Shown: positions 1 to 64,000 of the stretch, in pieces
Layout: each line of letters opens with the position of its first letter
Numbering within the stretch: position 1 is the first letter of the stretch
Assembly (NCBI GenBank): GCA_964638415.1
Contig: CAZWYP010000003.1
Span: forward strand, 86,334 to 150,333
Direction of reading: 5' to 3'
From: an uncultured Gammaproteobacteria bacterium
GTDB lineage: Bacteria; Patescibacteriota; Patescibacteriia; UBA1558; GWA2-36-10
Length of the DNA stretch: 64,000 nucleotides
The notes under the pieces: generated by a model
What the model was told of the DNA's origin: nothing
The model's database searches: none
The model's input: the letters and a program-made list of their open reading frames with translations, nothing else
Program-made: the position numbers and the translations under genes

Positions 1-1249
1 TACCACCATGCGGCGGTACGCCATAGCTAAAAGCTTCAATGTAATGCTTAAATTGCTTCTTCTGTTCAGCAGTGAAGCCAATTAAATCCCAGATTTTTTC
101 TTGTAATTTGCTGTCGTGGATTCTCACTGCGCCACCGCCTACTTCAAAGCCGTTTAAAATCAAATCATGCTGGTAAGATCTGACCTTGCCTGGATCAGTA
201 TCCAATAGCGGAATATCTTCTTCCTTGGGGGCGGTAAACATATTATGCGACGGACCCCAGACTTTGCCGGCATAGTGGAATTTATCTTCCTCCGTCTGCT
301 TCATAAATAATGGAAAGTTAATTACCCAGGCAAAAGCCAGTTCATCCTTGTCATTCTTGTCTTTCCGCAAATCCGGCTTGTCATTGCCATATTGAGCCAT
401 CGCTTCCTCATAGTTCAGTCTGGGCCAGGGCGTCTGCATAATTCTTTTCTCCGGCCAGACTGCCTGCACCATCTTAGTCATCATATCCTCTACTAAGTTT
501 AAAATCTCTTCCTGGGTCATAAAAGACATCTCCATATCCAATTGGTAGAATTCTCCCGGTGAACGGTCAGCTCTGGCATCTTCATCTCTAAAGCAAGGTG
601 CAATCTGGAAATACTTTTCCAAGCCAGCCACCATTAAAAGCTGCTTGTATTGCTGTGGTGCTTGTGGCAAGGCAAAGAATTGGCCGGGATGCATTCGCGA
701 TGGTACTAAATAATCCCGTGCTCCTTCTGGCGTGGATTTGGATAGAATCGGCGTTTGTACTTCACAAAAGCCTTTATCACTCAAATAATTACGGAAGAAA
801 CGGATAGTTTCATGCCGCTTACGGATATTGCGTGCCATTCTTTCATGCCGTAAATCCAGATAGCGGTATTTTAATCTTAATTCTTCATTAGCCTGTCTTT
901 CCTCATTATCTATCTCAAAAGGTGGCGTTAAGCTTTCAGTAATAATCTCCAAATCTTTAGCCAGAATCTCAATATTACCGGTCAACTGATCTGGACGTTT
1001 CTGTTTTTCACCTCTAGCCTGGATAATACCAGTAATCTTCACCACAAACTCCGGTCTAACTTTGTCTAACAACTCTCTAGAATCTGCTGTCATTTCATCC
1101 GGCACGCAAACTACCTGGACAATGCCGGTAGAATCGCGTAATTCAATAAAAGCTAATTTTCCCATCCGGCGGTAAATATGCACCCAGCCTTTTAAAGTGA
1201 CAGCCGAACCAATTTCTAAACTAACTGTTTCTTTGACGTAGTTTTTCAT
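1..1249 (-). CDS. aspS: Aspartyl-tRNA synthetase, bacterial type; C-terminus lies beyond the window start
   Basis: The reverse-strand translation from ATG at 1249 reads MKNYVKETVSLEIGSAVTLKGW... It has a class II aaRS core (FRDE, GVPPHGG-like motifs) and a GAD-type insertion. The ORF stays open to position 1. Confidence 0.85.
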   Translation of the reverse strand, partial: MKNYVKETVSLEIGSAVTLKGWVHIYRRMGKLAFIELRDSTGIVQVVCVPDEMTADSRELLDKVRPEFVVKITGIIQARGEKQKRPDQLTGNIEILAKDLEIITESLTPPFEIDNEERQANEELRLKYRYLDLRHERMARNIRKRHETIRFFRNYLSDKGFCEVQTPILSKSTPEGARDYLVPSRMHPGQFFALPQAPQQYKQLLMVAGLEKYFQIAPCFRDEDARADRSPGEFYQLDMEMSFMTQEEILNLVEDMMTKMVQAVWPEKRIMQTPWPRLNYEEAMAQYGNDKPDLRKDKNDKDELAFAWVINFPLFMKQTEEDKFHYAGKVWGPSHNMFTAPKEEDIPLLDTDPGKVRSYQHDLILNGFEVGGGAVRIHDSKLQEKIWDLIGFTAEQKKQFKHYIEAFSYGVPPHGG

Positions 1250-1269
1250 TTTATTTCTTTAATTATTCG

Positions 1270-1346
1270 TGGAGCCACCCGCCGGAATCGAACCGGCGAC
1301 CCACGGTTTACGATACCGTTGCTCTACCAGCTGAGCTAGGGTGGCT
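1270..1346 (-). tRNA. tRNA-Thr (anticodon CGT), CCA encoded
   Basis: A cloverleaf can be drawn by hand with acceptor agccacc/ggtggct, D-arm agctcagctggtagagc, anticodon stem acggt/accgt with loop aTCGTaa, and T-arm gccggttcgattccggc. Confidence 0.8.
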
Positions 1347-1372
1347 AAACCCCATTTTTAATGGGGTAAAAT

Positions 1373-2662
1373 TTAAGGCTTTAATCTGTAAATCGTCCGG
1401 GGAAAAGGAATAGACTCTCTTACATGCTGCAAACCGCAGACCCAGGAAACAATTCTCTCCAAACCGAAACCAAATCCGCCATGGGGAACAGAACCATATT
1501 TTCTCAAGTCTAAATACCATTCAAATTCCTTAACCGGCAACTTATGCTCTTTAATTCTGCTTAACAAAGTATCGTAATCATCTTCACGCATGGAACCGCC
1601 AATAATCTCACCATAGCCTTCGGGAGCCAGTAAATCCGCACACTGTGCCCGATCCTTATCCTCCTCATCCCTCTTCATGTAAAAAGCTTTGACTTTAGCT
1701 GGATAGTGGGTAATAAAAATGGGATTGTCATACTCTTTAGTCAGCATCGTTTCATCTTCTGCTCCCAAATCATCATCTGCCTTAATCTTAGAACCAAGCT
1801 TATGCAATTTTTCCACTGCTGCCGCATGCGTTAAGCGGTAAAATGGCTTAGTAATATTCTCCAATGGCTTAATGTCTCTTTCTAATATTTTTAACTCCTC
1901 TTTATTCTCTGCCAACACTTTTTTGACCATGAATCTAATCAGCTCCTCCTGTACATCCATATTCTGCTGCAAATTAATAAACGCCATTTCCGCATCCATC
2001 ATCCAGAATTCTGTTAAGTGTCTCCTAGTCTTAGACTTTTCTGCTCGAAAAACCGGACCAAAGTCAAATACCCGGCCATGAGCGGCAATAGCTGCTTCCA
2101 GATATAGCTGTCCAGACTGGGATAGATAAGCGAAAGTATCAAAATATTTCAGCTTAAATAATTCTGTGGTGCCTTCACAGGCATTGGGAGTAAGAATAGG
2201 AGAATCTATTTTAATAAAATTATTTTCCTTCATGAATTCATAAGTAGCCAGGATTAAGGTATTGCGTACGCGTTGAATAGCCCATTGTTTAGCAGAACGT
2301 AGCCATAAATGCCGCTGATCCAGTAAAAAGTCTATGCCATGATCTTTCTTGCCAATGGGATACTCCTCAGCAATCTGGTAAAAAGAAAAATCTGAAACTT
2401 GAATTTCATATTCATTATTCTTGGGATGCTGGGAAACCTTGCCAATAATCTGCACTGAACTTTCTAAGCTGATTTGCTTAGCCTGCTCCCATTTATCTTC
2501 AGCTAGCTCGCTGGAACTTAAAATCGCCTGGGTAAATCCCGACCCATCTCTTAATTGCCAAAAGGCAATTTTGCCCGAAGAACGGAAATTATATACCCAA
2601 GCGTTAAGCTCTACTTCTTTGCCGACAAAATCGGCTAAATGTTTAATTAAAACTCTTTCCAT
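1373..2662 (-). CDS. asnS: Asparaginyl-tRNA synthetase (class IIb; a non-discriminating Asp/Asn-type enzyme cannot be excluded)
   Basis: The 429-aa product has an N-terminal OB fold and a class II core with FRAEKSKTRRHLTEFWMMDAEMAF and GGFGFGLERIV motifs. It is distinct from the bacterial-type AspRS immediately upstream. Confidence 0.8.
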   Translation of the reverse strand: MERVLIKHLADFVGKEVELNAWVYNFRSSGKIAFWQLRDGSGFTQAILSSSELAEDKWEQAKQISLESSVQIIGKVSQHPKNNEYEIQVSDFSFYQIAEEYPIGKKDHGIDFLLDQRHLWLRSAKQWAIQRVRNTLILATYEFMKENNFIKIDSPILTPNACEGTTELFKLKYFDTFAYLSQSGQLYLEAAIAAHGRVFDFGPVFRAEKSKTRRHLTEFWMMDAEMAFINLQQNMDVQEELIRFMVKKVLAENKEELKILERDIKPLENITKPFYRLTHAAAVEKLHKLGSKIKADDDLGAEDETMLTKEYDNPIFITHYPAKVKAFYMKRDEEDKDRAQCADLLAPEGYGEIIGGSMREDDYDTLLSRIKEHKLPVKEFEWYLDLRKYGSVPHGGFGFGLERIVSWVCGLQHVRESIPFPRTIYRLKP

Positions 2663-2696
2663 TTATTATGGTTATCATTAGAAATAATACCTAAAA

Positions 2697-2730
2697 TAAA
2701 GAAAAAAGTCTATACTGGAAAGTATAGACT
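2697..2730 (-). terminator. Rho-independent terminator downstream of the minus-strand tRNA cluster
   Basis: A perfect 10-bp stem agtctatact/agtatagact with a ggaa loop is followed on the minus strand by a T-run. Confidence 0.6.
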
Positions 2731-2734
2731 TATG

Positions 2735-2807
2735 AGGCGCCAGACGGAATCGAACCGCCGACTTCCGGATTTGCAGTCCGGCACTCTACCAACTGAGTTA
2801 TGACGCC
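2735..2807 (-). tRNA. tRNA-Cys (anticodon GCA)
   Basis: The acceptor is ggcgtca/tggcgcc and the D-arm is actcagttggtagagt. The anticodon stem ccgga/tccgg carries loop ctGCAaa. The T-arm is ggcggttcgattccgtc. Confidence 0.8.
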
Positions 2808-2816
2808 AATGAATTG

Positions 2817-2964
2817 CGCTGGAGGCAGGATTCGAACCTGCGGAGATGAATGATTCCAAGAAATCTTGGAGAAATCCGCCTGTGTTTATAGCTTCAGATT
2901 TCTTGGTCTCATATGCTCATCGTCGGGTGTCAGACCGATGCTTTTAGCCACTCAGCCACTCCAG
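2817..2964 (-). ncRNA. Aberrant 148-nt tRNA-like gene, class-II-like with a roughly 70-80-nt internal insertion; identity unresolved
   Basis: The 7-bp acceptor gctggag/ctccagc is perfect. The D-arm tggctgagtggctaaaagc resembles Ser/Leu-type arms and the T-arm gcaggttcgaatcctgc is canonical. Between the anticodon region and the T-arm lies a long insertion holding an 11-bp hairpin ccaagaaatct/agatttcttgg. No canonical 5-bp anticodon stem with a 7-nt loop could be drawn. Confidence 0.45.
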
Positions 2965-3072
2965 CAACTGATTAAGAACAAAAAAATAGACAAAAATTAT
3001 TCTAGCAAATTAATATTATTCTGTCAAGATAAAGACCGCCGTATTTAACGGCGGTCTTGTTTTGTCTATTAT

Positions 3073-4965
3073 TTATTCAGCAGGAAGTTCTACTGGAGTG
3101 CTGACTGGCTGCAATTGCACTACGCGCTGATTGACGGTCTGCACATCCTTAAAATCATAACCTAATGATTTAAAAGTTTCTTCATCCTTGATCCAGTGGC
3201 GCTTGCCTTCAGCAATGATATAAACTTGGGGATTTTCTACAGTCTTGACTAAAGTGCCGTCAGCTAATTTAACTGGCGCCTCATCTTTTAATTCCTCCAG
3301 AATTTCCGGTTTATTCTCTATCTTCACATCAGCATAGTTAATCTCCAATATTTTTTGATCAACAATTGGCTTTTTAACTTTCTTTTCTTTATCTACTAAG
3401 TAGACGCCGCCATTTTTGGCTTTAATTAGGCTCTCGGTAGTTTTTAAGCTGGGCGTTGGTTTAATTGACGGCTTTTCTTCCGGCTTGATCTCTGGCTTTT
3501 CTTCTTCCGGTTTCACTTGCTCATCATCTTCAAAAGTCTTAATACTTGCTGCTTCCGTTGCTCGGCAGGCAAAAGTCTGTCCGCCGGCATCATAGTAGGC
3601 ACCAAAACTTCTAGTCGCCCAATTCCCAATAATGGTGTTGCCGATAAACTCGGCAGATTTAGTGGCTGGATACCATTTCTGGCAGTATTTAACCGCATCA
3701 ATATTAGCTCCGCTCACGCCGTCAGGATCAGTGGTCCAGGCAGCATCAGCATTATTACTGGTATTAACCGGAGTATAATACTTATTCACTTTGCCATAAA
3801 AATAACTAATTGCTCCCAAATCTTTACTGGTAGGCATAGCGCCTAAACCGTTAGTCGGCGGCGTCATACAGGCAAAAGTCAACCAGCGGCCATTTTCCCT
3901 CGTACCGATATATTTATACCAAGCAGGCTTGTAAGATCGATTATCCATGCTCAAAGCCACATAGCTGCCAGGAAAATGGGTTTGGCAAGCCTGCAAAGCA
4001 TCGCTAGCCCTGGTTGGTTTGACCGTGCTGGTTTGCCAACTGCTTTCCCCAATAGCGCGGTATTTGGCGGGAATATTCTTTCTTAAAACTACATAACCTT
4101 TCACATCACCAGGTAAAATTGGCCAATACGGAGAAAAGTCAACAATTGGTGATTCGTAAATGGATTTATCGTAATAATAATATTCCGGCTGATTCAAAGC
4201 TTGTCCACTTTCAGTCGGTTTGTCTGTTGGTTTGGTGGTCGGCTTTTCTACTGGTTTAACATCTGGCTTAGTAGTGCTGGTTGCACACTTTACATATTCA
4301 TGCACATGATCAGTAAAATATGACCACATTCTTCTGGCTGTACCATCAGTGTTAACCTTAGCATCCAGATCATCCACTCCGGTGGTATACCACTGTGACC
4401 ATTCTCCACTCCACCAGCGAATGCGGTATTTAATAATTTCCGGATGAGCAGAAACATCTAAATGCAGATTCTCCCAATATTTATCCATAGTCGGCTTGGC
4501 AATAACGCTGGTGCATTGGCTACCATGATTTAAACTGTCATCACTTGGCTTAGTGCTATCATCATCTAAATCATTGTCATTCTCCGGCTTATTACTGTCA
4601 TCATCGCAGACAATTATTTCATGGGTATAGTCTGTAAAACGCGCCCAGAGCCGTCTTTGGCTGCCGTCAGCATTCTTCTGCCAGTCAATATCGTTAATGC
4701 CCGGCACATACCAGTCAGACCACTGGCCATTGTCTAATTTCACCCGATAAGCTTGGATATCATCGTGGCCGGAAACATCTAATCCCTTTTCCCAATCATC
4801 ATCCTTGGTGGGAGCAATAGTCTTGGTGACTGGATTCTGACACTCAACCGTAAGGTCGCTGCCTTCTTTAACACCCAAAACCGTCATTTCCTTAGCCTGT
4901 ACTTGCCAAGCTAAGAGGCTAATTAAGCCAAAAGCTAATAAGCCTATTAGTTTAAAATTGCGCAT
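3073..4965 (-). CDS. Large secreted hypothetical protein with two tandem ~70-aa internal repeats and Pro/Thr/Lys-rich linkers
   Basis: The 630-aa ORF starts with signal peptide MRNFKLIGLLAFGLISLLAWQVQA. It contains two paralogous segments (…QAYRVKLDNGQWSDWYVPGINDIDWQKNADGSQRRLWARFTDYTHEIIVCD / …IKYRIRWWSGEWSQWYTTGVDDLDAKVNTDGTARRMWSYFTDHVHEYVKCA) and PT-rich linkers. Confidence 0.6.
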   Translation of the reverse strand: MRNFKLIGLLAFGLISLLAWQVQAKEMTVLGVKEGSDLTVECQNPVTKTIAPTKDDDWEKGLDVSGHDDIQAYRVKLDNGQWSDWYVPGINDIDWQKNADGSQRRLWARFTDYTHEIIVCDDDSNKPENDNDLDDDSTKPSDDSLNHGSQCTSVIAKPTMDKYWENLHLDVSAHPEIIKYRIRWWSGEWSQWYTTGVDDLDAKVNTDGTARRMWSYFTDHVHEYVKCATSTTKPDVKPVEKPTTKPTDKPTESGQALNQPEYYYYDKSIYESPIVDFSPYWPILPGDVKGYVVLRKNIPAKYRAIGESSWQTSTVKPTRASDALQACQTHFPGSYVALSMDNRSYKPAWYKYIGTRENGRWLTFACMTPPTNGLGAMPTSKDLGAISYFYGKVNKYYTPVNTSNNADAAWTTDPDGVSGANIDAVKYCQKWYPATKSAEFIGNTIIGNWATRSFGAYYDAGGQTFACRATEAASIKTFEDDEQVKPEEEKPEIKPEEKPSIKPTPSLKTTESLIKAKNGGVYLVDKEKKVKKPIVDQKILEINYADVKIENKPEILEELKDEAPVKLADGTLVKTVENPQVYIIAEGKRHWIKDEETFKSLGYDFKDVQTVNQRVVQLQPVSTPVELPAE

Positions 4966-5120
4966 AAATTATATATTAATGCTTAACTTTTTACATTATA
5001 CCACAGATACTACCTTTAAAACACCTATAGCCAATGCTAAAACCTCTTGATTTTTTCTACCTTAAGTGTATACTTATGCCTGCCATAATTCTAACTAAGC
5101 AACCAAATAACAGAGGAACA

Positions 5121-6146
5121 ATGCCCCAACTGCTAAAACAACAAATTCTGGATATGAATGCTGCTAAATCCAAAGAATTTGTTGACAATATCAATCTACG
5201 ACGCACATATCGTGGCCAATACAAAACTCATTTGGCCGCTACCATGTGCATGGATGGACGAGTAAACGTCAGGCGAGCAGCCGGTCTTCCTTTTGGTATT
5301 GTTTATCCTTTCCGTAATATCGGCGGAAAGTATAATGTCGGTTGGCCCCTCATGCGTGATTCTCTTGATCAGTGGGCCGACCACGCTCATGGTAAATACC
5401 ATGAAGCGCTGCTGATGACCACCTACCACTGGTCAAAAACAGACGCACACCTTGGCTGCCGCGGTTTTAATTATGATCGGGACGCAGCTGTCGCTGGCAT
5501 CCGCCAATTTCGTGATCAAGTTGCCTCTTGCTATGGTAAACGCATTTGGCCAGTATTAGTCGGAATTGAAACCGACAGTGATGCCTTGATCTTCCATGGA
5601 CTCAATGGCGAAGTGCTGGATCTGCGCGAAGTTCCTTTGGATAATTTAGCTGCTTTTTTTGAAAAAAGATTAGCAGAAATGTATCCGGACTTTCCCGATG
5701 TTGTTCTTTCCGACATGATTCCCCTGCTCTTGGGCAATGTGAATCATCTGCGCAAAAACGGCAGTTCTCACCAGGAAAAATTCCTGGCTCACCGCGAAAG
5801 AGTATTAGCCATCGGCCAAGGCTTTGACTGGCTGGACAATGACAACTTTGCTTTAATCATTGGCCCTTGTGAGCCGGCATTAGACAATGCCATTGTAACT
5901 GCTGCTAGCATTCTACAGTCCAATGTCACTGAGGGTCGCATTGATGCCAATGAAAAAGGCGTTTTGCTAATTTCTACACCCTACCGTCGAAGTATCGACA
6001 GGCTGGCAGCTATTGAGCAGTCTCGCTATCTAGCGGAGTTTGCCATGAAACATATTGGTGAACAAATTCCGGAGATGAGAGACTTCTTTGATCCGCTGGT
6101 TACGATCATCAACCTTGATGACCGCCGGCTGGAAATCTGCGGCTAA
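5121..6146 (+). CDS. Hypothetical protein with beta-carbonic-anhydrase-like zinc-site motifs (CxDxR … HxxC); the gene is GC-rich
   Basis: The ORF starts at MPQLL with RBS gagga 6-10 nt upstream. The longer track start at 5034 is unlikely. Motifs CMDGR and HLGCRG are spaced about 67 aa apart, as in beta-CA. There is a TTGATT-N16-TATACT promoter-like element at 5047-5074. GC is about 50% against about 38% in neighbouring genes. Confidence 0.45.
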   Translation: MPQLLKQQILDMNAAKSKEFVDNINLRRTYRGQYKTHLAATMCMDGRVNVRRAAGLPFGIVYPFRNIGGKYNVGWPLMRDSLDQWADHAHGKYHEALLMTTYHWSKTDAHLGCRGFNYDRDAAVAGIRQFRDQVASCYGKRIWPVLVGIETDSDALIFHGLNGEVLDLREVPLDNLAAFFEKRLAEMYPDFPDVVLSDMIPLLLGNVNHLRKNGSSHQEKFLAHRERVLAIGQGFDWLDNDNFALIIGPCEPALDNAIVTAASILQSNVTEGRIDANEKGVLLISTPYRRSIDRLAAIEQSRYLAEFAMKHIGEQIPEMRDFFDPLVTIINLDDRRLEICG

Positions 6147-6210
6147 GCTGAAGCGCAAAAAAACAAGCGGTCCACTGTGATGGACTGCTTTTTCTTTTAA
6201 GATAATACTA

Positions 6211-6414
6211 TTATTTTCTATACTCTAAAATATCTCCGGGCTGACATTCCAAAGCCTGGCAAATAGCTGATAATGTAGAAAAACGAATTGCTTTGGCCTT
6301 CCCATTCTTTAATATGGAAATATTAGCCAGAGTAATACCGACTTTATCAGCAAGCTCGGTTACTCCCATTTTTCTTCTAGCCAGCATTACATCAATATTT
6401 ATGATAATCGCCAT
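6211..6414 (-). CDS. XRE/Cro-C1 family HTH transcriptional regulator (YozG-like)
   Basis: The 67-aa product carries an HTH (VTELADKVGITLANISILKNGKAKAIRFSTLSAICQAL). It is paired with an upstream small membrane protein, as in yozG-DUF2975 gene pairs. Confidence 0.7.
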   Translation of the reverse strand: MAIIINIDVMLARRKMGVTELADKVGITLANISILKNGKAKAIRFSTLSAICQALECQPGDILEYRK

Positions 6415-6423
6415 ATTATTTTT

Positions 6424-6903
6424 TTAAACCGTTAAATCGTTTTCAGACTTTAGATCTACGGCACTTTGTAAAAGTTTTTCAAAAACAGCAGCGGCAGTAG
6501 TTACGACAATAGCAATAAAAGTAATAATAATGCCTAAGGAAATAGGACCAGTAATATCATCATTACCATGCCAAGTAACAATAAGATAAGCTTCTCCTAA
6601 TACAATAAAGCCAATTATCGCTAGCGCACAATATTTTATCGCCCTCAAAGATCTGATAGAGTTTAGTGAAAATACTTTATTCTGCTTAATATATCCTAAT
6701 AATCTAAATGCCTGGTAAAGAGCAGCAAAAAAAGGAATAGAAGCTATATACATATACACAATAACTGGATCAAAATAAATTTGAATCAAGTCTAAATTAA
6801 CCGCTCTGCCTTCAGTTAAGGGAAATCTAATAAGGCCTATTAATACCACGGCCCCAATGAATAAAATTACTATTTTTAGAAATATTACTGAGCCTTTTTT
6901 CAT
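6424..6903 (-). CDS. Small polytopic membrane protein (DUF2975-like partner of the XRE regulator)
   Basis: The 159-aa product has 4 predicted TM helices. It lies 9 bp upstream of the HTH gene in the same orientation. Confidence 0.5.
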   Translation of the reverse strand: MKKGSVIFLKIVILFIGAVVLIGLIRFPLTEGRAVNLDLIQIYFDPVIVYMYIASIPFFAALYQAFRLLGYIKQNKVFSLNSIRSLRAIKYCALAIIGFIVLGEAYLIVTWHGNDDITGPISLGIIITFIAIVVTTAAAVFEKLLQSAVDLKSENDLTV

Positions 6904-6985
6904 AATTATTATTTAAATTATTAATAATTACACTATAGCTTATCTCTTATCGTTTGTCAATATATTTTTATTGTTTATAATTTCT

Positions 6986-7060
6986 TGGCTCCGGGGGCTG
7001 GATTCGAACCAGCGGTATCTGCATTAACAGTGCAGCGTTGTACCACTCAACTACCCCGGA
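6986..7060 (-). tRNA. tRNA-Asn (anticodon GTT), CCA encoded
   Basis: The acceptor is tccgggg/ccccgga and the D-stem is gttg/caac. The anticodon stem ctgca/tgcag carries loop ctGTTaa. The T-arm is gctggttcgaatccagc. Confidence 0.85.
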
Positions 7061-7235
7061 ATAAAGAAAAACCGATCATACTGACCGGTTTTTTATTAAA
7101 TAAAGTGAATTTTATATATATAAAATTGCCGGTCAAATCAATCGGTTATTATTGTAATTATTATTCAATTTGGCAATTAATATCTGCATATATTTATATA
7201 TAAACATAAGTTAGTAGATTTGTCAAAAAGACAAA

Positions 7236-9950
7236 CTACTTCCCCATCCTCTTCCGGTAGATAATAAACAAGTATTTAATGATCTCAATCATCAGGATAA
7301 TCAGGAAAATGAAGATTAAGATAAAGCGCCATTCTGCCCAAGTCAAAGGCACCGTATGCAAAGCCTTATTAAAGAATGGAATATAGATAGCAATCAGCTG
7401 CAAGCCCAAGCCAAACAATACCGCTAAATTCAAATAAACATTCTTAAAAGGATTAGAATTAAAAATGCTGTTCTCTACACTCCTAATGCTGTAAACATAA
7501 AGCAAAGTGCTTAAGCTTAAAACAGTAAAGACTACCGTTCTGGCTAAAGCCAGATCATTAGTCTGCGTCCAGAACCAGTGAAATACCAATAAGCTGGCTG
7601 AACCCGCTACCAAGCTAATAACGGCAATGAGGAATTTATTCTCAAAACCGAATAAATGCCTGTTGCGGGAGCGATGGCTATGCTCCATAACATCTTTATC
7701 CTCCGGCTCCATGGTCAAAGCTAAGCTCGGCAAGCCGTCCGCAATTAAATTAATCCACAAGATCTGAGCAGTTAATAGCGGTAAAGGCAAGCCAAAGATA
7801 ATTCCTAAACCAACAATTAAGATCTCGGCAAAGCTGTCAGATAATAAATATAAAATGACTTTGCGGACATTAGCAAAGATCATTCTACCCTGCCTGACGG
7901 CCATCACAATAGTTTTAAAATTATTGTCCAATAAAATCAAGTCCGCCACTTCCTTGGCTACATCCGAACCGGAGTTCACTACCACGCCGACATCAGCCGC
8001 TTTTAAAGCCGGCGCATCATTAACGCCATCGCCGGTCATCGCCACCACCTCTCCTCTTTTTTGCCAGGCCTGGATAATCCTTAATTTATCTGCCGGCGTT
8101 ACCCGGGCATAAAGCTTGATCTTGGTAATGTTCTTAGCCAATTCATCGTCAGTCATCTGCAGTAAATCTTCGCCGCTGACTACGCTTTCCTCATCCACCT
8201 CCAAGCCTAGAATAGCCGCAATCTTCTTAGCGGTAAATTTATTGTCTCCAGTAATAATTACGGTTTTAATACCAGCGGCCTTGGCCTGCTCCAAGGTTTC
8301 TTTAGCTTCCTTGCGCACCGGATCTTCTAATCCCCAAAAGCCTAAGAAAATAAACTCCTGGCTTTTAAGCAGCTCGGTTAAGGATTCCAAGCTCTTGGGC
8401 GCCAGTAAATATGCCGAAGCCAATACCCGCAGGCCGTCCTTGCTTAATTCCTGCCAGGCTTTCTGGAAATGATCAAATTTAGAGTCAGTAAATTTAACCG
8501 GCTTATGATCATGAAAATAATAAGAGCAGAAATCCATAATAAACTCCGGCGCTCCTTTAATATACACCAGATCATGATCGCTATTATACCGGTGCCTGGT
8601 CATCATATACTTATGCTGGGAATCAAAAGGTATTTCCTGCAAACGTGGGTGCTTCAAATAAATATCTTTCAAGCGGCCGCCTAAAGAGCCAAAAAGCAAT
8701 AAGGCTTTTTCCGTCGGACTGCCAATAATCTCCCAATCTTCCCGGGACTTGGTTAAATCTGTTACGATGGCATCATTGCACAATAAAGAAACTGCCAATA
8801 ATTTTTCTATCTCCTTGTCAGCTTCTATATTCTTCCAAGGGGAAGCCAATAAATCCAGCTTATGCTGGCTGGTAATCACTGTGGTTACCCGCATTTCCCC
8901 TTCGGTCACCGTGCCCGTCTTATCTGTGCAGATTAAAGTTGTGGAACCTAGAGTCTCAGCAGAAATCAGCTTGCGCACCAAGCCCTGATGCTTCAAAATA
9001 CGCTGCATGCCAATAGTTAAAATCATGGTCACGCCAATTAACAATCCTTCCGGAATAGCAGAAACTGCCAAAGCTACGGAAACAATAAACATCTCTAAGG
9101 TGGGTAAGCCGCGCAGCAAGCCAATGAAAAATACTAAGAGCGCGACAATGACAATTATCCAGGTTAAATTCTGGGCAAATTTATTCAATTTCTTCTGCAA
9201 AGGAGTCTGTTCTTCTTCAGTAGCCTGCAATAGATCAGTGATCTTGCCGATTTCCGTAGCCAAGCCGGTAGCGACAACAATAGCTTTGGCACGGCCTGAC
9301 ACTGCCAAAGTACCCATAAACACCATGTTGGTTCTATCGGCTAAAGGCATTCCTTTATCCAAGCTGCTAACTTCTTTTTTCTCCGGCCAGCTTTCTCCGG
9401 TCAAATTAGCTTCGTTGACTTCAAAGAAATCAGCGGTTAATAATCTGGCATCGGCCGGTATCCTATCTCCCGCTTTAATGATGATTACATCCCCCGGCAC
9501 TAAGTCGCTAGCGGGAATCTTTATTTCCTTACTATCTCTGATCACCAAGGCTTCCTGCTTAACAACCTGGCTTAATTTTTCCAGCGCCTGATTAGCTTTC
9601 TTTTCCTGCATGAATCCGATGACTAGATTAAGCAGCACTGCCGCAAAGATTACATAAGCGTCAATAGCTTCAGAAAAAATAAAGCTAATAATACCGGCAA
9701 TGACTAAAACGTAAATCAAGGCGCTCTTAAACTGGGAAAAAAACAAACGCCAGGCGGAAAACTTTTTACTGGTAGCTAAAATATTGCTGCCATATTTTTT
9801 CCGCCGGTTTTTTACTTCGCCAGCAGTTAATCCTTTAGTGCTGGTGACCAGCTCTTTCAATACTTTATCTACCGATAAGCTATGCCAGATATTTTTTGCT
9901 TTTGACATAGGTATATTATAACATAAAACCCTTTGATATTTATAATCCAC
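7236..9950 (-). CDS. Cation-transporting P-type ATPase (P2-type, Ca2+/Mg2+-like)
   Basis: The phosphorylation motif ICTDKTGTVT, hinge TGDGVNDAPALKAADVGV and 10 TM segments are present. The true start is probably the internal MSKAKNIW… near 9908. Confidence 0.85.
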   Translation of the reverse strand: MDYKYQRVLCYNIPMSKAKNIWHSLSVDKVLKELVTSTKGLTAGEVKNRRKKYGSNILATSKKFSAWRLFFSQFKSALIYVLVIAGIISFIFSEAIDAYVIFAAVLLNLVIGFMQEKKANQALEKLSQVVKQEALVIRDSKEIKIPASDLVPGDVIIIKAGDRIPADARLLTADFFEVNEANLTGESWPEKKEVSSLDKGMPLADRTNMVFMGTLAVSGRAKAIVVATGLATEIGKITDLLQATEEEQTPLQKKLNKFAQNLTWIIVIVALLVFFIGLLRGLPTLEMFIVSVALAVSAIPEGLLIGVTMILTIGMQRILKHQGLVRKLISAETLGSTTLICTDKTGTVTEGEMRVTTVITSQHKLDLLASPWKNIEADKEIEKLLAVSLLCNDAIVTDLTKSREDWEIIGSPTEKALLLFGSLGGRLKDIYLKHPRLQEIPFDSQHKYMMTRHRYNSDHDLVYIKGAPEFIMDFCSYYFHDHKPVKFTDSKFDHFQKAWQELSKDGLRVLASAYLLAPKSLESLTELLKSQEFIFLGFWGLEDPVRKEAKETLEQAKAAGIKTVIITGDNKFTAKKIAAILGLEVDEESVVSGEDLLQMTDDELAKNITKIKLYARVTPADKLRIIQAWQKRGEVVAMTGDGVNDAPALKAADVGVVVNSGSDVAKEVADLILLDNNFKTIVMAVRQGRMIFANVRKVILYLLSDSFAEILIVGLGIIFGLPLPLLTAQILWINLIADGLPSLALTMEPEDKDVMEHSHRSRNRHLFGFENKFLIAVISLVAGSASLLVFHWFWTQTNDLALARTVVFTVLSLSTLLYVYSIRSVENSIFNSNPFKNVYLNLAVLFGLGLQLIAIYIPFFNKALHTVPLTWAEWRFILIFIFLIILMIEIIKYLFIIYRKRMGK

Positions 9951-9987
9951 TCTTGAATTTTTAGCTAAATAAAAGTAAGATTAAAGC

Positions 9988-11808
9988 ATGTCAATCACGG
10001 AACAGATTAAAAAATCAATCCAAAGTAATATCTGGCAGACCCTGCAATTACATTGGCCGACTAAAGACATTGAATTAAGCTGGCCGCCAGAGCAAGCGTC
10101 CGGCCATTATGCTTTTGGCTGTTTTAGCTTAAGCAAGGCCTTGGGAAAGAATCCCAATGAATTAGCAACTGCTCTAGCAAGCAACTGGGCGGCTTCAGAA
10201 TTAGTAGCCAAAGCCGAAGCCATGGGACCTTATTTAAACTTAATCATGGCTTTGCCTAAATTCTTTGCCAACAGCTTTAATTATCTTGCCGAGCAGAAAA
10301 AATTCGGAGAAAATAATCTAGGTCACAGCCAGAAAATACTCATTGAATTTTCCGGACCCAATACCAATAAGCCGCAGCACTTAGGCCATGTCCGCAATAA
10401 CTTGCTGGGCCAGTCTTTGGTGTACATTCTCCGCGCCTGCAATTACCAGGTAATTCCGGTGAATATTATCAATGACCGAGGCATTCATATTGTTAAAAGC
10501 ATGCTAGCCTGGCAGCAATGGGGAAATAAGGAAACGCCGGAAACATCAGGTATAAAAGGCGATCACTTAGTCGGCAAATACTATGTAAAATTTGAACAGG
10601 AATTAAAAATAGAAAAAGATCAGTATTTACAAGATAATAATATAGATTACAAAAATTTAGCCGATTTGGAGAAAAAGAAAGTGGATGAGGAATTTTTAGA
10701 AAGCTCTGCTTTGATGGCCAAAGCCCGCCAATTGCTAATTGACTGGGAAAAAGGAGACTTAGCAGTTAGAGAAGTTTGGGAAATGATGAATACCTGGGTT
10801 TACCACGGCTTTGCAGAAACCTACCAGGCCTTGGGCATTTCTTTTGACAAAGTCTATTACGAAAGTCAGGTGTATCTCTTGGGGAAGAAAATAATAGAAG
10901 AAGGTCTGGAGAAAAAAATATTCTACCAAAAGGAAGACGGCTCAATCTGGGTGGATTTAACCGAAGAAGGTTTGGATGAAAAATTATTGTTGCGCAAAGA
11001 CGGTACGGCGGTTTACATGACCCAAGACTTAGGCATGGCTAAAGCCCGCCATGATGAATACAATTTTGACTATGGCATTTATGTAGTAGCCAGCGAGCAG
11101 AATTACCATTTCCAGGCTTTATTTAAAATCTTAAAAAAATTAGATTTAACTTGGGCAGATAATCTGCTTCATTTGCCTTATGGCTTGGTTAATCTGCCGG
11201 ACGGCAAAATGAAATCCCGGGAAGGCAAGGTAGTTGATGCCGATGATTTGATCAAAGAAATGAAATTAAGAGCACAGGAAGTAATTGAATCCGCAGATAA
11301 AAAAGTAACTACCAGCGAAGAAGAAAAAAAGCAGATTGTTAATATAGTGGGCTTAGGCGCTTTAAAATTCTACCTATTGGGAACTAATCCGGCTAAAGAT
11401 ATTACTTTTGATCCGGCTAAATCCATTTCCTTTGACGGCTATACCGGCACTTTTATCCAATACACTCATGCTCGGATTAACAGCATCTTAGCTAAAACGG
11501 AAACTAAAGACTTGACGGTAAATTTCAAAAAAATAAAATATGAACCAGAAGAAGTAAAGTTATTAAAAACCATCTGGCAATTCCCAGAAGCAGTAGAGCA
11601 TGCAGCGCAAGAATATAATCCTTCTATCCTTACCCAATACTTATTTGAACTGGCTAAAACCTACAATAACTTCTACCAGAATCATTCTGTTCTCCAAGCG
11701 GAAACTGAAGATTTAAAAAACTTAAGATTGCAGCTCTGCAAATATACTCAGCAGATACTTAATAAAGGATTATACTTGCTCGGCATAGCAGCACCAAAAG
11801 TAATGTAA
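9988..11808 (+). CDS. argS: Arginyl-tRNA synthetase
   Basis: The 606-aa product has a class I HIGH-type motif (PNTNKPQHLGHVRN) and a KMKSREG (KMSKS-like) motif. Its length and domain order match ArgRS. Confidence 0.85.
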   Translation: MSITEQIKKSIQSNIWQTLQLHWPTKDIELSWPPEQASGHYAFGCFSLSKALGKNPNELATALASNWAASELVAKAEAMGPYLNLIMALPKFFANSFNYLAEQKKFGENNLGHSQKILIEFSGPNTNKPQHLGHVRNNLLGQSLVYILRACNYQVIPVNIINDRGIHIVKSMLAWQQWGNKETPETSGIKGDHLVGKYYVKFEQELKIEKDQYLQDNNIDYKNLADLEKKKVDEEFLESSALMAKARQLLIDWEKGDLAVREVWEMMNTWVYHGFAETYQALGISFDKVYYESQVYLLGKKIIEEGLEKKIFYQKEDGSIWVDLTEEGLDEKLLLRKDGTAVYMTQDLGMAKARHDEYNFDYGIYVVASEQNYHFQALFKILKKLDLTWADNLLHLPYGLVNLPDGKMKSREGKVVDADDLIKEMKLRAQEVIESADKKVTTSEEEKKQIVNIVGLGALKFYLLGTNPAKDITFDPAKSISFDGYTGTFIQYTHARINSILAKTETKDLTVNFKKIKYEPEEVKLLKTIWQFPEAVEHAAQEYNPSILTQYLFELAKTYNNFYQNHSVLQAETEDLKNLRLQLCKYTQQILNKGLYLLGIAAPKVM

Positions 11809-11848
11809 GAAAAATCCCACCAAGTAAACTTGGTGGGATCATGTTATT

Positions 11849-11877
11849 GAGCCTTGGGTGGCTCTTCTTTTTTTCCA
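11849..11877 (+). terminator. Rho-independent terminator after argS
   Basis: Hairpin gagcc-ttgggt-ggctc is followed by ttcttttttt. A second hairpin, cccaccaag-taaa-cttggtggg, lies at 11816-11837. Confidence 0.55.
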
Positions 11878-12040
11878 ATTGTTTTCCGTTGACCAATATA
11901 AGGCCCACTGGAACTGATAGCAATTCTCAACGTCAGCCTAGGACGCGGCTTTCTCGATCTTTTAACAAAAGCTCTCATAATAGAACTCCCTAATGAACAA
12001 AGGAATTAAATTGAGCTTAACTCTTTCTTAGACGTTAGTC

Positions 12041-12073
12041 AAAAACCCCCTAAGTAAAAACTTAAGGGGTTTT
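12041..12073 (-). terminator. Bidirectional hairpin terminator downstream of the small Cys-rich gene
   Basis: An 11-bp stem aaccccctaag/cttaaggggtt is flanked by T-runs on both strands. Confidence 0.6.
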
Positions 12074-12091
12074 AATAATCCTCGCTGCTGC

Positions 12092-12301
12092 TTAGCAACG
12101 GCAATAGCTGCGCGGCAAGTGGCAGCCAAGACATTTCTCTTCCTGGCGGCGCTTGGGCTTAGGCTTAGGCGATTGCTTCAAGACTGACAGCGGAATCTCA
12201 CTTTCCGCCTGATGGTCGCATAATGGACATAGTCCATTTTCCAAAGGCACATTGTGTTTGGGACAAGTAGCTGCAGAATCACCGGGATTTCTCATATTCA
12301 C
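12092..12301 (-). CDS. Small cysteine-rich (putative zinc-ribbon) protein, 69 aa
   Basis: A strong RBS taggaggtg lies 5 nt upstream of the ATG. There are 8 Cys arranged CxxxxxxxxxxxCxxC … CxxC … CxC. The gene is GC-richer than the flanks and has its own terminator. Confidence 0.5.
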   Translation of the reverse strand: MNMRNPGDSAATCPKHNVPLENGLCPLCDHQAESEIPLSVLKQSPKPKPKRRQEEKCLGCHLPRSYCRC

Positions 12302-12388
12302 CTCCTAAGGGAAGGTTAATTTAGGGTACGTTTAAGATAAGCCAATATAACAAAAAGACCTTTTTTCGTCAACCTAGCCTGGATTATC

Positions 12389-12417
12389 ATTGACTTTCCT
12401 TACAATATAAACTATAA
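12389..12417 (+). promoter_or_regulatory. Sigma70-like promoter for tRNA-Lys (TTGACT-N17-TATAAT)
   Basis: A near-consensus -35/-10 pair with a 17-nt spacer sits about 23 nt upstream of the tRNA 5' end. Confidence 0.6.
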
Positions 12418-12440
12418 TGAACCTCGTAAATTTTAAACAT

Positions 12441-12517
12441 GCGCCTATAGCTCAGCCTGGTAGAGCAGTTGCCTTTTAAGCAAACGGTCGCAGGTTCGAA
12501 TCCTGCTGGGCGCACCA
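12441..12517 (+). tRNA. tRNA-Lys (anticodon TTT), CCA encoded
   Basis: The acceptor is gcgccta/tgggcgc and the D-arm is gctcagcctggtagagc. The anticodon loop is ctTTTaa. The T-arm is gcaggttcgaatcctgc, followed by CCA. Confidence 0.8.
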
Positions 12518-12615
12518 GATAAATAATCCTTACGGGTTGTTTTTTATTATTGACAAATCACTATTAATTAACTATGATCACTGGAAACACTGTTCACTCA
12601 ATAGGAATAAATACC

Positions 12616-13053
12616 ATGAAAAAGGCACTTTTCTGGATAAGCGGAGCGATACTTTGGATAGGCCAAATAAGTTTTCTGAACTGGTGGGATGAATGGAATC
12701 TTACTTGGTGGCCGAGCTGCGTAATTATCGGCATCGTGGTCAATATTGTTTCAGGAATACTGATCAAAAAATTCATCTTGCCGCCCGAGCCGCCAAAGCC
12801 AGAAAGATCCTTAAACTGGATATTCTGGATCATTATCCTGGTTATCTGGGTAATCTTTTCCGCAATTTGGGCAGCTATTTTCAGAGGCATATCCAACTGG
12901 TGGAAGCTTGGCTTAGCCTGGTGGCCGAATTGCTGGGTATCCGGCATAATCCTGGGAATTGTCACTCTGCTCATCATTATTTACTGGATCTTCTGGCAAA
13001 CAACCATCGATGAGAGCCATTATGATCCTGACTACCAGAATCCCAGTGCCTAA
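12616..13053 (+). CDS. Trp-rich membrane protein with an internal duplication (WWPxC repeats)
   Basis: The ORF starts at MKKALFWISG. Two paralogous halves each carry WW…WWP(S/N)C followed by a TM helix (LNWWDEWNLTWWPSCVIIGIVVNIV / ISNWWKLGLAWWPNCWVSGIILGIV). Confidence 0.5.
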   Translation: MKKALFWISGAILWIGQISFLNWWDEWNLTWWPSCVIIGIVVNIVSGILIKKFILPPEPPKPERSLNWIFWIIILVIWVIFSAIWAAIFRGISNWWKLGLAWWPNCWVSGIILGIVTLLIIIYWIFWQTTIDESHYDPDYQNPSA

Positions 13054-13066
13054 ACACTGCCCGCCA

Positions 13067-13103
13067 GTCTTTTTACAAGATTGGCGGGTTTTTGGTAAAT
13101 TCT
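13067..13103 (+). terminator. Rho-independent terminator
   Basis: Hairpin cccgccagtc…gattggcggg is followed by tttttgg. Confidence 0.5.
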
Positions 13104-13180
13104 GGTGGACAAACTGTAAATAAAATAACCTTGAAAAATGCCGGGAAATAAGTTAAGCTGAGGGTAATAAAAACAGGCCC

Positions 13181-14608
13181 ATGGAAAAAATACCTCCACA
13201 AAATTTAGAAGCAGAAAGCTCGCTATTGGGCGCTTTGTTAATTGACAAGGAAGCGCCGGTTAAAATCATTGACTCAATTACCGCCAGTGATTTTTACAAT
13301 AATAACCATGGCTTAATTTACCAAGCTATTGTTGACTTATTCAACCAGCATGAACCTATTGACATCTTGTCTGTAGCTAACCGGCTAAGTGAAAAAAAGA
13401 AGCTGGAACAAGTCGGAGGCAAATCCTATTTAGCCGAATTAACCGCCACCGTGCCTAATGCTTCCCATATTACTTCCTATGCCAATATTATCCGCAAGAA
13501 GTCAGTCTTACGGCAATTGGAAGCCGCGGCGGCAGAAATTGCCGAATATAGCTTTGTGGCTGCCGATGAAGAGGTTGACCATATTATGGACAAAGCGGAG
13601 CAAAAACTATTTGCTATTTCCCAATCCTCTTTGCGCCAAAATTTTATCCCAATTAAAAATGTCCTAGCCGATGCCTTCAACCGTATTGACGAACTGCACA
13701 AAACCGGCGGTGTCGGCGTCAGAGGCATTCCTACCGGCTACTCTGATCTTGACAATCTGCTCTCCGGTTTCCAGAATTCAGATTTAATCATCCTCGCTGC
13801 CCGACCTTCAGTCGGTAAAACTACTTTAGCTTTGGACTTAGCTCGCAATGTCGCCGTTAGATCTAAAACCCCTACCGGCATCTTTTCTTTGGAAATGTCC
13901 AAAGAACAGCTGGTAGATAAATTACTGGCAGCAGAAGCTGGCGTAGATCTCTGGAAAATGCGCACAGGCCGCTTATCTGACAAGGAAGAAGATGATGACT
14001 TCCCCCGCATCGGCCGCGCTATGGGCTTATTATCTGAAGCTCCTATTTTTATCGACGACTCGGCTAATTCCAATGTCATGCAGATCCGCACCAAAGCCCG
14101 CCGCCTGAAATTGGAACATAACTTAGGCTTCCTTATTGTCGACTATTTGCAGCTAATGGAGGGAGATAATAAAGAAAGCAGGGTGCAGGAAATATCTGAA
14201 ATCTCTCGCGCCTTAAAACAACTGGCTAAAGAATTGAATATACCAATTCTGGCTTTATCCCAACTGTCCCGCGCCGTGGAGAATCGTTCACCGGCTATCC
14301 CTAAACTTGCCGACTTGCGCGAATCCGGTTCCATTGAACAGGATGCTGACGTAGTAATGTTCATCTACCGCAAATCCAAAGACCGCACCCGCGACTGTCC
14401 AGAAGAAGAAAAACATGTAGCTGAACTGCATATTGAAAAGCACCGTAATGGTCCGACTGGTATAATTAATCTGTTCTTTGATGAACAGAAAGTGACTTTC
14501 CGCTCTACCGCCAGCCAGCATTCCGTACCGGAACCTTTGCCTAAAGAAAATGAAATACCACTGCCAACGCCGGAAACCAATCCAGTTGACGGCTGGCAAA
14601 CAATTTAA
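13181..14608 (+). CDS. dnaB: Replicative DNA helicase DnaB
   Basis: The 475-aa product has a DnaB N-terminal domain (NLEAESSLLGALLID) and Walker A GARPSVGKTT. Its RecA-like C-terminal domain has no intein. Confidence 0.9.
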   Translation: MEKIPPQNLEAESSLLGALLIDKEAPVKIIDSITASDFYNNNHGLIYQAIVDLFNQHEPIDILSVANRLSEKKKLEQVGGKSYLAELTATVPNASHITSYANIIRKKSVLRQLEAAAAEIAEYSFVAADEEVDHIMDKAEQKLFAISQSSLRQNFIPIKNVLADAFNRIDELHKTGGVGVRGIPTGYSDLDNLLSGFQNSDLIILAARPSVGKTTLALDLARNVAVRSKTPTGIFSLEMSKEQLVDKLLAAEAGVDLWKMRTGRLSDKEEDDDFPRIGRAMGLLSEAPIFIDDSANSNVMQIRTKARRLKLEHNLGFLIVDYLQLMEGDNKESRVQEISEISRALKQLAKELNIPILALSQLSRAVENRSPAIPKLADLRESGSIEQDADVVMFIYRKSKDRTRDCPEEEKHVAELHIEKHRNGPTGIINLFFDEQKVTFRSTASQHSVPEPLPKENEIPLPTPETNPVDGWQTI

Positions 14609-14631
14609 TTAATCATTTAAACAAAAAACAA

Positions 14632-14925
14632 ATGTTCAATAAGCTAAAACAATTCAATGATTTAAGAAAAAAAGCCAATACTTTAAAAAACTCTTTAGCT
14701 CAGGAGACTGTTACCGTGGAAAATAAAGGAGTAAAAATGACTATGGATGGCAACCAGGAAATCAAGGAATTAACTCTCAACAAAGAGTTACTGTCTCCAG
14801 ACAAGCAGAATGAACTGGAAAAATACCTTAAAGAAGGCTTTGCCGATGGCATTAAGAAAGTCCAAAGGAAGATGGCTGAGAAAATGCGTCAATCTGGCGA
14901 TTTTGACTTTCCTGGCTTAAATTAA
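14632..14925 (+). CDS. ybaB: Nucleoid-associated protein YbaB/EbfC family
   Basis: The 97-aa product has the YbaB-like pattern. Its position immediately upstream of recR is conserved synteny. Confidence 0.7.
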   Translation: MFNKLKQFNDLRKKANTLKNSLAQETVTVENKGVKMTMDGNQEIKELTLNKELLSPDKQNELEKYLKEGFADGIKKVQRKMAEKMRQSGDFDFPGLN

Positions 14926-14931
14926 ATTTAT

Positions 14932-15531
14932 ATGGCTCATCTGCCGGAATTCATCCAGAAGCTGATCGCGGAATTTGACAAACTGCCAGGCATTGGACCA
15001 AAAACTGCCAGCCGCCTTGTCTTTGATTTACTGCACCGCAAGGAAGATATCCGCTTACTGAGTACCGCCTTAAACGAGGCTAATAGTAAAATACAAATCT
15101 GCCAGCAATGTTTTAACTTGGCCGATGACCAAGGCTTATGCCGCATCTGCAGCAATCCCCAGCGAGATAAACAAACCGTCTGCGTGGTAGCGCATAACCA
15201 GGATCTGGAAGCAGTAGAAAAAACCGGGGAATTTTCCGGCACCTACCATCTGCTTAATGGACTATTAAGCCCTTTAGAAGGCATTACTCCAGATAAGCTT
15301 AAAATTAGAGAATTAGAACAAAGGATTAATAAAGAGCAAGTTAAGGAAATAATCCTGGCTTTAGATCAAAGCATGGAAGGAGAAGCTACTGCTATTTATT
15401 TAGCCAAGCTGCTAATGCAGTATCCAGTAAGCATTACCCAGCTGGCTCGTGGCATACCAATGGGTGCTAATATTGAATACACTGATGAGATCACTTTAAC
15501 CTCTGCCTTAAAAAACCGCAAAAAAATTTAA
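14932..15531 (+). CDS. recR: Recombination protein RecR
   Basis: The 199-aa product has a C4 zinc finger (CQQCFNLADDQGLCRICSN), a Toprim domain and an HhH N-terminus. Confidence 0.9.
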   Translation: MAHLPEFIQKLIAEFDKLPGIGPKTASRLVFDLLHRKEDIRLLSTALNEANSKIQICQQCFNLADDQGLCRICSNPQRDKQTVCVVAHNQDLEAVEKTGEFSGTYHLLNGLLSPLEGITPDKLKIRELEQRINKEQVKEIILALDQSMEGEATAIYLAKLLMQYPVSITQLARGIPMGANIEYTDEITLTSALKNRKKI

Positions 15532-15538
15532 ATTAAAT

Positions 15539-15564
15539 AACCGCGTTGAACGCGGTTATTTTTT
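15539..15564 (+). terminator. Palindromic terminator between the convergent recR and rplU genes
   Basis: Hairpin aaccgcg-ttgaa-cgcggtt is followed by attttt. Confidence 0.6.
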
Positions 15565-15880
15565 AAGAGACAATCTTGTCAATTTTTACTTCAGCTAGCT
15601 GCTGGCGATGGCCGTGGGTTCTCTTGTATCTGGTTTTAGCTTTATACTTAATGACCATTACTTTCTTATCTTTGAATTCTCGTAATAAAGTAGCTTCCAC
15701 CTTGGCATTAGCTAAATAAGGCTTGCCTAAAGTCACTTCATTGGCATCATTAACGACCAGCAAGACTTTATCAAAAACAACCTTTTTACCAGCTTCTGAC
15801 TGAGCTAATTTTTCTACTCTTAATTTATCTCCAGCTTTAACTAAATATTGTTTTCCGCCGGTTTTTATTACTGCAAACAT
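15563..15880 (-). CDS. rplU: 50S ribosomal protein L21
   Basis: The product begins MFAVIKTGGKQYLVKAGDKLRVEKL, the canonical L21 N-terminus. The track start at 15940 adds a spurious 20 aa. Confidence 0.85.
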   Translation of the reverse strand: MFAVIKTGGKQYLVKAGDKLRVEKLAQSEAGKKVVFDKVLLVVNDANEVTLGKPYLANAKVEATLLREFKDKKVMVIKYKAKTRYKRTHGHRQQLAEVKIDKIVS

Positions 15881-15986
15881 AAATTTAAATAAAATTAAAC
15901 AAAGTAATAATAGGTTAACAGAATTTAAGATAATTGTCAATTATTAGGCAAAAAACAATAATTTTAATACCTAAATACCTAATATA

Positions 15987-16015
15987 TTGACAAAAATAGA
16001 TAAATATGCTATACT
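15987..16015 (+). promoter_or_regulatory. Consensus sigma70 promoter (TTGACA-N17-TATACT) for the 16061 gene
   Basis: A perfect -35 and a near-consensus -10 lie in an AT-rich region. RBS aaggag sits 8 nt upstream of ATG 16061. Confidence 0.6.
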
Positions 16016-16060
16016 TTAAATATTAAAAAGTACAATACATTTAGCTTAAGGAGAAACGCC

Positions 16061-16546
16061 ATGTCGCGTTCCAACGCCATTCGCCTGGCCATCATCGCCG
16101 TTGCTACCACTTTTACCGCAGCTATCGCTGCCTTGGTTGTATCCAAAGTGGATCTTGAGCCGCATAACCAGTGGCATATGGAAGTCTGGGAAGTTACCTA
16201 CCCGCTGCAGATTGACGGAGAAACCGTTGACACTTCTCAGCCGCGCTGGGAACTTGTCCAAAGCAATCTTGTTGACATCTTTGATGCCTATGACGGCATG
16301 ATGGAAACCATGCATGTCCAATGCCCGCTGGATATCAACCAAATCTGCAAGATCTACAACTCCTCCGCCGATACTTTATGGATCGGCAGATACTATGAGA
16401 CCAGCGACGGTTCGGAAAGCACTTTAGTCGGATTGATTCTACCCGGCGAAAGATCAGTAGTCGGCCTCGGCAATTTCGCCATCTGGCCAAAGAACAAGAT
16501 GAACGAATGGACGACAACGCCGTGGACTATCTACGCCCACCGCTAA
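16061..16546 (+). CDS. Hypothetical membrane-anchored/secreted protein; GC-rich single-gene island
   Basis: The 161-aa product has an N-terminal hydrophobic segment (AIRLAIIAVATTFTAAIAALVV). GC is about 52%. The gene has its own consensus promoter, a strong RBS and a downstream terminator. Confidence 0.55.
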   Translation: MSRSNAIRLAIIAVATTFTAAIAALVVSKVDLEPHNQWHMEVWEVTYPLQIDGETVDTSQPRWELVQSNLVDIFDAYDGMMETMHVQCPLDINQICKIYNSSADTLWIGRYYETSDGSESTLVGLILPGERSVVGLGNFAIWPKNKMNEWTTTPWTIYAHR

Positions 16547-16565
16547 ATCTCCTTCTGCCCATTTT

Positions 16566-16598
16566 AAACCCATCACTTAGGTGATGGGTTTTTCTTTT
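16566..16598 (+). terminator. Rho-independent terminator
   Basis: An 11-bp stem aaacccatcac/gtgatgggttt with loop ttag is followed by ttcttttac. Confidence 0.65.
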
Positions 16599-16992
16599 AC
16601 AAGTCTTGCCAGTTTTTTCCCGGCTCTCCCCTACTAACCAAAATAATATTCTGCAAAGTCAATAAGCCCAGCGCTGCGCATTTTATTCTCCGAGGAGAAA
16701 TATCTATGCCTAAAAATCTAACCAAATCGCTGAAAGTCAATTTCAACACTTCTTCTTCAGTCTTACCCATTACCTGTTCAGATAAAATTGACATAGCTGC
16801 CTGAGAAATTGCACAGCCCTCTCCGGAAAATTTCAATTCTGTTATTTTGCTTTCTGTTATCTTTAGATCAATATCCAGCTTGTCTCCACAGGAAGAATTC
16901 TTGCCATGGCCAGTAAGCTTAGGATCTAGCAAAGAGCCAAAATTGCGCGGTGCCTTAGCGTGATCTAAAATATTCTGTGAATAAATATCCAT
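16597..16992 (-). CDS. sufU: Fe-S cluster assembly scaffold SufU/IscU-like (NifU N-terminal domain)
   Basis: The 131-aa product has conserved Cys in CGD and CAIS contexts typical of SufU. It is the last gene of the suf operon. Confidence 0.75.
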   Translation of the reverse strand: MDIYSQNILDHAKAPRNFGSLLDPKLTGHGKNSSCGDKLDIDLKITESKITELKFSGEGCAISQAAMSILSEQVMGKTEEEVLKLTFSDLVRFLGIDISPRRIKCAALGLLTLQNIILVSRGEPGKNWQDL

Positions 16993-18206
16993 TAGTGAAA
17001 TTTATTATTAATCTCTTTCAATACGGCAATAAGCTTATCGATTTCTGCCGTGGTATTGTAAAAGCTCAAAGAAGCGCGAACAGTACCGGGAATTTCCAGA
17101 TAATCATGCAAGGGCTGCGTACAGTGCTGACCAGCTCTCACAGCAATACCAGCTTGGCCTAATAAATCTCCGACATCATGACCATGAATGCCGTTAATAT
17201 TAAAAGCCACTGTAGGAATATGATGATTAATTTCTCGGTGCCCGTAAATCTCTACAAAATCCAATTTGCCCATAGCTGTTAAAAGATACTCTGTTAATTT
17301 CTTTTCCTGAGCTTGGATTTTTTCCCAGCCTAATTGCTGGATAAAATCTACGGCCGCTCCCAAGCCGACTACACCGGCAATATGCGGAGTGCCGGCTTCA
17401 AATTTGTAAGGCAATTCATTGGTAGTGAATTTATCCGTAAACACTTCGTCAATCATATCGCCGCCGCCTAAAAACGCCGGCATAGCTGCTAAAATCTCCT
17501 TCCGGCCATATAATACTCCTAAGCCCGTCGGCCCAAAAGTCTTGTGGGAAGAAAATGCCAGCCAATCGCAATCAAGCTTTTGCACATCCAACGGCTCATG
17601 GCCAGAGCTTTGAGAAGCGTCCAACAGCACCTTAATTCCCCTGTCTTTAGCTTTAGCTAATAGGTTAGTTAAATCATGCTTAATGCCCAAGGTATTGGAA
17701 ATAGTCTGGATAGTCAATAATTTAACTTGGGGATTATCTAATAACTTATTAGCTAAAGGCAAATTAAGCTGGCCGTCTTTAAGATCAATAAACTCCAGCT
17801 TGATTTTTTTCTTTTCTGCCAACTGCAGCCAAGGCACAATATTGGAATGATGTTCCGCAATGGATAAGACTATTACATCACCCTCCTGCAAGTTAATTTC
17901 TCCCCAAGTGCGTGCCACTAAATTAAGGCTCTCTGTCGCATTACGGGTAAATACAATTTCCTGGACACTAGCCGCGTTAATGAATTTTCTAATCTTCTCT
18001 CTGGCTGCTTCATATTTCTCAGTAGCCGACTCCGCCAAGCAATTCATACTGCGGTGGACATTGGAATTGCTGGTCAGGTAAAAATCACTAACTGCTTCTA
18101 CAACTGCTTTTGGTTTCTGGGTAGTAGCGCCATTGTCAAAATAGACCAAAGACTGACCATTAATTTCTTCCTGCAAAATAGGAAACTGACTTCTAATTTC
18201 CTCCAT
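16992..18206 (-). CDS. sufS: Cysteine desulfurase SufS (class V aminotransferase)
   Basis: The 404-aa product has the PLP-lysine motif SSHKTFGPTGLGVLYG and active-site Cys in the AGQHCTQP context. Confidence 0.85.
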   Translation of the reverse strand: MEEIRSQFPILQEEINGQSLVYFDNGATTQKPKAVVEAVSDFYLTSNSNVHRSMNCLAESATEKYEAAREKIRKFINAASVQEIVFTRNATESLNLVARTWGEINLQEGDVIVLSIAEHHSNIVPWLQLAEKKKIKLEFIDLKDGQLNLPLANKLLDNPQVKLLTIQTISNTLGIKHDLTNLLAKAKDRGIKVLLDASQSSGHEPLDVQKLDCDWLAFSSHKTFGPTGLGVLYGRKEILAAMPAFLGGGDMIDEVFTDKFTTNELPYKFEAGTPHIAGVVGLGAAVDFIQQLGWEKIQAQEKKLTEYLLTAMGKLDFVEIYGHREINHHIPTVAFNINGIHGHDVGDLLGQAGIAVRAGQHCTQPLHDYLEIPGTVRASLSFYNTTAEIDKLIAVLKEINNKFH

Positions 18207-18882
18207 ATAATTTATGCTTAATAATTGACATAATCTGCTCTCTAATTTTTACTTCGGGAATATCATTTACCAATTCGCCAAACATGCCGCTGGCAAAAAG
18301 GCTTTTAGCCTGTTCAGATTTAATGCCGCGGGATTTAAGATAAAACAACTGCTCTTCATCCAACATGCTAATCTTAGCCGCATGCGATGCTTTAACATCA
18401 TTAGCTTCAATCTGTAAACCGGGAATCATTTCCACTTTAGCCTCCCTGTCCATAATTACTCCCTGCATATCCAAATAGGCATCGGTTTTCTGCGCTCCGG
18501 GATTAATTACTATCTGACCGTCGCAAACTGCTTTGGCTTGTTCCTGCACCAATCCTCTGACTATGAATCTACCAAAAGAGCCGGGAGCAGCAAAAATATA
18601 CTTTTCCTGCCAGGATAGACTTTGCTCTTTGTTAGCGGCAAACAGCAAATAATGATTAACCTTAGTCCTCTGCCCTAAAACATACTCCAAGACTACTTTC
18701 ACATTATACTCACCAAAATAGCAATAGTAAATATTAGTCTCTGCCTGGTCGCCAATTACGATCTTAATCTTTTCATCAATATCCTGCTCAAAGTCTGGGG
18801 AAATAAAAAAAACATAATCTTCTTTAGCGCCTTGAGCTAAAACAATCTCTGTTTCCGGTAATTGGTTAATTAGAGTCTTCAT
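18193..18882 (-). CDS. sufD: Fe-S cluster assembly protein SufD-like (short form)
   Basis: The 229-aa product sits between sufB and sufS. Its C-terminal beta-helix region resembles SufB/SufD. Confidence 0.6.
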   Translation of the reverse strand: MKTLINQLPETEIVLAQGAKEDYVFFISPDFEQDIDEKIKIVIGDQAETNIYYCYFGEYNVKVVLEYVLGQRTKVNHYLLFAANKEQSLSWQEKYIFAAPGSFGRFIVRGLVQEQAKAVCDGQIVINPGAQKTDAYLDMQGVIMDREAKVEMIPGLQIEANDVKASHAAKISMLDEEQLFYLKSRGIKSEQAKSLFASGMFGELVNDIPEVKIREQIMSIIKHKLYGGN

Positions 18883-18886
18883 ACTT

Positions 18887-20305
18887 TTATCCTACGCTTC
18901 CTTCCATTTCCAATTGAATCATTCTATTCATTTCAATGGCATACTCCAAAGGTAATTCCCGGGTAATAGGTTCAATAAAGCCATTGACGATAAGTGCAGC
19001 GGCTGCCGCTTTATCCAAACCCCGAGACTGCAGATAAAATATGTCTTCTTCGGAAATCTTGCCGGTAGTAGCCTCATGGGCAATAGTAGCGGTGGGATTC
19101 TGTATTTTCATCACCGGAATAGTATCCGAACGTGACTCTTCATCCAGTAATAAAGCGTCGCAATTAACCTGCGATGCGCAATGCTCAGCTCCTGGTTTAA
19201 TCTCTAACAGACCCCGGTAAATACCAATACCCCCGCCCCGACTGATGCTTTTCATAGTAACTGTTGAACTGGTATTGGACGCTAAATGCAATACTTTAGC
19301 GCCAGTATCCTGCACTTGGCCAGTATTGGAAAAAGCCAGTCCTAGATGGTCGGCCGTAGCGCCAGCACCCATTAAAACAGAACAGGGATAAAGCATAGTC
19401 ACCTTGCTGCCGAAATTACCACCCACCCATTCCATATGAGCATCTCTTTCCACCAGTGCCCGCTTGGTATTGAGATTGTAGGCATCCTTGCTCCAGCTTT
19501 CTACACTGCTGTAGCGGAAACGGGCATTGGGTTTAACAAAAATCTCCACACAGCCGGCATGCAAAGAATCTACTCCGTATCTGGGAGCAGAACAGCCTTC
19601 AATATAATGACCTTGGGCGCTGTCTTCCACAACAATTAAGGTATGTTCAAATTGACCCATGCCTTTGGCATTCATCCTAAAATATGCCTGCAAAGGCAAA
19701 TCCACCTTAACTCCTTTGGGAATATACAGGAAGGTGCCGCCGGACCAGACTGCTCCGTGCAAAGCGGCAAATTTATGCAGATTAGGCGGTATGCATTTCA
19801 TAAAATACTGCTGGACTAAATCCGGATGATCCCTTAAAGCCACATCCATATCTTCAAAGATCACTCCCTGCTCTTTGAATCTTTCCTTAAGGCTATGGTA
19901 AATAACCGTGGACTCATACTGAGCACCAACACCAGCCAGCACTTTTTGCTCTGCCTGCGGTATGCCTAGCTTGTCAAAAGTAGTTTTAATTTCTGCCGGC
20001 ACCTCTTCCCAAGTCTGCGCTGGACTGTCTGTCGCTTTAGCATAATAAGTAATGGTGTCTAAATCTAGTTTGCTTAAATCCGGACCCCAAACAGGCAAAG
20101 GCAGCTCACGAAATAACTGCAAGCTTTTAAGGCGATGCTCAAGCATCCAAGAGGGCTCCTTCTTTTCCTTAGAAATTAATCTCACCAAATCCTCGTCAAT
20201 GCCGCACCGGGAATTCTTCATATAATCGCTGGAATTGGCATTTTCCCAAGCGGCCTTGGTAGTACTATCTTCTTTAATTAAGTTGTTTAATTGCGGTTCA
20301 GGCAT
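18887..20305 (-). CDS. sufB: Fe-S cluster assembly protein SufB
   Basis: The 472-aa product is characteristic of SufB. Its stop overlaps the sufC start. Confidence 0.85.
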   Translation of the reverse strand: MPEPQLNNLIKEDSTTKAAWENANSSDYMKNSRCGIDEDLVRLISKEKKEPSWMLEHRLKSLQLFRELPLPVWGPDLSKLDLDTITYYAKATDSPAQTWEEVPAEIKTTFDKLGIPQAEQKVLAGVGAQYESTVIYHSLKERFKEQGVIFEDMDVALRDHPDLVQQYFMKCIPPNLHKFAALHGAVWSGGTFLYIPKGVKVDLPLQAYFRMNAKGMGQFEHTLIVVEDSAQGHYIEGCSAPRYGVDSLHAGCVEIFVKPNARFRYSSVESWSKDAYNLNTKRALVERDAHMEWVGGNFGSKVTMLYPCSVLMGAGATADHLGLAFSNTGQVQDTGAKVLHLASNTSSTVTMKSISRGGGIGIYRGLLEIKPGAEHCASQVNCDALLLDEESRSDTIPVMKIQNPTATIAHEATTGKISEEDIFYLQSRGLDKAAAAALIVNGFIEPITRELPLEYAIEMNRMIQLEMEGSVG

Positions 20306-21054
20306 TATTGTTTAATTAAATGCTGGTAGCCCTTCTCCTCTATTTCTTCTGCCAAATCCGCATTGCCAGATTTAATAATCTGCCCATCCACCATAATATG
20401 GATTTTGTCAGGTTTTAAATAGCGCAAAATACGATTGTAATGGGTAATTAGCAGAATTGACCGCTTATCATTACGCCAATCATTTGCTGCTTCGCCAATA
20501 ACCTTTAAAGCATCAACATCCAAGCCGGAATCAGTTTCATCCAAGATAGCCAACTTGGGTTCTAAAACATATAATTGCAGCATTTCCATTTTTTTCTTCT
20601 CTCCTCCGGAAAATCCATAATTTAAGCTGCGGCTTAAAAACTCCGGCTTAATATTAAGCCGGGCGGCTATTGTTTGTAATTTTTTTTCAAAATCAAAAAC
20701 AGATAAGGAAACACATTGGGGATCACGGGCTTTAGCTATTTCATTATACGCCAGATACAAAAACTGATTTAACGGCACACCCATGATTTCCCGCGGATAT
20801 TGGAAACTCATAAACATTCCCAAAGCTGCTCGCTCTTCCGGCGCTAAATCATTAATTACTTGCCTTTCCCATTTAATTTCTCCGCCGGAAATTACATACT
20901 TAGGATGGCCCATTAGAACATTGGCTAAAGTTGACTTACCCGAACCATTTGGTCCCATGATTACCTGCACCTCTCCAGCCGCTAATGATAAATCTATACC
21001 CTTAAGTATTGACTGGTCATTTATCTGCGCTTTTAATCCTTTTACTTCCAACAT
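20305..21054 (-). CDS. sufC: Fe-S cluster assembly ATPase SufC
   Basis: The 249-aa product has Walker A GPNGSGKST, an ABC signature and Walker B LAILDETDSGLD. Confidence 0.9.
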   Translation of the reverse strand: MLEVKGLKAQINDQSILKGIDLSLAAGEVQVIMGPNGSGKSTLANVLMGHPKYVISGGEIKWERQVINDLAPEERAALGMFMSFQYPREIMGVPLNQFLYLAYNEIAKARDPQCVSLSVFDFEKKLQTIAARLNIKPEFLSRSLNYGFSGGEKKKMEMLQLYVLEPKLAILDETDSGLDVDALKVIGEAANDWRNDKRSILLITHYNRILRYLKPDKIHIMVDGQIIKSGNADLAEEIEEKGYQHLIKQ

Positions 21055-21116
21055 AAATAAATAATAAATTATTGGTAATTAAAACATTTAAAGACTGGCA
21101 TGTCAATTTATTCACC

Positions 21117-21145
21117 TTGACATAATTTAATGAATATTATATAAA
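21117..21145 (+). promoter_or_regulatory. Sigma70-like promoter (TTGACA-N17-TATAAA) for the 21187 gene
   Basis: A consensus -35 is present. RBS aggagg sits 6 nt upstream of the ATG. Confidence 0.5.
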
Positions 21146-21186
21146 GAATTACTTTAGTTCATTTTCACCATTGGCCAGGAGGCGCC

Positions 21187-21573
21187 ATGAAAGGCTTTGT
21201 TCATGTTGTCTTTTTTGCTATTCCCCCTAAAAGGCGGGGGAAATTTTCTGAAGACATTCACTATGAAAACCTGCCGATTCGCGTTGAACACGCGGACACG
21301 GAAGAAGAGGGCTGGTCGCTGCTCAACAATCTACCCAACGAATTGAAACATAATTCTGCGCTGGTAATTATTGTTCCGCAGAAAACTGATTTGATCAAAA
21401 CCATCCGCAAGGAATACCGCCTAGCTACCATTCTGGTTTGGGATGAGAAGATCTGCTCTCCAAAAGCCAAAAAAGCCGGCGCCAATGCTGCATTCAACTA
21501 CAGCTGGCATATGACTATCCAGCTGCTAAGAGAAATAATGAACTGTGCCGAAGAATTAGAAGCTTCCGTTTAA
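21187..21573 (+). CDS. Hypothetical protein (128 aa), GC-rich; distant paralog of the next gene
   Basis: The gene has its own promoter, RBS and terminator. Its product shares a pattern with the downstream ORF (…ALVIIVPQKTDLIKTIRKEYRLATILVW vs …LLAIIPADENLAALLKQVWPEIKFIFW). Confidence 0.5.
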   Translation: MKGFVHVVFFAIPPKRRGKFSEDIHYENLPIRVEHADTEEEGWSLLNNLPNELKHNSALVIIVPQKTDLIKTIRKEYRLATILVWDEKICSPKAKKAGANAAFNYSWHMTIQLLREIMNCAEELEASV

Positions 21574-21596
21574 CGGAAGCTTTTTGTTTGACAAAA
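21559..21596 (+). terminator. Rho-independent terminator overlapping the stop codon
   Basis: Hairpin aagcttccgt/acggaagctt is followed by tttgttt. Confidence 0.6.
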
Positions 21597-21651
21597 TGCC
21601 TAATAAAATGATAAAAATAACTAATTAAATTGTACTTTACAGGAGAATACC

Positions 21652-22041
21652 ATGCTCACCGGCATATTTATCTATACTCTGCCAAAACTGGATCCTAAAG
21701 AGCCAGATCTGCAAGAACAGCTGTTTGCCGCCTGCCTCCAGGCAGACATCCAGCAGCTCTACGGCTGTTCCACTATTCCTGATTTATTCGGCAAGATTGA
21801 AAATTTCCGCTTTCATCACCGAGAAAAAGAACACCAATTGCTGGCCATCATTCCCGCCGATGAAAATTTAGCGGCTTTACTCAAGCAAGTTTGGCCGGAA
21901 ATTAAATTCATCTTTTGGAGCCGAGAATTGGCCAGTGACGAAGTGTTTAATCGTTGGCATCCAATGTCGGCCGGCCGTTACCACGACCAGAATGATCTGG
22001 ATGACTTTATCCGTATCATTTTGTCTTTGTTGGCAGAATAA
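21652..22041 (+). CDS. Hypothetical protein (129 aa), GC-rich; paralog of the 21187 gene
   Basis: A TTGACA-N18-TAAAAT promoter-like element lies at 21588-21617 and RBS aggaga is present. The product has length and a hydrophobic pattern similar to the upstream ORF. Confidence 0.5.
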   Translation: MLTGIFIYTLPKLDPKEPDLQEQLFAACLQADIQQLYGCSTIPDLFGKIENFRFHHREKEHQLLAIIPADENLAALLKQVWPEIKFIFWSRELASDEVFNRWHPMSAGRYHDQNDLDDFIRIILSLLAE

Positions 22042-22043
22042 AA

Positions 22044-22085
22044 AAACCGCTCCTAGAAGCAATCTTCAGGAGCGGATTTTATTTT
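22044..22085 (+). terminator. Rho-independent terminator
   Basis: An 8-bp stem ccgctcct/aggagcgg is followed by attttatttt. Confidence 0.6.
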
Positions 22086-22095
22086 AAATAATAAC

Positions 22096-22170
22096 TGGTA
22101 CCGCTACGGGGAATCGAACCCCGATTACCAGATTGAGAATCTGATGTCCTAACCGTTAGACGATAGCGGC
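22096..22170 (-). tRNA. tRNA-Glu (anticodon CTC), CCA encoded
   Basis: The Glu-type D-arm gtctaacggttaggac is present. The anticodon stem tcaga/tctgg carries loop ttCTCaa. The T-arm is cggggttcgattccccg. The acceptor gccgcta/tagcggt has a G1-U72 wobble. Confidence 0.7.
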
Positions 22171-22214
22171 AAATAAGAATTTTTAGCAGAAAAAAACAAA
22201 AAAGTCAACCTAGT

Positions 22215-23516
22215 TTATTTCTTAGACCACTCTCCGTCTTGCCTGACTAACAATTCCTTAGCCTCCCAGGGACTGGCCATAATCTCATAAACCACCTTTT
22301 CCATTCTCATCCCCTGCGAGCCTTTGACTAAAACTAAATCATTGTCTTTAAGGCGATCCTGCAGAAACAATCCCGCCTCAGCAGTAAAAGGAAAATGGTA
22401 AATCCGGTCTTCCGACAAACCAGCTTCTTTAGCACCTTTGGCAATATCCCGGGAGCGTTCACCAACTACATAAAGATAATCTATGCCTAATTTAGCTACT
22501 AATTGGCCGATTTCCTGATGGGCTTTTTCCGAAATTTTTCCCAGCTCCAGCATATCTCCTAATACCGCTACCTTATGGCCAGAGTTTGGCAATTTAGCTA
22601 GAATTTCCAAAGCTACTTCTGCCGATTGGGGCGCAGAATTGTAAGTATCGTCAATAATCCAGCTATGCTTAATGCCCGGCAATAAGTTAGTCCTTCCCAA
22701 AGCCGGTTTATAATTCTTAAACTGGCTAATTATTTCCGACCAAGATAGATTATAAACCGAAGCAACAGCAACAGCAGCGGCTAATGCTACCGCATGCTGC
22801 CGGCCTAAGATATTGGGCAGGAATATTTCTGACTGCTCATTGTTAAAGCTTAATTTAAAAGCGGTGCCGTAAGTGTCCTGCTGTTTAATAAAATCTATGT
22901 CAGATAATTTTACCTGGGCATTGTCTTTAACGCCGTAAGTTCTGACCTGGCAGCGGCAATGCTCAATTAAGCCGGCTACCACTTCATCATCCTGGTTTAA
23001 AATCGCCCAATCGCTGTGCTGCAATGGCCTTAAAATCTTGCTTTTCTCGGCTAGAATATTTTCCAGGCTGCCAAAATGTTCTAAATGGCTGGGGCCAATG
23101 GCAGTAATGACTGAAACGTTGGGAGTGACAATAGATAAGAGGTAATCCATGTCATTGATCCGGTCCACTCCCATTTCCAGCACCAGAATTTCCGGATACT
23201 TCTTATTGGTTAATACAATCAGTGACAAAGCATGATAAAAAATCTCCAGCCAGCGGAAAATGTTTCTGCCTCCGGAATGCCGCCCAATAATCGTCAAGGG
23301 CAAGCCAATTTCATTATTGTAATTCTTAATATTGCGCCTGACTCTGAACTTATTCTTCAGGACGGCAAAAATAGCTTCCTTGGTAGAAGTCTTGCCGACT
23401 GAACCGGTAATACCAATGACCTTTGGCCGGTACTTGGCCAATATTGCCCTGGCTAAATGCTTCAGGATTAACTCCAGTATTTTCTTCATATAATAAAACT
23501 GGTTGTATTCTAACAA
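22215..23516 (-). CDS. murF: UDP-N-acetylmuramoyl-tripeptide--D-alanyl-D-alanine ligase
   Basis: The 433-aa product has the Mur ligase P-loop GITGSVGKTSTKE and central and C-terminal Mur ligase domains. Confidence 0.85.
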   Translation of the reverse strand: MLEYNQFYYMKKILELILKHLARAILAKYRPKVIGITGSVGKTSTKEAIFAVLKNKFRVRRNIKNYNNEIGLPLTIIGRHSGGRNIFRWLEIFYHALSLIVLTNKKYPEILVLEMGVDRINDMDYLLSIVTPNVSVITAIGPSHLEHFGSLENILAEKSKILRPLQHSDWAILNQDDEVVAGLIEHCRCQVRTYGVKDNAQVKLSDIDFIKQQDTYGTAFKLSFNNEQSEIFLPNILGRQHAVALAAAVAVASVYNLSWSEIISQFKNYKPALGRTNLLPGIKHSWIIDDTYNSAPQSAEVALEILAKLPNSGHKVAVLGDMLELGKISEKAHQEIGQLVAKLGIDYLYVVGERSRDIAKGAKEAGLSEDRIYHFPFTAEAGLFLQDRLKDNDLVLVKGSQGMRMEKVVYEIMASPWEAKELLVRQDGEWSKK

Positions 23517-23520
23517 AAAA

Positions 23521-23556
23521 AAGACCAGCAGCCAAGAGGTCTTCAGGCTAAGGCAA
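23521..23556 (-). terminator. Terminator downstream of ftsI
   Basis: On the minus strand, hairpin aagacc…ggtctt is followed by tttttttt. Confidence 0.5.
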
Positions 23557-23649
23557 TTAAGGCTTTATCTTTTGTAAAGCAAATATACTTCCAGCCAATT
23601 ATTAAGCTCCAAAACCAATAGCATTATTAGGCTGGCATGTCTTTTTTTA

Positions 23650-25458
23650 TCATCGATCTGGGGGTACTTGGTAATACTCCAATAAAAACTTGGCAATTTC
23701 CCCAAATAAAGGCGTGGCGGTTGCTTCGGCAAAACGCGCCGCGGTCGGATAATCCAATTTGGTAATCATGGTAAATTTAGGATTAGTAATTGGCGCAAAG
23801 CCAACAAAGCTATGAATAGTGCGATCAGTAGCATAGCGCCCGGTACCAGGATCAGCCACTTGAGCCGTGCCGGTCTTGCCAGCTACATAATATCCTTCTA
23901 CTTGCGCCCGCTGCGCATGGCCAGCGGGATTATCTACCACCTGAACCAGCATCGCCGCTAGCGTAGAGGCGGTATTTTCCGAAATAACCTTGCGCAATAC
24001 TTTAGGCTTGAACTCCTCTACTTCGCCATTAAGATGTTTAACCTGGCTGACAAGATAAGGCTCTACCAGCTGTCCGCGATTGGCAATAACATTAAAAGCG
24101 GAAACCATCTGCAAGGGAGTCACGGTAATTCCCTGTCCATAGGAAGCAGTGGCTTTGTAAATATCTCCTTTTTTAGCTAAAGAGCTGATATCTCCAGCCG
24201 TCTCCTGGCTGATCTTAATTCCTGTCAGCTTGCCAAAGCCGAATCGCTCCATATAATCTTCAAAGATTTTATTATTCACCTCATGAGTGGCAAAAATAAT
24301 ACCGGTATTATATGAACCAACTAAAACGTCAGTCATATTGACTAAGCCGTGAGCTTTTAGATCGGAATTCCTAATGGTAAATTCCGCAATCTTTTCCTCG
24401 CCCTTATCCTCATAAAGCGTATCTGGAGATACTTTATTGGTGTCCAAAGCAATGGCCATAGCAATCGCTTTCATTACTGAACCCGGCTCATAAGCATGAT
24501 AGACTGCCAGATTATTGTAAGTGTCAATTGACTCTACCTCATTGTATTTATTGGGATCAAAGTTGGGATAATTGCACATGGCTCTAATCGCTCCGGTGGC
24601 AGTTTCCATGACAATTACCGAACCGCCTTTAGCATCATACAAAGCAATCGCTTTATCCAAAGACTTACACGCCTGATACTGAACATTGCGATCAATGGTT
24701 AAGACTAAATCAGCACCATTCTCTAAACTTACTTCCCTGGTGAAATCAAAAGGAATAATGCGTCCGGTGCTGTCGCGGTCAGCTACTAATTGTCCGCCCA
24801 GTCCGGCTAAATCTTTTTCCCAATAGCCTTCTAATCCGTATTTTCCTACTCGTGTGACACCATCATCAGCATAGCCTAAGAATCCCAGCATATTGCTGCC
24901 AATTTCCTTATCTGGATAAAATCTTAAAATCTGCTTATCCCAATAAATGCCAGTGCCTGCTACTTTGTCTTTTTCCGCCTTATCCTTATTAATCTCTGCC
25001 AATAAATTATCTAATTTAACTTGCAAATTTTTAACTTCTTCCTCGCTGGCCTGTTTTTTAATTGCTTCGTACTTATCATTAGTTAACTCCAATTTGCCTA
25101 AAATTAATTCTCGGTCAACATCTAATACTTCAGATAGAATATCCGCTAAATTCTGGGGTCGCGACACTTCCGTAGGATTAGCATATACCTCATAATACAC
25201 TTGGTTAATAGCCAAGGGGTATAATTCCGCATCAGCCTTGTTATTAACCAGAGCAAAAATCTCTCCCCGCTCCGGCTGCAGAACATTAATTGTCCGATGT
25301 TGCTGGGAAGCAATTGCCCGGTATTTTTCGTGGTTAAGCACCTGCAGATAAAATAAACGGGAGATAATGCACAATACCAATAAAAAAATAACCGCTTGCA
25401 GGCTATTTATTCTAAAATTGCTGACAACTTCCTGATTTTGCCGCTTAAATAAATACAT
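23650..25458 (-). CDS. ftsI: Penicillin-binding protein 2 / FtsI (class B transpeptidase)
   Basis: The 602-aa product has an N-terminal TM anchor, a dimerisation domain, and a transpeptidase domain with SxxK, SxN and KTGT motifs (AGKTGTAQ). Confidence 0.85.
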   Translation of the reverse strand: MYLFKRQNQEVVSNFRINSLQAVIFLLVLCIISRLFYLQVLNHEKYRAIASQQHRTINVLQPERGEIFALVNNKADAELYPLAINQVYYEVYANPTEVSRPQNLADILSEVLDVDRELILGKLELTNDKYEAIKKQASEEEVKNLQVKLDNLLAEINKDKAEKDKVAGTGIYWDKQILRFYPDKEIGSNMLGFLGYADDGVTRVGKYGLEGYWEKDLAGLGGQLVADRDSTGRIIPFDFTREVSLENGADLVLTIDRNVQYQACKSLDKAIALYDAKGGSVIVMETATGAIRAMCNYPNFDPNKYNEVESIDTYNNLAVYHAYEPGSVMKAIAMAIALDTNKVSPDTLYEDKGEEKIAEFTIRNSDLKAHGLVNMTDVLVGSYNTGIIFATHEVNNKIFEDYMERFGFGKLTGIKISQETAGDISSLAKKGDIYKATASYGQGITVTPLQMVSAFNVIANRGQLVEPYLVSQVKHLNGEVEEFKPKVLRKVISENTASTLAAMLVQVVDNPAGHAQRAQVEGYYVAGKTGTAQVADPGTGRYATDRTIHSFVGFAPITNPKFTMITKLDYPTAARFAEATATPLFGEIAKFLLEYYQVPPDR

Positions 25459-25474
25459 TGCGCTTATTTTTTAT

Positions 25475-25819
25475 TTATTTCAAAGCCACCGCGTCGCTGC
25501 CATTGGCCAGGTAATACACATCCTTGGTCTGCACCAAGCTTAAATTCTTACTGGCATTTTCAATCCGCTCAATGGACTGCAATTCTCCAGACTGGACATT
25601 CAACAGCAGTATCTGGTGTTCAGTCTCCTGCAAGGTCTGGCTTAAGTCATTCAGCTTGAAGCTTTGGCTAGAAGCGTGATTAACGGAAAATAGGTAAACC
25701 AGCCAAATGGCTGCTAAGGAAAAAACCATCATTTTTTTAGCGGCAGGCAAGAATTTCTTCATGTCAAATTTATTCTTGAATGAATTATACATATTTTTAT
25801 TTTTGTTTTTATTGATCAA
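25475..25819 (-). CDS. ftsL: Cell division protein FtsL-like (small bitopic membrane protein)
   Basis: The 114-aa product has a single TM helix and a coiled-coil region. Its position between rsmH and ftsI is conserved. Confidence 0.6.
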   Translation of the reverse strand: MINKNKNKNMYNSFKNKFDMKKFLPAAKKMMVFSLAAIWLVYLFSVNHASSQSFKLNDLSQTLQETEHQILLLNVQSGELQSIERIENASKNLSLVQTKDVYYLANGSDAVALK

Positions 25820-25820
25820 A

Positions 25821-26789
25821 TTATATTTTCTCTACTACCCGCAAGACGGCACTACGGCTGCGGGGATTTTTAGCCAACTCCTCTGCTTGAGGCTTAATGG
25901 CTTTCTTGTTAACCAGCTTCAGACTAGCTTGATGATGGCAAGTGCAGACTGGCAGTTGAGGCGGGCATAAGCAGCCTTTGCTTTCCTGCTGGAAATAATT
26001 CTTCACTATTCTGTCTTCCAAAGAATGAAAGCTGATGATTGCCAAACGGCCGCCGCTTACCAAAGCCTTAACAGCTTGGGGCAGAAAATTCTTAACATTA
26101 TTCAATTCCTGATTAACGGCAATGCGCAGAGCCTGGAAAACCTTGGTAGCTGGGTGAATGCGGAATTTAGGCAAATCCTTGTCTTGGATATTCAAAATCT
26201 GGAGTATGACGGAGACGAACACGGAAGTTCTAATATTTATTTGTTTTTGTTTTTGCGAACTTCTATATTTTATTATGCCTCTAGCGAGGCGAAGGGCTTG
26301 TGATTCTTCGCCATACTCCCGAAAGATTTTGTAAATTTCATGTTCCGGCCAGGTCAGGACAATATCTGAAGCGGTTAAGGCCTGATGCTCTGGGTCAAAA
26401 CGCATGTCTAAAGGGCCGGTATCGCGGAAAGAAAAGCCCCGCTGTGCTTGATCCAACTGGTCGGAAGATAAGCCTAAATCGGCAATAATGCCGTTAATAG
26501 GCAGCAGGTCCGGAAATTTCTTCAATTGTTCAGTCAATTCTGCATAATTAGCATTGACAATGTGCAATCTGTTTTTAAACTTATTTAATCTCTGTTTAGC
26601 AGCAGCAATCGCTCTCTGATCCAGTTCAAAAGCCAGTACTCTGCCGTTTGGCCCTGATTTTTCCAACAAAGCCTCCGCGTGTCCGCCACCGCCTAAAGTG
26701 CAGTCTATGAAATTCTGGTTCGCAGTCGGCTGCAATAAGGTAATTACTTCCTTCAACAAGACGCTCTGATGGCGATAGGAAATTGGCAT
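25821..26789 (-). CDS. rsmH: 16S rRNA (cytosine1402-N4)-methyltransferase RsmH (MraW)
   Basis: The 322-aa product has a SAM-binding motif (DCTLGGGGHAEALL). It sits after mraZ, which is conserved. Confidence 0.9.
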   Translation of the reverse strand: MPISYRHQSVLLKEVITLLQPTANQNFIDCTLGGGGHAEALLEKSGPNGRVLAFELDQRAIAAAKQRLNKFKNRLHIVNANYAELTEQLKKFPDLLPINGIIADLGLSSDQLDQAQRGFSFRDTGPLDMRFDPEHQALTASDIVLTWPEHEIYKIFREYGEESQALRLARGIIKYRSSQKQKQINIRTSVFVSVILQILNIQDKDLPKFRIHPATKVFQALRIAVNQELNNVKNFLPQAVKALVSGGRLAIISFHSLEDRIVKNYFQQESKGCLCPPQLPVCTCHHQASLKLVNKKAIKPQAEELAKNPRSRSAVLRVVEKI

Positions 26790-27221
26790 TTAGATATTAA
26801 GATCAACTAAGCCCTCAGCTATTTCCGTACTGTCTTTTTCTGAAGTCAATTGGTACTTACTCCACTTGCTTTCATCCCAGACTTCCAAGCGGTTATATAA
26901 TCCGGCCATTACTATCTTTTTATTCAAGCTGGCGAATTTCTTAAGATAATCCGGTAAAGTCATTCTCCCCTGCTTATCTAAATCCACATCCATGGCTCCA
27001 GCTAGCATCAATCTGGCAAAAGCCCGAGATTTAGCCTGGCTAATCGGCAGAGAAGAAAGCTTTTCTACCAGCTTATTCCACTCCTTGGCAGTATATATAA
27101 ATAAACAACTATCCAAGCCTTTGGTAATAATTGCGCCATCTTTAAAAAAATTACGAAACTTAGTCGGTACCGCCAATCTGTTTTTATCATCCAAATTGTA
27201 CTTATACTCACCAATAAACAT
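26790..27221 (-). CDS. mraZ: Transcriptional regulator MraZ
   Basis: The 143-aa product has two SpoVT/AbrB-like MraZ repeats (LDDKNRLAVP, LDKQGRMTLP). Confidence 0.9.
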   Translation of the reverse strand: MFIGEYKYNLDDKNRLAVPTKFRNFFKDGAIITKGLDSCLFIYTAKEWNKLVEKLSSLPISQAKSRAFARLMLAGAMDVDLDKQGRMTLPDYLKKFASLNKKIVMAGLYNRLEVWDESKWSKYQLTSEKDSTEIAEGLVDLNI

Positions 27222-27247
27222 CCCGGAGCTGCTGACTAATTAAAAAC

Positions 27248-27366
27248 TTATCCACAAAGCTGAGAAGTTATTCCCCACTTCTCACCACTTTTCTCCTCAC
27301 GTATGTCATTATACTCCACCAAGTTTTAGACTGTCAAACAAGAGTTTGTGAACATTTTGTGGATAA
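27248..27366. promoter_or_regulatory. mraZ upstream control region: three GTG(A/G)(G/T)G(A/G)(G/A) direct repeats at 10-12-bp phasing (MraZ-box-like), flanked by an inverted pair of perfect TTATCCACA (DnaA-box consensus) elements
   Basis: The minus strand reads GTGAGGAG-N4-GTGGTGAG-N2-GTGGGGAA (27273-27300). TTATCCACA sits at 27248-27256 and its reverse complement at 27358-27366. Confidence 0.5.
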
Positions 27367-27440
27367 GTATGGATTTTTTAAGTAAAAATTATAATTAAAA
27401 AATAAAAAAACACCAATGTTTATCGGTGTTTTATTTAAAT

Positions 27441-27857
27441 TTATTTAACAATTTTAAACTTGTTTTTCTTTTTAGTAATAGTAATTTCCGGTTGAGTCTG
27501 GTATTGAGCCTTAATTTGCTTAAATTTTTTAGTTTTTGCTAATGTTTTAACTAGTTTTTCTAATAAATCTTGTTCATAAAATACCCCTGCTATTGGCCGC
27601 TGGTAATTCCAGCCCAAGACATTAATAATAGTAGTTAATACTTTAACCTGAGTTAGACCGCTTTCCTCTACTGCCAAGCCAAAACCTTTAAATTTAGCCA
27701 AATTAACTTTCTGCTTGCGCAAAAACTTGTCTAAATTAAGTAAAACATTCTCTTCTCCCGGCTCAGTAGTAAATTTATGGCTAACTTTAATCTGGCCATT
27801 AGCATAAATATGCCAAGTAGCTTGGAATCTGTCTTTAGTGTGAAGAATTAGGTACAT
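27441..27857 (-). CDS. Truncated TsaB/YeaZ-like protein (N-terminal ASKHA domain only)
   Basis: The 138-aa product has a pattern (GFGLAVEESGLTQVKVLTTIINVLGWNYQRPIAGV) that matches the TsaB N-terminal region (GxGPGSFTGLRIG…A..L……PL.GV). Confidence 0.45.
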   Translation of the reverse strand: MYLILHTKDRFQATWHIYANGQIKVSHKFTTEPGEENVLLNLDKFLRKQKVNLAKFKGFGLAVEESGLTQVKVLTTIINVLGWNYQRPIAGVFYEQDLLEKLVKTLAKTKKFKQIKAQYQTQPEITITKKKNKFKIVK

Positions 27858-27863
27858 CTATTC

Positions 27864-28001
27864 TACTGCAGTGATCCCTGCCAGAAATACAGCCAAAAGC
27901 TGCTAACAATTATTACCAAGAGGAAGGAAGCGGCTAAAATCCACATCATGGCTTGAGCGCGGGAAGAACCTGCTGACATTTTCTTTTTTGTTTTGAACAT
28001 A
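27864..28001 (-). pseudogene. 45-codon duplicated N-terminal fragment of the downstream gene (signal/TM segment only)
   Basis: Segment 27939-28001 is about 90% identical to 28590-28652. It encodes MFKTKKKMSAGSSRAQAMMWILAASFLLVIIVSSFWLYFWQGSLQ*, against the intact paralog MFKTKKKMSAGSSRAQAIMWIMISSFILIIIISCLWLYFWQG…. Confidence 0.5.
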
Positions 28002-28010
28002 ACTTATTAA

Positions 28011-28652
28011 TTACATAATTCCAAATGCTGTTTTAAAAAATTTAATTTCACCTAAACACTTAAATTTATCAACAAAATCATCTTCGCTTAAACCTTTAAG
28101 GTCATAATTTAAAACTTTAATCAACTCAATGCTTGAGCAATGATTTTGGCTAAGTATATCTCTCAAATTCTCTCTATAATTCTCTAAATCTTCTTTATAC
28201 TTTGTGGCTATTCGTAATCTGTGTTCATAAGTCGCTATTAAAGCTTCACGAAATCTTGGGTCATCTTTAAAATCTGAATTCTGATCAAAATAAGCCAGTT
28301 GTTCTTCTAAACTAGTCAAGTCTCTTTCATCTAAGTACCTATCATAATAAACCCGGCTACAACCACCAGCATTTGGCCCCTCACCATTTACTGGTAAATC
28401 ATTAATTGTTATTGTTGAGCACATACTCCAATCAGCTAATTTTCTACCAAGATTATCAATTTCCTGATCACTTAAGGCTTGATGAAAAAACAATGTTTTA
28501 GTGCCTTGAATATTTTTTATATTAATTCCCTGCCAAAAATATAACCACAGGCAAGATATAATAATAATCAAGATAAAGGAACTAATCATAATCCACATAA
28601 TGGCCTGGGCACGGGAAGAACCTGCTGACATTTTCTTTTTTGTTTTGAACAT
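28011..28652 (-). CDS. Hypothetical membrane-anchored protein (N-terminal TM, C-terminal soluble domain)
   Basis: The ORF starts at MFKTKKKMSAGSS, 4 nt after the upstream gene's stop. This is preferred over the track start at 28694, which would overlap by 38 nt. One TM helix is followed by a ~170-aa domain. Confidence 0.55.
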   Translation of the reverse strand: MFKTKKKMSAGSSRAQAIMWIMISSFILIIIISCLWLYFWQGINIKNIQGTKTLFFHQALSDQEIDNLGRKLADWSMCSTITINDLPVNGEGPNAGGCSRVYYDRYLDERDLTSLEEQLAYFDQNSDFKDDPRFREALIATYEHRLRIATKYKEDLENYRENLRDILSQNHCSSIELIKVLNYDLKGLSEDDFVDKFKCLGEIKFFKTAFGIM

Positions 28653-28656
28653 ATTT

Positions 28657-29268
28657 TTACTCCTGCTTAAAATGCTTAAAATTAAAATCTTCAAATTGTG
28701 ATCTCTTTAATTCTTTAGACAGCTTATCTACCACCACAATATGGTCATTGGACAGAATATTGTAGATAAACTTATCCGTAATTTCTACGCGGTAGATATA
28801 ATCCGCTTTAGACAGGAAGGTATAGCGCAATGGCTCATTCATGCCTTCAGCAATCTTCTCCAAATAGCCATAGAAGTCATTCTTATTAACCTTCCCGACA
28901 ATTAAGACATCAGTACCGGTCGGAGCAGAAGTCAAATGGCCGGTAAAGATGAGCAAAGACAAGCCGGAAATCCTAGACATTCTTTCAGCAATCCTCATTT
29001 CCTCCAGAGTAATTGCCTTAAAGACTAAATAACGCAATTCTTTCAGCAGGGTAAAATTGGGATTAATAGTATAATACTTTTTCCCCTGCTTGTTTTCAGA
29101 TAATAAAAAACCGAACTTTTCCAGATTGGCAAGCTCTCGTCTGACTGAATTGAGCTGAATTCTCAACTGGCGCCCCAGCTCCCGAACAAAGAATTTTCCC
29201 TCCTGATTGAGACAAAAAAACTTAATTAATTTAGTGCGAGCTGCTGAACCAAAAATTTGTTCAAGCAT
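28657..29268 (-). CDS. Winged-helix transcriptional regulator with a C-terminal domain of unknown function
   Basis: The 203-aa product has an N-terminal wHTH (FVRELGRQLRIQLNSVRRELANLEKFGFL), ArsR/TrmB-like. Confidence 0.5.
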   Translation of the reverse strand: MLEQIFGSAARTKLIKFFCLNQEGKFFVRELGRQLRIQLNSVRRELANLEKFGFLLSENKQGKKYYTINPNFTLLKELRYLVFKAITLEEMRIAERMSRISGLSLLIFTGHLTSAPTGTDVLIVGKVNKNDFYGYLEKIAEGMNEPLRYTFLSKADYIYRVEITDKFIYNILSNDHIVVVDKLSKELKRSQFEDFNFKHFKQE

Positions 29269-29329
29269 TATATTGCTAAATTTACTAAATCAGCTAAATA
29301 TAGTATAATATTATTCAAAGGAATTGTAA

Positions 29330-31423
29330 ATGACAAGTCTCTCTCACCAAAGGCTATTTATTCATGACCACCTAAATGCTCGCGAATTATCTGAGGTATA
29401 TATTAGCGAACAAACAAACGGCGGTCAGCTTTTTGTTATGCTGGAGCTGCCTAAGGTTAAAATAGACCAGCAGCCGCAAATCGATGAAATAATCCGCACG
29501 GCTGCCAACCAATTCGGCCAATACCAAGGAGATAATCCCGAAGCTAATTTGGAACAGATTCTGCAAAGACTTAACCAGCTGCTGCCGGAAATTATTCCGC
29601 CCAAAATTAATCATTGGCTAAATACTCTGGATTTGGTTATTGGCATTATCCACGGCAATGGCGTTTACCTGGCCTCCTTAGGTTCAATGCAGGGGTTGCT
29701 TATCCACCACAACCAGATTACCCCTATCTTGGAAAAAACAGAGAAAATAAACCTGCTGAAGATATTTTCCGATATTGTCAGCGGAGAATTGGATCAGGAA
29801 GATGCCTTAATTGTCTCTACTAATGCCTTGTTTGATTATATTTCCCAGGAAAAAATTAGGCAGATTATTAAAAGATACACTCCGCAGGCCGCAGTTCAGG
29901 AGATTAAAAGCCTGCTGGAAACTGTGCCTAATTTTGTTAATTTCAACTCTTTAGTCATCAAAAGAGTGGGTCAGCATGATTTAAACCAAGTAGCGCCAAA
30001 GCCCCAAACCGCCGATCGGAGAGAAGAAGCAGAAAGACTGACTCCTCCTCATCAGCTAAATGACAAAAATCTAAGTAAAGGAAGGCAGACTAAAACTAAG
30101 CTGGTAATAGATTACGATAATCTGCAGAAAGTAAAACTGGTCAGCTGGCTTAAATTCTCTCTAGTTTCAGCTAAGTATTTCTTCCAAATAGTCGGCAAGG
30201 TCTGTTTGGCTATCTGGCGGGGAATTATTACTTCTTACCGCTTCCTTACTTCCAAGCAATACCGCCTGGAAAATGAAAATAATCTGCTGGAAAAAATCCA
30301 AAACAAGCTAGACGAGAGACTAAGCTGGTTTACTAAGCTTAACTGGCAGAGAAAAGTCTTGTTAATCGGATTATTCATGGTCAGCTTAATCTTTCTCCAA
30401 AGCTTAGTTTTCTTAACCCAGGAAAAATCCCTAGTCAAAAAAGATTTAGTCTATGACCAGACTATCCAACGCATTAACAATACTCTCAATGATGTGCAAT
30501 CCAGCTTAATCTACAATGACGAAAAAAGAGCCGAAGAATTGTTATTGGAAATCCAAGCCATGCTTAATGGCTTAGAGCCTAATTCCGAAGAAAGGAAAAT
30601 TGAAATTGCCAAAGCCCAAGAGAAAACTAATCGCATTCTTAATGAGGTCAGGCACATCAATTACGTGCCCGATCCTCTGGAGCTAGCTGATCTGTCCAAT
30701 TTAAACCAACCGCAGCAAATAATCCACAAAAATAACAATATCTACCTATTGGATAAGGATAAACTATACCAATTAGCAGATAACCAGACAACGGCCTTGG
30801 CAGATTTTGCTAATGGCACGGTATTAGCTGACTGGTCTGACCAGAATAAATTAATACTGGGCAATAACGACAATTTCTTAATCTATGATCTTCAAGAAAA
30901 TAAAGTAGAAAATTTCAGCTTCAATAAGACAAATGCCAATACCCAAATACAGGATGTGGCTGTTTTTGGCAATAATCTCTATGTTTTAGATACTACTAAT
31001 AGCCAGATTTTCAAATACCCGGCCCGAGGACAGTCTTTTACCGGTGGACAAAGCTGGCTGCAAGAAAGCATGGATTTAGCCAATATCTACAGCTTTACCA
31101 TTGACGGTGATGTTTACCTTATTGACAAGCAAGGCTTAATTTCCAAGTTAAACCGCGGTAGAAAAACAGACTTTAACTACCACCAGCCCCATCCGCTATT
31201 AGGCAGCCGGGTAATCATCAGAACCTTTACCGATTCTAATTATCTCTATATGATTGATCCCGACAACCAAAGGGTATTAATCTTAGACAAGGAAGGAACT
31301 ATTAAAGACCAATACACCTCTCCTAAATTTAATAATCTAACCGACCTTACTATTAATGCTGATGAAACCGGCATTTACCTACTAAACGGAAATAAGATTT
31401 ACTTGCTGGCGATTCATAAATAA
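29330..31423 (+). CDS. Large membrane protein with an N-terminal PP2C/SpoIIE-like phosphatase-like domain, a TM/coiled-coil segment, and a C-terminal beta-propeller-like repeat region
   Basis: The 697-aa product has an N-terminal ~210 aa with a PP2C-like pattern (VIGIIHGNGVYLASLGSMQGLLIHHNQITPI…DALIVSTNALFDY). A TM helix lies around residue 340. C-terminal repeats have Y(L/V)LD motifs (NNIYLLDKDKLYQL, NNLYVLDTTNSQIFKY, DGDVYLIDKQGLISKL, NYLYMIDPDNQRVLILD). Confidence 0.45.
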   Translation: MTSLSHQRLFIHDHLNARELSEVYISEQTNGGQLFVMLELPKVKIDQQPQIDEIIRTAANQFGQYQGDNPEANLEQILQRLNQLLPEIIPPKINHWLNTLDLVIGIIHGNGVYLASLGSMQGLLIHHNQITPILEKTEKINLLKIFSDIVSGELDQEDALIVSTNALFDYISQEKIRQIIKRYTPQAAVQEIKSLLETVPNFVNFNSLVIKRVGQHDLNQVAPKPQTADRREEAERLTPPHQLNDKNLSKGRQTKTKLVIDYDNLQKVKLVSWLKFSLVSAKYFFQIVGKVCLAIWRGIITSYRFLTSKQYRLENENNLLEKIQNKLDERLSWFTKLNWQRKVLLIGLFMVSLIFLQSLVFLTQEKSLVKKDLVYDQTIQRINNTLNDVQSSLIYNDEKRAEELLLEIQAMLNGLEPNSEERKIEIAKAQEKTNRILNEVRHINYVPDPLELADLSNLNQPQQIIHKNNNIYLLDKDKLYQLADNQTTALADFANGTVLADWSDQNKLILGNNDNFLIYDLQENKVENFSFNKTNANTQIQDVAVFGNNLYVLDTTNSQIFKYPARGQSFTGGQSWLQESMDLANIYSFTIDGDVYLIDKQGLISKLNRGRKTDFNYHQPHPLLGSRVIIRTFTDSNYLYMIDPDNQRVLILDKEGTIKDQYTSPKFNNLTDLTINADETGIYLLNGNKIYLLAIHK

Positions 31424-31429
31424 CACAAA

Positions 31430-31462
31430 ACAAAAAACCCCGCTAATGGCGAGGTTTTTTAT
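31430..31462 (-). terminator. Terminator-like hairpin after rplL, flanked by A/T runs on both strands
   Basis: The sequence is aaaaaaccccgctaatggcgaggtttttt. Confidence 0.45.
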
Positions 31463-31463
31463 A

Positions 31464-31868
31464 TTACTTTAAAGTAACTTTAGCACCAGCTTCTTCCAAT
31501 TTCTTCTTGATGTTTTCTGCATCTTCTTTGCTAGCACCTTCTTTGACCATGGCAGGAGCGCCATCGGCCATATCTTTAGCTTCCTTCAATCCCAACTGAG
31601 TAACTTCGCGGATGGCTTTGATCACATTGATCTTATTGTCACCAGCAGAAGTCAGCTCTACGTTGAAAGAAGATTTCTCTTCGGCAGCTTCTTGACCGGC
31701 AGCTGGAGCAGCGGCCATCATGGCCATTGGAGCAGCGGCGGTAACGCCGAATTTATCTTCCAAAATGGATACCAATTCCGATAAGTCCAACACTGACATT
31801 TTTTCAATTTCGTCAACGATTTTCTTGAACTTTTCCGGAACCTCTACGTTCTTTTTCTCTTCTGACAT
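31464..31868 (-). CDS. rplL: 50S ribosomal protein L7/L12
   Basis: The 134-aa product has an Ala-rich hinge and a C-terminal domain ([21 protein letters not shown]…[10 protein letters not shown]). Confidence 0.9.
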
Positions 31869-31903
31869 ATTTTTTTCTTAATACTATTTAAATTATTAAA
31901 TTA

Positions 31904-32425
31904 TTATTTCTTATCTCTAATGGCAGATAATACGCCGACTAAATTGCGCAAATTGCCGCTTAATACTCCGACGAAGCCAGTAACCGGTGACTTCAATGAG
32001 CCGACCAATTTGGACAATAGCTGTTCGCGGGATAATAGGCTGGCTAAACGCTTAACCATTTCCGGCATAATAATCTTATTCTCCATAATGCCGCCGCCTA
32101 AAACCAATTTGTCGTTTTCTTTAGCGTACTTATTTAACACGGCTGCCGCAGTAGTCGGATCGTCATAAGAGAATGACAAAGCGACTGAGCCGCTTAAATT
32201 ATTAACCTGCTCTTCTGATCCTTCAAAATCAGCTAAAGCCTTGCTTAATAAAGTTTTCTTAACTACCAAATATTCACCGCCCTTTTCTTTTAATTCGCGG
32301 CGCATTTTTTCAATAGTTTTTACATTTAAGCCTTGATCAGCGCTAAAGACTACTGACTGGCTTTTAGCCATTTTGTCCTTAACTCCAGATAAAGCTTCTA
32401 ATTTTTGTTCCTTATTTTTTGCCAT
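31904..32425 (-). CDS. rplJ: 50S ribosomal protein L10
   Basis: The 173-aa product lies immediately upstream of rplL and has the L10 pattern. Confidence 0.85.
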   Translation of the reverse strand: MAKNKEQKLEALSGVKDKMAKSQSVVFSADQGLNVKTIEKMRRELKEKGGEYLVVKKTLLSKALADFEGSEEQVNNLSGSVALSFSYDDPTTAAAVLNKYAKENDKLVLGGGIMENKIIMPEMVKRLASLLSREQLLSKLVGSLKSPVTGFVGVLSGNLRNLVGVLSAIRDKK

Positions 32426-32595
32426 AAAATTATTAAAAAAATCTGCGTAATTTACCGCAGACAGTTAAAAAACTTCAAGTTTTCTCACCTCGGCAGGATT
32501 TATATTCTAGCTAATATTAGCTAAAAAACCTACTATCTTTGGTAAATATATTTATTGTGTCCTTAGTATATATTATTCAGCTGTTTTTGTCAAAT
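32426..32595 (-). promoter_or_regulatory. rplJ 5' leader region with a stable hairpin (possible L10-autoregulatory leader)
   Basis: A 170-nt untranslated region lies upstream of rplJ. It contains hairpin tctgcg-taatttac-cgcaga and AT-rich promoter-like sequence. Confidence 0.3.
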
Positions 32596-33594
32596 CTAAT
32601 CCAGATACTTAGCTTTGTTAGCCACATGCTGATCATGATTTTCCGCATAAATAAACTCCCCTTCCTCGGTAGTCAGGAAATAATAATACGGATTAGCTTT
32701 AGGATAAATCGCCGCTTCAATGCTAGATAACCCGGGACTAGCTATTGGTCCGGGCGGCAAGCCGGCATACTTGTAAGTATTGTAGGGAGAATCTATTTCC
32801 AAATCCGCCAGAGTGGGGCGAGTTAAGCTTTTACCGGTGACAAAATTAACCGTAGCATCCGACTGCAAAGGCATGTTAATAGCCAGCCTTTTCCAAAAGA
32901 CATCAGCGACCATATTGTCATCCAAGGAATCTTTGTCGCGCTGGGAAGCTTCCCGCTCAATTATGGAAGCCAGGGTAATCACTTCAAAGATAGTCTTATT
33001 CTGCCGCTTAATCTCCTGCCGCATTTCTTCAGTTAATTTGCGATCAAAATTATCTAAAGTCTTAACTATTAAGCTATTAACATCTGCACTGTCAAAACTG
33101 TAAGTATCTGGGAAAATATATCCTTCCAAACTAGCACCTACGGGGGCATCCGCTAAAAATTCATACTCCCCTTCCCAGTCTGCCTTATCTGCAGTCAAAG
33201 CCAGCCACTGGTCAACAGCAAAACCTTTAGCACCCAAAATTTCCAAAAACTTTTCTGACTGGCGATTCCATCCTTCAATAATCGTTAAAGTATTATCCTG
33301 GCCATTGGGACCAGATAAAAGCAGTTCCGTTAAGCCTTTAATGGAAATATCGGCCGGTATGGTGTAGCTGCCGGCGACAATCTTGCCTTCGGCTTTTTTC
33401 AGCCAAACCCAAGTTTCAAAAACCAGCTTATTCTTAATTAAGCCGGCAGAATATAAATTACGGCTAATCTGGTTAACCCCTTGACCGGAAGCAATAATAA
33501 AAGCCTGATCTTCAACTTGACCATTGCCGTTAAAAAAAATAAAAATCAGCCAAATAACAGCTACAAAAATAATTACTTGAATCAATTTAAACAT
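32596..33594 (-). CDS. mltG: Endolytic murein transglycosylase MltG (YceG family)
   Basis: The 332-aa product has an N-terminal TM anchor and a YceG-like domain. Confidence 0.8.
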   Translation of the reverse strand: MFKLIQVIIFVAVIWLIFIFFNGNGQVEDQAFIIASGQGVNQISRNLYSAGLIKNKLVFETWVWLKKAEGKIVAGSYTIPADISIKGLTELLLSGPNGQDNTLTIIEGWNRQSEKFLEILGAKGFAVDQWLALTADKADWEGEYEFLADAPVGASLEGYIFPDTYSFDSADVNSLIVKTLDNFDRKLTEEMRQEIKRQNKTIFEVITLASIIEREASQRDKDSLDDNMVADVFWKRLAINMPLQSDATVNFVTGKSLTRPTLADLEIDSPYNTYKYAGLPPGPIASPGLSSIEAAIYPKANPYYYFLTTEEGEFIYAENHDQHVANKAKYLD

Positions 33595-33597
33595 AAG

Positions 33598-34680
33598 CTA
33601 CAAATAATCTCCAAAATCCTGTCCAGTTAAATCTGCCAGCAAATCCTTAACCTCATGAGCGCGGCTAGCTGGACAAAGAAAAATAACTTTATCCGTTTCC
33701 ACTAAAATCATATCTTCTACGCCAATGGTGGCAATTAATTTATTCTCCGCATAAAGCAGATTGCGATGGCTATCAATACCGACCATTTTCCCCTTAACAA
33801 TATTATCATTTGCCTGGCCAGTCAACTGGACATCGCGCAAGCTGCGCCAATGGCCAATATCCGCCCAGGCAATATCTACGGGAATTACCAGCATATTGGA
33901 CATTTTTTCCAGTAAGCCATAGTCAATGGAAATAGAAGGAATTTTAGCATACTCTTCGGTAATAACCTCGGATATATTATCCCCCTTATTGACTAAAGCC
34001 TGGTAAATACGCTCCAAGGATTGCCAAACTTCCGGCAAATACTGGCGATACCAATTCAGTAAAGAGCGGGCGGAAAAAACAAAGATAGCCGGATTCCATA
34101 AATAATCCTGACTTTGGCAATAAGCAGTGGCAGTTGCTAAATCCGGCTTTTCCTTGAAACTATCTACAGCAAAAATCGGAAACTGCTTAGTTTGATCAAT
34201 CAACTTCCCTACCTTAATATAGCCATAACCGACTTCCGGATACTGCGGCTTAATACCCAATAAAATTAATTTATCCGGCTGCTGACTGGCTAATAACCCC
34301 GCTTGCTTAATTGCCGCCAAGTATTGATCCACTTCCTTAACATAAGCATCGCTGTTAATCGTCACTATTATCGCCTGCTCGTCCCTGGCTAATAATTCTA
34401 CTGCCGCCAAGCCAATCGCCGCCGCCGTATTGCGCGACTGGGGCTCAATAAATAATTGATCAGCGGTTATAGCTACCTGCTCTTTAATTACCGGGGCCAA
34501 ATCTTGGTTGGTAATAATAAAAACCTCGCTTTTATCAAAACCAGACAATAAGCGCTGGTAGGTAGCCTGTAATAGGCTTTGATTGCCTAACAAAAAATTA
34601 ACCTGCTTGGGATTAGCCTTGGTAGACAATGGCCAAAGTCTGGTGCCAGAACCGCCAGCTAAAATTACCGGATAAAACAT
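33598..34680 (-). CDS. Mannose-1-phosphate guanylyltransferase-like nucleotidyltransferase
   Basis: The 360-aa product has an N-terminal sugar nucleotidyltransferase motif (ILAGGSGTRLWPLS) and a C-terminal left-handed beta-helix-like region. Confidence 0.7.
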   Translation of the reverse strand: MFYPVILAGGSGTRLWPLSTKANPKQVNFLLGNQSLLQATYQRLLSGFDKSEVFIITNQDLAPVIKEQVAITADQLFIEPQSRNTAAAIGLAAVELLARDEQAIIVTINSDAYVKEVDQYLAAIKQAGLLASQQPDKLILLGIKPQYPEVGYGYIKVGKLIDQTKQFPIFAVDSFKEKPDLATATAYCQSQDYLWNPAIFVFSARSLLNWYRQYLPEVWQSLERIYQALVNKGDNISEVITEEYAKIPSISIDYGLLEKMSNMLVIPVDIAWADIGHWRSLRDVQLTGQANDNIVKGKMVGIDSHRNLLYAENKLIATIGVEDMILVETDKVIFLCPASRAHEVKDLLADLTGQDFGDYL

Positions 34681-35436
34681 TTAATTAGCTAAGATTATCG
34701 TTAAACTTAATAAAGCTGTATACAAGAAAAACCAGGGAAATAGATTATTACTAACAATTTTTTTCAACAAAAACAAACTAAAATAACCAACTATCATTGT
34801 CACTATTAAACCTACTAGATAAATGGGCTGAAAAGCCAAGTCCTTGGCCGTTAAAATAAAAGAGCCGGCAATGGCTGGCGCAGCCATAATAAAAGCAAAA
34901 TCAAAAGCCTCTTTGCGAAATAAACCCAGTACTAAAGCCAAGCCAATTACTGAACCGCTGCGCGACAAGCCAGGCATCACTGCTAAACCTTGAGCCAAGC
35001 CCAAAACCAAGGCTATCCACCAGTTTAACTCCCGCTTTTCCCGGCTAAACTTAGCTGCCAATAAAAATAATGAAGTTACCATCAGCCAGCTGGCGACATT
35101 GGGCAAGGTGCGAAAGCCTTCAATCACCGGATAAAGAGTCAAGCCTACGGCGGCGGTAATTAAGCTGCTTAAGATAATATACCAACCCCACTTTTTTCTA
35201 GGATGATCGGTTTGCCAATTAAAGACAAAAGTCAGTTTAACAATCTCCCAAATTTCCCTCCGGAAAAAAAGCAAAATTACCAGCAAACTTCCCAAATGAA
35301 GAAAAACGTCAAATTGGACGCCGATATTCAATCCTAAGAGCTTTTCAAACAGCACCAAGTGGCCATCGGAAGAAATCGGCAGCCATTCGGTAATGCCCTG
35401 CACAATGCCTAAAATAATTGTGTGATAAATGCTCAT
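34681..35436 (-). CDS. uppP: Undecaprenyl-diphosphatase UppP (BacA)
   Basis: The 251-aa polytopic membrane product has conserved SRSGSVIG and N-terminal EWLPISSDGH motifs. Confidence 0.85.
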   Translation of the reverse strand: MSIYHTIILGIVQGITEWLPISSDGHLVLFEKLLGLNIGVQFDVFLHLGSLLVILLFFRREIWEIVKLTFVFNWQTDHPRKKWGWYIILSSLITAAVGLTLYPVIEGFRTLPNVASWLMVTSLFLLAAKFSREKRELNWWIALVLGLAQGLAVMPGLSRSGSVIGLALVLGLFRKEAFDFAFIMAAPAIAGSFILTAKDLAFQPIYLVGLIVTMIVGYFSLFLLKKIVSNNLFPWFFLYTALLSLTIILAN

Positions 35437-35488
35437 TGTAAATTTCTTTTAAAGTCTGATATAATTATCTTGTTTTTGATTAAACTAT

Positions 35489-35923
35489 ATGGATTATCGT
35501 CTATTTATTATCCCTATCCTGGTGATGCTAGTAGTGCAGGCCAGTAAAGTATTATTCTACCAGGGAGGCTGGGGCTGGGAAAGGTGGAAAAAAATCAATG
35601 CTTATGGCGGTATGCCTTCTTCCCATTCTGCCATGGTAACCTCTCTGACCTTCACCTTGGGATACTATCAGGGACTTAATTCGCCGGCTTTTGCTGTTGC
35701 CCTGGTCCTGGCTATGATTACCATACGCGATGCCAATGGCTTTCGTCAACAAGTCAGCCGGCACAGCGCTGTGATCAATAAATTAATCAAGGAACTGCCG
35801 GATAAAGAGGAATATAAATTCCCGGTGCTGAAAGAGATTTTCGGACACAAAACTACGGAAGTCATTGCCGGTATTCTGGCAGGAATACTCTTAAGCTATT
35901 TTCTGATTGCTGCTTGGTATTAA
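35489..35923 (+). CDS. Divergent PAP2 family membrane protein (YuiD-like)
   Basis: The 144-aa product has the PAP2-like motif GGMPSSHSA and four TM segments. Confidence 0.7.
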   Translation: MDYRLFIIPILVMLVVQASKVLFYQGGWGWERWKKINAYGGMPSSHSAMVTSLTFTLGYYQGLNSPAFAVALVLAMITIRDANGFRQQVSRHSAVINKLIKELPDKEEYKFPVLKEIFGHKTTEVIAGILAGILLSYFLIAAWY

Positions 35924-37497
35924 ATCAAAGGACTGCCGGTCATTTCCGGCGGTTTTTTTATTCCCATAATTTTTAAAATTGTTGGCGCTACATCAGCTAA
36001 TACCCCTACTGGCGTCACTGTGCTTAAATCCCGGCCGGCCGTGCCTACCAAAACGCTCTTGCCAATAAACTCCTGCCCCACTATAAACAGCGGTACGGGA
36101 CTATTGGAATGTTCTTTGTTAATTTCACCAGTTTGCAAATTATACATATTCTCGGCATTGCCATGATCAGCGGTAATCAGCACTACGCCGTCATAAGATA
36201 AGATCGTATCCACAATCTCCCCTACTTTTCTATCTAATATTTCAATAGCTTCAATAGTAGCCTGCAGATTGCCGGTATGGCCAACCATATCCGCATTGGC
36301 AAAATTAATCACGATAAAATCATAAACTGACTCTTTAACCTTCTCAATTACTTTGGCTGTGAGCTCCCGAGCGGACATGGCCGGCTTTTTATCGTAGGAA
36401 TTAACCCGCGGGGAAGGAATCAACAAACGCTCCTCTCCAGTAAAAATCTGCTCCTTGCCGCCATTAAAAAAGTAAGTGACATGGGCATATTTTTCTGTTT
36501 CCGCAATATGCAGCTGTTTTAGTCCGGCTTCAGATAAAACTCTAGCTAAGGGCATGGCAATTTCTTTCTGGCCAAAAGCTACTTCTACCGGCAATTCTTT
36601 TTCATACTCCGTCATCGTCGCCATCATCATATTCTTAAAATACGGCCGGCTGAATTTTTCAAAACCAGGCAGAACCAAGGCTTTGGTCAATTGCCTTGCT
36701 CTGTCAGCCCGAAAGTTAAAAAAGATCACACCATCACCGTCCTGAATGCAACCAATCGGTTTTTTCTGCTCATCGACCATTACTACCGGCACTAACTCTT
36801 CATCGTAAACCTGCTGGCTATATGAGTCTTCAATAGCCGCCAAGCTATCAGTAAACTGCTTATCTGACTTGCCGTCCACCATGGCCCGAAAAGCCTTCTC
36901 TGTACGCTCCCAATGATTGTCTCTGTCCATGGCATAAAAACGACCGGATAAACTGGCCAACTGACCCACGCCAATATCTTTAATATGATCCTTGAGCTTG
37001 CTAATAAAATTCAAACCGCTGTTATATGGAGTATCTCGGCCATCTAAAAAAGCATGGATAAATACTTGCTTGATTTCCTGCTTGGCAGCTAATTCTATTA
37101 GGGCATATAAATGCTCATTATAGCTATGCACGCCCCCGGAAGATACCAAGCCAATTAAATGCAAAGCAGAATTCTTATTCTTTACATGCTCAATTACCTT
37201 TAAAAAAGCCGGCATGGTAAAAAAGTCTCCATCAGCAATGGCTTTGGTAATCCGCGGCAGATTCTGGTAATAAATTAAGCCGGAGCCTAAAGCTAAGTGG
37301 CCCACCTCTGAATTACCGCTTTCTCCCCAAGACAGACCAACTGCCTCTCCGGAAGCCGCTAAAGGCATTACCGGGTAATGAGCCATGTATTTGTCAAAAT
37401 TGGGGGTTTTAGCTAAAGAAATGGCATTAGCCCGCGAAGGCGGCGCAATGCCGAATCCATCCAAAACTATTAATACTACTGGCTTAGGTCTTTTCAT
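35920..37497 (-). CDS. gpmI: 2,3-bisphosphoglycerate-independent phosphoglycerate mutase (copy 1)
   Basis: The 525-aa product has the catalytic-Ser motif GNSEVGH, metal-binding DGRD and HGN motifs, and phosphatase and transferase domains. Confidence 0.85.
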   Translation of the reverse strand: MKRPKPVVLIVLDGFGIAPPSRANAISLAKTPNFDKYMAHYPVMPLAASGEAVGLSWGESGNSEVGHLALGSGLIYYQNLPRITKAIADGDFFTMPAFLKVIEHVKNKNSALHLIGLVSSGGVHSYNEHLYALIELAAKQEIKQVFIHAFLDGRDTPYNSGLNFISKLKDHIKDIGVGQLASLSGRFYAMDRDNHWERTEKAFRAMVDGKSDKQFTDSLAAIEDSYSQQVYDEELVPVVMVDEQKKPIGCIQDGDGVIFFNFRADRARQLTKALVLPGFEKFSRPYFKNMMMATMTEYEKELPVEVAFGQKEIAMPLARVLSEAGLKQLHIAETEKYAHVTYFFNGGKEQIFTGEERLLIPSPRVNSYDKKPAMSARELTAKVIEKVKESVYDFIVINFANADMVGHTGNLQATIEAIEILDRKVGEIVDTILSYDGVVLITADHGNAENMYNLQTGEINKEHSNSPVPLFIVGQEFIGKSVLVGTAGRDLSTVTPVGVLADVAPTILKIMGIKKPPEMTGSPLI

Positions 37498-37498
37498 T

Positions 37499-39079
37499 TT
37501 ACTTGATAATTAAAGATTTGGCGGTCATTAATTTTGGCTGCGGGACTTTCATCAAATCCAAAATAGTCGGCGCTACATTGGCTAATTTGCCGCCGGTTTT
37601 TAATTTATACTGGCGATGGTTGACGATAATAAAAGGCACCAGGTTCATGGAATGCTCGGTGTCCACTTCGCCGGTTTTTAAATTAATCATCTCTTCCACA
37701 TTGCCGTGATCGGCAATGACTACCACTGTACCTTTTTTGGCTAAAACCGTCTTAATTATTTTTCCTAATTCCTGATCAACTATTTCCACTGCTTTAACGC
37801 CAGCTTCCAAATTGCCGGTATGCCCCACCATGTCCGGTGCGGCAAAATTCAGGCAGATAAAATCATAGCGATTAGCTTTTAATTCTTTAATCACCCGCTG
37901 ACTGATTTCCCTGGTGGACATTTCCGGCTTTTTGTCATAAGAAGGAACATTCTTGGAGGGAATGTGAACGCGGCTTTCTCCGACTATTGGATGATCATAA
38001 CCGCCATTGATAAAATAAGTGACGTGAGCATATTTTTCCGTCTCGGAAATATACAGCTGGCGCTTATTACCCAGAGCTGACACGATGCTGTCAGGAATAA
38101 TAATGCCGGGAAAAGCAGTAATAACATTCTTCAAATCCGGCCCAAAATCCGTCAAAGCCACAAATAATATATTCTTGGGTACGCGGCGGCGCTTGAAAGA
38201 GCCGGGATTTTTCTTTTCAAAATCCTCCTGGCCTAAAGTCTTGGTTAATTGGCGCGCCCGGTCTGACCGCAAATTGAAGAAAACAACACTGTCATTGTCA
38301 TTGATTGTCCCTACCGGCTTATTGCGCGAATAAACCACGGAAGGAATGATAAACTCATCTCCTTTTTGATCCCGGTTATATGCCTGGTTAACCGCATCAA
38401 TAGCATTCTTTACCTGATACCCTTCGCCTAAGATAATGGCATTGTAAGCGGCTTCTGTGCGCTCCCAGGCCTTTTTCCTGTCCATCGCGTAAAATCTGCC
38501 CATTATGGTAGCTACCTGCACCCGCTCTGTATTGAAAATATTCTTATACTTATCCAAAACTTTGAGAGCAGAGAATTTAGGACTATCTCGCCCATCAGTA
38601 AATAAATGCAGATAAATTTTCTGCTTGGTTTTGCTTAAGAAAAAACTAATTAAAGTCAATAAATGGTCATTGTCTGCATGCGGACTAAAGCCGTCGGACA
38701 ATAAGCCCAATAAATGAATATTGCTTTTATGCTTATTGGCATGCTGCACTGCTTGGACAAAAGCCGGATTCTTGAAAAAGGTACCGTTGGTAATGCTTTT
38801 GGAAATAACCACTGCATCCTGCTCTACTACTCTGCCCGCCCCGATATTCATATGCCCAGCTTCAGAATTGCCAGTATGCCCGGCTTCCAAACCAACTGCC
38901 CGGCCGCAAGCATCAAGCGTAGTGTTGCTGTACTTCTTATACAATGAATCCATCACTGGGGTTTTACCCAAAGCCACAGCATTGCCTTTAGTTTCCTTAG
39001 TCAGTCCCCAACCGTCTAAAATTACCAGCACTACCGGCGATTTACCATTAGTTTTTCCTTTATTGAGATTAAAAAACAT
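37499..39079 (-). CDS. gpmI: 2,3-bisphosphoglycerate-independent phosphoglycerate mutase paralog (copy 2)
   Basis: The 526-aa product retains GNSEAGH, DGRDS and ADHGN motifs. It is collinear with copy 1 at roughly 40-45% identity by eye, and the gene is directly adjacent. Confidence 0.8.
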   Translation of the reverse strand: MFFNLNKGKTNGKSPVVLVILDGWGLTKETKGNAVALGKTPVMDSLYKKYSNTTLDACGRAVGLEAGHTGNSEAGHMNIGAGRVVEQDAVVISKSITNGTFFKNPAFVQAVQHANKHKSNIHLLGLLSDGFSPHADNDHLLTLISFFLSKTKQKIYLHLFTDGRDSPKFSALKVLDKYKNIFNTERVQVATIMGRFYAMDRKKAWERTEAAYNAIILGEGYQVKNAIDAVNQAYNRDQKGDEFIIPSVVYSRNKPVGTINDNDSVVFFNLRSDRARQLTKTLGQEDFEKKNPGSFKRRRVPKNILFVALTDFGPDLKNVITAFPGIIIPDSIVSALGNKRQLYISETEKYAHVTYFINGGYDHPIVGESRVHIPSKNVPSYDKKPEMSTREISQRVIKELKANRYDFICLNFAAPDMVGHTGNLEAGVKAVEIVDQELGKIIKTVLAKKGTVVVIADHGNVEEMINLKTGEVDTEHSMNLVPFIIVNHRQYKLKTGGKLANVAPTILDLMKVPQPKLMTAKSLIIK

Positions 39080-39080
39080 A

Positions 39081-40352
39081 TTATTTCACTTCCTTTTCAA
39101 TACTTAACAATCTATTGTATTTGGCAATTCTTTCTCCTCTTGATGGCGCTCCCGCTTTAATATACTGAGCCTTTACCGCCACTGCCAAATCAGCAATAGT
39201 AGTGTCGTTAGTTTCGCCGGAACGATGGGAAATAACCACTTCGTAATTATGATCCTGGGCCAGCCTAATTGCCTGTAGAGTTTCCGTCAAAGTGCCAATC
39301 TGATTGGGTTTAATCAAAATAGTATTAGCTACTTTAAGTTCTATGCCTTTCTGCAAACGCTGGGTATTGGTAACAAATAAGTCATCGCCGATTAGCCGGA
39401 CTCTCTGCTCGCGGATAAATTCATTCTTACTGAAGCGCTTCCAAGCTTCCCAATCCTCTTCTCCCAGCGGATCTTCCAGATAGCGCAACGGGAAATTTTC
39501 CATCAGGCCGATATACCAGTCAATTAATTCATCGGCAGTAAATTCTTTTTTCTCTAAGGCTAAATTGTATCTGTCTCTGGCGGTATTGTAAAAAACCGAA
39601 GCGCCGGCATCCAAGCCCAGCATAATATCCTCCCCAGGTTCAAATTTAGCCTGCTCAATAGCGCTTAAGAGAAAATCAAAAACCTCGCGGTGTGACTGCA
39701 TATCCGGCGAATAGCCGCCCTCATTACCTAAGTCAATATCATGGCCGGTGGCTTGCAATAATTGGCCCAAGTGATAAAAAACCTCGCTGACCTGACGCAG
39801 TTTTTCCGCAAAACTTTTATCTCCAACTGGTACCAGCCAAAATTCCTGCAAATTAAGATTGGTATCACCATGCTTACCGCCATTAACTACATTAACCAAA
39901 GGCGTAGGCAGTAAAAATTCTTTATCCTTAGGTAAATACCTTTGCCGTAAATAACGGTAAAGCGGCAAACCGACTGATTTAGCGGCAGTATAAGCGCAAG
40001 CCAAGGAGACACCTAAAATAGCATTAGCTCCCAGTTTGCTTTTATTCTTAGTGCCGTCTAATTCTTTCATCAGTAGATCTATTTTCTCCTGTTCAGTCAC
40101 CCGCAAACCAGCTAATTCCCTATGAATAATCCGATTGACATTGTCTACTGCCTTTAATACCCCCTTGCCATGGTAGCGCTCCGGATCTTCATCCCGCAAT
40201 TCATGAGCTTCAAACCGTCCAGTGGAAGCACCAGATGGCACTTTCGCTGAGCTTTTCAAGCCATTGTTAAGTTCTACTGTCACTTCTAAAGTGGGCTCTC
40301 CCCGCGAGTCCAAAATCTCTGTTGCTTCTATTTTTTTTATTTTATCCGGCAC
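39081..40352 (-). CDS. eno: Enolase
   Basis: The 423-aa product has enolase signatures (ILIKPNQIGTLTET, SHRSGETNDTTIADLAVA). Confidence 0.9.
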   Translation of the reverse strand: MPDKIKKIEATEILDSRGEPTLEVTVELNNGLKSSAKVPSGASTGRFEAHELRDEDPERYHGKGVLKAVDNVNRIIHRELAGLRVTEQEKIDLLMKELDGTKNKSKLGANAILGVSLACAYTAAKSVGLPLYRYLRQRYLPKDKEFLLPTPLVNVVNGGKHGDTNLNLQEFWLVPVGDKSFAEKLRQVSEVFYHLGQLLQATGHDIDLGNEGGYSPDMQSHREVFDFLLSAIEQAKFEPGEDIMLGLDAGASVFYNTARDRYNLALEKKEFTADELIDWYIGLMENFPLRYLEDPLGEEDWEAWKRFSKNEFIREQRVRLIGDDLFVTNTQRLQKGIELKVANTILIKPNQIGTLTETLQAIRLAQDHNYEVVISHRSGETNDTTIADLAVAVKAQYIKAGAPSRGERIAKYNRLLSIEKEVK

Positions 40353-40353
40353 T

Positions 40354-41514
40354 TTATTTTATGGTTAATTTGGCTAAAACTGGCAGCTTATTATTCTCCA
40401 AAAAAGCCAGCATGGCTCCCCCACCGGTAGAGGCAAAATAGAATTTATTAATTAACCCCGCTTGGCTTAACATGGTGACGGTTTCGCCGCCGCCGATAAT
40501 TACTTTAGCCGGCAGCTTAATTAAAGCTCTGGCTAAAGCCAAAGAGGATGTTCTAAACAAAGGGTTTTCAAAATATCCCAGCGGGCCATTCCAGACAATT
40601 AACTTGGCTTTTTTTAGGGATTCAGCAAAATAGCTAATAGTTTTCGGGCCAAGGTCTAAAGCTATTTGCTCTTTTGGCACTTTATCTATTGGCACCATGA
40701 GGCTTTTAGTCGCCTTGGTGCTTAAAGCTACTGCCAAATCTACTGGTAAAATTACTTTTTTAGACAACAACTTTTTACTACTGGTTAAAAGCTCCTTATC
40801 TACCAAGGATTTTCCCAGCTCATAACCTTGAGCAGCCAATAAGGTATTAGCCAGACCGCCGCCTAACAGCACCTTGTCTGCGACTTTGGTGAACTTTTTA
40901 ATTAGCTTAATCTTGCTGCTAATTTTAGCGCCGCCTAAAATAACCGCTAAGCCTTGTTTAGCGGTAAATATTTTTGACAATTTCTCCACTTCTTCTGCCA
41001 CCAATAATCCAGCATAGCTGGGTAAGAATTCTGTCACTCCCAGCATGGAAGCAGCTGGACGATGGATATTGCCAAAAGCATCATTAACATAAAGGTCAGC
41101 TAATTTGCTTAAATCTTTGGCAAACTTCTTACTGTTATTATCCTCTCCTTTGTGGAAACGGATATTTTCCAGCATTACCACTTGTCCCGGCAATAGCGCT
41201 TGGCTTAATTTTGCGCAAGCAGCTATTGGTTTAGTCCACAGCTCTATTCTCCGTCCGCATAGTCTAGCCAGATAATTGGCAATGGGGCGCAGAGTCAGAT
41301 TCTTAACCACTCGTCCGTCTGGCCGCCCTAGATGAGCGGCGATAATAACTACTGCCTGCTTCTGTAATAGATAATTAATAGTGGGCAAAGCCTTAACCAA
41401 GCGCCAAGTGCTTTCCTTATCTAATTTCCTGCCAACTGCCACATTAAGATCCAGCCGGAGCAATACTCGCTGTCCCTTTAACTTTTTAATTTGTTTAACC
41501 GTTCTCAGCTTCAC
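40354..41514 (-). CDS. pgk: Phosphoglycerate kinase
   Basis: The 386-aa product has PGK motifs (LRLDLNV, GGGAMLAFLE). Confidence 0.9.
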   Translation of the reverse strand: MKLRTVKQIKKLKGQRVLLRLDLNVAVGRKLDKESTWRLVKALPTINYLLQKQAVVIIAAHLGRPDGRVVKNLTLRPIANYLARLCGRRIELWTKPIAACAKLSQALLPGQVVMLENIRFHKGEDNNSKKFAKDLSKLADLYVNDAFGNIHRPAASMLGVTEFLPSYAGLLVAEEVEKLSKIFTAKQGLAVILGGAKISSKIKLIKKFTKVADKVLLGGGLANTLLAAQGYELGKSLVDKELLTSSKKLLSKKVILPVDLAVALSTKATKSLMVPIDKVPKEQIALDLGPKTISYFAESLKKAKLIVWNGPLGYFENPLFRTSSLALARALIKLPAKVIIGGGETVTMLSQAGLINKFYFASTGGGAMLAFLENNKLPVLAKLTIK

Positions 41515-41518
41515 TGTT

Positions 41519-41887
41519 TTATTTTCTTAAAGTAAAAATGGATTTGACATTTTCTTCTTCAGCTAAAGCACATAGGTTTGCTACCGGTATAGTTCCCCAC
41601 ATATAGTCAAAAGTGAGGGTCTGCTGGTCCAAATACACTCCAAGGTCTTTGAGCTTTTGCTGCTGTTCAGCGGTTAAAGGCAGCTGGCGGAAGCTGACAA
41701 AGGCTTTGATTAAATTACTCTGACTGCTTAAAGCTAATACGCTGTCGCTGATTTTCTCGTTCTGGCAGGATAATTGCGAACCCAGATCATCTTTAGGCTT
41801 GCCGGCGCTTTCGCCAAAAAAGAAAAATAAGCTGATAACCAGTAGGAGAATAAGCACAAACAGCCAGATAATATTATATGTTTTCAT
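41519..41887 (-). CDS. Small secreted/membrane-anchored hypothetical protein
   Basis: The 122-aa product has an N-terminal hydrophobic segment. Confidence 0.45.
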   Translation of the reverse strand: MKTYNIIWLFVLILLLVISLFFFFGESAGKPKDDLGSQLSCQNEKISDSVLALSSQSNLIKAFVSFRQLPLTAEQQQKLKDLGVYLDQQTLTFDYMWGTIPVANLCALAEEENVKSIFTLRK

Positions 41888-41986
41888 GGGTGAATTTAAA
41901 AATAATTGCGGTTATATTATATCATTTTTATTATATTTTTCCAAATAAAAAATACCTGGATTTTGGCAGTTTTTTTACAAAAAAAT

Positions 41987-43459
41987 CTAATTATCCACAA
42001 AGAATAATTGAGAGCGACCATTAATGGTTTCCGACTGCAATTTGTTCTGATCACCAATGCTTAAATAAGCTTCCGACACGCCGCGTAATAAGTATATTCT
42101 CTGACCAGGATTTTGGGATAATATTTCCTGTAATCCTTCTGCAGAATTAATGCTTAAAAGCTTAGCTCTATTAGCCAGCTGCGGTCCGGCTAACATTAGC
42201 TTGGGCATACTCCAGTCATTCTGCCAGTGAATAACTAATTGGCCATCGGAGATTACACTGGCTAAATCCTGGTAAGCTACTAGATCACCGTCAATTAAAT
42301 GATGCTGGGAAACCTGGCTGGCGGTAGCTAAATATCCCTGCACTAACAAATACTGGGAATTAACATAGGTATAATAGTTTGTAAGCGGACGAGTTAAGCC
42401 TATTATGGTTAATATGCCACTTACTGCCAAAGCAAGTATGAAATAATAACGGGCAAATTTATTGCCGAATAAGCTGGCAGCAGCCATGATGATAATTACC
42501 GGAATAAAGATTAAGCCGTAGCGCTCAATGTCAAAAATGCCATGGCGGTACCAGCCGGCTAAATACAGCCAGAATAAGATCATTATGGATAGTAGAAAAT
42601 AGAACATCTGGCGGTCTTTTTTAAAGAGCTGCTGGGCGCCTAAAATAGCCGCTACTGTCAAAAAGCTGCCGCTGGATTTTAATAAGATAAGAGCGGTTAA
42701 TAATATTTCCTGGATATTAGGCCAGACCGAACCATAGCCAGATAATAAGACACTTAAGGAAAAATTATTAATAAGCCAGTAAGTAAAGATTACTGCTAAA
42801 GCGGTTAATAGCCAGCTGAAGATTATTAATTGTGATTCTGACCGATTGAATCGGCGGAATAGAAATAAACCTAATAGGAAAACCGGCCAAAGTAAGAGAT
42901 AGATCGGCCGGTTTAACAAAGCTAGATACAAGGCTAAATTGCTTAGCCATAAGACATTATTATTTTTTGCCTTGATATACTGCCAGAATAAAGCCCAGGA
43001 GCTTAAGGCTAAAAACAAGGTCATGATATCGCTTAAAGCAGTCACGCTCCAATTCCAGATCACTGGATTGAATACTATGATAACAGTAGCTAACAAAGCC
43101 CAGCTAAAGCGACGCAAAACAAACTTAGCTAAATAATAGACAGGATAAACTAATAAAGAGCTAAAAATGTCAGATAGCAAATTAGGAATAAAAATAATCT
43201 GCCACTGACCAGTAAGCCAATGGCCTACTTTTAAGGATAAGGCTACTATTGCTGTCCATAAAGGATAGCCGGTACTGTGAGCATTCTGATAACTGCCGTT
43301 AATAGCCAGCTCCAAAGCTTTGTGGACAAAATTAAAAGCATCATCATGCCACAGGCTAGTAGCAAGCAGCCACCAGCGCGAAATTAAGACAATAACCGCT
43401 AGTATAAATAAAGCAACAGCTTCCGGACGATGAATAAAATAAGCTATAATGCGTTTCAT
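41987..43459 (-). CDS. Polytopic membrane protein, probable GT-C-fold glycosyltransferase (ArnT/PMT-like)
   Basis: The 490-aa product has more than 10 TM helices and a DD motif in the first extracytoplasmic loop (LWHDDAFNF). Aromatic-rich TM segments are typical of GT39/GT83. Confidence 0.45.
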   Translation of the reverse strand: MKRIIAYFIHRPEAVALFILAVIVLISRWWLLATSLWHDDAFNFVHKALELAINGSYQNAHSTGYPLWTAIVALSLKVGHWLTGQWQIIFIPNLLSDIFSSLLVYPVYYLAKFVLRRFSWALLATVIIVFNPVIWNWSVTALSDIMTLFLALSSWALFWQYIKAKNNNVLWLSNLALYLALLNRPIYLLLWPVFLLGLFLFRRFNRSESQLIIFSWLLTALAVIFTYWLINNFSLSVLLSGYGSVWPNIQEILLTALILLKSSGSFLTVAAILGAQQLFKKDRQMFYFLLSIMILFWLYLAGWYRHGIFDIERYGLIFIPVIIIMAAASLFGNKFARYYFILALAVSGILTIIGLTRPLTNYYTYVNSQYLLVQGYLATASQVSQHHLIDGDLVAYQDLASVISDGQLVIHWQNDWSMPKLMLAGPQLANRAKLLSINSAEGLQEILSQNPGQRIYLLRGVSEAYLSIGDQNKLQSETINGRSQLFFVDN

Positions 43460-43561
43460 AGCTATTTTATTCTAACAATTTATTAATAAAAAAACCACCC
43501 TGGGTGATGAGGGTGGTTTAATCTTAAATTATATTTATAATACATTAACTATATAAAGTTT

Positions 43562-43650
43562 AGAATAATAAGTTAGAAGCCCGATTTCATTTTCACCGTC
43601 ATACTCCTTACCGGTAAAAATTGCTGGCAGAAAAAATGCTCCAGAAATGC
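43562..43650 (-). pseudogene. Vestigial RHS core-tail remnant directly after the immunity gene stop
   Basis: The segment translates to …AIFTGKEYDGENEIGLLTYYSKLYIVNVL*. Bases 43585-43630 are 36/40 identical to 44687-44726, the start of the RHS-CT ORF. Confidence 0.5.
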
Positions 43651-43910
43651 TATTGATCAATAATAGTTAAACTCATTAAATTCTTTGCCTCATGAATCTT
43701 TTTCTGGCATTCTTCATCTACTTTAATTTTATGATGTTGTACAATAGCTTCTAACTCGCTCAAAGCTAGCTCATACTCTCCTTGATCATATAAATACTCC
43801 TCACAGGTTTTTCTTTCTGATTCTTCAAAACTAGTCTTATATTTTTCGTAACAAAACCCTATTAACTCTTCTAGTTTTTTATAAAGATCTAATATTTTTT
43901 TATCTGTCAT
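43650..43910 (-). CDS. Putative immunity protein for the adjacent RHS C-terminal toxin
   Basis: The 86-aa acidic helical protein lies immediately downstream of the RHS-CT ORF in the same orientation, which is the canonical toxin/immunity arrangement. Confidence 0.5.
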   Translation of the reverse strand: MTDKKILDLYKKLEELIGFCYEKYKTSFEESERKTCEEYLYDQGEYELALSELEAIVQHHKIKVDEECQKKIHEAKNLMSLTIIDQ

Positions 43911-43926
43911 ATCATTAAATTTCAGA

Positions 43927-44745
43927 TTATTTAATTTTAGGAAACGCAGTTATAATATGAGATTTAGTCGGATCAATTATAACTTTCATATTAACGTTAT
44001 CCCGAATACCAGATACAAACCACCTACCATCACGTTGTCGGCTCCAATTTAAACTAGGATCGGTAGCTATATCAGTAGCATTATGAAATATTTGCTTGTC
44101 TGACCATGAGCTTGGGAATTCTGGTTTACCTTTATTTGCTCCGAATTTATGTCCACCACCTTTCATGTCCCCATTTAAAATATGATTCTGTCTATCTAGC
44201 GGTATTATATCATCTACATTATCAATATATTTACTGGCATCATTAACTGTATCCGCTTTCTTAATAACTTTCGCCACATCCACCACGTCATCAGCATGAC
44301 TGACAACTCTACCCATTAATCCTAATCCCGTTGCTCCAGGAATAGCTAATCCCACAGAATCAAGACTTAATGCTTTAACATATTCTTGATTAACCTGTCC
44401 AGTTTGAGCATAACTCTGGGCTATCTTGTATACATCATAAGCGATAAACCCTATGTCTAGAAAGGTGTCTAAGAAATTACCATCAGGATCAGTATATACT
44501 ACTGGGTTATTAGCCGAATAAGCATAGCTATTTAATAGCTGTGGGTTGGACAGAATGCTTTGTAATTCTTGGCTAGACAAATTCTTTAATTGTTCTTGGT
44601 CGTGTAAATTTAGACCAACGCTGTCCATTGAAATGAATCTCCCCAACCCATTATCCATATACCTCGCCCCATAATACTGCAACCCATTTTCATCGTCATA
44701 CTCCTTACCGGTAAAAATTGCTCGCCATGAATATAAATGCGACAA
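43927..44745 (-). CDS. Orphan RHS repeat-associated core tail fused to a polymorphic C-terminal toxin domain of unknown family
   Basis: The N-terminus is FTGKEYDDENGLQYYGARYMDNGLGRFISMDSVGL…NSYAYSANNPVVYTDPDGNF, the conserved RHS core-domain end including the DPxG junction. A ~190-aa variable CT follows. No upstream RHS repeat body is present in the window. Confidence 0.65.
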   Translation of the reverse strand: MSHLYSWRAIFTGKEYDDENGLQYYGARYMDNGLGRFISMDSVGLNLHDQEQLKNLSSQELQSILSNPQLLNSYAYSANNPVVYTDPDGNFLDTFLDIGFIAYDVYKIAQSYAQTGQVNQEYVKALSLDSVGLAIPGATGLGLMGRVVSHADDVVDVAKVIKKADTVNDASKYIDNVDDIIPLDRQNHILNGDMKGGGHKFGANKGKPEFPSSWSDKQIFHNATDIATDPSLNWSRQRDGRWFVSGIRDNVNMKVIIDPTKSHIITAFPKIK

Positions 44746-44866
44746 ATGCGACAGTAAAAAGGGCTTTCAAAAAATTGTCTATTTTCTGCTTCAAAGAACT
44801 TGACTAATTATGATTTTTATTACCTAATATATAATTCTAACTTTTTTAAAAATCACCACTGTTTAT

Positions 44867-45766
44867 TTACCAATACAAAATATTTTCATCATCTAGCCAA
44901 TAAACATTTTGATGTCTATTATCTGTTAAACTATTGTTTTGTTTAATAATTTGTCCATTACTGGTATTAGCTATAAACAATGTCCAATACTCATGTTTGG
45001 TATCATAATCCATTGATTCAATTTTAGCTTCAATAGCTAATCTTTTGTTGTTAGGCGAAAAAACCACTTTATTAAAATCAAGCAATTTTATTTCGCCATA
45101 ATGGGTAATAAAAAATCCATCGTTTATATTGGATAAATCCAATAACCTTAAACTCAAATTCTGATTATTGCAAGCATGATCAATTTCTAGGCTCGGCGGA
45201 TTTTTGACACATTCATTTTCTATAAACACCACCTTGGTTCCATCTGGTGATTTAGCTATTATTTTTCCCCTTATATCTAACTTTTTTACTGACTGTTTGG
45301 TAAAATCAACTAAATAGTTGGTAAAAGGCCCATTATATAATTTAGTGTCTCTCGGCTGAAACCAAACGCTGGCGATTAATTTATCGGCTGTTAAGGCGGT
45401 AAGCTCCGGATCCAGATAAAAAACCGGATCAACATAATCACTGAAAAAACCCAAACTATTAGCCGCCGAACCGTTTTTAATGATTTTAGTCAAGACAGCG
45501 GCCTGGCCATTGGTTACGTGTTCAAAAGTAAACATTCCGTCATTATTATCTATGGTTAAAACATTTGGGATTCTCTGTTCTAAGTTTAATGACCAGTCAG
45601 AAAGACGAGATAAACTTTCATCGGTTTCGGCAAATTTATCCTGCACATGACAATTGTAATACGGCGGTTGAGCTAAACAAGCATCACCTCTCTTAAACCA
45701 ATAAACTCCTCCTAAAATCATCAGGATTAAGATACTACTTAAAATAATAGAAATTTTATTAGCCAT
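44867..45766 (-). CDS. Secreted/membrane-anchored hypothetical protein, beta-propeller-like
   Basis: The ORF starts at MANKISIILSSILILMILGG, just after the upstream stop. A PDGTKVVF-type motif is reminiscent of TolB/S9 propeller blades. Confidence 0.45.
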   Translation of the reverse strand: MANKISIILSSILILMILGGVYWFKRGDACLAQPPYYNCHVQDKFAETDESLSRLSDWSLNLEQRIPNVLTIDNNDGMFTFEHVTNGQAAVLTKIIKNGSAANSLGFFSDYVDPVFYLDPELTALTADKLIASVWFQPRDTKLYNGPFTNYLVDFTKQSVKKLDIRGKIIAKSPDGTKVVFIENECVKNPPSLEIDHACNNQNLSLRLLDLSNINDGFFITHYGEIKLLDFNKVVFSPNNKRLAIEAKIESMDYDTKHEYWTLFIANTSNGQIIKQNNSLTDNRHQNVYWLDDENILYW

Positions 45767-45773
45767 ATAATTA

Positions 45774-46556
45774 TTATCTGGTGATCCACTCAGTGCCGTT
45801 ATTAGCCCAACAATTAGGAACCATGCCGGTTGGCACATTGTACCCTTCAAGATTTTCGCATGGCGGGGACTCTTGCCCATGATAAAGAACTTTCCAATTA
45901 TCACCGACTTTGGCCGCTAGAAAATAAGGAGTGCTGTAATTCTCAATGCCACCGATAATTATCATACCGTTCAAATAATTATCCATTTGATCGGCAAATC
46001 TTACGTATAAGTCTTTATCTCGATAATTGCTGTTATCATTTTTAAAATAATCCAAAAAAGCTTGTTTAAGTTTTGTTTTATCCTCAACAGTCAAGCTGTT
46101 ATAGTACTTATCCGGATTAGGTGTATCAATAATAATCTTTTTATCTTCATCCCAGCAGTCCGGGATCATGGTTTCGGGAAAACCGTATTTAGTAAAGTTC
46201 TGACACATGCCAAAATAACTACCACCGGTATAATCGGTAATAGTCCATTGGTTATCAACTTTAGCGGCAAACCAAAAACCCCTTCCCTTATTGTCCGGCC
46301 AAGATACTTGTCCCCTGGCATGGGTCGATGAATTCTCCTCTATGGTTACACTGAAAAATCCCGGCTTATCCCAATTTGGATACTCAGATATAAAAGCTTT
46401 TTCTATATCCTGGTTAGTGGCCGACTGTCGCAATATTGATTGCTGTGATGTCGGTTTCTGATAATTTATAACCAAATAAATAACTCCTGAAATTAATAAT
46501 ACTACAAATATTAACGAGAGGGCTTTTTTGTGGTTTGATCTATGTTCTATAATCAT
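45774..46556 (-). CDS. Membrane-anchored hypothetical protein with two internally repeated Cys-containing domains
   Basis: The 260-aa product has an N-terminal TM helix. Repeats are DNQWTITDYTGGSYFGMCQNFTKYGFPETMIPDCWDE and GDNWKVLYHGQESPPCENLEGYNVPTGMVPNCWAN. Confidence 0.45.
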   Translation of the reverse strand: MIIEHRSNHKKALSLIFVVLLISGVIYLVINYQKPTSQQSILRQSATNQDIEKAFISEYPNWDKPGFFSVTIEENSSTHARGQVSWPDNKGRGFWFAAKVDNQWTITDYTGGSYFGMCQNFTKYGFPETMIPDCWDEDKKIIIDTPNPDKYYNSLTVEDKTKLKQAFLDYFKNDNSNYRDKDLYVRFADQMDNYLNGMIIIGGIENYSTPYFLAAKVGDNWKVLYHGQESPPCENLEGYNVPTGMVPNCWANNGTEWITR

Positions 46557-46589
46557 TCTGAAAATATTAATAATATCACAACTGTCCTG

Positions 46590-46979
46590 TTAACTTTTAG
46601 TTTTGTTAATAACCTCTTCCACCCTTTTAACAATTTCACTAGGCACGGTCTTGGATTTAATAATATAATCAACTGCTCCTAAGGCAAAAGCCTGATCAGC
46701 TGATTCTTTCTTGTCTAGATTGGAAAAAACTATCACGGGAATACTTTTGGTCTTGGGGTTTTGTTTTAATTTTTTCAATAGTTCTAAACCGTCTTCATCA
46801 TATAAAATAATATCCAGCAGAATAATGTCGGGTTTTTGCTCTTGAGCTTGTTTTAAGCCTTCAACGCTATCCTTGGCATAAATAAAACCATAACCTTCCA
46901 AATTAAACTTGAGACCATATAACTGCAGCTGATCCGGATCATCTTCTATCATTAAAACTTTAATTTGTTTTATTGGCAT
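46590..46979 (-). CDS. Stand-alone response regulator receiver protein (CheY-like)
   Basis: The 129-aa product has an acidic pocket, phospho-acceptor Asp (ILLDIIL), and conserved T/S and K residues. Confidence 0.8.
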   Translation of the reverse strand: MPIKQIKVLMIEDDPDQLQLYGLKFNLEGYGFIYAKDSVEGLKQAQEQKPDIILLDIILYDEDGLELLKKLKQNPKTKSIPVIVFSNLDKKESADQAFALGAVDYIIKSKTVPSEIVKRVEEVINKTKS

Positions 46980-46983
46980 ATAG

Positions 46984-49191
46984 TTACTTATTAGTAGCTA
47001 ATAAAGTAAACTCCAAATAAACTTTAGTGCCTTTATTCTCCTCGCTCTCCACCCAAACTTTAGCTCCGGGATGTTTATCCACTACTTCTTTGACAATAAA
47101 CAATCCCAAACCGGAACCGTCGGTGTAAGCGTTTCTGGCATTTTTAGCCCGAATGAATTTCTTGAAAACCTTATCCTGATCTTCTTTGGGAATGCCAATA
47201 CCAGTGTCTTGAATCGTTAACAGAGATTTTCCTTTATCTTTGATTAAAGAAACGGTAATTGATCCTTGCGCGGTATATTTAATGGCATTGTCTAAAATAT
47301 TATTAATCGCTTCTTCCAAGTATCGAGAATTACCTTGCAATATCATGGGTTCAGTGGGCTTTGTCCAGATAATCTGTAGTTTCTTATTTTCCGCATCCAA
47401 ACCATGCTGACTCACTACCTTGTCGATCAAAATACTCAAATCGACTTGATCATTTAACTCCATGCTATTATCTCCGGCTGTGTCCATTTCCGAAGCCATT
47501 AAAATATCATTGATGATTTCTTCCAATTTAACGCTCTTCCAATACATGGCGTCAACAAATTTAGCCTTGTCTTCCGCTGACATCTTATCCATATCGCCGG
47601 CTTTCATCATAGCTAAAGTGCCTTTGATCACCGAGGTTGGTGTTCGCAATTGATGAGAAGCAATATCCAAAAATTCTGAGCGCATTTGCAATAGTTTTAA
47701 CATGTGCTCGGCTTTATCTTTGATTTCTTTAGTTTGCTCATCCACTTTCTTTTGCAGAGTTTTATTAAAATCCTGGGTTTCCTTGTAGTACCGAGCATTG
47801 GTAATGGCAATGGAAGCTTGGTTGCTAAGTGAAGTAAGTAAATTTAAATCCTCGTTGGTATAGGCACCACCGGAAACCTTGGAACCTAAAACCACAATAC
47901 CAATTAAAGTGTTTTGGCTAATCAAGGGTAAACAGATAGAAGCTTCAATCTTGTGCATATGATCTCTTAAAGTAAGCAAGTTCTGTTTGTCGTTTTTATT
48001 TTTTGCCTGTTCACTTAAAAAATCCAACTCTTCTTTAACTATGGGCTTTTGAGTCTTGGTTAAGTATTGAGTCAAAAAATTATCCTGTACCAAGGAAATG
48101 CCGTTATGTTCGTCAAAACCAACTACCTTGGCAATTTTGTATTTAATCGGTTTGACGGATGTTTCAATTAACAAAACTCCCGAACGGTCAAGATTCATAG
48201 TAGATCTTATGGTGTCCACTATTAAATCTATAATCTGCTTTAAATTAATAATGGTGGTTAACTGATTGGTCAATGTACTAATAACCTCCTGGGAATTATA
48301 TACCTCGGCAAACAAGTAATGCTTGGTTATTTTCTGAATCAACTTTTGTAAAGGATAAAAGATAATGGTAAAAGCGATGGCAAAAACTATGCCAATTAAA
48401 TAAGCACCTAAAGAAAAAACACTGCCGAAAATTTCATTGTTAAACCAAATAATCCCATAAAAAGCTCCATAAGCAAAGGCGGCCACTAAAATATAGGTGA
48501 TAGCTTTGCCGATAAAAATACGGATGTCCATAAAACGATAACGGACAATGGCGTAGGTCGTAAACCCAATAAAAAACATGGCGGATAAAGGACCATACTT
48601 AGTAACATAATAATCACCGGTAATTAAAGGAATGATGGAGTTTAACAAAAAACCTAAAATCAAACTGACTATTATGCCGTATAATAAATATTTAAGCTGA
48701 ATTCTGCGAATGCCTTTGGCTTGTTTAAATTTATAAATCAATTGTCCCAAAGCAATTAAGGCGGCGGTGCCAAAAAAGATGGGATAAAAAATATATAATG
48801 GTCCCGTTATCAAATTAACACCCTGGTCATAAGGTATAACACTTTCAAGAAAAACCTTGGGTATCCAGACAAGAATAGAAATAAAAGCGGTAAAAAATAT
48901 TATCAGCCATTTTGTCCAACGAATAAACTTAGTAGGCAATTCAAGGGAATCCACAAAAAGCACTAAAAAGAAAGCAATGCCAGTTGATCCGACATAAGTC
49001 ATTCTGGTCCAAAAAAAAGAAAACAGCGCATCTGCCAAATAATTGCTTATTGTCCAGAGAATAACAGCCAGAGAAAAACCGAAAAAATAAAGGTTAATTT
49101 TTGAATGGCTGTTTTTGACTAATACCAAAATTCCTAAGGCCAACTCAACCCCGGAAATCAAGAGCATAATAATCAGTAGCGAAAATGGCAT
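46984..49191 (-). CDS. Sensor histidine kinase: N-terminal multi-TM sensor, GAF domain, HisKA and HATPase_c
   Basis: The 735-aa product has about 7 N-terminal TM helices, a central GAF-like region, an H-box (IASHQLRTPTSVI), and N, G1 and G2 boxes (DNAIKYT, DTGIGI, GSGLGL). Confidence 0.85.
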   Translation of the reverse strand: MPFSLLIIMLLISGVELALGILVLVKNSHSKINLYFFGFSLAVILWTISNYLADALFSFFWTRMTYVGSTGIAFFLVLFVDSLELPTKFIRWTKWLIIFFTAFISILVWIPKVFLESVIPYDQGVNLITGPLYIFYPIFFGTAALIALGQLIYKFKQAKGIRRIQLKYLLYGIIVSLILGFLLNSIIPLITGDYYVTKYGPLSAMFFIGFTTYAIVRYRFMDIRIFIGKAITYILVAAFAYGAFYGIIWFNNEIFGSVFSLGAYLIGIVFAIAFTIIFYPLQKLIQKITKHYLFAEVYNSQEVISTLTNQLTTIINLKQIIDLIVDTIRSTMNLDRSGVLLIETSVKPIKYKIAKVVGFDEHNGISLVQDNFLTQYLTKTQKPIVKEELDFLSEQAKNKNDKQNLLTLRDHMHKIEASICLPLISQNTLIGIVVLGSKVSGGAYTNEDLNLLTSLSNQASIAITNARYYKETQDFNKTLQKKVDEQTKEIKDKAEHMLKLLQMRSEFLDIASHQLRTPTSVIKGTLAMMKAGDMDKMSAEDKAKFVDAMYWKSVKLEEIINDILMASEMDTAGDNSMELNDQVDLSILIDKVVSQHGLDAENKKLQIIWTKPTEPMILQGNSRYLEEAINNILDNAIKYTAQGSITVSLIKDKGKSLLTIQDTGIGIPKEDQDKVFKKFIRAKNARNAYTDGSGLGLFIVKEVVDKHPGAKVWVESEENKGTKVYLEFTLLATNK

Positions 49192-49235
49192 GATAATCCA
49201 ATACTATTGAATTATACCAAATTTTTTCGTATTTT

Positions 49236-49278
49236 CCTAACGAAAAACCGCATAGCAACTAGATAGTCACTATGCGGT
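49236..49278 (-). terminator. Rho-independent terminator for the GNAT-like gene
   Basis: A 9-bp stem accgcatag/ctatgcggt is followed on the minus strand by tttttcg. Confidence 0.6.
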
Positions 49279-49295
49279 CAAAACGATTTCGGAGC

Positions 49296-49889
49296 TTAAC
49301 GCCCGGCGCGAAGAAAGTCCCAAAATGCGGGATTGAGCTTCTTAACTGCTTCCTCGCCTTGGCGAAGCCGCAGAATGCAAGGATAAGTCATTCCGCACCA
49401 GTAGAACTTCCCCTCCGTCAGTTCCTCAAACGGCATGCCCAGACGTCGATACAGACGAGTGACTTGGCGTTCCTGAACGGAAAACCATGCACTCATACCC
49501 TGTTCAAGAGACCACCAATACAAGGAACGATAGATGGAAAGCATAATGGACAAATCGCCACGATGTTCTTTGGCAACGCCAGTGAGCGCGACTTCAACAA
49601 CCTTACCGTTACCAGCTTCTTCGTCAATGACATGGGAGATTTCTGGAAAAGCCAGCTCAGCCATCAGCGGACGTTCAACCAACACCTTGGAAGCGCCTAC
49701 CACCACGCCATTCTTAAGGGCAACGAAGTTTACGGTAGGTACTGCCTGACCTTTGACAATATTGCCAATCAAGTCCTCAGCCGGCCACTTCATCTCGTCA
49801 ACAGCAACCGCCGTTAAGACCTTGGAAACTTCTTCTGCATAGCCAGAAGAAGTTATTTCCACTGTTACGTTCGATTCAGGAAACTTCAT
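49296..49889 (-). CDS. GNAT-fold acyltransferase-like protein; GC-rich single-gene island
   Basis: The 197-aa product has an RBS aaagga upstream and a GNAT-like motif (VALTGVAKEHRGD). GC is about 52%. The antisense + strand ORF 49272..49817 is judged spurious. Confidence 0.45.
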   Translation of the reverse strand: MKFPESNVTVEITSSGYAEEVSKVLTAVAVDEMKWPAEDLIGNIVKGQAVPTVNFVALKNGVVVGASKVLVERPLMAELAFPEISHVIDEEAGNGKVVEVALTGVAKEHRGDLSIMLSIYRSLYWWSLEQGMSAWFSVQERQVTRLYRRLGMPFEELTEGKFYWCGMTYPCILRLRQGEEAVKKLNPAFWDFLRAGR

Positions 49890-49974
49890 CCTGGTATCCT
49901 TTATGCTAAATTAATTAAAGATCAAATGACAATGCCTTATAATACCATAAATAATCACAAAAGTCAATATTAAC

Positions 49975-50003
49975 CTAAAAAACCCTTCTTTAAAAGGGTT
50001 TTT
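49975..50003 (-). terminator. Bidirectional hairpin terminator after the AdoMetDC-like gene
   Basis: Hairpin aaccctt-ctttaa-aagggtt has T/A runs on both sides. Confidence 0.55.
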
Positions 50004-50027
50004 ATAACTTTTTCTTATATCTTTATA

Positions 50028-50441
50028 CTATCTACCTGGGTGGACGAATTTTTCACCCCTTAGAAAATGTTTTTCCTCTATTTCTTTGGGTTTAAAAGTC
50101 TTAACGGTAAAAGCTCTGACTTGATCTACGTTATATTTTTTACAGCTGTAAATATCAATGGAAACAAATTTTGACGGGGTTAATGTGTGAATGGAAAAAC
50201 CTGATTCCACTATCGGGAGCCAGCCGGAGATACCGGCCTTGTCCGGATATTTAACCGGATCGGTATAAACAACCATTGGCGCTGATTGTTTATGTACCTT
50301 GATTAAATCCGCTAAGTCGTTTAAATAATTATAGCAAACGGACATGCTGTCGATGGCTTTAACATCGCAGTCATATAAGTCCAATATCATATGATAACCA
50401 AAAATCTTCCTTGGTTTTAACTTGGTGGCTGGTTTTGACAT
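50028..50441 (-). CDS. S-adenosylmethionine decarboxylase proenzyme-like, pyruvoyl-dependent (SpeH family)
   Basis: The 137-aa product has motifs GYHMILDLYDCD, ISGWLPIVESGFSIHTLTP (putative ES|S self-cleavage site) and VSIDIYSC. These are collinear with SpeH GxHxxxxLYxCD … ISESHLTIH … IDVYTC. Confidence 0.6.
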   Translation of the reverse strand: MSKPATKLKPRKIFGYHMILDLYDCDVKAIDSMSVCYNYLNDLADLIKVHKQSAPMVVYTDPVKYPDKAGISGWLPIVESGFSIHTLTPSKFVSIDIYSCKKYNVDQVRAFTVKTFKPKEIEEKHFLRGEKFVHPGR

Positions 50442-50572
50442 AATAGGGTAATAATATACGGTTAATAATTACGGATATATTGTATCATTTTGTGCTATAA
50501 AATACAAAGGTTCTTCACCAAAAAGCGACTATGAATAATGGTAGCTTTTAAATTTAAAATAAAAAATATAAT

Positions 50573-51196
50573 TTATTCAATAATAATAACTTCGCCATCT
50601 TTTAAAGTCTTGAATGGAATTTTATTCTCTGCCATATATTCTACGACTTTTTCCGCCTGGTCAGACTCCCGATGATCAGATCTATAATGCGGAACTATTG
50701 AATAATCAATTATACCTAATCCATCCCAGATGATCTCCACATTGTCCCCATAAGGTTTTGCGTTTATATCATCCATCAAATCAATACCTTTTAAAGTTGG
50801 CGCTAAAATACAAACGCCGGCACTATACCCTCCATATAAAATATTATCCTTCTCCACTAAATCCTTCATAATATTATCAAACCCGCTTAATCTCATGGCC
50901 TGTCTCAAGACAAAAAGATTACCGCCTCTAACCCAAATCACACCAAATTCTTCCAACTTTTTCTGAAGTTCGTCCTGTTTACCAAAGTAAACACGTAAGT
51001 CAAGCCTCTCCACTTCTAAGCCTAGAGCCTGGAGTTGTTCAATGTCAGATTGCTCACTTATTTTTCTTCTTTCCAAGTCATCCGAGAAATCAAGCGAATT
51101 GGGAATGTAAGCAGTTTTTTTATTGTCCGCCGGTATTAACTTTTTTAACTTATCGACTTCATTTCCTAATTTATAGGAAGATAAATAAAATTTCAT
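50573..51196 (-). CDS. Peptidase family S51 (dipeptidase E / cyanophycinase-like)
   Basis: The 207-aa product has the GGNLF and YGGYSAGVCI (Ser nucleophile) motifs. Confidence 0.65.
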   Translation of the reverse strand: MKFYLSSYKLGNEVDKLKKLIPADNKKTAYIPNSLDFSDDLERRKISEQSDIEQLQALGLEVERLDLRVYFGKQDELQKKLEEFGVIWVRGGNLFVLRQAMRLSGFDNIMKDLVEKDNILYGGYSAGVCILAPTLKGIDLMDDINAKPYGDNVEIIWDGLGIIDYSIVPHYRSDHRESDQAEKVVEYMAENKIPFKTLKDGEVIIIE

Positions 51197-51405
51197 ATTA
51201 TTCTCTATATTAATATAACAATAGAATTATAAAAGATTCTAACGCATTTTACAATAAAATCATCAAGTTACTTTAGCCATTTTTTAACAAAAAAATGAAT
51301 ATTACCACCATTGACTAATAATCGTATATATGTTACATTATACTATTATTTTGTCCTTTGTCATTTAACTGATTTCAACAAATACAACTTGAGAAGGAGA
51401 CCAAC

Positions 51406-53109
51406 ATGAGGCTAAGTAAGGCCTTTCTGTTCACTCAGAAGGAAGACCCGCACGACGCGATAAGTGTCAGTCATAAATTACTGGTCAGAGGGGGATATAT
51501 TTATCCTTTCTCAGCCGGTATTTATGCGTATCTTCCCATGATGTGGAAAGTTTTACGGAAGATTGAACAAATCATCCGTGAAGAAATGGATAAGTGTGGT
51601 GGCGTAGAACTCAGTCTACCAATCCTCCATCCTCGATCCATTTGGGAAGAAGCCGGCCGGTGGGCTAATTACACTGGGGCAAAATTTCTATTTCATCTGC
51701 AAGATCGCAGAGGGGAAGATTTCTGTCTCGCGCCGACGGCTGAAGAAGCCATGGTTGACTTGGTTCGATCTCGCATGAAGTCATATCGAGACCTGCCGCT
51801 GATTCTCTATCAATTCGGCGAAAAGTTTCGAGATGAACTGCGCCCGCGCAGCGGCATTATCCGTGTTCGAGAATTCATCATGAAGGACGGATATTCCTTC
51901 CATGCCAATGAACAGAGTATGCGTGACACCTTCGGCTTGCTGAAAGATGTTTACAGCACAATCTTTGCACGTTGCGGCATTGACGTACGTCCGGTTGAAG
52001 CTGATTCCGGTGATATCGGCGGAGCATGTTCTACGGAGTTCATGATTCTGACCGATACGGGAGAAGACACGGTTCTCAGTTGCAACTCCTGCCATTATGG
52101 AGCCAATGTGGAAAAAGCCAACTCCATTCTGGACACCCCTGCCCAGCAAGAACCGAAAGAGCTGGAGAAAATTCACACACCGGGCATCAAAACAATCGGC
52201 CAACTTGGAGAATTTCTCGACGGCACACCGGCCAGTCAAGTGCTCAAGACGGTGATTTACCGAGCCGATGACCAATTGGTTGTTGTACTGATCCGGGGTG
52301 ACTTGGAAGTCAATGAACGCAAGCTCGAAAGCATCATCACGGCTTCCTATTTTGCTCCCGCTGATGAACAGACCATCAAACAACTCACTGGTGGAGAAGC
52401 TGGGTTTACCGGACCCATTGGGCTGTCGGGAGCGCTCATCGTTGCCGACAAATCCGTGCAAACCATGTCGAACTTCGTCTGTGGCGCCAACGAAACAGAC
52501 TACCACTACATCAACGTCAATTTCGGTAGGGATCTGACCTTACCGGAAAAATTCGTGGATGTCAGAAACGCCCGTGAAGGCGACATTTGTCCTCACTGCC
52601 GCCAAAGCAGGCTCAAAATTAACCGGGGTATTGAGCTTGGCCACGTTTTTCAGTTAGGATTGAGGTATTCAACACCAATGAACCTCACCTACATTGATGA
52701 CAACGGCCAGAGCCAACCCGTTTTAATGGGCTGCTACGGCATCGGGGTTCCGAGGATAGCCGCCGGCGTCATTGAACAAAGTCATGACGAAAACGGGATC
52801 ATCTGGCCGGAAGCGATTGCTCCCTACCGCGTGATCATCACTCCCGTTTCATGGAACGATCAAACCCAACGCCAACTTGCGGAAGCAATTTACCTGTCAT
52901 TATCAAATGCGGGTGAAGAAGTGCTGTTGGACGATCGAGACGAAAGACCCGGCGTCAAATTCAAAGACGCCGACCTTCTGGGAATTCCATGGAGAGTCAC
53001 CGTCGGACGGCAAGCAACGGAAGGATTGGTTGAAATCAAGAATCGAAAAACGGGAGTCACAATAACCGTGAATCCCGAACAACTTCTGCACATGCTGAAA
53101 ACGCCTTGA
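51406..53109 (+). CDS. proS: Prolyl-tRNA synthetase, second copy (bacterial type with editing domain); GC-rich, likely xenolog
   Basis: The 567-aa product has class II motifs and an INS editing domain. It is roughly 45% identical by eye to the native copy at 56581-58287. GC is about 50% against about 36%. Confidence 0.85.
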   Translation: MRLSKAFLFTQKEDPHDAISVSHKLLVRGGYIYPFSAGIYAYLPMMWKVLRKIEQIIREEMDKCGGVELSLPILHPRSIWEEAGRWANYTGAKFLFHLQDRRGEDFCLAPTAEEAMVDLVRSRMKSYRDLPLILYQFGEKFRDELRPRSGIIRVREFIMKDGYSFHANEQSMRDTFGLLKDVYSTIFARCGIDVRPVEADSGDIGGACSTEFMILTDTGEDTVLSCNSCHYGANVEKANSILDTPAQQEPKELEKIHTPGIKTIGQLGEFLDGTPASQVLKTVIYRADDQLVVVLIRGDLEVNERKLESIITASYFAPADEQTIKQLTGGEAGFTGPIGLSGALIVADKSVQTMSNFVCGANETDYHYINVNFGRDLTLPEKFVDVRNAREGDICPHCRQSRLKINRGIELGHVFQLGLRYSTPMNLTYIDDNGQSQPVLMGCYGIGVPRIAAGVIEQSHDENGIIWPEAIAPYRVIITPVSWNDQTQRQLAEAIYLSLSNAGEEVLLDDRDERPGVKFKDADLLGIPWRVTVGRQATEGLVEIKNRKTGVTITVNPEQLLHMLKTP

Positions 53110-53138
53110 GAAATCTGGACGTTGAGTATTTTGCAGAC

Positions 53139-53168
53139 AGGAGCTTCAAACGAAGCTCCTGTTTTTTT
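53139..53168 (+). terminator. Rho-independent terminator after the GC-rich proS
   Basis: A 9-bp stem aggagcttc/gaagctcct with loop aaac is followed by gttttttt. Confidence 0.7.
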
Positions 53169-53170
53169 AT

Positions 53171-53950
53171 TTAATTATTCTTTCTTTTCCAAGGAAACAA
53201 TAAATATTCCAAAAAAGACAATAAAAGAATGGAAATCAAACTCACTGCTACTATTAAAAATAAAGCTGCGTAAAGTAACCCCGGCTTTAATTGATAAAGT
53301 GCTACAGTGATTAATTGACCCAAACCAGTTCGGCTGCCAAGCCATTCTCCCAAAGTTGCACCGATAATGCTGGCGGGTATCGCTAATTTCATAGCCATAA
53401 ATAAATAAGGCAAAGCTAACGGCAGTTGAACTTTGGAAAATATCTGCATCTTACTGGCATTGAATACCTGCATTATTTCTAAAAATTCATTGTCTATTTG
53501 CTTATAGGCAGTGTCCAAACTTATTAATATGGGGAAATAACAAATTAACATTGAAACAAAAACTATTGACAACCACGATCCTTGTCCAAAAGCGATAATT
53601 ATAGCCGGCGCTAATCCAATGATCGGGAAAGAATTCATAGCAAAGGCAAGAGGAAAAAATATATTTCTCAAGAAAGGAAAAAATAAAAAAAATAAAGAAA
53701 ACACAATTGCCAAAATTGTCCCAACTGCAAAACCAGACAAAGATCTTCCTAAGGTATAACCTGTTTCCCGCATTAATTGCCCCCAATCATCTATAAAAGT
53801 ATGCGCTATTGTCATTGGTGTGGGAATAAAGGCTTCTAAAGAAGTTTCATTGCGCTGGTGCCTGTCGGCATTGACCACGTCTTCCCCTATTTGCCAAAAA
53901 ACCAATAAAGACACGACGACAATAATTGTATATATTATCTTTTTTAACAT
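53171..53950 (-). CDS. ABC transporter permease, NitT/TauT (SsuC/TauC-like) family
   Basis: The 259-aa product has 6 TM helices and an EAA-like loop. Confidence 0.75.
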   Translation of the reverse strand: MLKKIIYTIIVVVSLLVFWQIGEDVVNADRHQRNETSLEAFIPTPMTIAHTFIDDWGQLMRETGYTLGRSLSGFAVGTILAIVFSLFFLFFPFLRNIFFPLAFAMNSFPIIGLAPAIIIAFGQGSWLSIVFVSMLICYFPILISLDTAYKQIDNEFLEIMQVFNASKMQIFSKVQLPLALPYLFMAMKLAIPASIIGATLGEWLGSRTGLGQLITVALYQLKPGLLYAALFLIVAVSLISILLLSFLEYLLFPWKRKNN

Positions 53951-54726
53951 TTATTATTTTTTAAAATATTCCTGACTTTAGTAACTTGTTCAAAAAATAT
54001 CGGATTAGTCCTAAGGTTTTGATCCCGTTTTTCCGGTAAGTTTATATCTAGTTCTCCAATAATACGGCCCGGATTATCATGCATAATAAAAATACGATCT
54101 GATATAAAAACCGCTTCTTCAACATTATGAGTCACAAAAAGAATTGTTTGATTTAATGAATTCTGTAAATAAACAAGATCAGCATCTAGTTTTTCCCTCA
54201 TAATTTCATCAACCGCCGCAAATGGTTCGTCCATTAACAGTATCTGCGGTTTAAAAACCAAAGCTCTGGCTAAAGATACGCGTTGCTTCATGCCTCCGGA
54301 TAATTGGTGAGGATAAAAATTTTCAAATCCAACCAATCCAACTAAATTAGTGATTTTCTTAACCAATAAATCATCATCCTCCTTTTTTATTTCTAAAGAC
54401 AATTTAATATTTAATGCTACTGTCCGATTAGGCAATAAAGACGAAGACTGAGGAACCAAACCAAAAAGTCCATTCTTATGAGCATAAGAAATATCTGCAT
54501 TTTGAAAAAAAATTTCACCTCCGGTCGGTTTTACCAAACCGGCCAACAAACGTAAAATGGTCGTTTTACCGCAGCCAGAAGGACCTAAAATAGTAACAAT
54601 TTCTCCTTTGGATATTTTAAAATTAATGTCTTGTACGCCGACAAAATCATCTTTTGATTTGGAATAGTTCTTGGTTACTGCAGATAAAACAATTAATGAT
54701 TCATTTTTATCGTTTTTCGACTTCAT
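53944..54726 (-). CDS. ABC transporter ATP-binding protein (SsuB/TauB-like)
   Basis: The product has Walker A GPSGCGKTT, signature LSGGMKQR and Walker B LLMDEPFAAVD. Confidence 0.85.
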   Translation of the reverse strand: MKSKNDKNESLIVLSAVTKNYSKSKDDFVGVQDINFKISKGEIVTILGPSGCGKTTILRLLAGLVKPTGGEIFFQNADISYAHKNGLFGLVPQSSSLLPNRTVALNIKLSLEIKKEDDDLLVKKITNLVGLVGFENFYPHQLSGGMKQRVSLARALVFKPQILLMDEPFAAVDEIMREKLDADLVYLQNSLNQTILFVTHNVEEAVFISDRIFIMHDNPGRIIGELDINLPEKRDQNLRTNPIFFEQVTKVRNILKNNKC

Positions 54727-55759
54727 TGAGAACTGAATAATCTATTAATTCCGACGTATCAGGAATACTGGGTATTTGTCCAAGATTATAATAAGCGGTG
54801 GCAAAATCTTTAACTTGGTTAGCGTCTATATAACCAATCTCTTGTCCTTGAAATAATGGCAAAGATTTTCTTATTAACCATTCCTCCTGAACCGGATCAA
54901 AATTCGGTCCACCACAACGAGGATCTAATATTTGTTTAGCGGCTTCAGCCGGATTGTTCTCTACATAGGACGTTCCCTTATTGGTAGCTCTAAGCCATTT
55001 GACCAGACTGTCTTTCTTTTCTTTTAAAGTGTTTTCTGTAGCTAATAATACTTGTGATGGCTGTTTAAATCCGGGTATCTCATCGGAACTCAAAAATTTA
55101 TAAGCAATACCCGCTTTTTCAACTTCATAAGCCTGAGTTGTCCAATAACCTGCCAGAGCATCAACTTGGCCATCCAAGAAAGGCGTAGCGTCAAAACCAA
55201 CTATGACAATATCTAAATCATTAACCGAGACTCCAGCGTACTTGGCTATGGCGTATTGAATGACCGAATCAGCGGTGACGCCAATTTTATATTTTGTGCC
55301 GTCCGGTTTAGTTTTAACGAAATCTTTTAAACTATTTAAACCGGAATCCTGTCTCACAATAAATCCGTATGGCACCTGGTTCCATAACGCGCCAAAAGCT
55401 TTAACTTTTAATTTTTCATTCTCGGCTTTGGTACGGCCGCGTAACAAAGGAACCAAATCACCTTCAATTCCAATATCAAGACTACTATCTTGAGCGATGG
55501 CATTGGTAGCCAAAACAAAGGCCGCACCAGAAGGTCCACCCGGTATCAACTCTACGTCCAAACCTTCATCTTTATAATAACCGTTAACAAGCGCCGAACA
55601 AACATTCGCAAACTCGCCGTTAATCAACCAGCCGGCTTGCACCCTTATTTTCTCTAGATCAGTTTTATCAGTTATTGATGCGCTATGATTATTTTTATAC
55701 ACAACAAATAAAATGATCGCTAAAATTAACACAATTAGAATGGTAATTTTTTTAGCCAT
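54707..55759 (-). CDS. ABC transporter substrate-binding protein, NMT1/THI5/SsuA-like
   Basis: The 350-aa product has an N-terminal TM/signal segment and a periplasmic-binding-protein type 2 fold. Confidence 0.7.
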   Translation of the reverse strand: MAKKITILIVLILAIILFVVYKNNHSASITDKTDLEKIRVQAGWLINGEFANVCSALVNGYYKDEGLDVELIPGGPSGAAFVLATNAIAQDSSLDIGIEGDLVPLLRGRTKAENEKLKVKAFGALWNQVPYGFIVRQDSGLNSLKDFVKTKPDGTKYKIGVTADSVIQYAIAKYAGVSVNDLDIVIVGFDATPFLDGQVDALAGYWTTQAYEVEKAGIAYKFLSSDEIPGFKQPSQVLLATENTLKEKKDSLVKWLRATNKGTSYVENNPAEAAKQILDPRCGGPNFDPVQEEWLIRKSLPLFQGQEIGYIDANQVKDFATAYYNLGQIPSIPDTSELIDYSVLNEVEKR

Positions 55760-55770
55760 AATATTAGAAA

Positions 55771-56568
55771 TTACTTATTAAGGATCTTCCCCCAAATTAA
55801 AATTAATTTTGGAGAAAAACTATTTAAATATTTTAATAAAATTGATTTATTACTAATTGGTTTTAATGCCCATTTTAGAGCTTTATCCATTTCTTTTTTA
55901 TATTGAGGATATTTAATATTAAATATCCGACGACAGTCTTTTAGATCACGCGTATAAGTACCGTCAACAGCGGTAGCAAAAGCGCCGCCCGCCCTTAAAA
56001 TATCCCTCATAATCCAAACACACCAGAATTCTAAAGGTTTTTTTGTAAAAAGAAACTCTTTCTTACCGACCAACAATTTTTTTAGATCATTAATATCTTT
56101 ATCAAAATGGGGATATAAATCATTAATTAAAGATTTGCCTGTGTGATAATTTTTTATTCTTTTTGACAAATTCTTTCCCCACAAACGAGCCGCACTTGTC
56201 TTGAGGTGAAACTTTAACATCCTATATTTTCCCTCATGCAATAATTCATTGACGGACAAAGTAGTCAAATCAAAAAACTCAACCTGTGAATATTTTTTTC
56301 TTAATTTTTTTGAAATTTCCACCGTCCACTTGAGACGTTCTGCTGATAATTTTTTTCTGGTGACGGCAATCATGTCGATATCAGAAATCATTTTCTTTGC
56401 TCTGCCTAAAGGAACACTTCCTCTGATGTAAATGCTTAAAATATCTTCCCCTAAATATTGCCTATAATACCCAATAATTTCATCAATAGCTTCACTATAA
56501 TATGAAGTAATCTTCTTCCTACTGGCTTGATTTACAATACAACCTTGTCTATTGACCTTATACATCAT
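55771..56568 (-). CDS. Nucleotidyltransferase-domain protein (Pol-beta superfamily; aminoglycoside-adenylyltransferase-like two-domain architecture)
   Basis: The 265-aa product has the motif IYIRGSVPLGRAKKMISDIDMIAV (GS…DxD) and a helical C-terminal domain. Confidence 0.5.
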   Translation of the reverse strand: MMYKVNRQGCIVNQASRKKITSYYSEAIDEIIGYYRQYLGEDILSIYIRGSVPLGRAKKMISDIDMIAVTRKKLSAERLKWTVEISKKLRKKYSQVEFFDLTTLSVNELLHEGKYRMLKFHLKTSAARLWGKNLSKRIKNYHTGKSLINDLYPHFDKDINDLKKLLVGKKEFLFTKKPLEFWCVWIMRDILRAGGAFATAVDGTYTRDLKDCRRIFNIKYPQYKKEMDKALKWALKPISNKSILLKYLNSFSPKLILIWGKILNK

Positions 56569-56580
56569 AAAATAACAATT

Positions 56581-58287
56581 CTACTCCGTAAGATAATGCA
56601 TTAATTCACTAAGTAAAACCAATTCAGTCTTTTCTTCCCAGCGTTTTTTCAATTCTGCACTTTTTTGCTCAATGGTTTTTTTACTGATCACTATACGTAA
56701 AGGAATGCCGATAAGATCAGCGTCGGCAAATTTTTCCCCGGCCGGTTTTTCCCGATCATCATATAAAACCTCTACATCTTTAGCAACCATTTCTTGATAT
56801 AGCTTGTCGGCCTCGTCATAAGCACCGTCCAAAGCAATTAGATGAACTCTAAACGGAGCCACTGTTTCCGGCCAAATGATACCTTTGGCGTCATGATACT
56901 TTTCTACTATTGCCGCCATGGTACGACCAACACCGATACCATAACAACCCATATAAAAAGGTTTTTCTTTACCGTCAATATCAATATATGATGCCCCTTT
57001 CATCTTATGAGAATAGTGATAACCAAGCTGAAAAATATTTCCAACTTCAATGCCCCGTTTTTCAATTAGTTGTTTCTTGCTTCCAGTAGACTCAAAACCT
57101 TCTTTAGCTAAAGCAATATCACCTTCAATGTCTGACTGATAATCACGATCAATATTGACGTTTAACAGATCAATATTTTTTTTGTTACTGCCACCGTAAG
57201 CATTGGCAATAGTTCGCAAAGAATCATCAGCCACAATAAGCAAATTAACCTTATTATCTATGTTATTTTTAATCTTAACCGGTGAGATGAAGCCCGGCTC
57301 GGAATTAATAGATTCCCTAATCTCATCATCCGTGGCGTGTCGCAAAGTTGTAGCGTGTATTAAATTTTTTAATTTAACTTCATTAACGTCTAAATCTCCC
57401 CTAATAATTGCTAAAATAAATCTATTCTGATCGTCAACAAAAAGAACATCTTTAATCTGTTGCCATAAAGGCAAATTATGAAACTTAACTCCATCCTCCA
57501 TAGTTACACCTCGTTCAGCTTTAATTTCAGTTAATTCCAATTGCTTGTCGTCTTTGTTTTTTATTTCTTTTTCAAACAGAACAACGTCCTCGTGTGCGGC
57601 ATAATCACCATTTTCAGTAACAAAAAATTTGCTTTCACCGATATCCGATTCAACTACAAATTCATGACAATATTCTCCCCCTATATAACCGTTATCCGAA
57701 GCTACGATGTAAGTTTTTAATCCCAAACGTTCAAAGATTTTCGTATAAACTTCCTTCATGCATTCATATTCTATCTTAAAATCAGCCTCATCTTTGTGAA
57801 AAGAATATCCATCCTTCATTATAAACTCACGAACACGCAACAATCCTCCTCTAGCTCTCAATTCATCGCGAAACTTGGGAGAAAATTGATAAAGATGAAA
57901 AGGCAGATCACGATAACTTAAAGTATATTGACGCACTAAATCAACAAACATCTCTTCCGCCGTACCACCTAAAGCAAACTCGGCTCCCCGACGATCTTTT
58001 ACTTTCATTAATTCAAACCCGGTAGTGTTGGTTCTGTTGGTTTCCTGCCATAACTCCAACGGATGTAAAATAGGCGTCACCATTTCCTGAGCACCGATGG
58101 CGTCCATTTCTTGTTTAATAACGGATATTATCTTCTGTTGCACTTTGTGACCAATCGGTAAAAAATAATAGCGACCCGCTACTGATTCACGAATAAAACC
58201 GCCTTGCTTTAGAAGTCGGGCGGAAACGATTTTTTCATCGTCTGATATTTGTTTAGTGGTTTTTAAAAAATAATGAGATAATCTCAT
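56581..58287 (-). CDS. proS: Prolyl-tRNA synthetase (native, low-GC copy)
   Basis: The 568-aa product is bacterial-type ProRS with an editing domain. Its composition matches the bulk genome. Confidence 0.9.
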   Translation of the reverse strand: MRLSHYFLKTTKQISDDEKIVSARLLKQGGFIRESVAGRYYFLPIGHKVQQKIISVIKQEMDAIGAQEMVTPILHPLELWQETNRTNTTGFELMKVKDRRGAEFALGGTAEEMFVDLVRQYTLSYRDLPFHLYQFSPKFRDELRARGGLLRVREFIMKDGYSFHKDEADFKIEYECMKEVYTKIFERLGLKTYIVASDNGYIGGEYCHEFVVESDIGESKFFVTENGDYAAHEDVVLFEKEIKNKDDKQLELTEIKAERGVTMEDGVKFHNLPLWQQIKDVLFVDDQNRFILAIIRGDLDVNEVKLKNLIHATTLRHATDDEIRESINSEPGFISPVKIKNNIDNKVNLLIVADDSLRTIANAYGGSNKKNIDLLNVNIDRDYQSDIEGDIALAKEGFESTGSKKQLIEKRGIEVGNIFQLGYHYSHKMKGASYIDIDGKEKPFYMGCYGIGVGRTMAAIVEKYHDAKGIIWPETVAPFRVHLIALDGAYDEADKLYQEMVAKDVEVLYDDREKPAGEKFADADLIGIPLRIVISKKTIEQKSAELKKRWEEKTELVLLSELMHYLTE

Positions 58288-58521
58288 AATAATTACAGTA
58301 AAAGCTTCGGATTACACAACTTAAATATGCCAAAATTATAGGCATTTTTGATGCTTTTGTCCAGTCTATAATAAACAATACTTATTAAGAATGATTTTGA
58401 ATGTACAAACCGTCTACGTTTGACGAATAAACCCTTTCATACCGTAATATGATACCCTCTGGACTTATCCCACCCCTGCGGTATCATCCACCCTACAATA
58501 AGCTAAGTATAGCAAAAAACC

Positions 58522-59427
58522 ATGAAAAAAGCAGTGTTGTACGCCAGGGTGAGTTCGGCTCTCCAGGAAAAGGAAAGAACCATAGAAAGCCAGATTTTAG
58601 AGCTTAAAAATCAGATAAAAAAGTCAGGTAATATCTTGGTTCACGAATACGTGGATGACGGCTATTCCGGAGCAATGTTGTCCAGGCCCGGTTTAGACAA
58701 ATTAAGGCAGGACTTAAAAACCAATTTATTTGATACCATCTACTTTCATAATACCGACCGCATTGCCCGCGACGTTACTTACCAAAATATTATCATCGGA
58801 GAAATCCTTAATCACCAAAAACAGATAATAATAAACGGTGAGGACTATGTCCATAATCCAGAGAATAAATTTACCTTAACGGTTTTAGGAGCAGTAGCGG
58901 AACTTGAAAAAGCCAAAATCTTGGAACGCAGTATGAGAGGAAGACTGTATCGATTAAAACAGGGACAGTTATTGTCCCATGGCTATAATATCTACGGGTA
59001 TAATTATATTTACAAAACAGACACTACTCCTCCGGCTTATACTGTAAACTCCGAGGAAGCTCGAGTGGTTAACTATATCTTTAAGCTTTACGCTCAAGGT
59101 AAGATTAACTACCGGCAACTGGAAAAAAAGTTAGTGAAAGAAAAGATTCCACCCAGAAAAGGCAGAAAATGGAATTGGAGTCAGTTAAGATTAATGTTGC
59201 GAAACGAAACCTATACCGGCATCAGATATTTTAACACCACTACGGATAACAACGCTTTATTAAAATTCGGTCCCAGAGAGAAAACCATCAGGAGAATAAA
59301 AACGGACAGATCAACTTGGATTGGCATTAAAATCCCGGGAATAATATCCCGGGATTTATTTAATAAAGTCCAACATAGAATTAGCCATGAATTGGAGTTA
59401 TATAACAATAAGAAAAAATTAAGATGA
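58522..59427 (+). CDS. Large serine recombinase, truncated paralog (resolvase and recombinase domains only)
   Basis: The 301-aa product has the catalytic motif YARVSS at its N-terminus. It lacks the Zn-ribbon and coiled-coil regions present in the downstream paralog, and its stop overlaps the next start (ATGA). Confidence 0.75.
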   Translation: MKKAVLYARVSSALQEKERTIESQILELKNQIKKSGNILVHEYVDDGYSGAMLSRPGLDKLRQDLKTNLFDTIYFHNTDRIARDVTYQNIIIGEILNHQKQIIINGEDYVHNPENKFTLTVLGAVAELEKAKILERSMRGRLYRLKQGQLLSHGYNIYGYNYIYKTDTTPPAYTVNSEEARVVNYIFKLYAQGKINYRQLEKKLVKEKIPPRKGRKWNWSQLRLMLRNETYTGIRYFNTTTDNNALLKFGPREKTIRRIKTDRSTWIGIKIPGIISRDLFNKVQHRISHELELYNNKKKLR

Positions 59428-61022
59428 AAAAAGCCGTCCTCTACGCCCGGGTAAGTTCTAGCAGACAGGAAAAAGAAAAAACCATTGCCAGCCAAATCTC
59501 GGAACTGAAAAAACAAATCCAAGATAATGGAGATAGTTTAGTTAAAGAATACATAGACAATGGCTATTCTGGCGCTTTACTTGATCGGCCGGCTTTAAAT
59601 GAACTGCGGCAGGATTTAAAGTCAGATTTATTTGATACTATTTATTTTCTTAATACCGATAGGATTGCCCGGGAAGTAACTTATCAGACGATTATCATTG
59701 CCGAGATTTTAAGGTATAAAAAGCAAATAATTATCAACGGCAAGGATTATGTCAACAATCCGGAGAATAAGTTTACCTTAACCATTTTAGGAGCGGTTTC
59801 CGAATTGGAAAGAGCCAAGATAATTGAAAGAAGCTTGAGAGGTAAATTATATAAGTTAAAACAAGGTCAGCTGTTAAATAACGGCAGTAATATGTACGGG
59901 TATCGCTACATCAAGAAAAGCCGTCTCTCCCCGGCTAAGTTGGTAATTAACCCAACTGAAGCCAAAGTAATTAAATATCTCTTTTCCTCTTATGCTAAAG
60001 GCTTAAGTTGGAGTAAATTAATTCATTATTTGGAAGACAAAGGGATTAAGACTAAAAACGGCCAAAAGCTTTGGAATATTCCCAAATTAAAGTCGATCTT
60101 GGAAAATCATACCTATTACGGCTTAAAACACTTTAACCGAATTAAACATGATAAAACTGACGGTGGTATATCCAAATACGGCCGGAAAGTAATTAAAGAT
60201 AAAGCAGAATGGATCAGTATTAAAGTCCCGGCCATTATCCCTAAATCTTTATTTGATAAGGTTCAACTCAGGTTAAAAAACAATACCAAGGTTTACAGGA
60301 GAAAACCGGAAACGCAACTGCTTTCCGGTTTAATTGTCTGTGGGAATTGTCAGAGACGGTTTATAGCCTACCAGAGGTATTATAGGTATAGAACAAAGAC
60401 GGCAAATAAGGTGGTTCATAAGGTAGCTTATGTTTGCGGCAGACGAGCAAAAAACGTTATGCATTCCAAAAAATTAACTAAAGACTTATGTAAAAACCCG
60501 GAAATATCCGCCCGGGTAATTGAACCTGCTGTTTGGCAGATGATTACCGATACCCTGCTTAATCCCGACAAGCTACTCCTCTGCACTGATTATGTGAAAG
60601 ATAGGGTTAATAAAAAGCTGGAAAAACAAATAAATGTTATTGATAATAACATACTGGATTTAACCAATGAGAAAAAACAATGTTTAGATCGATATGCCAA
60701 AGGCAAAATAACCAGAACCCAATATTCTAAAAAATCTCAACAAACTGATAATGAGATTGAAAAGTTGAAAAACAAAAAAGACAAGCTAATTAAAAGCGTG
60801 CCGGCTTTGCACAAAAAATATATGATTGAGATAAGCGTTAAACAGTTTTGTGAAATAGCCAAAACCAGATTTGAACAAGCAAATGACTTTGAAACTAAAA
60901 GACAGTTTTTATTAGATTATATAGATAAGATTATCTATCTAAACAAAGAATTGACCTTATCCGGGTTAATTTTTGTTGATGGGGTTAATAAGATTAAATT
61001 TTATATTAAGAATGAGATTTAG
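59424..61022 (+). CDS. Large serine recombinase (integrase), full length
   Basis: The 532-aa product has YARVSSSRQ, a recombinase domain, a Zn-ribbon (CGNCQRRF…CGRR) and a C-terminal coiled-coil. Confidence 0.85.
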   Translation: MKKAVLYARVSSSRQEKEKTIASQISELKKQIQDNGDSLVKEYIDNGYSGALLDRPALNELRQDLKSDLFDTIYFLNTDRIAREVTYQTIIIAEILRYKKQIIINGKDYVNNPENKFTLTILGAVSELERAKIIERSLRGKLYKLKQGQLLNNGSNMYGYRYIKKSRLSPAKLVINPTEAKVIKYLFSSYAKGLSWSKLIHYLEDKGIKTKNGQKLWNIPKLKSILENHTYYGLKHFNRIKHDKTDGGISKYGRKVIKDKAEWISIKVPAIIPKSLFDKVQLRLKNNTKVYRRKPETQLLSGLIVCGNCQRRFIAYQRYYRYRTKTANKVVHKVAYVCGRRAKNVMHSKKLTKDLCKNPEISARVIEPAVWQMITDTLLNPDKLLLCTDYVKDRVNKKLEKQINVIDNNILDLTNEKKQCLDRYAKGKITRTQYSKKSQQTDNEIEKLKNKKDKLIKSVPALHKKYMIEISVKQFCEIAKTRFEQANDFETKRQFLLDYIDKIIYLNKELTLSGLIFVDGVNKIKFYIKNEI

Positions 61023-61581
61023 TATTTTTATTTAAAGCAGCAACAAATACTTGCTTAACATAATAATAAGCTCTTTCTTTTGACCTGTACCAAAACAATA
61101 TTATCAATGATATAGAAAATGCATGATATAAATATACACCTATATATTCTGGCAATAAAATCAAATAAATAATAAATGATGAGACTAAAATTACCCTAGA
61201 AAAAACATAACTTGCATTCATATTACTAATAATTTCATCCTGTCCTACTAATCTTGAAGAAACCTCAAATATCTTTTTTTCAGAGCAATCTTTACCATTA
61301 GTAATGATGCCTTTTAATTCATCGACTTCATTAAATCTTATTCGCCCACACCCTTTTCCTTTTAAAAATTGAACAGCTGGTTCACCTCCCCAAGTCCAAT
61401 ATATTATACCCTCTAGCCAACCACTAATAGAATTAACTAAATAGCCAATAACATAAGCTAAGGCCGTCGCAGGTAAAGCTGGTATGCTACTCTGACTTAA
61501 ATCCAATCTATACATTATACCCATAAGGATAAGAAAACCTGGGACTAAAATAGAAAGTAAATTATATAAATTAAAATTCAT
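61006..61581 (-). CDS. Hypothetical membrane protein (4 TM)
   Basis: The 191-aa product is the last gene of the AT-rich operon. Confidence 0.45.
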   Translation of the reverse strand: MNFNLYNLLSILVPGFLILMGIMYRLDLSQSSIPALPATALAYVIGYLVNSISGWLEGIIYWTWGGEPAVQFLKGKGCGRIRFNEVDELKGIITNGKDCSEKKIFEVSSRLVGQDEIISNMNASYVFSRVILVSSFIIYLILLPEYIGVYLYHAFSISLIILFWYRSKERAYYYVKQVFVAALNKNTKSHS

Positions 61582-61585
61582 AATT

Positions 61586-62374
61586 TTATATACTTAATTG
61601 ATATTTATCTATATTCTTTTTCAACAAAAGTAAACCCTTAAAAACTTCTGGGGGACAATTACTACAAGATTCTAATTTACCCCAACCACAGACACATGCC
61701 CAACGCCCTTTAATCCTTTTTTTGGATAAATAATTAGCAATTTCACTCCAGACAATATGGTCCAAATTATTATTATTCAAATATCTCAAAACTTCTATAC
61801 ATTTCAAGGTTAACTCTTTACAATCATTTTTTTGTGATTTTTCATAATAGTTTACTAATATCCCTAAACAACCATGAGGAAAAACGCCCCTAGGCCACTT
61901 CTTATTATCTCTAAAAAAACTTTGATCATAGAAGAAAGGAATGATTATCCCACAAAGAAAATCACGAAAAGGAATATCATTATCTTCATCCAAATATCCA
62001 GCCACACAAGCCGTACCATTATGGGGATTAATATGCATATCTGGGCTTTGCTTAATTTTTCCTCCTACTTCTTTAACTAATCTATAAACATTATCCGCCG
62101 ACAAATTTATCTCTATATCATATTCATCCTGTATCACATTGTCTTTATCACCAATGCTGGATATATCCTTATAAATATTATAATCCTTAGTACTAGGCTC
62201 AAATGAGGCAACGAATTTAAGCTTACCCTTTAGATAATTATCTCTATTAATCTCTTCAAAATATAGATCGGGGAAAAAATTATTTACAAGATCTTTATCT
62301 TCTTGTTTAACTAGCATAAGGATAATATGGCCTACTCTTAAATCCCGAATCTTTAGTTGAGTAAAGTAAACCAT
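61586..62374 (-). CDS. Cys-rich hypothetical protein (262 aa)
   Basis: The product has HINPHNGTACVAGY and a C-terminal CVCGWGKLESCSNCPP Zn-ribbon-like motif. The gene overlaps the upstream MBL gene; an alternative start at 62317 gives an 11-nt overlap. Confidence 0.4.
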   Translation of the reverse strand: MVYFTQLKIRDLRVGHIILMLVKQEDKDLVNNFFPDLYFEEINRDNYLKGKLKFVASFEPSTKDYNIYKDISSIGDKDNVIQDEYDIEINLSADNVYRLVKEVGGKIKQSPDMHINPHNGTACVAGYLDEDNDIPFRDFLCGIIIPFFYDQSFFRDNKKWPRGVFPHGCLGILVNYYEKSQKNDCKELTLKCIEVLRYLNNNNLDHIVWSEIANYLSKKRIKGRWACVCGWGKLESCSNCPPEVFKGLLLLKKNIDKYQLSI

Positions 62375-63338
62375 TATCTACTCCACTAACATCTTTATTA
62401 TCACCTTCATCTGAAATGTGCAAATTACCACTACTATCTATATCTACAATAACGTTTTTATTTTTGTCTCCTAAATGATATATATTTTCCGACTTTACAT
62501 ATTTTTTATATATATCCATAGCATCATCATGTGGATGATCGTGCGGACTGTCCTTTTGTTTTGGTGAGCTAATTATTAGATACTTTGGCTCTATCTCTTT
62601 TATATGATCCTCATAAATATCCTTATCATCTTCGCTATCTTTAAAAAATGTTCTGGATCCATGATGAGAAGCGCTTAAAATATCACTTTTTAAAACACCC
62701 TTATGGTATTTGGTTATATAATCTTTCCAAGCTGTCTTATCTGAATCTCCAGTAAGTAAAACGCTTTTATCATTATAAGTGAATTTAATAACACCGCACT
62801 GTTCGTGAATTCTTTTTCTCCTCTCTTCCGGTTTCTCTCCATCTATATCATCGCACACATATTTTGCTGGTGATAATACTTGAAAATCTATATCACCTAT
62901 TTTTTTAATAACTTTTGAACTCTCCTCTCTGTCTGTATGCAAAACATTCAAATCTCTAGTACCTCTTAAATAGAAAACATTTTTCTCACCTACTTTCTTA
63001 ATAACTGCTTCAAGTTCTTTGAAGCTATCCTCGTGTTCTTTACTTGGTTTATGCCCAGAGTGCCATACTTCCTTAATCAAATCTTTAATATCTTTTATTC
63101 CTTTTACGTGATCATTATGTGGGTGGGTATTAATAAAGACAAGATTATTATCTCCTATCTCTTTCAAATAATCCTTTAACAAAACTCCGCCTCTATCTTC
63201 GTCTATATTGGCATCCACTAAAATATAATCATGGCTATCACCGTCTGGCACTATTAATAATGTTGATTCTCCTTGACCAACATAAAGAAAAATAATCCTG
63301 AATATACCCTTATCGGGCATTAATAAATTGCTTTTCAT
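62307..63338 (-). CDS. MBL-fold metallo-hydrolase, ComEC C-terminal-domain-like
   Basis: The 343-aa product has LYVGQGESTLL, HPHNDHVKG (HxHxDH) and SASHHGSRT motifs, as in the ComEC/Rec2 beta-lactamase-like domain. Confidence 0.65.
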   Translation of the reverse strand: MKSNLLMPDKGIFRIIFLYVGQGESTLLIVPDGDSHDYILVDANIDEDRGGVLLKDYLKEIGDNNLVFINTHPHNDHVKGIKDIKDLIKEVWHSGHKPSKEHEDSFKELEAVIKKVGEKNVFYLRGTRDLNVLHTDREESSKVIKKIGDIDFQVLSPAKYVCDDIDGEKPEERRKRIHEQCGVIKFTYNDKSVLLTGDSDKTAWKDYITKYHKGVLKSDILSASHHGSRTFFKDSEDDKDIYEDHIKEIEPKYLIISSPKQKDSPHDHPHDDAMDIYKKYVKSENIYHLGDKNKNVIVDIDSSGNLHISDEGDNKDVSGVDNGLLYSTKDSGFKSRPYYPYAS

Positions 63339-63354
63339 AATAATATAATTAATT

Positions 63355-63864
63355 TTAAATAAAGATATTTTTGTTCTCCTTTATTATAAATATATATTCG
63401 TGAACTCCTCTTTTTTCGCCCTTTATTATCCGGGCTTTTAGCTTACCTTCTTTAATCATTTTTCTAGCAGTAGCTGGATGAATACCAAATCTATCTTTTA
63501 ATTCCCACATGGCATACCAACTATCCCTATTTTTACAAATATAGCCCGGAATCACCTTTGTGTCTATTGCTCTTTGGCAGGTTAAGCATTTAGGGCCATA
63601 TTTATCCCACCAGCCATTTTTACTAGTTATAGGAGAGTGACAAATAAGACAATTATATGTAACCCCTTCCTCTATAGGAAAACCATTTGGCTCTTTCTTT
63701 AAACGAATTTGTTTACTTTTAATATTTGTATCAACTTTGATTAACGTCTGAAAAAAACCTAATAGGTTATGTGCAGATTCTTCAGCAGCCTTATATGATA
63801 TCTCCTTACCATAAACTTTTTTATACACCTTTTGAAATTCTTTTATGTCTTTTTCTGATAGCAT
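63355..63864 (-). CDS. Zn-ribbon protein with a C-terminal HTH-like segment
   Basis: The 169-aa product has CLICH…CLTCQ and an HTH-like IHPATARKMIKEGKLKARII. Confidence 0.4.
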   Translation of the reverse strand: MLSEKDIKEFQKVYKKVYGKEISYKAAEESAHNLLGFFQTLIKVDTNIKSKQIRLKKEPNGFPIEEGVTYNCLICHSPITSKNGWWDKYGPKCLTCQRAIDTKVIPGYICKNRDSWYAMWELKDRFGIHPATARKMIKEGKLKARIIKGEKRGVHEYIFIIKENKNIFI

Positions 63865-63873
63865 AAATTAATA

Positions 63874-64000
63874 TCTCCAAAAACCAATCCAGATTAAAAA
63901 TATCTTATTCAGGCGATAAATTGGATAAGCAATTATTCCAAACCAAACACCATCAATTACTTGTGGTCCAAAAATAAAATATAAAATAGTTACTAATAAA
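63874..64000 (-). CDS. Partial hydrophobic ORF (C-terminal end) continuing beyond the window, first visible gene of the AT-rich operon
   Basis: The reverse frame reads …LLVTILYFIFGPQVIDGVWFGIIAYPIYRLNKIFLIWIGFWRY* and ends 6 nt before the next ATG. Confidence 0.35.

Follow-up and report, generated by a model that had tools for sequence, protein, structure and literature searches.

On the minus strand of the window (the whole 64-kb stretch of DNA analysed here), a tRNA-like gene and a canonical tRNA-Cys gene lie in tandem between a promoter and a terminator. The tRNA-like gene runs from 2965 to 2817 and specifies an RNA of 149 nt, including the discriminator G73 (G2817). A preliminary description of this DNA had assigned it 148 nt at 2817–2964; the gene is there, and its true extent is one base longer. 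Approximately 34 nt upstream of its G1 is a near-consensus sigma-70-type promoter (2999..3027, minus strand), TTGACA-17 nt-TAGAAT with an extended TG, which matches 11 of the 12 hexamer positions and is the best site between 1000 and 3600. Downstream, after a spacer of 9 nt, follows tRNA-Cys(GCA) (2734..2807, minus strand; 70.8 bits in Rfam), and an intrinsic terminator consisting of an 11-bp stem and a T-run (2706..2731, minus strand) closes the two-gene tRNA operon. Because a second promoter does not fit into the spacer, the tRNA-like gene would be transcribed whenever tRNA-Cys is, and the two are, to judge from this arrangement, most likely co-transcribed. CCA is encoded by four of the five canonical tRNAs in the window; tRNA-Cys and the tRNA-like gene, whose tail is CAA, are the two of six tRNA genes that do not encode it. 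The locus had been described as a Thr/Cys cluster, which is accurate for tRNA-Cys, whereas tRNA-Thr is situated ~1.5 kb away beyond the AsnRS gene.

The host is a tiny-genome bacterium of the CPR/Patescibacteria. The window harbors ordinary bacterial housekeeping genes, including ArgRS, DnaB, RecR, Suf, an mra/mur cluster, and L10/L12 with its leader. Its AsnRS finds its best matches, at identities of 79% or less, in MAGs of Parcubacteria, Komeilibacteria, and other Patescibacteria. A Pfam scan of 34 window proteins (35 kb annotated) returned only housekeeping genes and no splicing, ligation, or tRNA-dependent enzymes; neither EndA nor an RtcB-type ligase is among these proteins. The proposal that the whole 4.3-kb block from tRNA-Asn to AsnRS is a foreign island is weakened by conserved synteny in loci L231 and L232, in both of which the CsoSCA-like gene adjoins the P-type ATPase gene. 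No att-like direct repeat was detected beyond the general similarity of tRNA 3′ ends. The tRNA-like sequence recurs identically in an independently assembled Logan contig (L001), and a contig from a different sequencing run (L002) starts with the last 14 nt of the gene and continues into tRNA-Cys; the gene is thus not an artefact of one assembly.

The Rfam tRNA model (RF00005) recognizes the RNA with 42.3 bits, compared with a gathering threshold of 29, and with E=1.3e-5 across the 64-kb window. Model positions 1–71 are fully aligned, and the variable region takes up ~75 nt as an insertion. The layout is GCUGGAG-UG-GCUG AGUGGCUAA AAGC-A-UCGG UCUGACAC CCGA-C-(77-nt hairpin)-UCC-GCAGG UUCGAAU CCUGC-CUCCAGC-G. 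The three arms that had been singled out beforehand as tRNA-like all withstand inspection. The acceptor stem pairs GCUGGAG (2959..2965, minus strand) with CUCCAGC (2818–2824) through seven of seven Watson–Crick pairs. The D-arm (2940..2956, minus strand; GCUG/AGUGGCUAA/AAGC) has a stem of 3 bp plus G13·A22 and a 9-nt loop containing G18G19, a layout typical of class II tRNA-Ser. The T-arm (2825..2841, minus strand; GCAGG-UUCGAAU-CCUGC) forms all five stem pairs and carries a consensus T-loop of the GTTCRAnnC type. The elbow and core positions U8, A14, G15/C48, and A26 match expectation as well. The whole molecule folds with a z-score of −3.55, with none of 200 shuffles equally stable, and enforcing the cloverleaf stems costs just 1.8 kcal/mol over the unconstrained minimum. 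The GC content of the core is 61%, compared with 15–36% in the neighbouring intergenic DNA. ARAGORN in its default mode does not call the gene. On the basis of the Rfam match, the folding, and the canonical tRNAs nearest to it, this is a tRNA-Ser-type class II gene (2817..2965, minus strand) in which the tRNA body is intact, the variable arm is greatly overextended, and the anticodon arm is defective.

The assignment to the serine type derives from a library of 809 tRNAs, called by ARAGORN across all retrieved loci, against which a core composed of the 5′ 26 nt and the 3′ 25 nt was compared. Among the best 25 class II neighbours of this core, 21 are tRNA-Ser. Nearly all neighbouring tRNA-Ser have G73, whereas tRNA-Leu and tRNA-Tyr have A73; the tRNA-like RNA combines G73 with a Ser-type D-arm, and its core is closest in sequence to tRNA-Ser. 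C44-G45 precedes the variable arm, as in E. coli tRNA-Ser. The RNA shares with bacterial class II tRNA-Ser the 7-bp acceptor, G73, the 3-bp D-stem with G13·A22, G18G19, C44-G45 before a hairpin variable arm, and the consensus T-arm. It departs from this class in its 77-nt arm, in an anticodon arm of 4 bp and 8 nt with no in-register Ser anticodon, in escaping the default ARAGORN call, and in starting with G1-C2 instead of the bacterial-type G1-G2.

The acceptor start raises the question of origin. Every bacterial or phage tRNA-Ser in the 809-tRNA library begins with GGA, GGU, or GGG, whereas archaeal and eukaryal tRNA-Ser genes begin with GC, such that the combination of G1-C2 and G73 is of the archaeal/eukaryal style. 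The closest core among the matches listed is that of an archaeal intron-containing tRNA-Ser(CGA) (L149), with 45 of 51 positions identical, although the search pattern favoured intron-containing genes and thereby biased the sample behind this match. Archaeal tRNA-Ser genes with introns in the variable arm exist (L150), and the lack of an encoded CCA in only two of the six tRNA genes of the window also fits a foreign gene, archaeal or otherwise, that would have arrived by horizontal transfer with the insert already in its variable arm and would be inert in the bacterium. In contrast, the 20-mer of the D-arm recurs unchanged in a phage tRNA-Ser(GCU) (L229), the RNA has no bulge-helix-bulge (BHB) motif, and the gene resides within a bacterial promoter/terminator unit alongside a bacterial-type tRNA-Cys. 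Given the skewed sample, a foreign origin is regarded only as a minor and very unlikely rival.

The anticodon arm (2923..2938, minus strand) is aberrant. It consists of a 4-bp stem, UCGG/CCGA, closed by an 8-nt loop, UCUGACAC, giving a total of 16 nt instead of the normal 17. The pair probability of the stem is low (0.23–0.27). The earlier observation that this region cannot be folded conventionally is borne out: a standard arm has a 5-bp stem and a 7-nt loop with U33 and a purine at 37, but no arrangement of 5 bp and 7 nt exists here, and the alternative pairing has five “pairs,” one of them U·C, and a 6-nt loop. The loop holds a canonical-looking C32-U33-GAC-A37-C38, which explains both the cmscan alignment and the Val(GAC) label given by ARAGORN; the in-register reading is GAC (Val). 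No Ser anticodon (NGA or GCU) is found in a canonical loop, and UGA occurs only with C at position 33. That the loop still reads as a textbook C-U-GAC-A-C is an observation that speaks against a relic.

A working decoder of this type would be a class II tRNA, charged with Ser or Val, that uses the anticodon GAC or a 4-base anticodon within the 8-nt loop. Such a molecule may add to Val decoding, introduce a low level of Val-to-Ser ambiguity, or read quadruplets, by analogy with the nematode nev-tRNAs. Its loop motif and its fully tRNA-like core are compatible with this role, and the nev-tRNAs provide a precedent for the expression and use of class II tRNAs that bear class I anticodons (PMC3333845). 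The nev-tRNAs likewise combine a class II body with a non-Ser/Leu anticodon (here GAC). However, they form conserved families with variable arms of 15–16 nt and are selected for the canonical 5-bp stem with a 7-nt anticodon loop (PMC3333845), whereas the present gene is a singleton with a defective anticodon arm, one nucleotide short, and a 77-nt variable arm, which is without known precedent on the ribosome. The codons that it would read also behave normally: the GUC/GUU codons of the window AsnRS fall in the Val/Ile columns of an alignment with 119 AsnRS homologues. No recoding therefore requires the tRNA-like RNA, and a Ser-charged GAC reader would mistranslate. A role as a decoder is accordingly considered improbable. 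G73 and the class II shape are, by the identity rules, atypical for tRNA-Val, which also counts against decoding. Class II bodies with anticodons belonging to neither Ser nor Leu are also known from the bacterial allo-tRNAs. A reassignment of GUY to Ser was rejected on the same codon alignment.

The variable arm (2845..2921, minus strand) is a hairpin of 77 nt. From its base, it comprises the helix GAUGA/UCAUC, a 4-nt bulge (GCAU), the helix AUGA/UCAU, a 2×2 internal loop (GA/AA), a perfect 11-bp helix, and a terminal loop of 29 nt that includes the mini-hairpin GGA-UUUC-UCC. The 11-bp helix is formed by CCAAGAAAUCU/AGAUUUCUUGG at 2896–2906 and 2856–2866, and the duplex amounts to 5+4+11 = 20 bp. 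Folded alone, the arm has a z-score of −4.2, with one of 500 shuffles as stable, and the pair probabilities are 0.93–1.0 in the 11-bp helix and 0.95 in the outer helix. The variable arm of tRNA-Ser usually measures roughly 13–21 nt. The preliminary description had noted about 70–80 extra nucleotides and a perfect 11-bp hairpin before the T-arm and had proposed, among other options, a long variable arm. This option proves correct, as the hairpin is placed exactly at the class II variable-arm site between positions 45 and 48, bounded by C44 and by the UCC that precedes the T-stem, even though its size greatly exceeds the usual.

Short repeats are present within the arm. GAUUUCU occurs twice, 11 nt apart, and, as read from the sequence, the two copies of AUGA on the 5′ strand have counterparts in two copies of UCAU on the 3′ strand. 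These repeats suggest that the arm grew where it is, by slippage or by template switching inside the hairpin; it resembles neither an intron nor a mobile element but the outcome of local duplications or template switches that lengthened a hairpin. That helix-extending repeats are present on both strands could also reflect selection for a long arm, an observation that weighs against a relic.

A small mobile palindrome of the MITE/REP type, inserted in the variable loop of a normal tRNA gene, would account for a perfect 11-bp inverted repeat flanking 29 nt. However, only the two arms of the repeat itself match in the 64-kb window, no copy is found in 1.3 Mb of retrieved loci, and no target-site duplication is evident. 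The AUGA/UCAU and GAUGA/UCAUC helices, moreover, extend the pairing past the inverted repeat. The earlier suggestion of a mobile RNA finds no further copies to support it in the window or the retrieved loci, and a transposed palindrome is regarded as extremely improbable. No antisense target or complement of the insert was detected in the window or in any retrieved locus.

The insert does not belong to a described class of intron or ribozyme. No group I or group II intron is matched by Rfam at E≤10 between 2700 and 3100, and the insert amounts to ~60–75 nt in the variable arm. Group I/II introns measure about 200 nt or more; the insert is far too short to be one. Covariance models for the hammerhead, twister, pistol, hatchet, and HDV-like ribozymes yield nothing at E≤10, nor does any Rfam family other than tRNA at this locus. 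The Infernal comparison advised in the preliminary description thus returns a tRNA and neither a tmRNA nor an intron family. ARAGORN likewise finds no tmRNA at the gene. tRNA-Sec is rejected on the basis of geometry, which is 7/5 and not 8/5 or 9/4, of a D-stem of 3 bp and not 6, and of the lack of an in-register UCA. When introns are allowed, ARAGORN proposes tRNA-Val(GAC) with a 56-nt intron at 38/39, a model with C·A and U·U mismatches in its stem and an unstructured 24-nt loop. The analysis did not produce the outcome that had been named as reducing the novelty of the gene, namely a defined intron in a standard tRNA. The ARAGORN model was rejected, and the intron option finds support from no known class, with no group I/II match and no canonical BHB.

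A canonical BHB intron was sought with a scripted motif of a 3-nt bulge, a 4-bp helix, and a 3-nt bulge, for which shuffled sequences average 2.2 hits. The hits returned for the tRNA-like RNA are at this chance level and are incompatible with its stable fold. Its 4-nt bulge flanks the 4-bp helix on the side opposite to that required and has no partner bulge. In the variable arm of the archaeal L150 tRNA-Ser(GCU), which served as a positive control, the script recovers a textbook motif: GGG/CCC, then CUAC/GUAG with bulges GUA and ACG, and then AGGU/GUCU. The archaeal tRNAs with variable-arm introns and the window RNA share a class II core, G73, and a structured insert of ~50–75 nt, as well as a 4-bp helix flanked by unpaired nucleotides. 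They differ in that L150 has a canonical BHB and a normal anticodon arm, whereas the window RNA is missing the second bulge, belongs to a bacterial host, and is accompanied by no splicing endonuclease in the annotated part of the window.

The hairpin may be an intervening sequence that is removed post-transcriptionally by RNase III or by an unknown endonuclease together with a ligase. RNase III acts on extended duplexes of about two helical turns, and the 20-bp helix, in its three segments, is in this size class. The RNase III-excised intervening sequences of bacterial 23S rRNA are also extended hairpins of ~20 bp at the tip of a native helix in a stable RNA; they are known for rRNA and not for tRNA, as would be the case here. 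Removal of the inner part would leave a 5-bp stem and a short loop equivalent to a normal tRNA-Ser arm, and this would generate a class II tRNA of ~90 nt, either nicked (“split”) or religated, that retains the GAUGA stem. We know of no precedent for an excised variable-arm insert in bacterial tRNAs. Relatives within the CPR encode RNase III (L232), and Patescibacteria commonly carry introns and rRNA insertions (PMC13011429). However, group I/II introns are the only interruptions recognised in bacterial tRNAs, with nearly all of them located in the anticodon loop (PMC4033280; PMC13011429), and the published cases lie without exception in the anticodon loop or the D-loop (PMC13011429). The group I intron-containing tRNA genes of Patescibacteria come from the same phylum and are similarly missed by standard annotation because of their insertion; they differ in that their introns are self-splicing and located in the anticodon loop (35/36 and neighbours; PMC13011429), whereas the present insert is in the variable arm. 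Excision is further opposed by the departure from canonical BHB geometry, by the lack of a ligase or endonuclease gene in the annotated part of the window, and by the anticodon arm, which would stay unrepaired. Removal of the hairpin from the transcript is therefore judged quite improbable.

The gene is so far known from one genome. In the AsnRS-syntenic locus of 80 related species (GTDB species representatives), both the tRNA-like gene and tRNA-Cys are missing, and the 20 nearest of these 80 loci contain only tRNA-Asn, AsnRS, and tRNA-Thr. The closest sampled relatives have ~78% AsnRS identity, apart from one 88% match that is located on a 1.3-kb contig. Two lineage-specific proteins are encoded nearby; contigs with homologues of the neighbouring 630-aa protein do not carry the tRNA-like RNA, nor do those with homologues of the CsoSCA-like neighbour. 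A metagenome search with a pattern consisting of a class II D-arm, 75–105 nt, and a T-loop recovered at least 120 loci, and no homologue of the insert is among the matches listed; these comprise intron-containing eukaryotic tRNA-Leu and archaeal tRNA-Ser and tRNA-Leu genes, att-type partial duplications of tRNA-Ser, and phage tRNA-like genes. Five exact-pattern scans of viral contigs gave no homologue. The class II D-arm, long gap, and T-loop pattern uncovered no insert homologue there, the 16-mer of the anticodon arm occurs only in coding DNA, and a 22-mer of the 3′ half and a 21-mer of tRNA-Cys have zero matches. GenBank phages match the T-arm only. A search of the literature found no description of bacterial tRNAs with variable-arm inserts. 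Because the lineage is thinly sampled, absence elsewhere says little about selection.

The explanation preferred here, tentatively and at a little less than an even chance, is that the gene is a lineage-specific tRNA-Ser-type paralogue whose variable arm has expanded locally and which has lost standard decoding and persists as a passenger of tRNA-Cys. According to this proposal, the variable arm of a class II tRNA-Ser-type gene would have grown to 77 nt, roughly four-fold its usual length, and the loss of one nucleotide from the anticodon arm would have produced the stem of 4 bp and the loop of 8 nt. Driven by the strong sigma-70 promoter, the gene would be transcribed together with tRNA-Cys. 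The intact acceptor/T-arm minihelix and elbow would render the transcript a substrate for RNase P, 3′-end trimming, and CCA addition, and maturation would be expected to yield a stable, tRNA-shaped RNA of ~150 nt. The gene would then be a young relic in the tRNA-Cys transcript, and any remaining role would be a non-decoding one.

A disrupted pseudogene, as suggested in the preliminary description, is part of the preferred explanation. The anticodon arm is damaged; the rest of the core is without defect. The flawless core outside the anticodon arm is itself an observation against a relic. In an AT-rich genome, a pseudogene that died long ago would be expected to have accumulated damage at scattered sites, suggesting that the changes are recent or that the fold is under selection, and the undamaged, GC-rich core keeps functional readings alive.

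The foremost of these is a functional, tRNA-derived RNA that does not decode. Such an RNA would retain tRNA-like folding and a CCA tail and would possibly be serylated by SerRS via its variable arm. It may act as a protein-binding scaffold, as an extra-ribosomal aminoacyl donor, or as a processing or regulatory module of the tRNA-Cys transcript, and the long arm itself may be the functional addition. The intact, GC-rich core with its tertiary positions and the very stable 20-bp arm are consistent with this proposal, and the operon layout would assure expression. The damage is limited to the decoding end, as would be expected if maintenance acted on the fold and not on decoding. In contrast, no homologue was found, and hence there is no conservation or covariation; the 35 kb annotated contain no gene for a tRNA-dependent enzyme or partner, and the window contains no antisense target. 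A functional RNA of this type is a real possibility but an unlikely one. Alongside the preferred relic, the broader proposition that the bacterium maintains and uses a tRNA with a ~77-nt arm, either as an aminoacylated non-canonical adaptor, be it a Ser- or Val-charged GAC or quadruplet reader or an aminoacyl carrier outside the ribosome, or as the first bacterial tRNA with a variable-arm intervening sequence excised in RNase III-like fashion to give a split or religated tRNA, is likewise unlikely without being negligible.

A variable arm of 77 nt in a bacterial tRNA body is outside the described range. The gene, found in one genome, is unusual for a bacterium, and it has probably ceased to decode normally. 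A class II body that lies behind a promoter and is otherwise flawless, but whose variable arm is four times oversized, fits no described category, and it carries a warning for annotation: default ARAGORN misses the gene, and with introns allowed, it mislabels it as tRNA-Val with an intron. If the gene is a relic, it affords a rare snapshot of the decay or remodelling of a tRNA gene within an essential tRNA operon. If it is functional, it would extend the RNA oddities of Patescibacteria, such as rRNA insertions and group I introns in tRNAs, to a new site and mechanism, and it would raise the question of how SerRS, EF-Tu, and the ribosome accommodate such an arm. Bacterial tRNA genes are regarded as structurally uniform, and either the use of the oversized arm or its excision, if true, would break that uniformity.

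In the nearest relatives (L005, L009, L011, L023, and L027), the AsnRS gene lies approximately 60 nt downstream of tRNA-Asn. In the window, the two genes are separated by 4.3 kb (2700-7060), and the intervening block harbors, besides the tRNA-like gene and tRNA-Cys, DUF2975, an HTH gene (annotated from the identical, independently assembled contig L001), a CsoSCA-like gene, and a gene for a 630-aa secreted protein. The placement of the CsoSCA-like gene beside a P-type ATPase is retained in L231 and L232, two contigs carrying homologues of the former. Because this adjacency is conserved, the block is probably a rearrangement and not a simple foreign island.

The CsoSCA-like gene (5034-6146, + strand) belongs to a family of approximately 60 proteins, for the most part from Patescibacteria, whose genes are frequently adjoined by a P-type cation ATPase. 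The window protein is 341-370 aa long and weakly similar to PF20686, the catalytic domain of the carboxysome-shell carbonic anhydrase, with a match under the curated cut-off. The 630-aa protein (3073-4965, - strand) has a signal peptide and internal repeats, has no Pfam match, and has only four homologues, all distant, among 5.8 billion proteins. Mechanical ORFs of 33, 60, and 49 aa (2846-2947, +; 2866-3048, +; and 2710-2859, -, respectively) overlie the tRNA genes and the promoter and show no sign of being genes. Elsewhere in the window, a ribosomal protein L10 leader (RF00557; 32426-32560, - strand) scores narrowly over threshold (45.5 bits vs. 44), with the L10/L12 genes immediately downstream.

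Single closed tRNA-like genes also occur on several phage-like or low-GC contigs: L104 (4237-4372, +), L102 (3241-3358, -; the same as L119), a 145-nt family on L162, L185, and L188, and further examples on L133, L180, L137, L218, and L230. Their class II D-arm is the same (GGCUGAGUGG...), their acceptor stem is perfect, and the anticodon region is expanded by 60-90 nt, starting immediately 3′ of the D-arm; a GGGAG...AGCC(C) motif is common to several of them. The L104 gene, in which both the anticodon and variable arms are enlarged, scores 42.3 bits against Rfam tRNA. ARAGORN called neither the L102 nor the L104 gene, the two checked.

An archaeal tRNA-Ser(GCU) (L150, 144-266, -; Rfam 55.2 bits), also not called by ARAGORN, has a variable-arm intron: its anticodon arm is normal, and its variable region, 54 nt long, contains a textbook bulge-helix-bulge motif. 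The surrounding genes (SAM synthetase, Lhr helicase, and MetAP2) are archaeal.

Seven further loci (L106, L158, L171, L191, L194, L199, and L212) carry a bacterial tRNA-Ser gene with an incomplete copy of its own 5′ portion upstream of it. The copies run from the acceptor through the D-arm into the anticodon arm, which they include only in part, and look like attachment-site duplications from elements integrated at tRNA-Ser.

The window tRNA-Thr, Asn, Lys, and Glu genes (1270-1345, 6986-7060, 12441-12517, and 22096-22170) encode the 3′-CCA, whereas neither the tRNA-like gene (2817-2965) nor tRNA-Cys (2734-2807) does. On the basis of this difference, the two-gene operon may have an origin or a 3′-end maturation route different from that of the other window tRNAs.

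Follow-up and report, generated by a model that had tools for sequence, protein, structure and literature searches.

The stretch of DNA analyzed here, hereafter the window, comprises 64,000 nucleotides (39.5% GC) of a metagenome-assembled genome (MAG) from a Patescibacteria (Peregrinibacteria-like) bacterium. Scattered along it are seven genes that a preliminary description singled out as conspicuously richer in GC than their neighbors, most of them framed by their own sigma70 promoters, strong Shine-Dalgarno (SD) sequences and hairpin terminators, and read as repeated, partly ameliorated acquisitions of single foreign genes. All seven listed coordinates correspond to genuine open reading frames (ORFs). 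The focal gene encodes a putative carbonic anhydrase, and the others encode a second prolyl-tRNA synthetase (ProRS-x), a cysteine-rich small protein, an orphan with a membrane anchor, a 197-residue protein and two small proteins that are unrelated to each other (Table 1).

Table 1. Genes and expression signals in the window, with GC content of the seven candidates and of the lineage-typical ProRS
Feature	Coordinates	Strand	GC (%)	Remarks
Focal gene, putative 341-aa compact CsoSCA-type beta-carbonic anhydrase (CsoSCA2)	5121..6146	+	47.0	Start matches the MPxxL N-terminus of homologs and the called 341-aa protein
Sigma70-like promoter, TTGATT-16-TATACT, 9/12	5047..5074	+		Consensus match only
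SD-like motif GAGGA	5113..5117	+		3 nt before the ATG at 5121
Bidirectional terminator, hairpin and T-run	6165..6198	.		Common to convergent HTH gene 6211-6414
67-aa Cys-rich small ORF (CPxH..CPLC..CLGC..CRC)	12092..12295	-	50.5	Promoter TTGACG-17-TATATT 12372-12344; SD AGGAGGTG 12306-12299; terminator hairpin ~12073-12041
Promoter of 16061 orphan, TTGACA-17-(TG)cTATACT	15987..16015	+		
161-aa orphan, N-terminal membrane anchor	16061..16546	+	51.2	Terminator hairpin 16566-16591
Two unrelated genes, 128 aa (21187-21573) and 129 aa (21652-22041)	21187..22041	+	44.4; 45.6	SD AGGAGG (first gene) and AGGAG (second gene); adjoin tRNA-Glu
197-aa gene	49296..49889	-	49.8	Promoter TTGACT-17-TATTAT 49967-49939; SD AAGGA; terminator 49279-49246
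Second ProRS (ProRS-x), bacterial type with INS editing domain	51406..53109	+	49.8	Promoter 51311-51339 (TTGACT-17-TACATT); SD AAGGAG; terminator 53135-53164
Lineage-typical ProRS	56581..58287	-	37	Comparator; without SD

A predicted compact carbonic anhydrase

Searched against the PDB, the profile of the focal protein's family matches the carboxysomal carbonic anhydrase CsoSCA (2FGY, E=1.6e-14) over both of its domains: the alignment places CMDGR on CADGR and YH..GC on YH..GC, and a second HMM segment of the profile matches the C-terminal domain of 2FGY. The motifs C43-M-D45-G-R47, Y102-H103 and C113-x-G115, which contain the predicted zinc ligands (C43, H103 and C113) and the predicted catalytic dyad (D45/R47), are invariant in the 40 homologs of the family alignment. 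The single focal sequence scores 20.5 bits against Pfam PF20686 (CsoSCA_cat), where the gathering cut-off is 21.5, and many of its homologs carry precomputed PF20686 matches. An AF2 model of the protein (pLDDT 94, pTM 0.91) has its best Foldseek matches in the PDB among CsoSCA structures (8THM, 2FGY and 9G4T; E 1e-15 to 1e-16, TM up to 0.77), with ordinary beta-carbonic anhydrases next, and aligns with 8THM and 2FGY over 369-391 columns (TM 0.68-0.77). The model opens with helices at residues 2-22 and 24-33 and reaches its first strand at residue 37; the chain measures 341 residues, compared with 462-542 for CsoSCA chains. Together, sequence and model indicate that the focal protein is a compact, non-carboxysomal CsoSCA-type beta-carbonic anhydrase, with a predicted architecture of a two-helix N-terminus of ~35 residues, a catalytic domain and a degenerate second domain copy. 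PMC9164163 (USF Genomics Class / Scott et al., Front Microbiol 2022) describes both the CsoSCA2 family and such a compact variant.

Like other beta-carbonic anhydrases, the enzyme would use a zinc-bound hydroxide to attack CO2, interconverting CO2 and bicarbonate. It would probably act in the cytosol, since there is no signal peptide and carboxysome or RuBisCO genes are absent nearby: Pfam searches of the other ORFs in the window, 12 of which were unmatched, found no shell, CsoS2 or RuBisCO genes. Carbonyl sulfide (COS) and CS2 hydrolases have the same Cys-His-Cys zinc site and Asp/Arg dyad as the beta-carbonic anhydrase superfamily, and the focal protein could in principle be such a hydrolase or a non-catalytic scaffold. 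Besides this shared site, the COS hydrolase 3VQJ appears among the weak profile matches, and no protein of the widespread CsoSCA2 family has been assayed, according to PMC9164163. However, CsoSCA is far closer to the focal protein (E 1e-14 to 1e-16) than the COS hydrolase (E 0.04), and all carbonic anhydrase catalytic residues are invariant in the family; we consider a hydrolase or scaffold improbable.

The focal gene would form a transcription unit by itself, being equipped with a promoter, an SD and a bidirectional terminator. The position of the promoter, ~45 nt upstream of the start, fits such a transcript, and in the terminator TTTCTTTT follows a hairpin on the plus strand (6165-6190), while the minus strand has a hairpin at 6185-6170. 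Genes for tRNA-Cys and tRNA-Asn flank the gene, which lies on the minority (C-rich, G-poor) strand, and no flanking repeats were found there other than tRNA T-arm similarity. As for possible partners, the 630-aa neighbor at 3073-4965 shows no homology to the large neighbors in the related loci L002 or L004 and was rejected as a conserved companion of the enzyme. A P-type ATPase recurs near CsoSCA2 in L006, L008 and one Nitrosomonadaceae locus, with an identity (31.7-36%) at which we do not treat it as orthologous synteny. A hypothetical protein of a CPR genome can now be annotated, on profile and model evidence, as a putative compact CsoSCA-type carbonic anhydrase, and the occurrence of CsoSCA2 in organisms of minimal metabolism directs attention to the CO2- or bicarbonate-dependent step that it might serve.

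Composition and ancestry of the seven genes

By raw GC content, the top six ranks among the 63 genes of the window are held by 16061, 12092, 51406, 49296, 5121 and 21652, and non-candidate genes across 1-43.5 kb average 40.5 +/- 3.6%. The 21187 gene ranks 11th of 63, level with SufB or DnaB (~45%). Moreover, the background is bimodal, at ~42% across 1-43 kb and ~34% across 43.5-64 kb, so that the contrast of 49296 and 51406 with their surroundings is exaggerated. The described GC-richness is conspicuous for four of the seven genes and moderate for 5121, and it does not distinguish the 21187/21652 pair.

Composition in the window also depends on strand, with C and G making up 26% and 18% of third positions on the plus strand, as against 19% and 23% on the minus strand. 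Five of the seven candidates lie on the C-rich, G-poor minority strand, and whole-window codon-usage and dinucleotide tests, by which the focal gene appears atypical, were rejected in view of this asymmetry. Our corrected test compares amino-acid-controlled codon usage and GC3 with a strand-matched codon baseline, all baselines being drawn from the 64 kb only and that of the plus strand comprising 2370 codons. After this correction, only 16061, 51406 and 49296 stay atypical among the seven, and the composition of 12092, 21187 and 21652 falls within the range of host genes (for the latter two, that of other plus-strand genes). We attribute four of the seven GC calls to amino-acid composition, strand bias and the bimodal background, a case that illustrates how raw GC contrast over-calls transfer in genome scanning.

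The focal gene is one of these four. Its 47.0% GC compares with 45.0% expected from its amino acids, and against the plus-strand baseline it has a codon z of -1.7 and a GC3 z of -0.9; we explain its GC content by strand-specific codon bias together with amino acids in proportions usual for a conserved enzyme, and its synonymous sites would be at host equilibrium. Its amino-acid-expected GC is the highest among the enzymes of the window, which could be a relic of GC-richer ancestry, and its dinucleotide signature lies beyond all length-matched random core fragments, a control that does not separate single-gene or strand effects. The closest relatives of the protein are from Patescibacteria (44-54% identity, the best non-self homolog at 54%), and in a neighbor-joining tree the focal gene falls inside a Patescibacteria clade and the Nitrosomonadaceae form one nested clade; homologs from Nitrosomonas oligotropha are 37-39% identical. 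Two related loci with odd taxon labels, L008 and L009, are syntenic with Patescibacteria MAGs. With its composition uniform after amino-acid and strand correction and its nearest relatives in the same lineage, the gene does not fit the foreign acquisition proposed for it, and there is no sign of a recent transfer or of a non-CPR host.

The family itself is nevertheless demonstrably exchanged among Patescibacteria. In the clade closest to the focal gene (L006-L010), where every member has an SD-like motif, the CsoSCA2 gene of L010 stands at 56.7% GC in a context of 42% and is 77% identical to the L007 copy, and between L006 and L008 the flanks are 73-89% identical but the CsoSCA2 proteins only 48%. 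An accessory family that is exchanged in this way makes an old acquisition of the focal gene from another Patescibacterium plausible. The CsoSCA2 profile found no relatives among viral contigs.

The sequence stems from a MAG, and taxon labels are implausible in several of the related MAG records; on this basis, the GC-rich segments could also be assembly or binning chimeras from other organisms of the metagenome. Yet an independent Logan contig is 100% identical to the window over 12.1 kb including the focal gene, contigs of other samples have the same gene order, and the islands are bordered by host-like, AT-rich promoter and terminator sequence, which together leave a chimeric origin very nearly without credit.

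Foreign acquisition is borne out for ProRS-x, which by its sequence is a clear xenolog, a second ProRS from outside CPR. The enzyme is complete, with class II core, INS editing and anticodon-binding domains found by Pfam and a score of 748 bits against NCBIfam PRK09194 (cut-off 558), and it is 40% identical to the lineage-typical ProRS of the window. Its best named relatives, at 49-51%, are from Thermodesulfobacteria, Elusimicrobia and Deltaproteobacteria, as against 41% for Peregrinibacteria ProRS; for the lineage-typical copy at 56581 this is reversed, with 55% to Peregrinibacteria and 39-42% to the same non-CPR bacteria. Against the plus-strand baseline, the composition of ProRS-x is strongly atypical (codon z -8.3, GC3 z +3.1). 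The gene is syntenic in the related genome L085 (73% amino-acid identity), where the order of ProRS-x, an ABC operon, a 265-aa gene and the native ProRS is the same, and the SD upstream is conserved in relatives. These observations suggest that ProRS-x was acquired before the window lineage split from a relative and was kept beside the native copy. Four-fold sites in ProRS-x stand at 60% GC in the window, compared with 34-41% in its neighbors, while in L085 they are equilibrated (25% vs 20-29%); with divergence from L085 saturated, an old transfer followed by amelioration is too simple an account of this pattern. That related genomes keep a native ProRS together with a xenologous one may be of wider value if it holds genome-wide.

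Of the two atypical orphans, the 16061 gene has the strongest GC3 excess in the window (GC3 62.5%, z +3.8). Its single homolog (in L087, 66% identity) adjoins rplU as in the window, is itself GC-rich in its own context (46.5% vs 30.2%), and is preceded by a conserved -35 box, extended -10 box, SD AAGGAG and spacer AAACGCC. Four-fold GC is 64% and 52% in the two lineages, and a scan of viral contigs found no relatives. The 49296 gene (codon usage z -4.1 for its strand) encodes a protein whose C-terminus weakly matches the exosortase-associated acyltransferase family TIGR03694; no relatives appeared in metagenome or viral contig scans and no match in a PDB sequence search, and a single-sequence AF2 model was discarded (pLDDT 34). 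Searches of the orphans against PHROGs and with relaxed Pfam thresholds returned nothing useful. For both genes, the proposed acquisition agrees with their atypical composition, but there is one homolog for 16061 and none for 49296; we regard a foreign origin as plausible.

For the small cysteine-rich ORF, listed as 12092-12301, a start at the ATG at 12295 is likelier, with AGGAGG 5 nt upstream. With either start the protein is absent from the protein collection, and no Rfam, Pfam or PHROG match was found. A structured RNA at this position was rejected, because Rfam, applied to the entire window and with relaxed settings to 11800-12450, returned only tRNAs and an L10 leader. The 21187 and 21652 genes probably form one transcript; neither has a Pfam, NCBIfam or PHROG match, and metagenome contig scans found no relatives of 21652.

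Shine-Dalgarno-led genes and their age

The perfect promoter TTGACA-17-TATACT lies at 15987-16015 exactly as first described. An own promoter and terminator accompany 5121, 12092, 16061, 49296 and 51406; the 21187/21652 pair, by contrast, has a 9/12 promoter match and no plus-strand terminator. Near-consensus promoters are not specific to the seven, as tRNA genes and further genes have them upstream as well.

The strong SD sequences attributed to the candidates proved to be a sharper feature than claimed. Scored as 5 or more nt matching AAGGAGGTGA at positions -22 to -4, an SD precedes six of the seven candidates and 4 of the 56 other genes (Fisher p=2e-5), although non-candidate starts were those of the longest ORF or manually adjusted, so that some SD motifs may be missed among them. 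The focal gene has GAGG/AGGA, and control motifs of equal composition are not enriched in the candidates. Core genes of the window, including those for ribosomal proteins and glycolytic enzymes, are without SD motifs. The association extends beyond the window: among the ORFs of 35 other Patescibacteria loci, those that exceed the median GC of their locus by 7 points or more have an SD 40% of the time, compared with 8% (OR 8, p=8e-4), a difference that control motifs do not show. We found nothing relevant on SD use in Patescibacteria in the literature. What is common to all seven genes is that they are self-contained, SD-led units among genes that mostly have no SD.

On a reading without any transfer, these would be native genes whose raised GC comes from protein composition, lagging-strand codon bias and selection tied to strong SD-led expression. 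The strand effect accounts for most of the apparent codon atypicality and, as described above, four of the seven genes are compositionally ordinary once corrected. The promoter and SD of the 16061 orphan and the SD of ProRS-x are conserved in relatives, which implies purifying selection on those signals; four-fold GC in the orphan is high in both lineages despite saturation, and NNC codons are preferred by L7/L12 too. Nonetheless, L10, L21, enolase and PGK, which are presumably highly expressed, have neither SD nor raised GC3, and an entirely native origin leaves unexplained both ProRS-x (a second full ProRS, nearer to non-CPR enzymes and with highly atypical codons) and the CsoSCA2 genes of L010 and of L006/L008. 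We regard it as unlikely.

The opposite reading, in which all seven were acquired one gene at a time from a partner or host of higher GC, possibly from one donor clade, and are still only partly ameliorated, draws on the same set of observations: the six GC-richest genes are among the seven, each candidate has an SD of a kind absent from host core genes, five are framed by a promoter and terminator of their own, the minority strand carries five, tRNA genes lie less than 1 kb from three, the best matches of ProRS-x are non-CPR, and CsoSCA2 is transferred among Patescibacteria. Against it stand the Patescibacteria relatives and host-like synonymous composition of the focal gene and the ordinary composition of 12092, 21187 and 21652. 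Nor are the acquisitions recent: four-fold sites are saturated with respect to the relatives L085 and L087 (32-46% identical), so ProRS-x and the 16061 orphan, which occupy the same positions in these relatives, are old, and the idea of recent, partly ameliorated arrivals does not survive for them. Nothing detectable points to a shared donor, host or partner, and none can be named: several phyla are equally close to ProRS-x (~50% identity), and candidates other than the focal gene and ProRS-x are without informative homologs. Beside the islands, no integrases, flanking direct repeats or phage matches were found, and the terminator hairpins, compared by eye, show no mutual similarity of the kind expected of integron-like sites. 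That all seven are such acquisitions is quite unlikely on this evidence.

We instead think it probable that the seven genes are a mixed set and not one phenomenon with one donor: a focal CsoSCA2 carbonic anhydrase of host-like composition, a ProRS xenolog, two atypical orphans and three host-like genes, all SD-led. They would be accessory genes of long residence, which brought their expression signals with them or depend on these signals. More tentatively, Patescibacteria may carry a pool of self-contained, GC-richer accessory genes, each with its own promoter, SD, ORF and terminator, that are exchanged between lineages and replaced at fixed loci while core genes stay SD-free; CsoSCA2 would be one such circulating cassette, and the GC excess of some members might be actively maintained, by selection or GC-biased gene conversion, and not be a fading trace of transfer. 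If the pattern holds genome-wide, SDs would be nearly confined to the GC-richer stand-alone genes of an otherwise SD-poor genome, and the link between SD and GC, with the retained ProRS pair, would be relevant to the uptake and expression of foreign genes in reduced symbiotic bacteria.

Comparison with known systems

The focal protein resembles the compact CsoSCA2 proteins described in PMC9164163 in its length of ~340 aa, in the short two-helix N-terminus that replaces a 144-residue RuBisCO-binding domain, in its pair of active and defunct beta-carbonic anhydrase domains with all catalytic residues present, in the location of its gene away from any carboxysome locus, and in its relatives, which include Nitrosomonas oligotropha homologs of the type cited there. 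Apparent differences are its Patescibacteria (Peregrinibacteria-like) host genome and a subclade that is SD-bearing, GC-richer than its hosts, and marked by transfer and allele replacement among Patescibacteria. With carboxysomal CsoSCA/CsoS3 (2FGY, 8THM and 9G4T) it shares the fold, the Cys-His-Cys zinc site, the Asp/Arg dyad and the pairing of a catalytic with a degenerate domain, but identity is only 16-18%, the RuBisCO-binding N-terminal domain is missing, the loops are shorter and the window is without cso shell, csoS2 or cbbLS genes. Canonical beta-carbonic anhydrases such as E. coli Can/CynT and Porphyridium 1DDZ have the same CxDxR and H..C zinc-binding motifs and core fold, yet match much more weakly (E 1e-7 to 0.1, TM ~0.3); they are homodimers of one-domain subunits, whereas the single focal chain is predicted to form a pseudo-dimer.

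Xenologous second aminoacyl-tRNA synthetases in bacteria are often linked to resistance against natural inhibitors of these enzymes. Like such duplicates, the two ProRS of the window are complete and of different ancestry, and the one of foreign origin differs in composition and comes with separate promoter, SD and terminator signals; on the other hand, no inhibitor biosynthesis genes lie near the pair, which flanks an NMT1-type ABC transporter operon and recurs as a pair in a related genome. A further parallel is that with classical genomic islands and the amelioration model of Lawrence and Ochman. The genes described here share with such islands a deviant composition, accessory or unassigned function and, in some cases, a position beside tRNA genes, but they are single genes and not blocks, and integrases and flanking repeats were not found. 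Their deviation is also toward higher GC in an AT-rich host, and in at least the 16061 orphan it persists after synonymous saturation.

Composition of the GC-rich genes

The window averages 39.5% GC with a bimodal distribution (about 42% in 1-43 kb, about 34% in 43.5-64 kb), shows a negative GC skew throughout, and carries 49 of its 63 genes on the minus strand. NCBI lists its proteins on a contig of 155,810 bp, and the independent Logan assembly of SRR10064596 matches the window at 100% identity across 12.1 kb that include the focal gene, a predicted carbonic anhydrase. The window has the gene set usual for a reduced CPR/Patescibacteria genome, with aminoacyl-tRNA synthetases, the Suf system, a mraZ-mraW-PBP-murF cluster, L10 and L7/L12, enolase, PGK and two iPGM genes; the native prolyl-tRNA synthetase (ProRS) is 55-57% identical to a Candidatus Peregrinibacteria protein (BLASTP, phmmer). 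The two cofactor-independent phosphoglycerate mutases are tandem paralogues upstream of the enolase and PGK genes. Adjoining tRNA-Cys is a 149-nt tRNA-like gene, possibly of class II or with an intron: over its full span it scores 42 bits against the Rfam tRNA model, and ARAGORN calls it, as a doubtful tRNA-Val carrying a 56-nt insert, only when introns are allowed.

A preliminary description had singled out seven genes as conspicuously GC-richer than their neighbors. All seven are ORFs and the ranking is real, since the six GC-richest of the 63 genes are all among them, but the excess runs from striking to trivial, with 21187 in 11th place, on a par with SufB and DnaB. When codon usage of the whole window served as the baseline, several candidates appeared atypical, including the focal gene. 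The deviating codons over-use NNC relative to NNT and NNA relative to NNG, and almost all of the "atypical" genes lie on the plus strand, the minority strand that carries five of the seven candidates. Third codon positions are 26% C and 18% G in plus-strand genes versus 19% C, 23% G and 34% T in minus-strand genes, an asymmetry that makes minority-strand genes appear foreign to a pooled baseline. With a strand-matched, leave-one-out baseline, only 16061, 49296 and 51406 are still outliers (table). We therefore dropped the focal gene as a composition outlier: its apparent deviation was an effect of the whole-window baseline, its GC is 47.0% against 45.0% expected from amino acids alone, and its GC-richness is unremarkable when amino-acid composition and strand are taken into account.

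Other parts of the window also depart from the background. An outlier absent from the preliminary description, a 159-aa membrane protein without a family match, has a GC3 of 0.55 and codon usage atypical even among plus-strand genes; its promoter scores 11/12 and its terminator is strong, but it lacks a Shine-Dalgarno (SD) motif. Where the AT-rich half begins, an EndoU nuclease toxin domain follows the end of an Rhs-like core, and the 86-aa ORF downstream is probably its immunity gene. Two adjacent serine recombinases with near-identical N-termini (301 aa, and 532 aa with a zinc ribbon) are followed by a block of unknown genes at 29-32% GC, a stronger compositional anomaly than that of the GC-rich genes; recombinases and block may be an integrated element.

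Coordinates and composition of features in the window (z-scores against the strand-matched baseline)
Feature	Position (strand)	GC (%)	Codon-usage z	GC3 z
Focal gene (predicted carbonic anhydrase)	5121-6146 (+)	47.0	-1.7	-0.9
Candidate 12092	12092-12301	50.5	-1.5	+0.5
Candidate 16061	16061-16546	51.2	-1.0	+3.8
Candidate 21187	21187-21573	44.4	-0.9	+1.3
Candidate 21652	21652-22041	45.6	-1.1	+1.4
Candidate 49296	49296-49889	49.8	-4.1	+1.5
Second ProRS (ProRS-x)	51406-53109 (+)	49.8	-8.3	+3.1
Native ProRS	56581-58287 (-)
tRNA-like gene	2817-2965 (-)
HTH_26 regulator, DUF2975 protein	6211-6903 (-)	32-36
P-type cation ATPase	7236-9908 (-)
Arg/Lys-rich ORF	11845-11976 (-)
159-aa membrane protein	12574-13053 (+)		-3.3
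iPGM paralogues	35920-37497, 37499-39079 (-)
Rhs/EndoU region	43650-44745 (-); EndoU 43927-44745
Serine recombinases	58522-61022 (+), 61006-63864 (-)

Promoters, terminators and Shine-Dalgarno motifs

Most candidates had further been described as individually framed by promoters and terminators. A promoter-like site and a hairpin terminator do occur together at five of the seven, including TTGACA-17-TATACT at 15987-16015, whereas the 21187/21652 pair has neither. Promoter matches of equal quality also occur upstream of tRNA genes and other genes, so promoters do not distinguish the seven. The claim of strong SD sequences proved the most robust. Just upstream of the start, six of the seven candidates match AAGGAGGTGA over 5 nt or more, versus 4 of the 56 other genes (Fisher p=2e-5), with GAGGA as the SD-like motif of the focal gene, and composition-matched control motifs show no enrichment upstream of the candidates. 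The leaders of ribosomal-protein, enolase and PGK genes are AT-rich and have no SD; in this window the motif is missing from core genes, L10, L7/L12, L21, enolase and PGK among them, and is concentrated in GC-richer stand-alone genes.

The same association appears in 35 other Patescibacteria loci (among L006-L084), fetched for CsoSCA2 (the compact, non-carboxysomal CsoSCA-type beta-carbonic anhydrase family of the focal gene), with CsoSCA2 itself left out. SD motifs precede 40% of ORFs at least 7 GC points above the locus median versus 8% of the rest (OR 8, p=8e-4), and control motifs are flat, with no GC association. These loci are otherwise SD-poor (0-18% of ORFs per locus), and seven of ten GC-rich and/or SD-bearing ORFs checked there have no Pfam domain. 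The syndrome of GC-richer, stand-alone, SD-led genes is thus real and recurrent, but acquisition of foreign genes, its proposed cause, fits only some members.

The second prolyl-tRNA synthetase and the age of acquisition

Both ProRS genes encode complete bacterial-type enzymes, 40% identical to each other. ProRS-x is 49-51% identical to enzymes of Thermosulfurimonas, Endomicrobium, Elusimicrobiota, Thermotomaculum and Syntrophus and only 41% to that of Peregrinibacteria, while for the native copy the order is reversed, with 55% to the Peregrinibacteria enzyme and 39-42% to the non-CPR ones. These opposite identity patterns mark the GC-rich copy as a xenolog.

A contig of a related genome at 31% GC (L085), which comes from a different sample, matches the window in gene order: ProRS-x, permease, ATPase, NMT1 binding protein, a 265-aa gene and native ProRS. 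In both the window and L085 (1-6452), the ProRS genes thus flank an NMT1-type ABC transporter operon plus the 265-aa gene. Between the two, ProRS-x is 73% identical and its neighbors 76-81% (global alignment), AAGGAG is kept before the true start of ProRS-x, and four-fold sites are saturated (32-46% identical). Saturation and shared gene order together place the ProRS-x transfer before the split from L085, arguing against a recent, partly ameliorated acquisition; the acquisitions are old. Four-fold GC of ProRS-x has equilibrated in L085 (869-2572; 25% versus 20-29% in neighbors) and is 60% versus 34-41% in the window. Simple amelioration does not explain this contrast given the saturated divergence; later allele replacement or selection is possible.

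Among the other candidates, 16061 is a membrane-anchored orphan whose single known homolog (66% identity) also adjoins rplU, keeps the -35 box, extended -10 box, SD and spacer, and is likewise GC-rich (46.5% versus 30.2%; four-fold GC 52%). Gene 49296 has a weak acyltransferase-family match (TIGR03694, E 2e-8), and contig scans detected no relatives. The ORF at 12092-12295 is well formed, Cys-rich, 67 codons long and not on record as a gene; between it and the ArgRS terminator lies a 44-codon Arg/Lys-rich ORF, which is among the genes called in the Logan assembly. Genes 21187 and 21652 are unrelated to each other, with no function assigned. Overall, the observation of GC-rich genes is partly confirmed and its interpretation partly supported: foreign origin is demonstrated for one of the seven, ProRS-x, and plausible for two more, while the focal gene has ordinary composition and Patescibacteria relatives, and no shared donor or higher-GC partner or host is indicated.

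Mobility and identity of the focal gene, a predicted carbonic anhydrase

Scanning one genome per species yielded at least 591 CsoSCA2 loci, the best 80 of which belong to Patescibacteria across many classes and to one Nitrosomonadaceae clade that is nested among these. The focal gene groups with five loci (L006-L010) at 44-50% identity. Two of these, L008 (DATION010000005.1, labeled 'Candidatus Udaeobacter') and L009 (CAYJKP010000002.1, labeled 'uncultured Gammaproteobacteria'), share synteny with L006 and L007, both Patescibacteria MAGs, and their labels are therefore probably wrong; protein identity to Patescibacteria MAGs is 73-96%. Judged by the preliminary description's own yardsticks, corrected composition and the lineage of relatives, a foreign donor for the focal gene fails: its composition is host-like and its relatives are Patescibacteria.

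The subfamily is nonetheless mobile within CPR. L010 carries a CsoSCA2 (6131-7159) of 56.7% GC in a 42% GC context that is 77% identical to that of L007 (10001-11029), and the two loci share nothing else, which indicates transfer among Patescibacteria. Between L006 (10001-11023) and L008 (10001-11020), CsoSCA2 is only 48% identical, against 73-89% for the flanking genes, and the two loci differ in the next gene, a pattern indicating allele replacement at a fixed locus. In low-GC hosts, 37 of 45 loci have a CsoSCA2 with higher GC than its flanks, and an SD-like motif precedes every member of the window's clade and is lacking in the Moranbacteria clade. Mobility, clade-wide motif and elevated GC make it plausible that the window gene was acquired long ago from another Patescibacterium, though no synonymous trace of this is left. 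No repeats were found flanking the focal gene, nor viral copies of CsoSCA2.

The neighborhood has features of its own. A convergent P-type cation ATPase gene lies 1-2.5 kb downstream of CsoSCA2 in the window and two basal relatives (L006 12408-15104, L008 13479-16163), with only 36% identity to the window's ATPase; the latter has the top GC3 excess among non-candidate genes of 1-43.5 kb, and the L006 gene is also GC-rich. Directly downstream of the focal gene, before tRNA-Asn, lie an HTH_26 regulator and a DUF2975 membrane protein, and the tRNA-Cys to tRNA-Asn interval is of mixed composition. In two Patescibacteria genomes (L004/L008 5533-9585, L006 5582-9526), ATP-citrate lyase/citryl-CoA synthetase-like genes (ATP-grasp_2/Citrate_bind, CoA ligase, Citrate_synt and MJ0043_C domains) lie directly upstream of CsoSCA2.

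The 341-aa focal product has about 48 homologs at 90% clustering, all about 340 aa, the named ones from Patescibacteria, with invariant C43-M-D45-G-R47, Y102-H103 and C113-x-G115. Three computational lines tie its predicted fold and family to CsoSCA. The family profile matches carboxysomal CsoSCA (2FGY, 9G4T, 8THM) at E 1e-13 to 1e-14, placing CMDGR on CADGR and YH..GC on YH..GC, and a second segment on the C-terminal domain. In the confident AlphaFold model (pLDDT 94, pTM 0.91), a pair of short N-terminal helices precedes two alpha/beta domains. Foldseek with this model ranks CsoSCA structures at the top (E 1e-15 to 1e-16, TM up to 0.77) and ordinary beta-carbonic anhydrases far lower. The enzyme is putatively a carbonic anhydrase of the zinc-hydroxide type that acts in the cytosol, since it lacks a signal peptide and neither carboxysome nor RuBisCO genes occur in the window. 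It adds a new member to an enzyme family that is known but uncharacterised: PMC9164163 describes, from genome comparisons, a compact 'CsoSCA2' variant, never studied by experiment, that has an active and a defunct domain, all catalytic residues and an N-terminus of about 40 residues, and the focal protein is of this variant.

Follow-up and report, generated by a model that had tools for sequence, protein, structure and literature searches.

A canonical bacterial-type prolyl-tRNA synthetase, probably acquired horizontally and kept beside the native enzyme in Patescibacteria

Results

Two prolyl-tRNA synthetase genes at one locus

The window, a 64,000-nucleotide stretch of Patescibacteria DNA, carries two prolyl-tRNA synthetase (ProRS) genes separated by 3,471 bp (Table 1). 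ProRS-A has 567 amino acids (GC 49.8%, GC3 52.6%) and ProRS-B has 568 (GC 37.0%, GC3 30.6%). The original prediction of two genes equal in size and architecture, with a GC contrast of about 50% versus about 36%, was therefore confirmed. Pfam places tRNA-synt_2b at residues 96-458 of ProRS-A, tRNA_edit (the INS editing domain) at 258-372 and HGTP_anticodon at 476-565, which is the P-type architecture of a class II catalytic core, an inserted INS and a C-terminal anticodon-binding domain; ProRS-B carries the same three domains. ProRS-A scored 748.5 bits with NCBIfam NF006625 (equivalog cutoff 558) and 667.9 bits with TIGR00409 (cutoff 306.7), and ProRS-B scored 594.6 bits with NF006625, also above the cutoff. 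An E-type second ProRS, of the BtProRS2 type, was considered for ProRS-A and rejected, as INS is present and the score with TIGR00408 (family I) was 134.6 bits, below the cutoff of 437. The solved S. aureus and E. faecalis enzymes (PDB 2J3L, 5ZNJ) matched ProRS-A with E 1e-153; its identity to the E. coli, E. faecalis and S. aureus ProRSs is only about 45-50%.

ProRS-A is preceded by a Shine-Dalgarno sequence and by a promoter-like site of a kind that occurs at chance frequency. No T-box or other leader RNA was found 5' of either proS gene by Rfam searches of the whole window at gathering thresholds and of 49-58.7 kb at E values up to 1; the sole Rfam match, an sRNA overlapping the ProRS-A terminator, was dismissed as a chance match. 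The GC-rich copy does have a terminator of its own, as had been proposed, and this lies in the 61-bp gap that separates the convergent ProRS-A and ABC genes.

ProRS-B heads a tightly spaced string of minus-strand genes, composed of proS, a nucleotidyltransferase-like gene and the genes of an ABC importer, whose NCBIfam matches were all sub-threshold. The 265-aa nucleotidyltransferase-like protein, encoded between the native proS and the ABC genes, matched NCBIfam ANT_9 with E 4.5e-4 and 19.5 bits (cutoff 340); in the second species described below it is split into two gene calls, of 65 aa and 203 aa. PDB sequence searches with this protein and with the 197-aa neighbour gave no match. Of the upstream neighbours named earlier, the S51 peptidase and the AdoMetDC-like gene were recovered, and the GNAT-like gene gave only a weak, sub-threshold acyltransferase match.

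Table 1. Features of the proS locus (positions in the window).
Feature	Position	Strand	Basis or remark
197-aa acyltransferase-like ('GNAT-like') ORF	49296-49889	-	GC 49.8%; NCBIfam E 2e-8, 33.9 bits (cutoff 112)
AdoMetDC-like gene	50028-50441	-	Pfam AdoMet_dc E 5e-18
S51 peptidase	50573-51196	-	Pfam E 3e-22
Promoter-like site TTGACT-17-TACATT with TG	51311-51339	+	Consensus scan; weak
Shine-Dalgarno AAGGAG 5' of ProRS-A	51394-51399	+	Direct sequence reading
ProRS-A, intact bacterial-type (P-type) ProRS, probable xenolog	51406-53109	+	ORF, Pfam, NCBIfam
INS editing domain of ProRS-A (aa 226-400)	52081-52605	+	Alignment to E. coli ProRS and 238 homologs
Intrinsic terminator of ProRS-A	53135-53174	+	13-bp stem 53135-53164, 6 GC pairs, then T-run
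ABC importer permease	53171-53950	-	Pfam
ABC importer ATPase	53944-54726	-	Pfam
NMT1/SsuA-like binding protein of ABC importer	54707-55759	-	Pfam
265-aa protein, weak Pol-beta/ANT(9)-like nucleotidyltransferase N-terminus	55771-56568	-	Pfam Polbeta E 0.006
ProRS-B, native Patescibacteria-type ProRS	56581-58287	-	ORF, Pfam, NCBIfam, relatives
Serine recombinases	58522-61022		Outside conserved block

A block conserved in a second species

Contig L086, from a second Patescibacteria species, is colinear with the window over a 6.9-kb block (51386-58288), at 75% DNA identity and in the same order: ProRS-A, ABC transporter, nucleotidyltransferase-like gene, native proS. The convergent ABC importer is conserved with ProRS-A on both contigs of that species (L001 and L086). 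Colinearity stops at 51386; the promoter region of ProRS-A is not conserved in L086, and neither is the trio of genes upstream (49296-51196), in place of which the second species has a MazG gene. A functional link between ProRS-A and these three genes is thus not supported. The view that this is an accessory region was upheld: the distribution is patchy, ProRS-A being present in the window species and in the L086/L001 species, whereas in four other close relatives the 8-10 kb next to proS contain neither ProRS-A nor the block.

A search of 48.5-61.5 kb found no direct or inverted repeats flanking ProRS-A or the conserved block, and no biosynthetic cluster, plasmid, transposon or mobile-element boundary was found in the flanks of ProRS-A. 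The ABC genes have a host-like GC content of 33-39%; their transfer together with ProRS-A is therefore unsupported by composition, despite the conserved linkage.

ProRS-A groups with ProRSs from outside the Candidate Phyla Radiation

ProRS-A and ProRS-B are 40% identical by BLASTP, a lower value than the 45% or so claimed at first. ProRS-A is 47-53% (47.5-52.8%) identical to diverse bacterial ProRSs, and 37-42% identical to ProRSs of the B type. Hundreds of sequences are related to ProRS-B at 68-83% identity, and 120 of them were examined; those that carry a name are Patescibacteria, Kuenenbacteria, Berkelbacteria or Staskawiczbacteria. Judged by these relatives, ProRS-B is the native enzyme of the host.

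A neighbour-joining tree was built from 52 taxa with Kimura-corrected distances and 100 bootstraps, the B type being sampled only by sequences at least 68% identical to ProRS-B. In this tree ProRS-A and its L086 ortholog form a pair (100% bootstrap) that joins sequence P0003 (100%), and the group nests among bacterial ProRSs from outside the Candidate Phyla Radiation (CPR), apart from ProRS-B, which lies inside the Patescibacteria clade. A recent duplication within the genome is excluded, because the tree and the 40% identity separate the two enzymes.

Composition also sets ProRS-A apart. Its GC content is the second highest of the 59 ORFs in the window (z = 2.1), its GC3 has a z of 1.5, and its synonymous codon-usage divergence, 0.183, is the second highest of the 27 ORFs with at least 300 codons (0.088 for ProRS-B). 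This makes it an outlier, not an extreme one, in a window where GC is uneven (about 42% over 1-42 kb, about 35% over 43-64 kb). The tree position, incongruent with the host and apart from the native paralog, and this moderate compositional signal both agree with the original xenolog reading, and support the view that ProRS-A was gained from another lineage.

Close relatives of ProRS-A are rare. In a set of 5.8 billion proteins, a single other 90% cluster is more than 53% identical to it, and an exhaustive search of 1.84 billion found no representative more than 49% identical and no extra member of the ProRS-A clade. Among the matches listed from a scan of genome contigs with ProRS-A, the best was 51% identical and none was an ortholog. 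A scan of metagenome contigs with the alignment of the two orthologs gave, among the matches listed, ordinary ProRSs at no more than 51% identity; it used generic patterns (IREEMDK, REFIMKD) and missed the known L086 record, and is thus uninformative on the rarity of ProRS-A. A literature search combining the Candidate Phyla Radiation and prolyl-tRNA synthetase found nothing relevant.

ProRS-A is old and under purifying selection

Between the window and L086, dN is 0.176 for ProRS-A and 0.111-0.140 for the native proS and the ABC genes, with pS of 0.57-0.78 for all of them alike, which is effectively saturated. Since the same colinear block is present in a second species and synonymous sites are saturated, the transfer must be old. 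For ProRS-A, a pN of 0.157 against a pS of 0.776 indicates purifying selection. ProRS-B has a dN/dS of about 0.06 and departs from none of 254 CPR-conserved columns; as it is intact, a replacement of ProRS-B in progress is ruled out. In both hosts the GC3 of ProRS-A remains 10 to 20 points above that of its immediate neighbours, despite the saturated synonymous divergence. Simple neutral amelioration would have left a smaller excess, except after transfer from a very GC-rich donor, and the observation counts against the explanation that we favour.

The window is metagenome-derived, and the non-synonymous rate of ProRS-A is about 1.5 times that of ProRS-B, two facts that would fit an artefact (a chimeric or contaminant join) or a remnant, either a recent duplicate or a redundant gene being lost. 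We regard this as very improbable. First, an independent Logan assembly reproduces 14,142 nt without a difference, and the same junctions recur in the second species, whose contigs come from two additional samples. Second, ProRS-A is a full-length ORF with all its motifs and a pN far below its pS.

ProRS-A has canonical catalytic, editing and anticodon-binding residues

Residues and columns were compared in an alignment to E. coli ProRS and 238 homologs. The invariant catalytic residues (E. coli T109, E111, R140, E142, R151, G412, C443 and R450) and the invariant editing residues (K279, D350 and H369) are kept in both ProRS-A and the L086 ortholog. A diverse set of bacterial ProRSs gives 143 conserved columns; ProRS-A departs from them at 9, E. 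coli ProRS at 10 and ProRS-B at 30. Within INS, ProRS-A matched 25 of the 26 columns that are at least 95% conserved and 47 of the 50 that are at least 80% conserved; in the anticodon-binding domain the corresponding numbers were 18 of 18 and 30 of 31. By these comparisons the atypical enzyme of the pair is the native CPR type and not ProRS-A. The proposal that the extra copy has an altered specificity is not sustained, as its anticodon-binding, catalytic and editing domains all match the bacterial consensus.

The same data bear on the idea that ProRS-A charges a dedicated tRNA with a non-proline anticodon, in the way that ProRSx of Streptomyces charges tRNAProA, tRNAProT and tRNAProN. Among second bacterial-type ProRSs, ProRSx is the one case described as having a new role (PMC10404621). 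It is altered at anticodon-contact residues, the anticodon-binding domain of ProRS-A is canonical, and no tRNA gene adjoins ProRS-A in the window (the nearest is about 29 kb away) or in L086, L001 and L003. Recoding of this kind is largely refuted.

The two enzymes differ most clearly in the editing pocket. The pocket residues of ProRS-A (T258, I264, L267, K281, D348 and H367) are all identical to their E. coli counterparts (T257, I263, L266, K279, D350 and H369). The native type has A257, M263, G266 and D369 (E. coli numbering) in every sequence examined (invariant in 120). Inspection of the editing domain and active site of both copies, which the original prediction had suggested, thus found ProRS-A canonical and ProRS-B substituted at four pocket positions. 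H369 acts as a gatekeeper against Pro-tRNAPro deacylation and has been called universal, the L266A mutation shifts activity to Ser-tRNAPro, and the K279A mutant is editing-defective (bioRxiv 10.1101/2020.09.11.293571; PMC3973320). The surroundings of the proline-binding loop differ as well: ProRS-B has N199, Y201, E205 and Y206, none of which varies within the CPR set, and ProRS-A is canonical there. Finally, a Cys4 motif (C226, C229, C395 and C398) brackets the INS of ProRS-A; each of these residues is shared by at least 95% of the diverse set, and ProRS-B lacks them.

Discussion

Origin and function of ProRS-A

ProRS-A is probably a functional, canonical ProRS that an ancestor shared by two or more Patescibacteria species acquired horizontally, and that has been kept beside the native type. 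The basis for this is its foreign position in the tree, its atypical composition, the shared block, non-synonymous change far below synonymous change, intact residues, and a ribosome-binding site and terminator of its own. According to the scheme we propose, the common ancestor of these species would have gained a canonical bacterial-type ProRS, kept since then beside a native, highly derived Patescibacteria-type enzyme. ProRS-A would charge host tRNAPro with proline, would hydrolyse Ala-tRNAPro through its standard INS pocket, and may have persisted because the two enzymes are not equivalent. It is best read as a working second isozyme, possibly with different proofreading.

A different proofreading spectrum is our preferred reason for its retention, because the editing pocket is the clearest difference between the two enzymes. 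The native Patescibacteria-type pocket may have been re-tuned so that it no longer proofreads canonically, for example by clearing Ser-tRNAPro or other aminoacyl-tRNAPro or by loss of the histidine gate, and a small clade may have imported a canonical ProRS to restore Ala-tRNAPro proofreading. We advance this specific scenario tentatively, at a low probability. The B-type pocket cannot be a lethal defect, because the other sampled relatives all live with the B type alone.

After proofreading, the next most likely reason is a different sensitivity to inhibitors, stress or metals, the Cys4 motif being present in ProRS-A and not in ProRS-B. Duplicated aminoacyl-tRNA synthetases (aaRSs) have a documented role in resistance (review PMC9437257), and ProRS-A could be an isozyme insensitive to a natural product that is made in the community and hits the native enzyme, in the manner of IleRS2 with mupirocin and SerRS2 with albomycin. 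The many differences around the proline-binding loop and the weakly ANT(9)-like nucleotidyltransferase inside the conserved block would fit this idea. It is nevertheless unlikely: the ANT-like match is far below threshold, the recombinases lie outside the block, and the flanks hold nothing like the linkage of the IleRS2, SerRS2 or TrpRS2 type. Moreover, with its ordinary bacterial active site, ProRS-A is expected to be the target of an inhibitor of bacterial ProRS and not an escape variant. To our knowledge, few natural inhibitors of bacterial-type ProRS have been described, phosmidosine being one candidate, and we know of no diagnostic resistance substitutions for the bacterial enzyme.

Alternatively, ProRS-A could serve under particular stress or metal conditions with an unchanged specificity. 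Parallels are ProRS2 of B. thuringiensis (BtProRS2), which is functional, as is BtProRS1, and is the more stress tolerant of the two (PMC11229370), and the zinc-related ThrRS duplicate T2, active when zinc is low (table in PMC9437257). The Cys4 motif flanking INS, which may bind zinc, and a promoter region of its own, not conserved in L086, are in line with such a role; the Rfam searches recognised no regulatory element 5' of ProRS-A. We consider a condition-specific isozyme quite unlikely.

Comparison with known systems

The acquisition of a second aaRS by horizontal transfer is a well-known type of event. Like the reviewed bacterial aaRS xenologs (PMC9437257), ProRS-A is a complete second synthetase of the same specificity, foreign and compositionally atypical, beside the native gene. 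Here, in contrast to those cases, the genome is the reduced one of a Patescibacteria bacterium, it is the native copy that diverges and the foreign copy that is conventional, and nothing visible around ProRS-A points to resistance, stress or biosynthesis. The pair resembles ProRS1 (P-type) and ProRS2 (E-type) of B. thuringiensis (PMC11229370) in consisting of two full-length isozymes, one of them acquired and both, to judge from their sequences, apparently functional; however, both copies are here P-type with INS, whereas the second Bacillus copy is archaeal/eukaryote-like. With ProRSx and tRNAProX of Streptomyces and Kitasatospora (PMC10404621), ProRS-A shares the status of a second bacterial-type ProRS in a clade apart from the housekeeping one, but ProRSx adjoins a special tRNA and has altered anticodon-contact residues, and ProRS-A neither. 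The E. coli, E. faecalis and S. aureus ProRSs, with their Ala-specific INS, have the same architecture and editing residues as ProRS-A, and differ from it at the base of INS, where they have no Cys4 motif.

Patescibacteria genomes are very small, and the survival of a redundant 1.7-kb housekeeping gene to synonymous saturation implies a real benefit. If the proofreading scenario were true, the pair would be a natural division of labour between two synthetases in translational fidelity within a minimal genome. ProRS-A and ProRS-B offer a ready comparison of a textbook ProRS with the uncharacterised Patescibacteria-type enzyme, whose pocket is without the histidine that published work calls the universal gatekeeper against Pro-tRNAPro deacylation, and the pair bears on the discrimination between alanine and proline across a large uncultivated radiation.

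Two prolyl-tRNA synthetases of separate descent

The foreign (ProRS-A) and the native (ProRS-B) prolyl-tRNA synthetase genes are separated by 3,471 bp and, as first noted, are alike in size and domain architecture: a class II core, an inserted editing domain (INS) and an anticodon-binding domain (Pfam). Each exceeds the cutoff of the NCBIfam ProRS equivalog NF006625 (558 bits), ProRS-A with 748.5 bits and ProRS-B, by a small margin, with 594.6 bits. They are 40% identical by BLASTP, less than the 45% or so first estimated. A Shine-Dalgarno motif (AAGGAG) can be read 7 nt 5' of the ProRS-A ATG, and the terminator ascribed to the GC-rich copy was confirmed. Rfam searches of the whole window, and of 49-58.7 kb with E up to 1, detected no leader RNA upstream of ProRS-A.

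Features of the window
Feature	Coordinates	Strand	Description
tRNA-like gene	2817-2965	-	149 nt, 10 nt from tRNA-Cys
ORF of highest GC	16061-16546	+	GC 51.2%, GC3 62%
EndoU-type toxin gene	43927-44745		
7TM-GAF histidine kinase and response regulator	46590-49191		
197-aa ORF	49296-49889	-	GC 49.8%, GC3 50.5%; 1.5 kb upstream of ProRS-A
Match to contig L086	51386-58288		6.9 kb, colinear, 74.9% identity
ProRS-A	51406-53109	+	567 aa, full-length
Terminator hairpin of ProRS-A	53135-53164	+	13-bp stem, then T-run
ProRS-B	56581-58287	-	568 aa, full-length
Large serine recombinase genes	58522-61022	+	301 and 532 aa, tandem paralogs

Far from these genes, a tRNA-like gene that is uncalled by ARAGORN matches Rfam tRNA in its acceptor, D, anticodon and T arms (42.3 bits). 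Its variable-arm position is occupied by about 77 nt of inserted, self-complementary sequence that folds as a long hairpin, and the anticodon loop is CUGACAC, with GAC as the possible anticodon.

ProRS-B has at least 120 relatives at 68-83% identity, those named being from the Patescibacteria group, Kuenenbacteria, Berkelbacteria or Staskawiczbacteria, and shows no deviation at the 254 columns of ≥95% conservation within this set; it is therefore the native enzyme of the Patescibacteria (CPR) host. One cluster of this type, P0171 (74% identical to ProRS-B; 28 contigs, the longest 605 kb), is labelled Rhabdochlamydiaceae, reflecting either mis-binning or transfer of a Patescibacteria-type enzyme into chlamydiae.

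In a search of 5.8 billion proteins, a single cluster of ProRS-A relatives exceeded 53% identity (P0002, 73%). The next, at 50-53%, came, among the matches listed, from Thermodesulfobacteria, Desulfomonilaceae, Elusimicrobia, Acidobacteria, Bacillota and others, and an exhaustive HMMER search of 1.84 billion cluster representatives returned none closer than 48-49%. ProRS-A is 47.5-52.8% identical to a diverse bacterial set, compared with 37-42% to the ProRS-B type. In a neighbour-joining tree (52 taxa, 564 columns, Kimura distances, 100 bootstraps), ProRS-A grouped with its ortholog on L086, a contig of a second Patescibacteria species (100%), and this pair with P0003 (100%), among ordinary bacterial ProRSs, while ProRS-B fell in a separate, long-branched CPR clade. 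The tree thus excludes a recent in-genome duplication and upholds the suspicion that ProRS-A is a xenolog.

P0003, the only sister of the pair (53% identical, gene GC 46%), adjoins rpsO and pnp on a 4.5-kb contig of 43% GC. The best matches of the pnp fragment (50-62%) are Patescibacteria/Parcubacteria-type wherever named, so among known carriers of an A-type gene the nearest is probably another, more GC-rich Patescibacteria lineage. The donor is unsampled, and from these gene relationships a transfer within the Patescibacteria radiation is plausible.

The expected GC contrast (about 50% against 36%) was measured as 49.8% for ProRS-A (GC1/2/3, 57/40/53%) and 37.0% for ProRS-B (50/30/31%). As GC1 and GC2 are also raised, the amino-acid make-up of ProRS-A is foreign too. 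The proposed check of GC3 and codon usage made ProRS-A an outlier, although not an extreme one: its GC ranks second among 59 window ORFs (z = 2.1), with a GC3 z of only 1.5, and among the 27 ORFs that reach 300 codons its synonymous codon usage is the second most divergent (0.183 nats per codon, against a typical 0.088 for ProRS-B). The difference is real but moderate; the xenolog case rests on phylogeny, and composition would not carry it alone. The window itself is heterogeneous, GC dropping near 43 kb from about 42% (1-42 kb) to about 35% (43-64 kb). The low-GC part holds the toxin gene, the histidine kinase and response regulator, and the proS region; the ORF of highest GC is a further compositional outlier.

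Inheritance of ProRS-A

P0002, the ortholog in the second species, sits on contig L001; L086 is a 117-kb contig of the same species. There, native proS is followed by a 65- and 203-aa NTase-like pair, the gene for an NMT1-type binding protein, those for an ABC ATPase and a permease, and lastly the convergent second ProRS. BLASTN of the window against L086 gave a single match, which begins just 5' of the ProRS-A start codon and ends where native proS starts; both flanks differ.

Divergence between the window and the L086 species
Gene	Amino acid identity	dN
ProRS-A	73%	0.176
ProRS-B	81%	0.111
NMT1 binding protein	81%	0.120
ABC ATPase	76%	0.140
ABC permease	79%	0.121

In all compared genes pS was 0.57-0.78, which is effectively saturated. 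Together with the colinearity, this places ProRS-A in the block in the common ancestor of the two species, and indicates vertical inheritance since then. ProRS-A evolves about 1.5 times faster than ProRS-B, and its pN of 0.157 against a pS of 0.776 points to strong purifying selection. The NTase-like gene, the ABC genes and ProRS-A were all missing within 8-10 kb of proS in the four other ProRS-B relatives examined (P0122, P0128, P0144, P0148), in agreement with the accessory region first proposed. A separately made Logan assembly agrees with the window at every position over 14,142 nt, which rules out mis-assembly of the junctions.

Despite saturation, the GC3 of ProRS-A still lies 10 to 20 points above that of the genes directly around it in both hosts: 53% in the window, where the neighbours have roughly 25-34%, and 30% on L086, where they have roughly 20%. 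A very GC-rich donor could be the cause; otherwise a force beyond neutral amelioration acts on its GC3.

Diverging from native proS are the tandem recombinase genes (about 72% DNA identity over 300 nt), and the low GC of the DNA beyond (29-32%) points to an integrated element next to proS.

The S51 peptidase and AdoMetDC-like genes reported upstream of ProRS-A were recovered by Pfam; for the 'GNAT-like' gene, the 197-aa ORF, the only annotation is weak similarity to exosortase-associated acyltransferases. None of these genes accompanies ProRS-A in the second species, where a MazG gene is found instead, and they give no functional clue. The 197-aa ORF, which lies among neighbours of 36-38% GC and is missing from the L086 locus, is possibly another gene of foreign origin. 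What does stay with ProRS-A in both species is the ABC importer and the NTase-like gene, whose specific NCBIfam matches all fall far below cutoff. On the related Patescibacteria contig L169 (1-9704), native proS overlaps the end of a phosphopantetheinyl transferase gene by 4 nt, downstream of an aminotransferase and a multidomain AMP-binding/methyltransferase megasynthase of >2,300 aa, biosynthetic surroundings that one would not expect in a CPR genome.

Conserved residues and the editing pocket

An alignment of 118 diverse homologs gave 143 columns conserved at ≥95%. ProRS-A deviates at 9, its L086 ortholog and E. coli ProRS at 10 each, and ProRS-B at 30. The INS is the most divergent domain between the two copies (30% identity): ProRS-A matches 25 of its 26 conserved columns, ProRS-B 16 of 26 (23 of 50 at the 80% level). 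The suggested inspection of editing domains and active sites thus located the substitutions in the pocket of ProRS-B, that of ProRS-A being conventional. ProRS-A has T257, I263, L266, K279, D350 and H369, all as in E. coli (E. coli numbering), whereas in the native type the corresponding residues are A257 (95% of the CPR set), M263 (97%), G266 (100%), K279, D350 and D369 (100%). H369 is a conserved gatekeeper against deacylation of cognate Pro-tRNAPro; H369A moves specificity from Ala- to Pro-tRNAPro, and L266A edits Ala-tRNAPro less well and Ser-tRNAPro better (bioRxiv 10.1101/2020.09.11.293571). K279A is the standard editing-defective mutant (PMC3973320). The INS of ProRS-B is 82% identical between the two species, as conserved as its other domains, which marks it as a working domain with a different pocket rather than a decaying one. 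A pocket so uniformly remodelled, compared with other bacteria, points to changed proofreading throughout this part of the radiation; a literature search for Candidate Phyla Radiation and prolyl-tRNA synthetase found no paper on it. Patescibacteria-type ProRSs (ProRS-B and P0121-P0240) also share an invariant N199/Y201/E205/Y206 proline-binding loop.

At the base of its INS, ProRS-A carries four cysteines (C226, C229, C395, C398; own numbering), conserved at ≥95% across the diverse set but lacking in ProRS-B and E. coli; these four are a putative metal-binding knuckle.

Why two enzymes are kept

ProRS-A is foreign, long ago acquired, constrained and structurally complete, with its own translation and termination signals. 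From its residues, it would make Pro-tRNAPro and proofread Ala-tRNAPro in textbook style; altered specificity of ProRS-A itself is disfavoured. Since each gene remains intact and under constraint although divergence has reached saturation, the pair is not an unfinished replacement, and some non-equivalence of the two enzymes is implied. Our preferred reading is that they proofread differently: the editing pocket is the only place of systematic difference between them, and the residues concerned have known effects. Insensitivity to an inhibitor, or stress- or metal-specific use, would be alternative reasons for keeping ProRS-A. A recoding role like that of ProRSx, whose gene adjoins that of its dedicated tRNA and whose anticodon-contact residues are changed (PMC10404621), is essentially excluded: unlike ProRSx, ProRS-A has a canonical anticodon-binding domain (18 of 18 conserved columns) and no nearby tRNA gene in the window or on L086, L001 and L003.

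Horizontal acquisition of a second aminoacyl-tRNA synthetase is a well-known kind of event (reviewed in PMC9437257), of which this pair is a new instance. It is more than routine in two respects: the host, one of the Patescibacteria, has a reduced genome, and the atypical copy is the native enzyme, not the foreign one.
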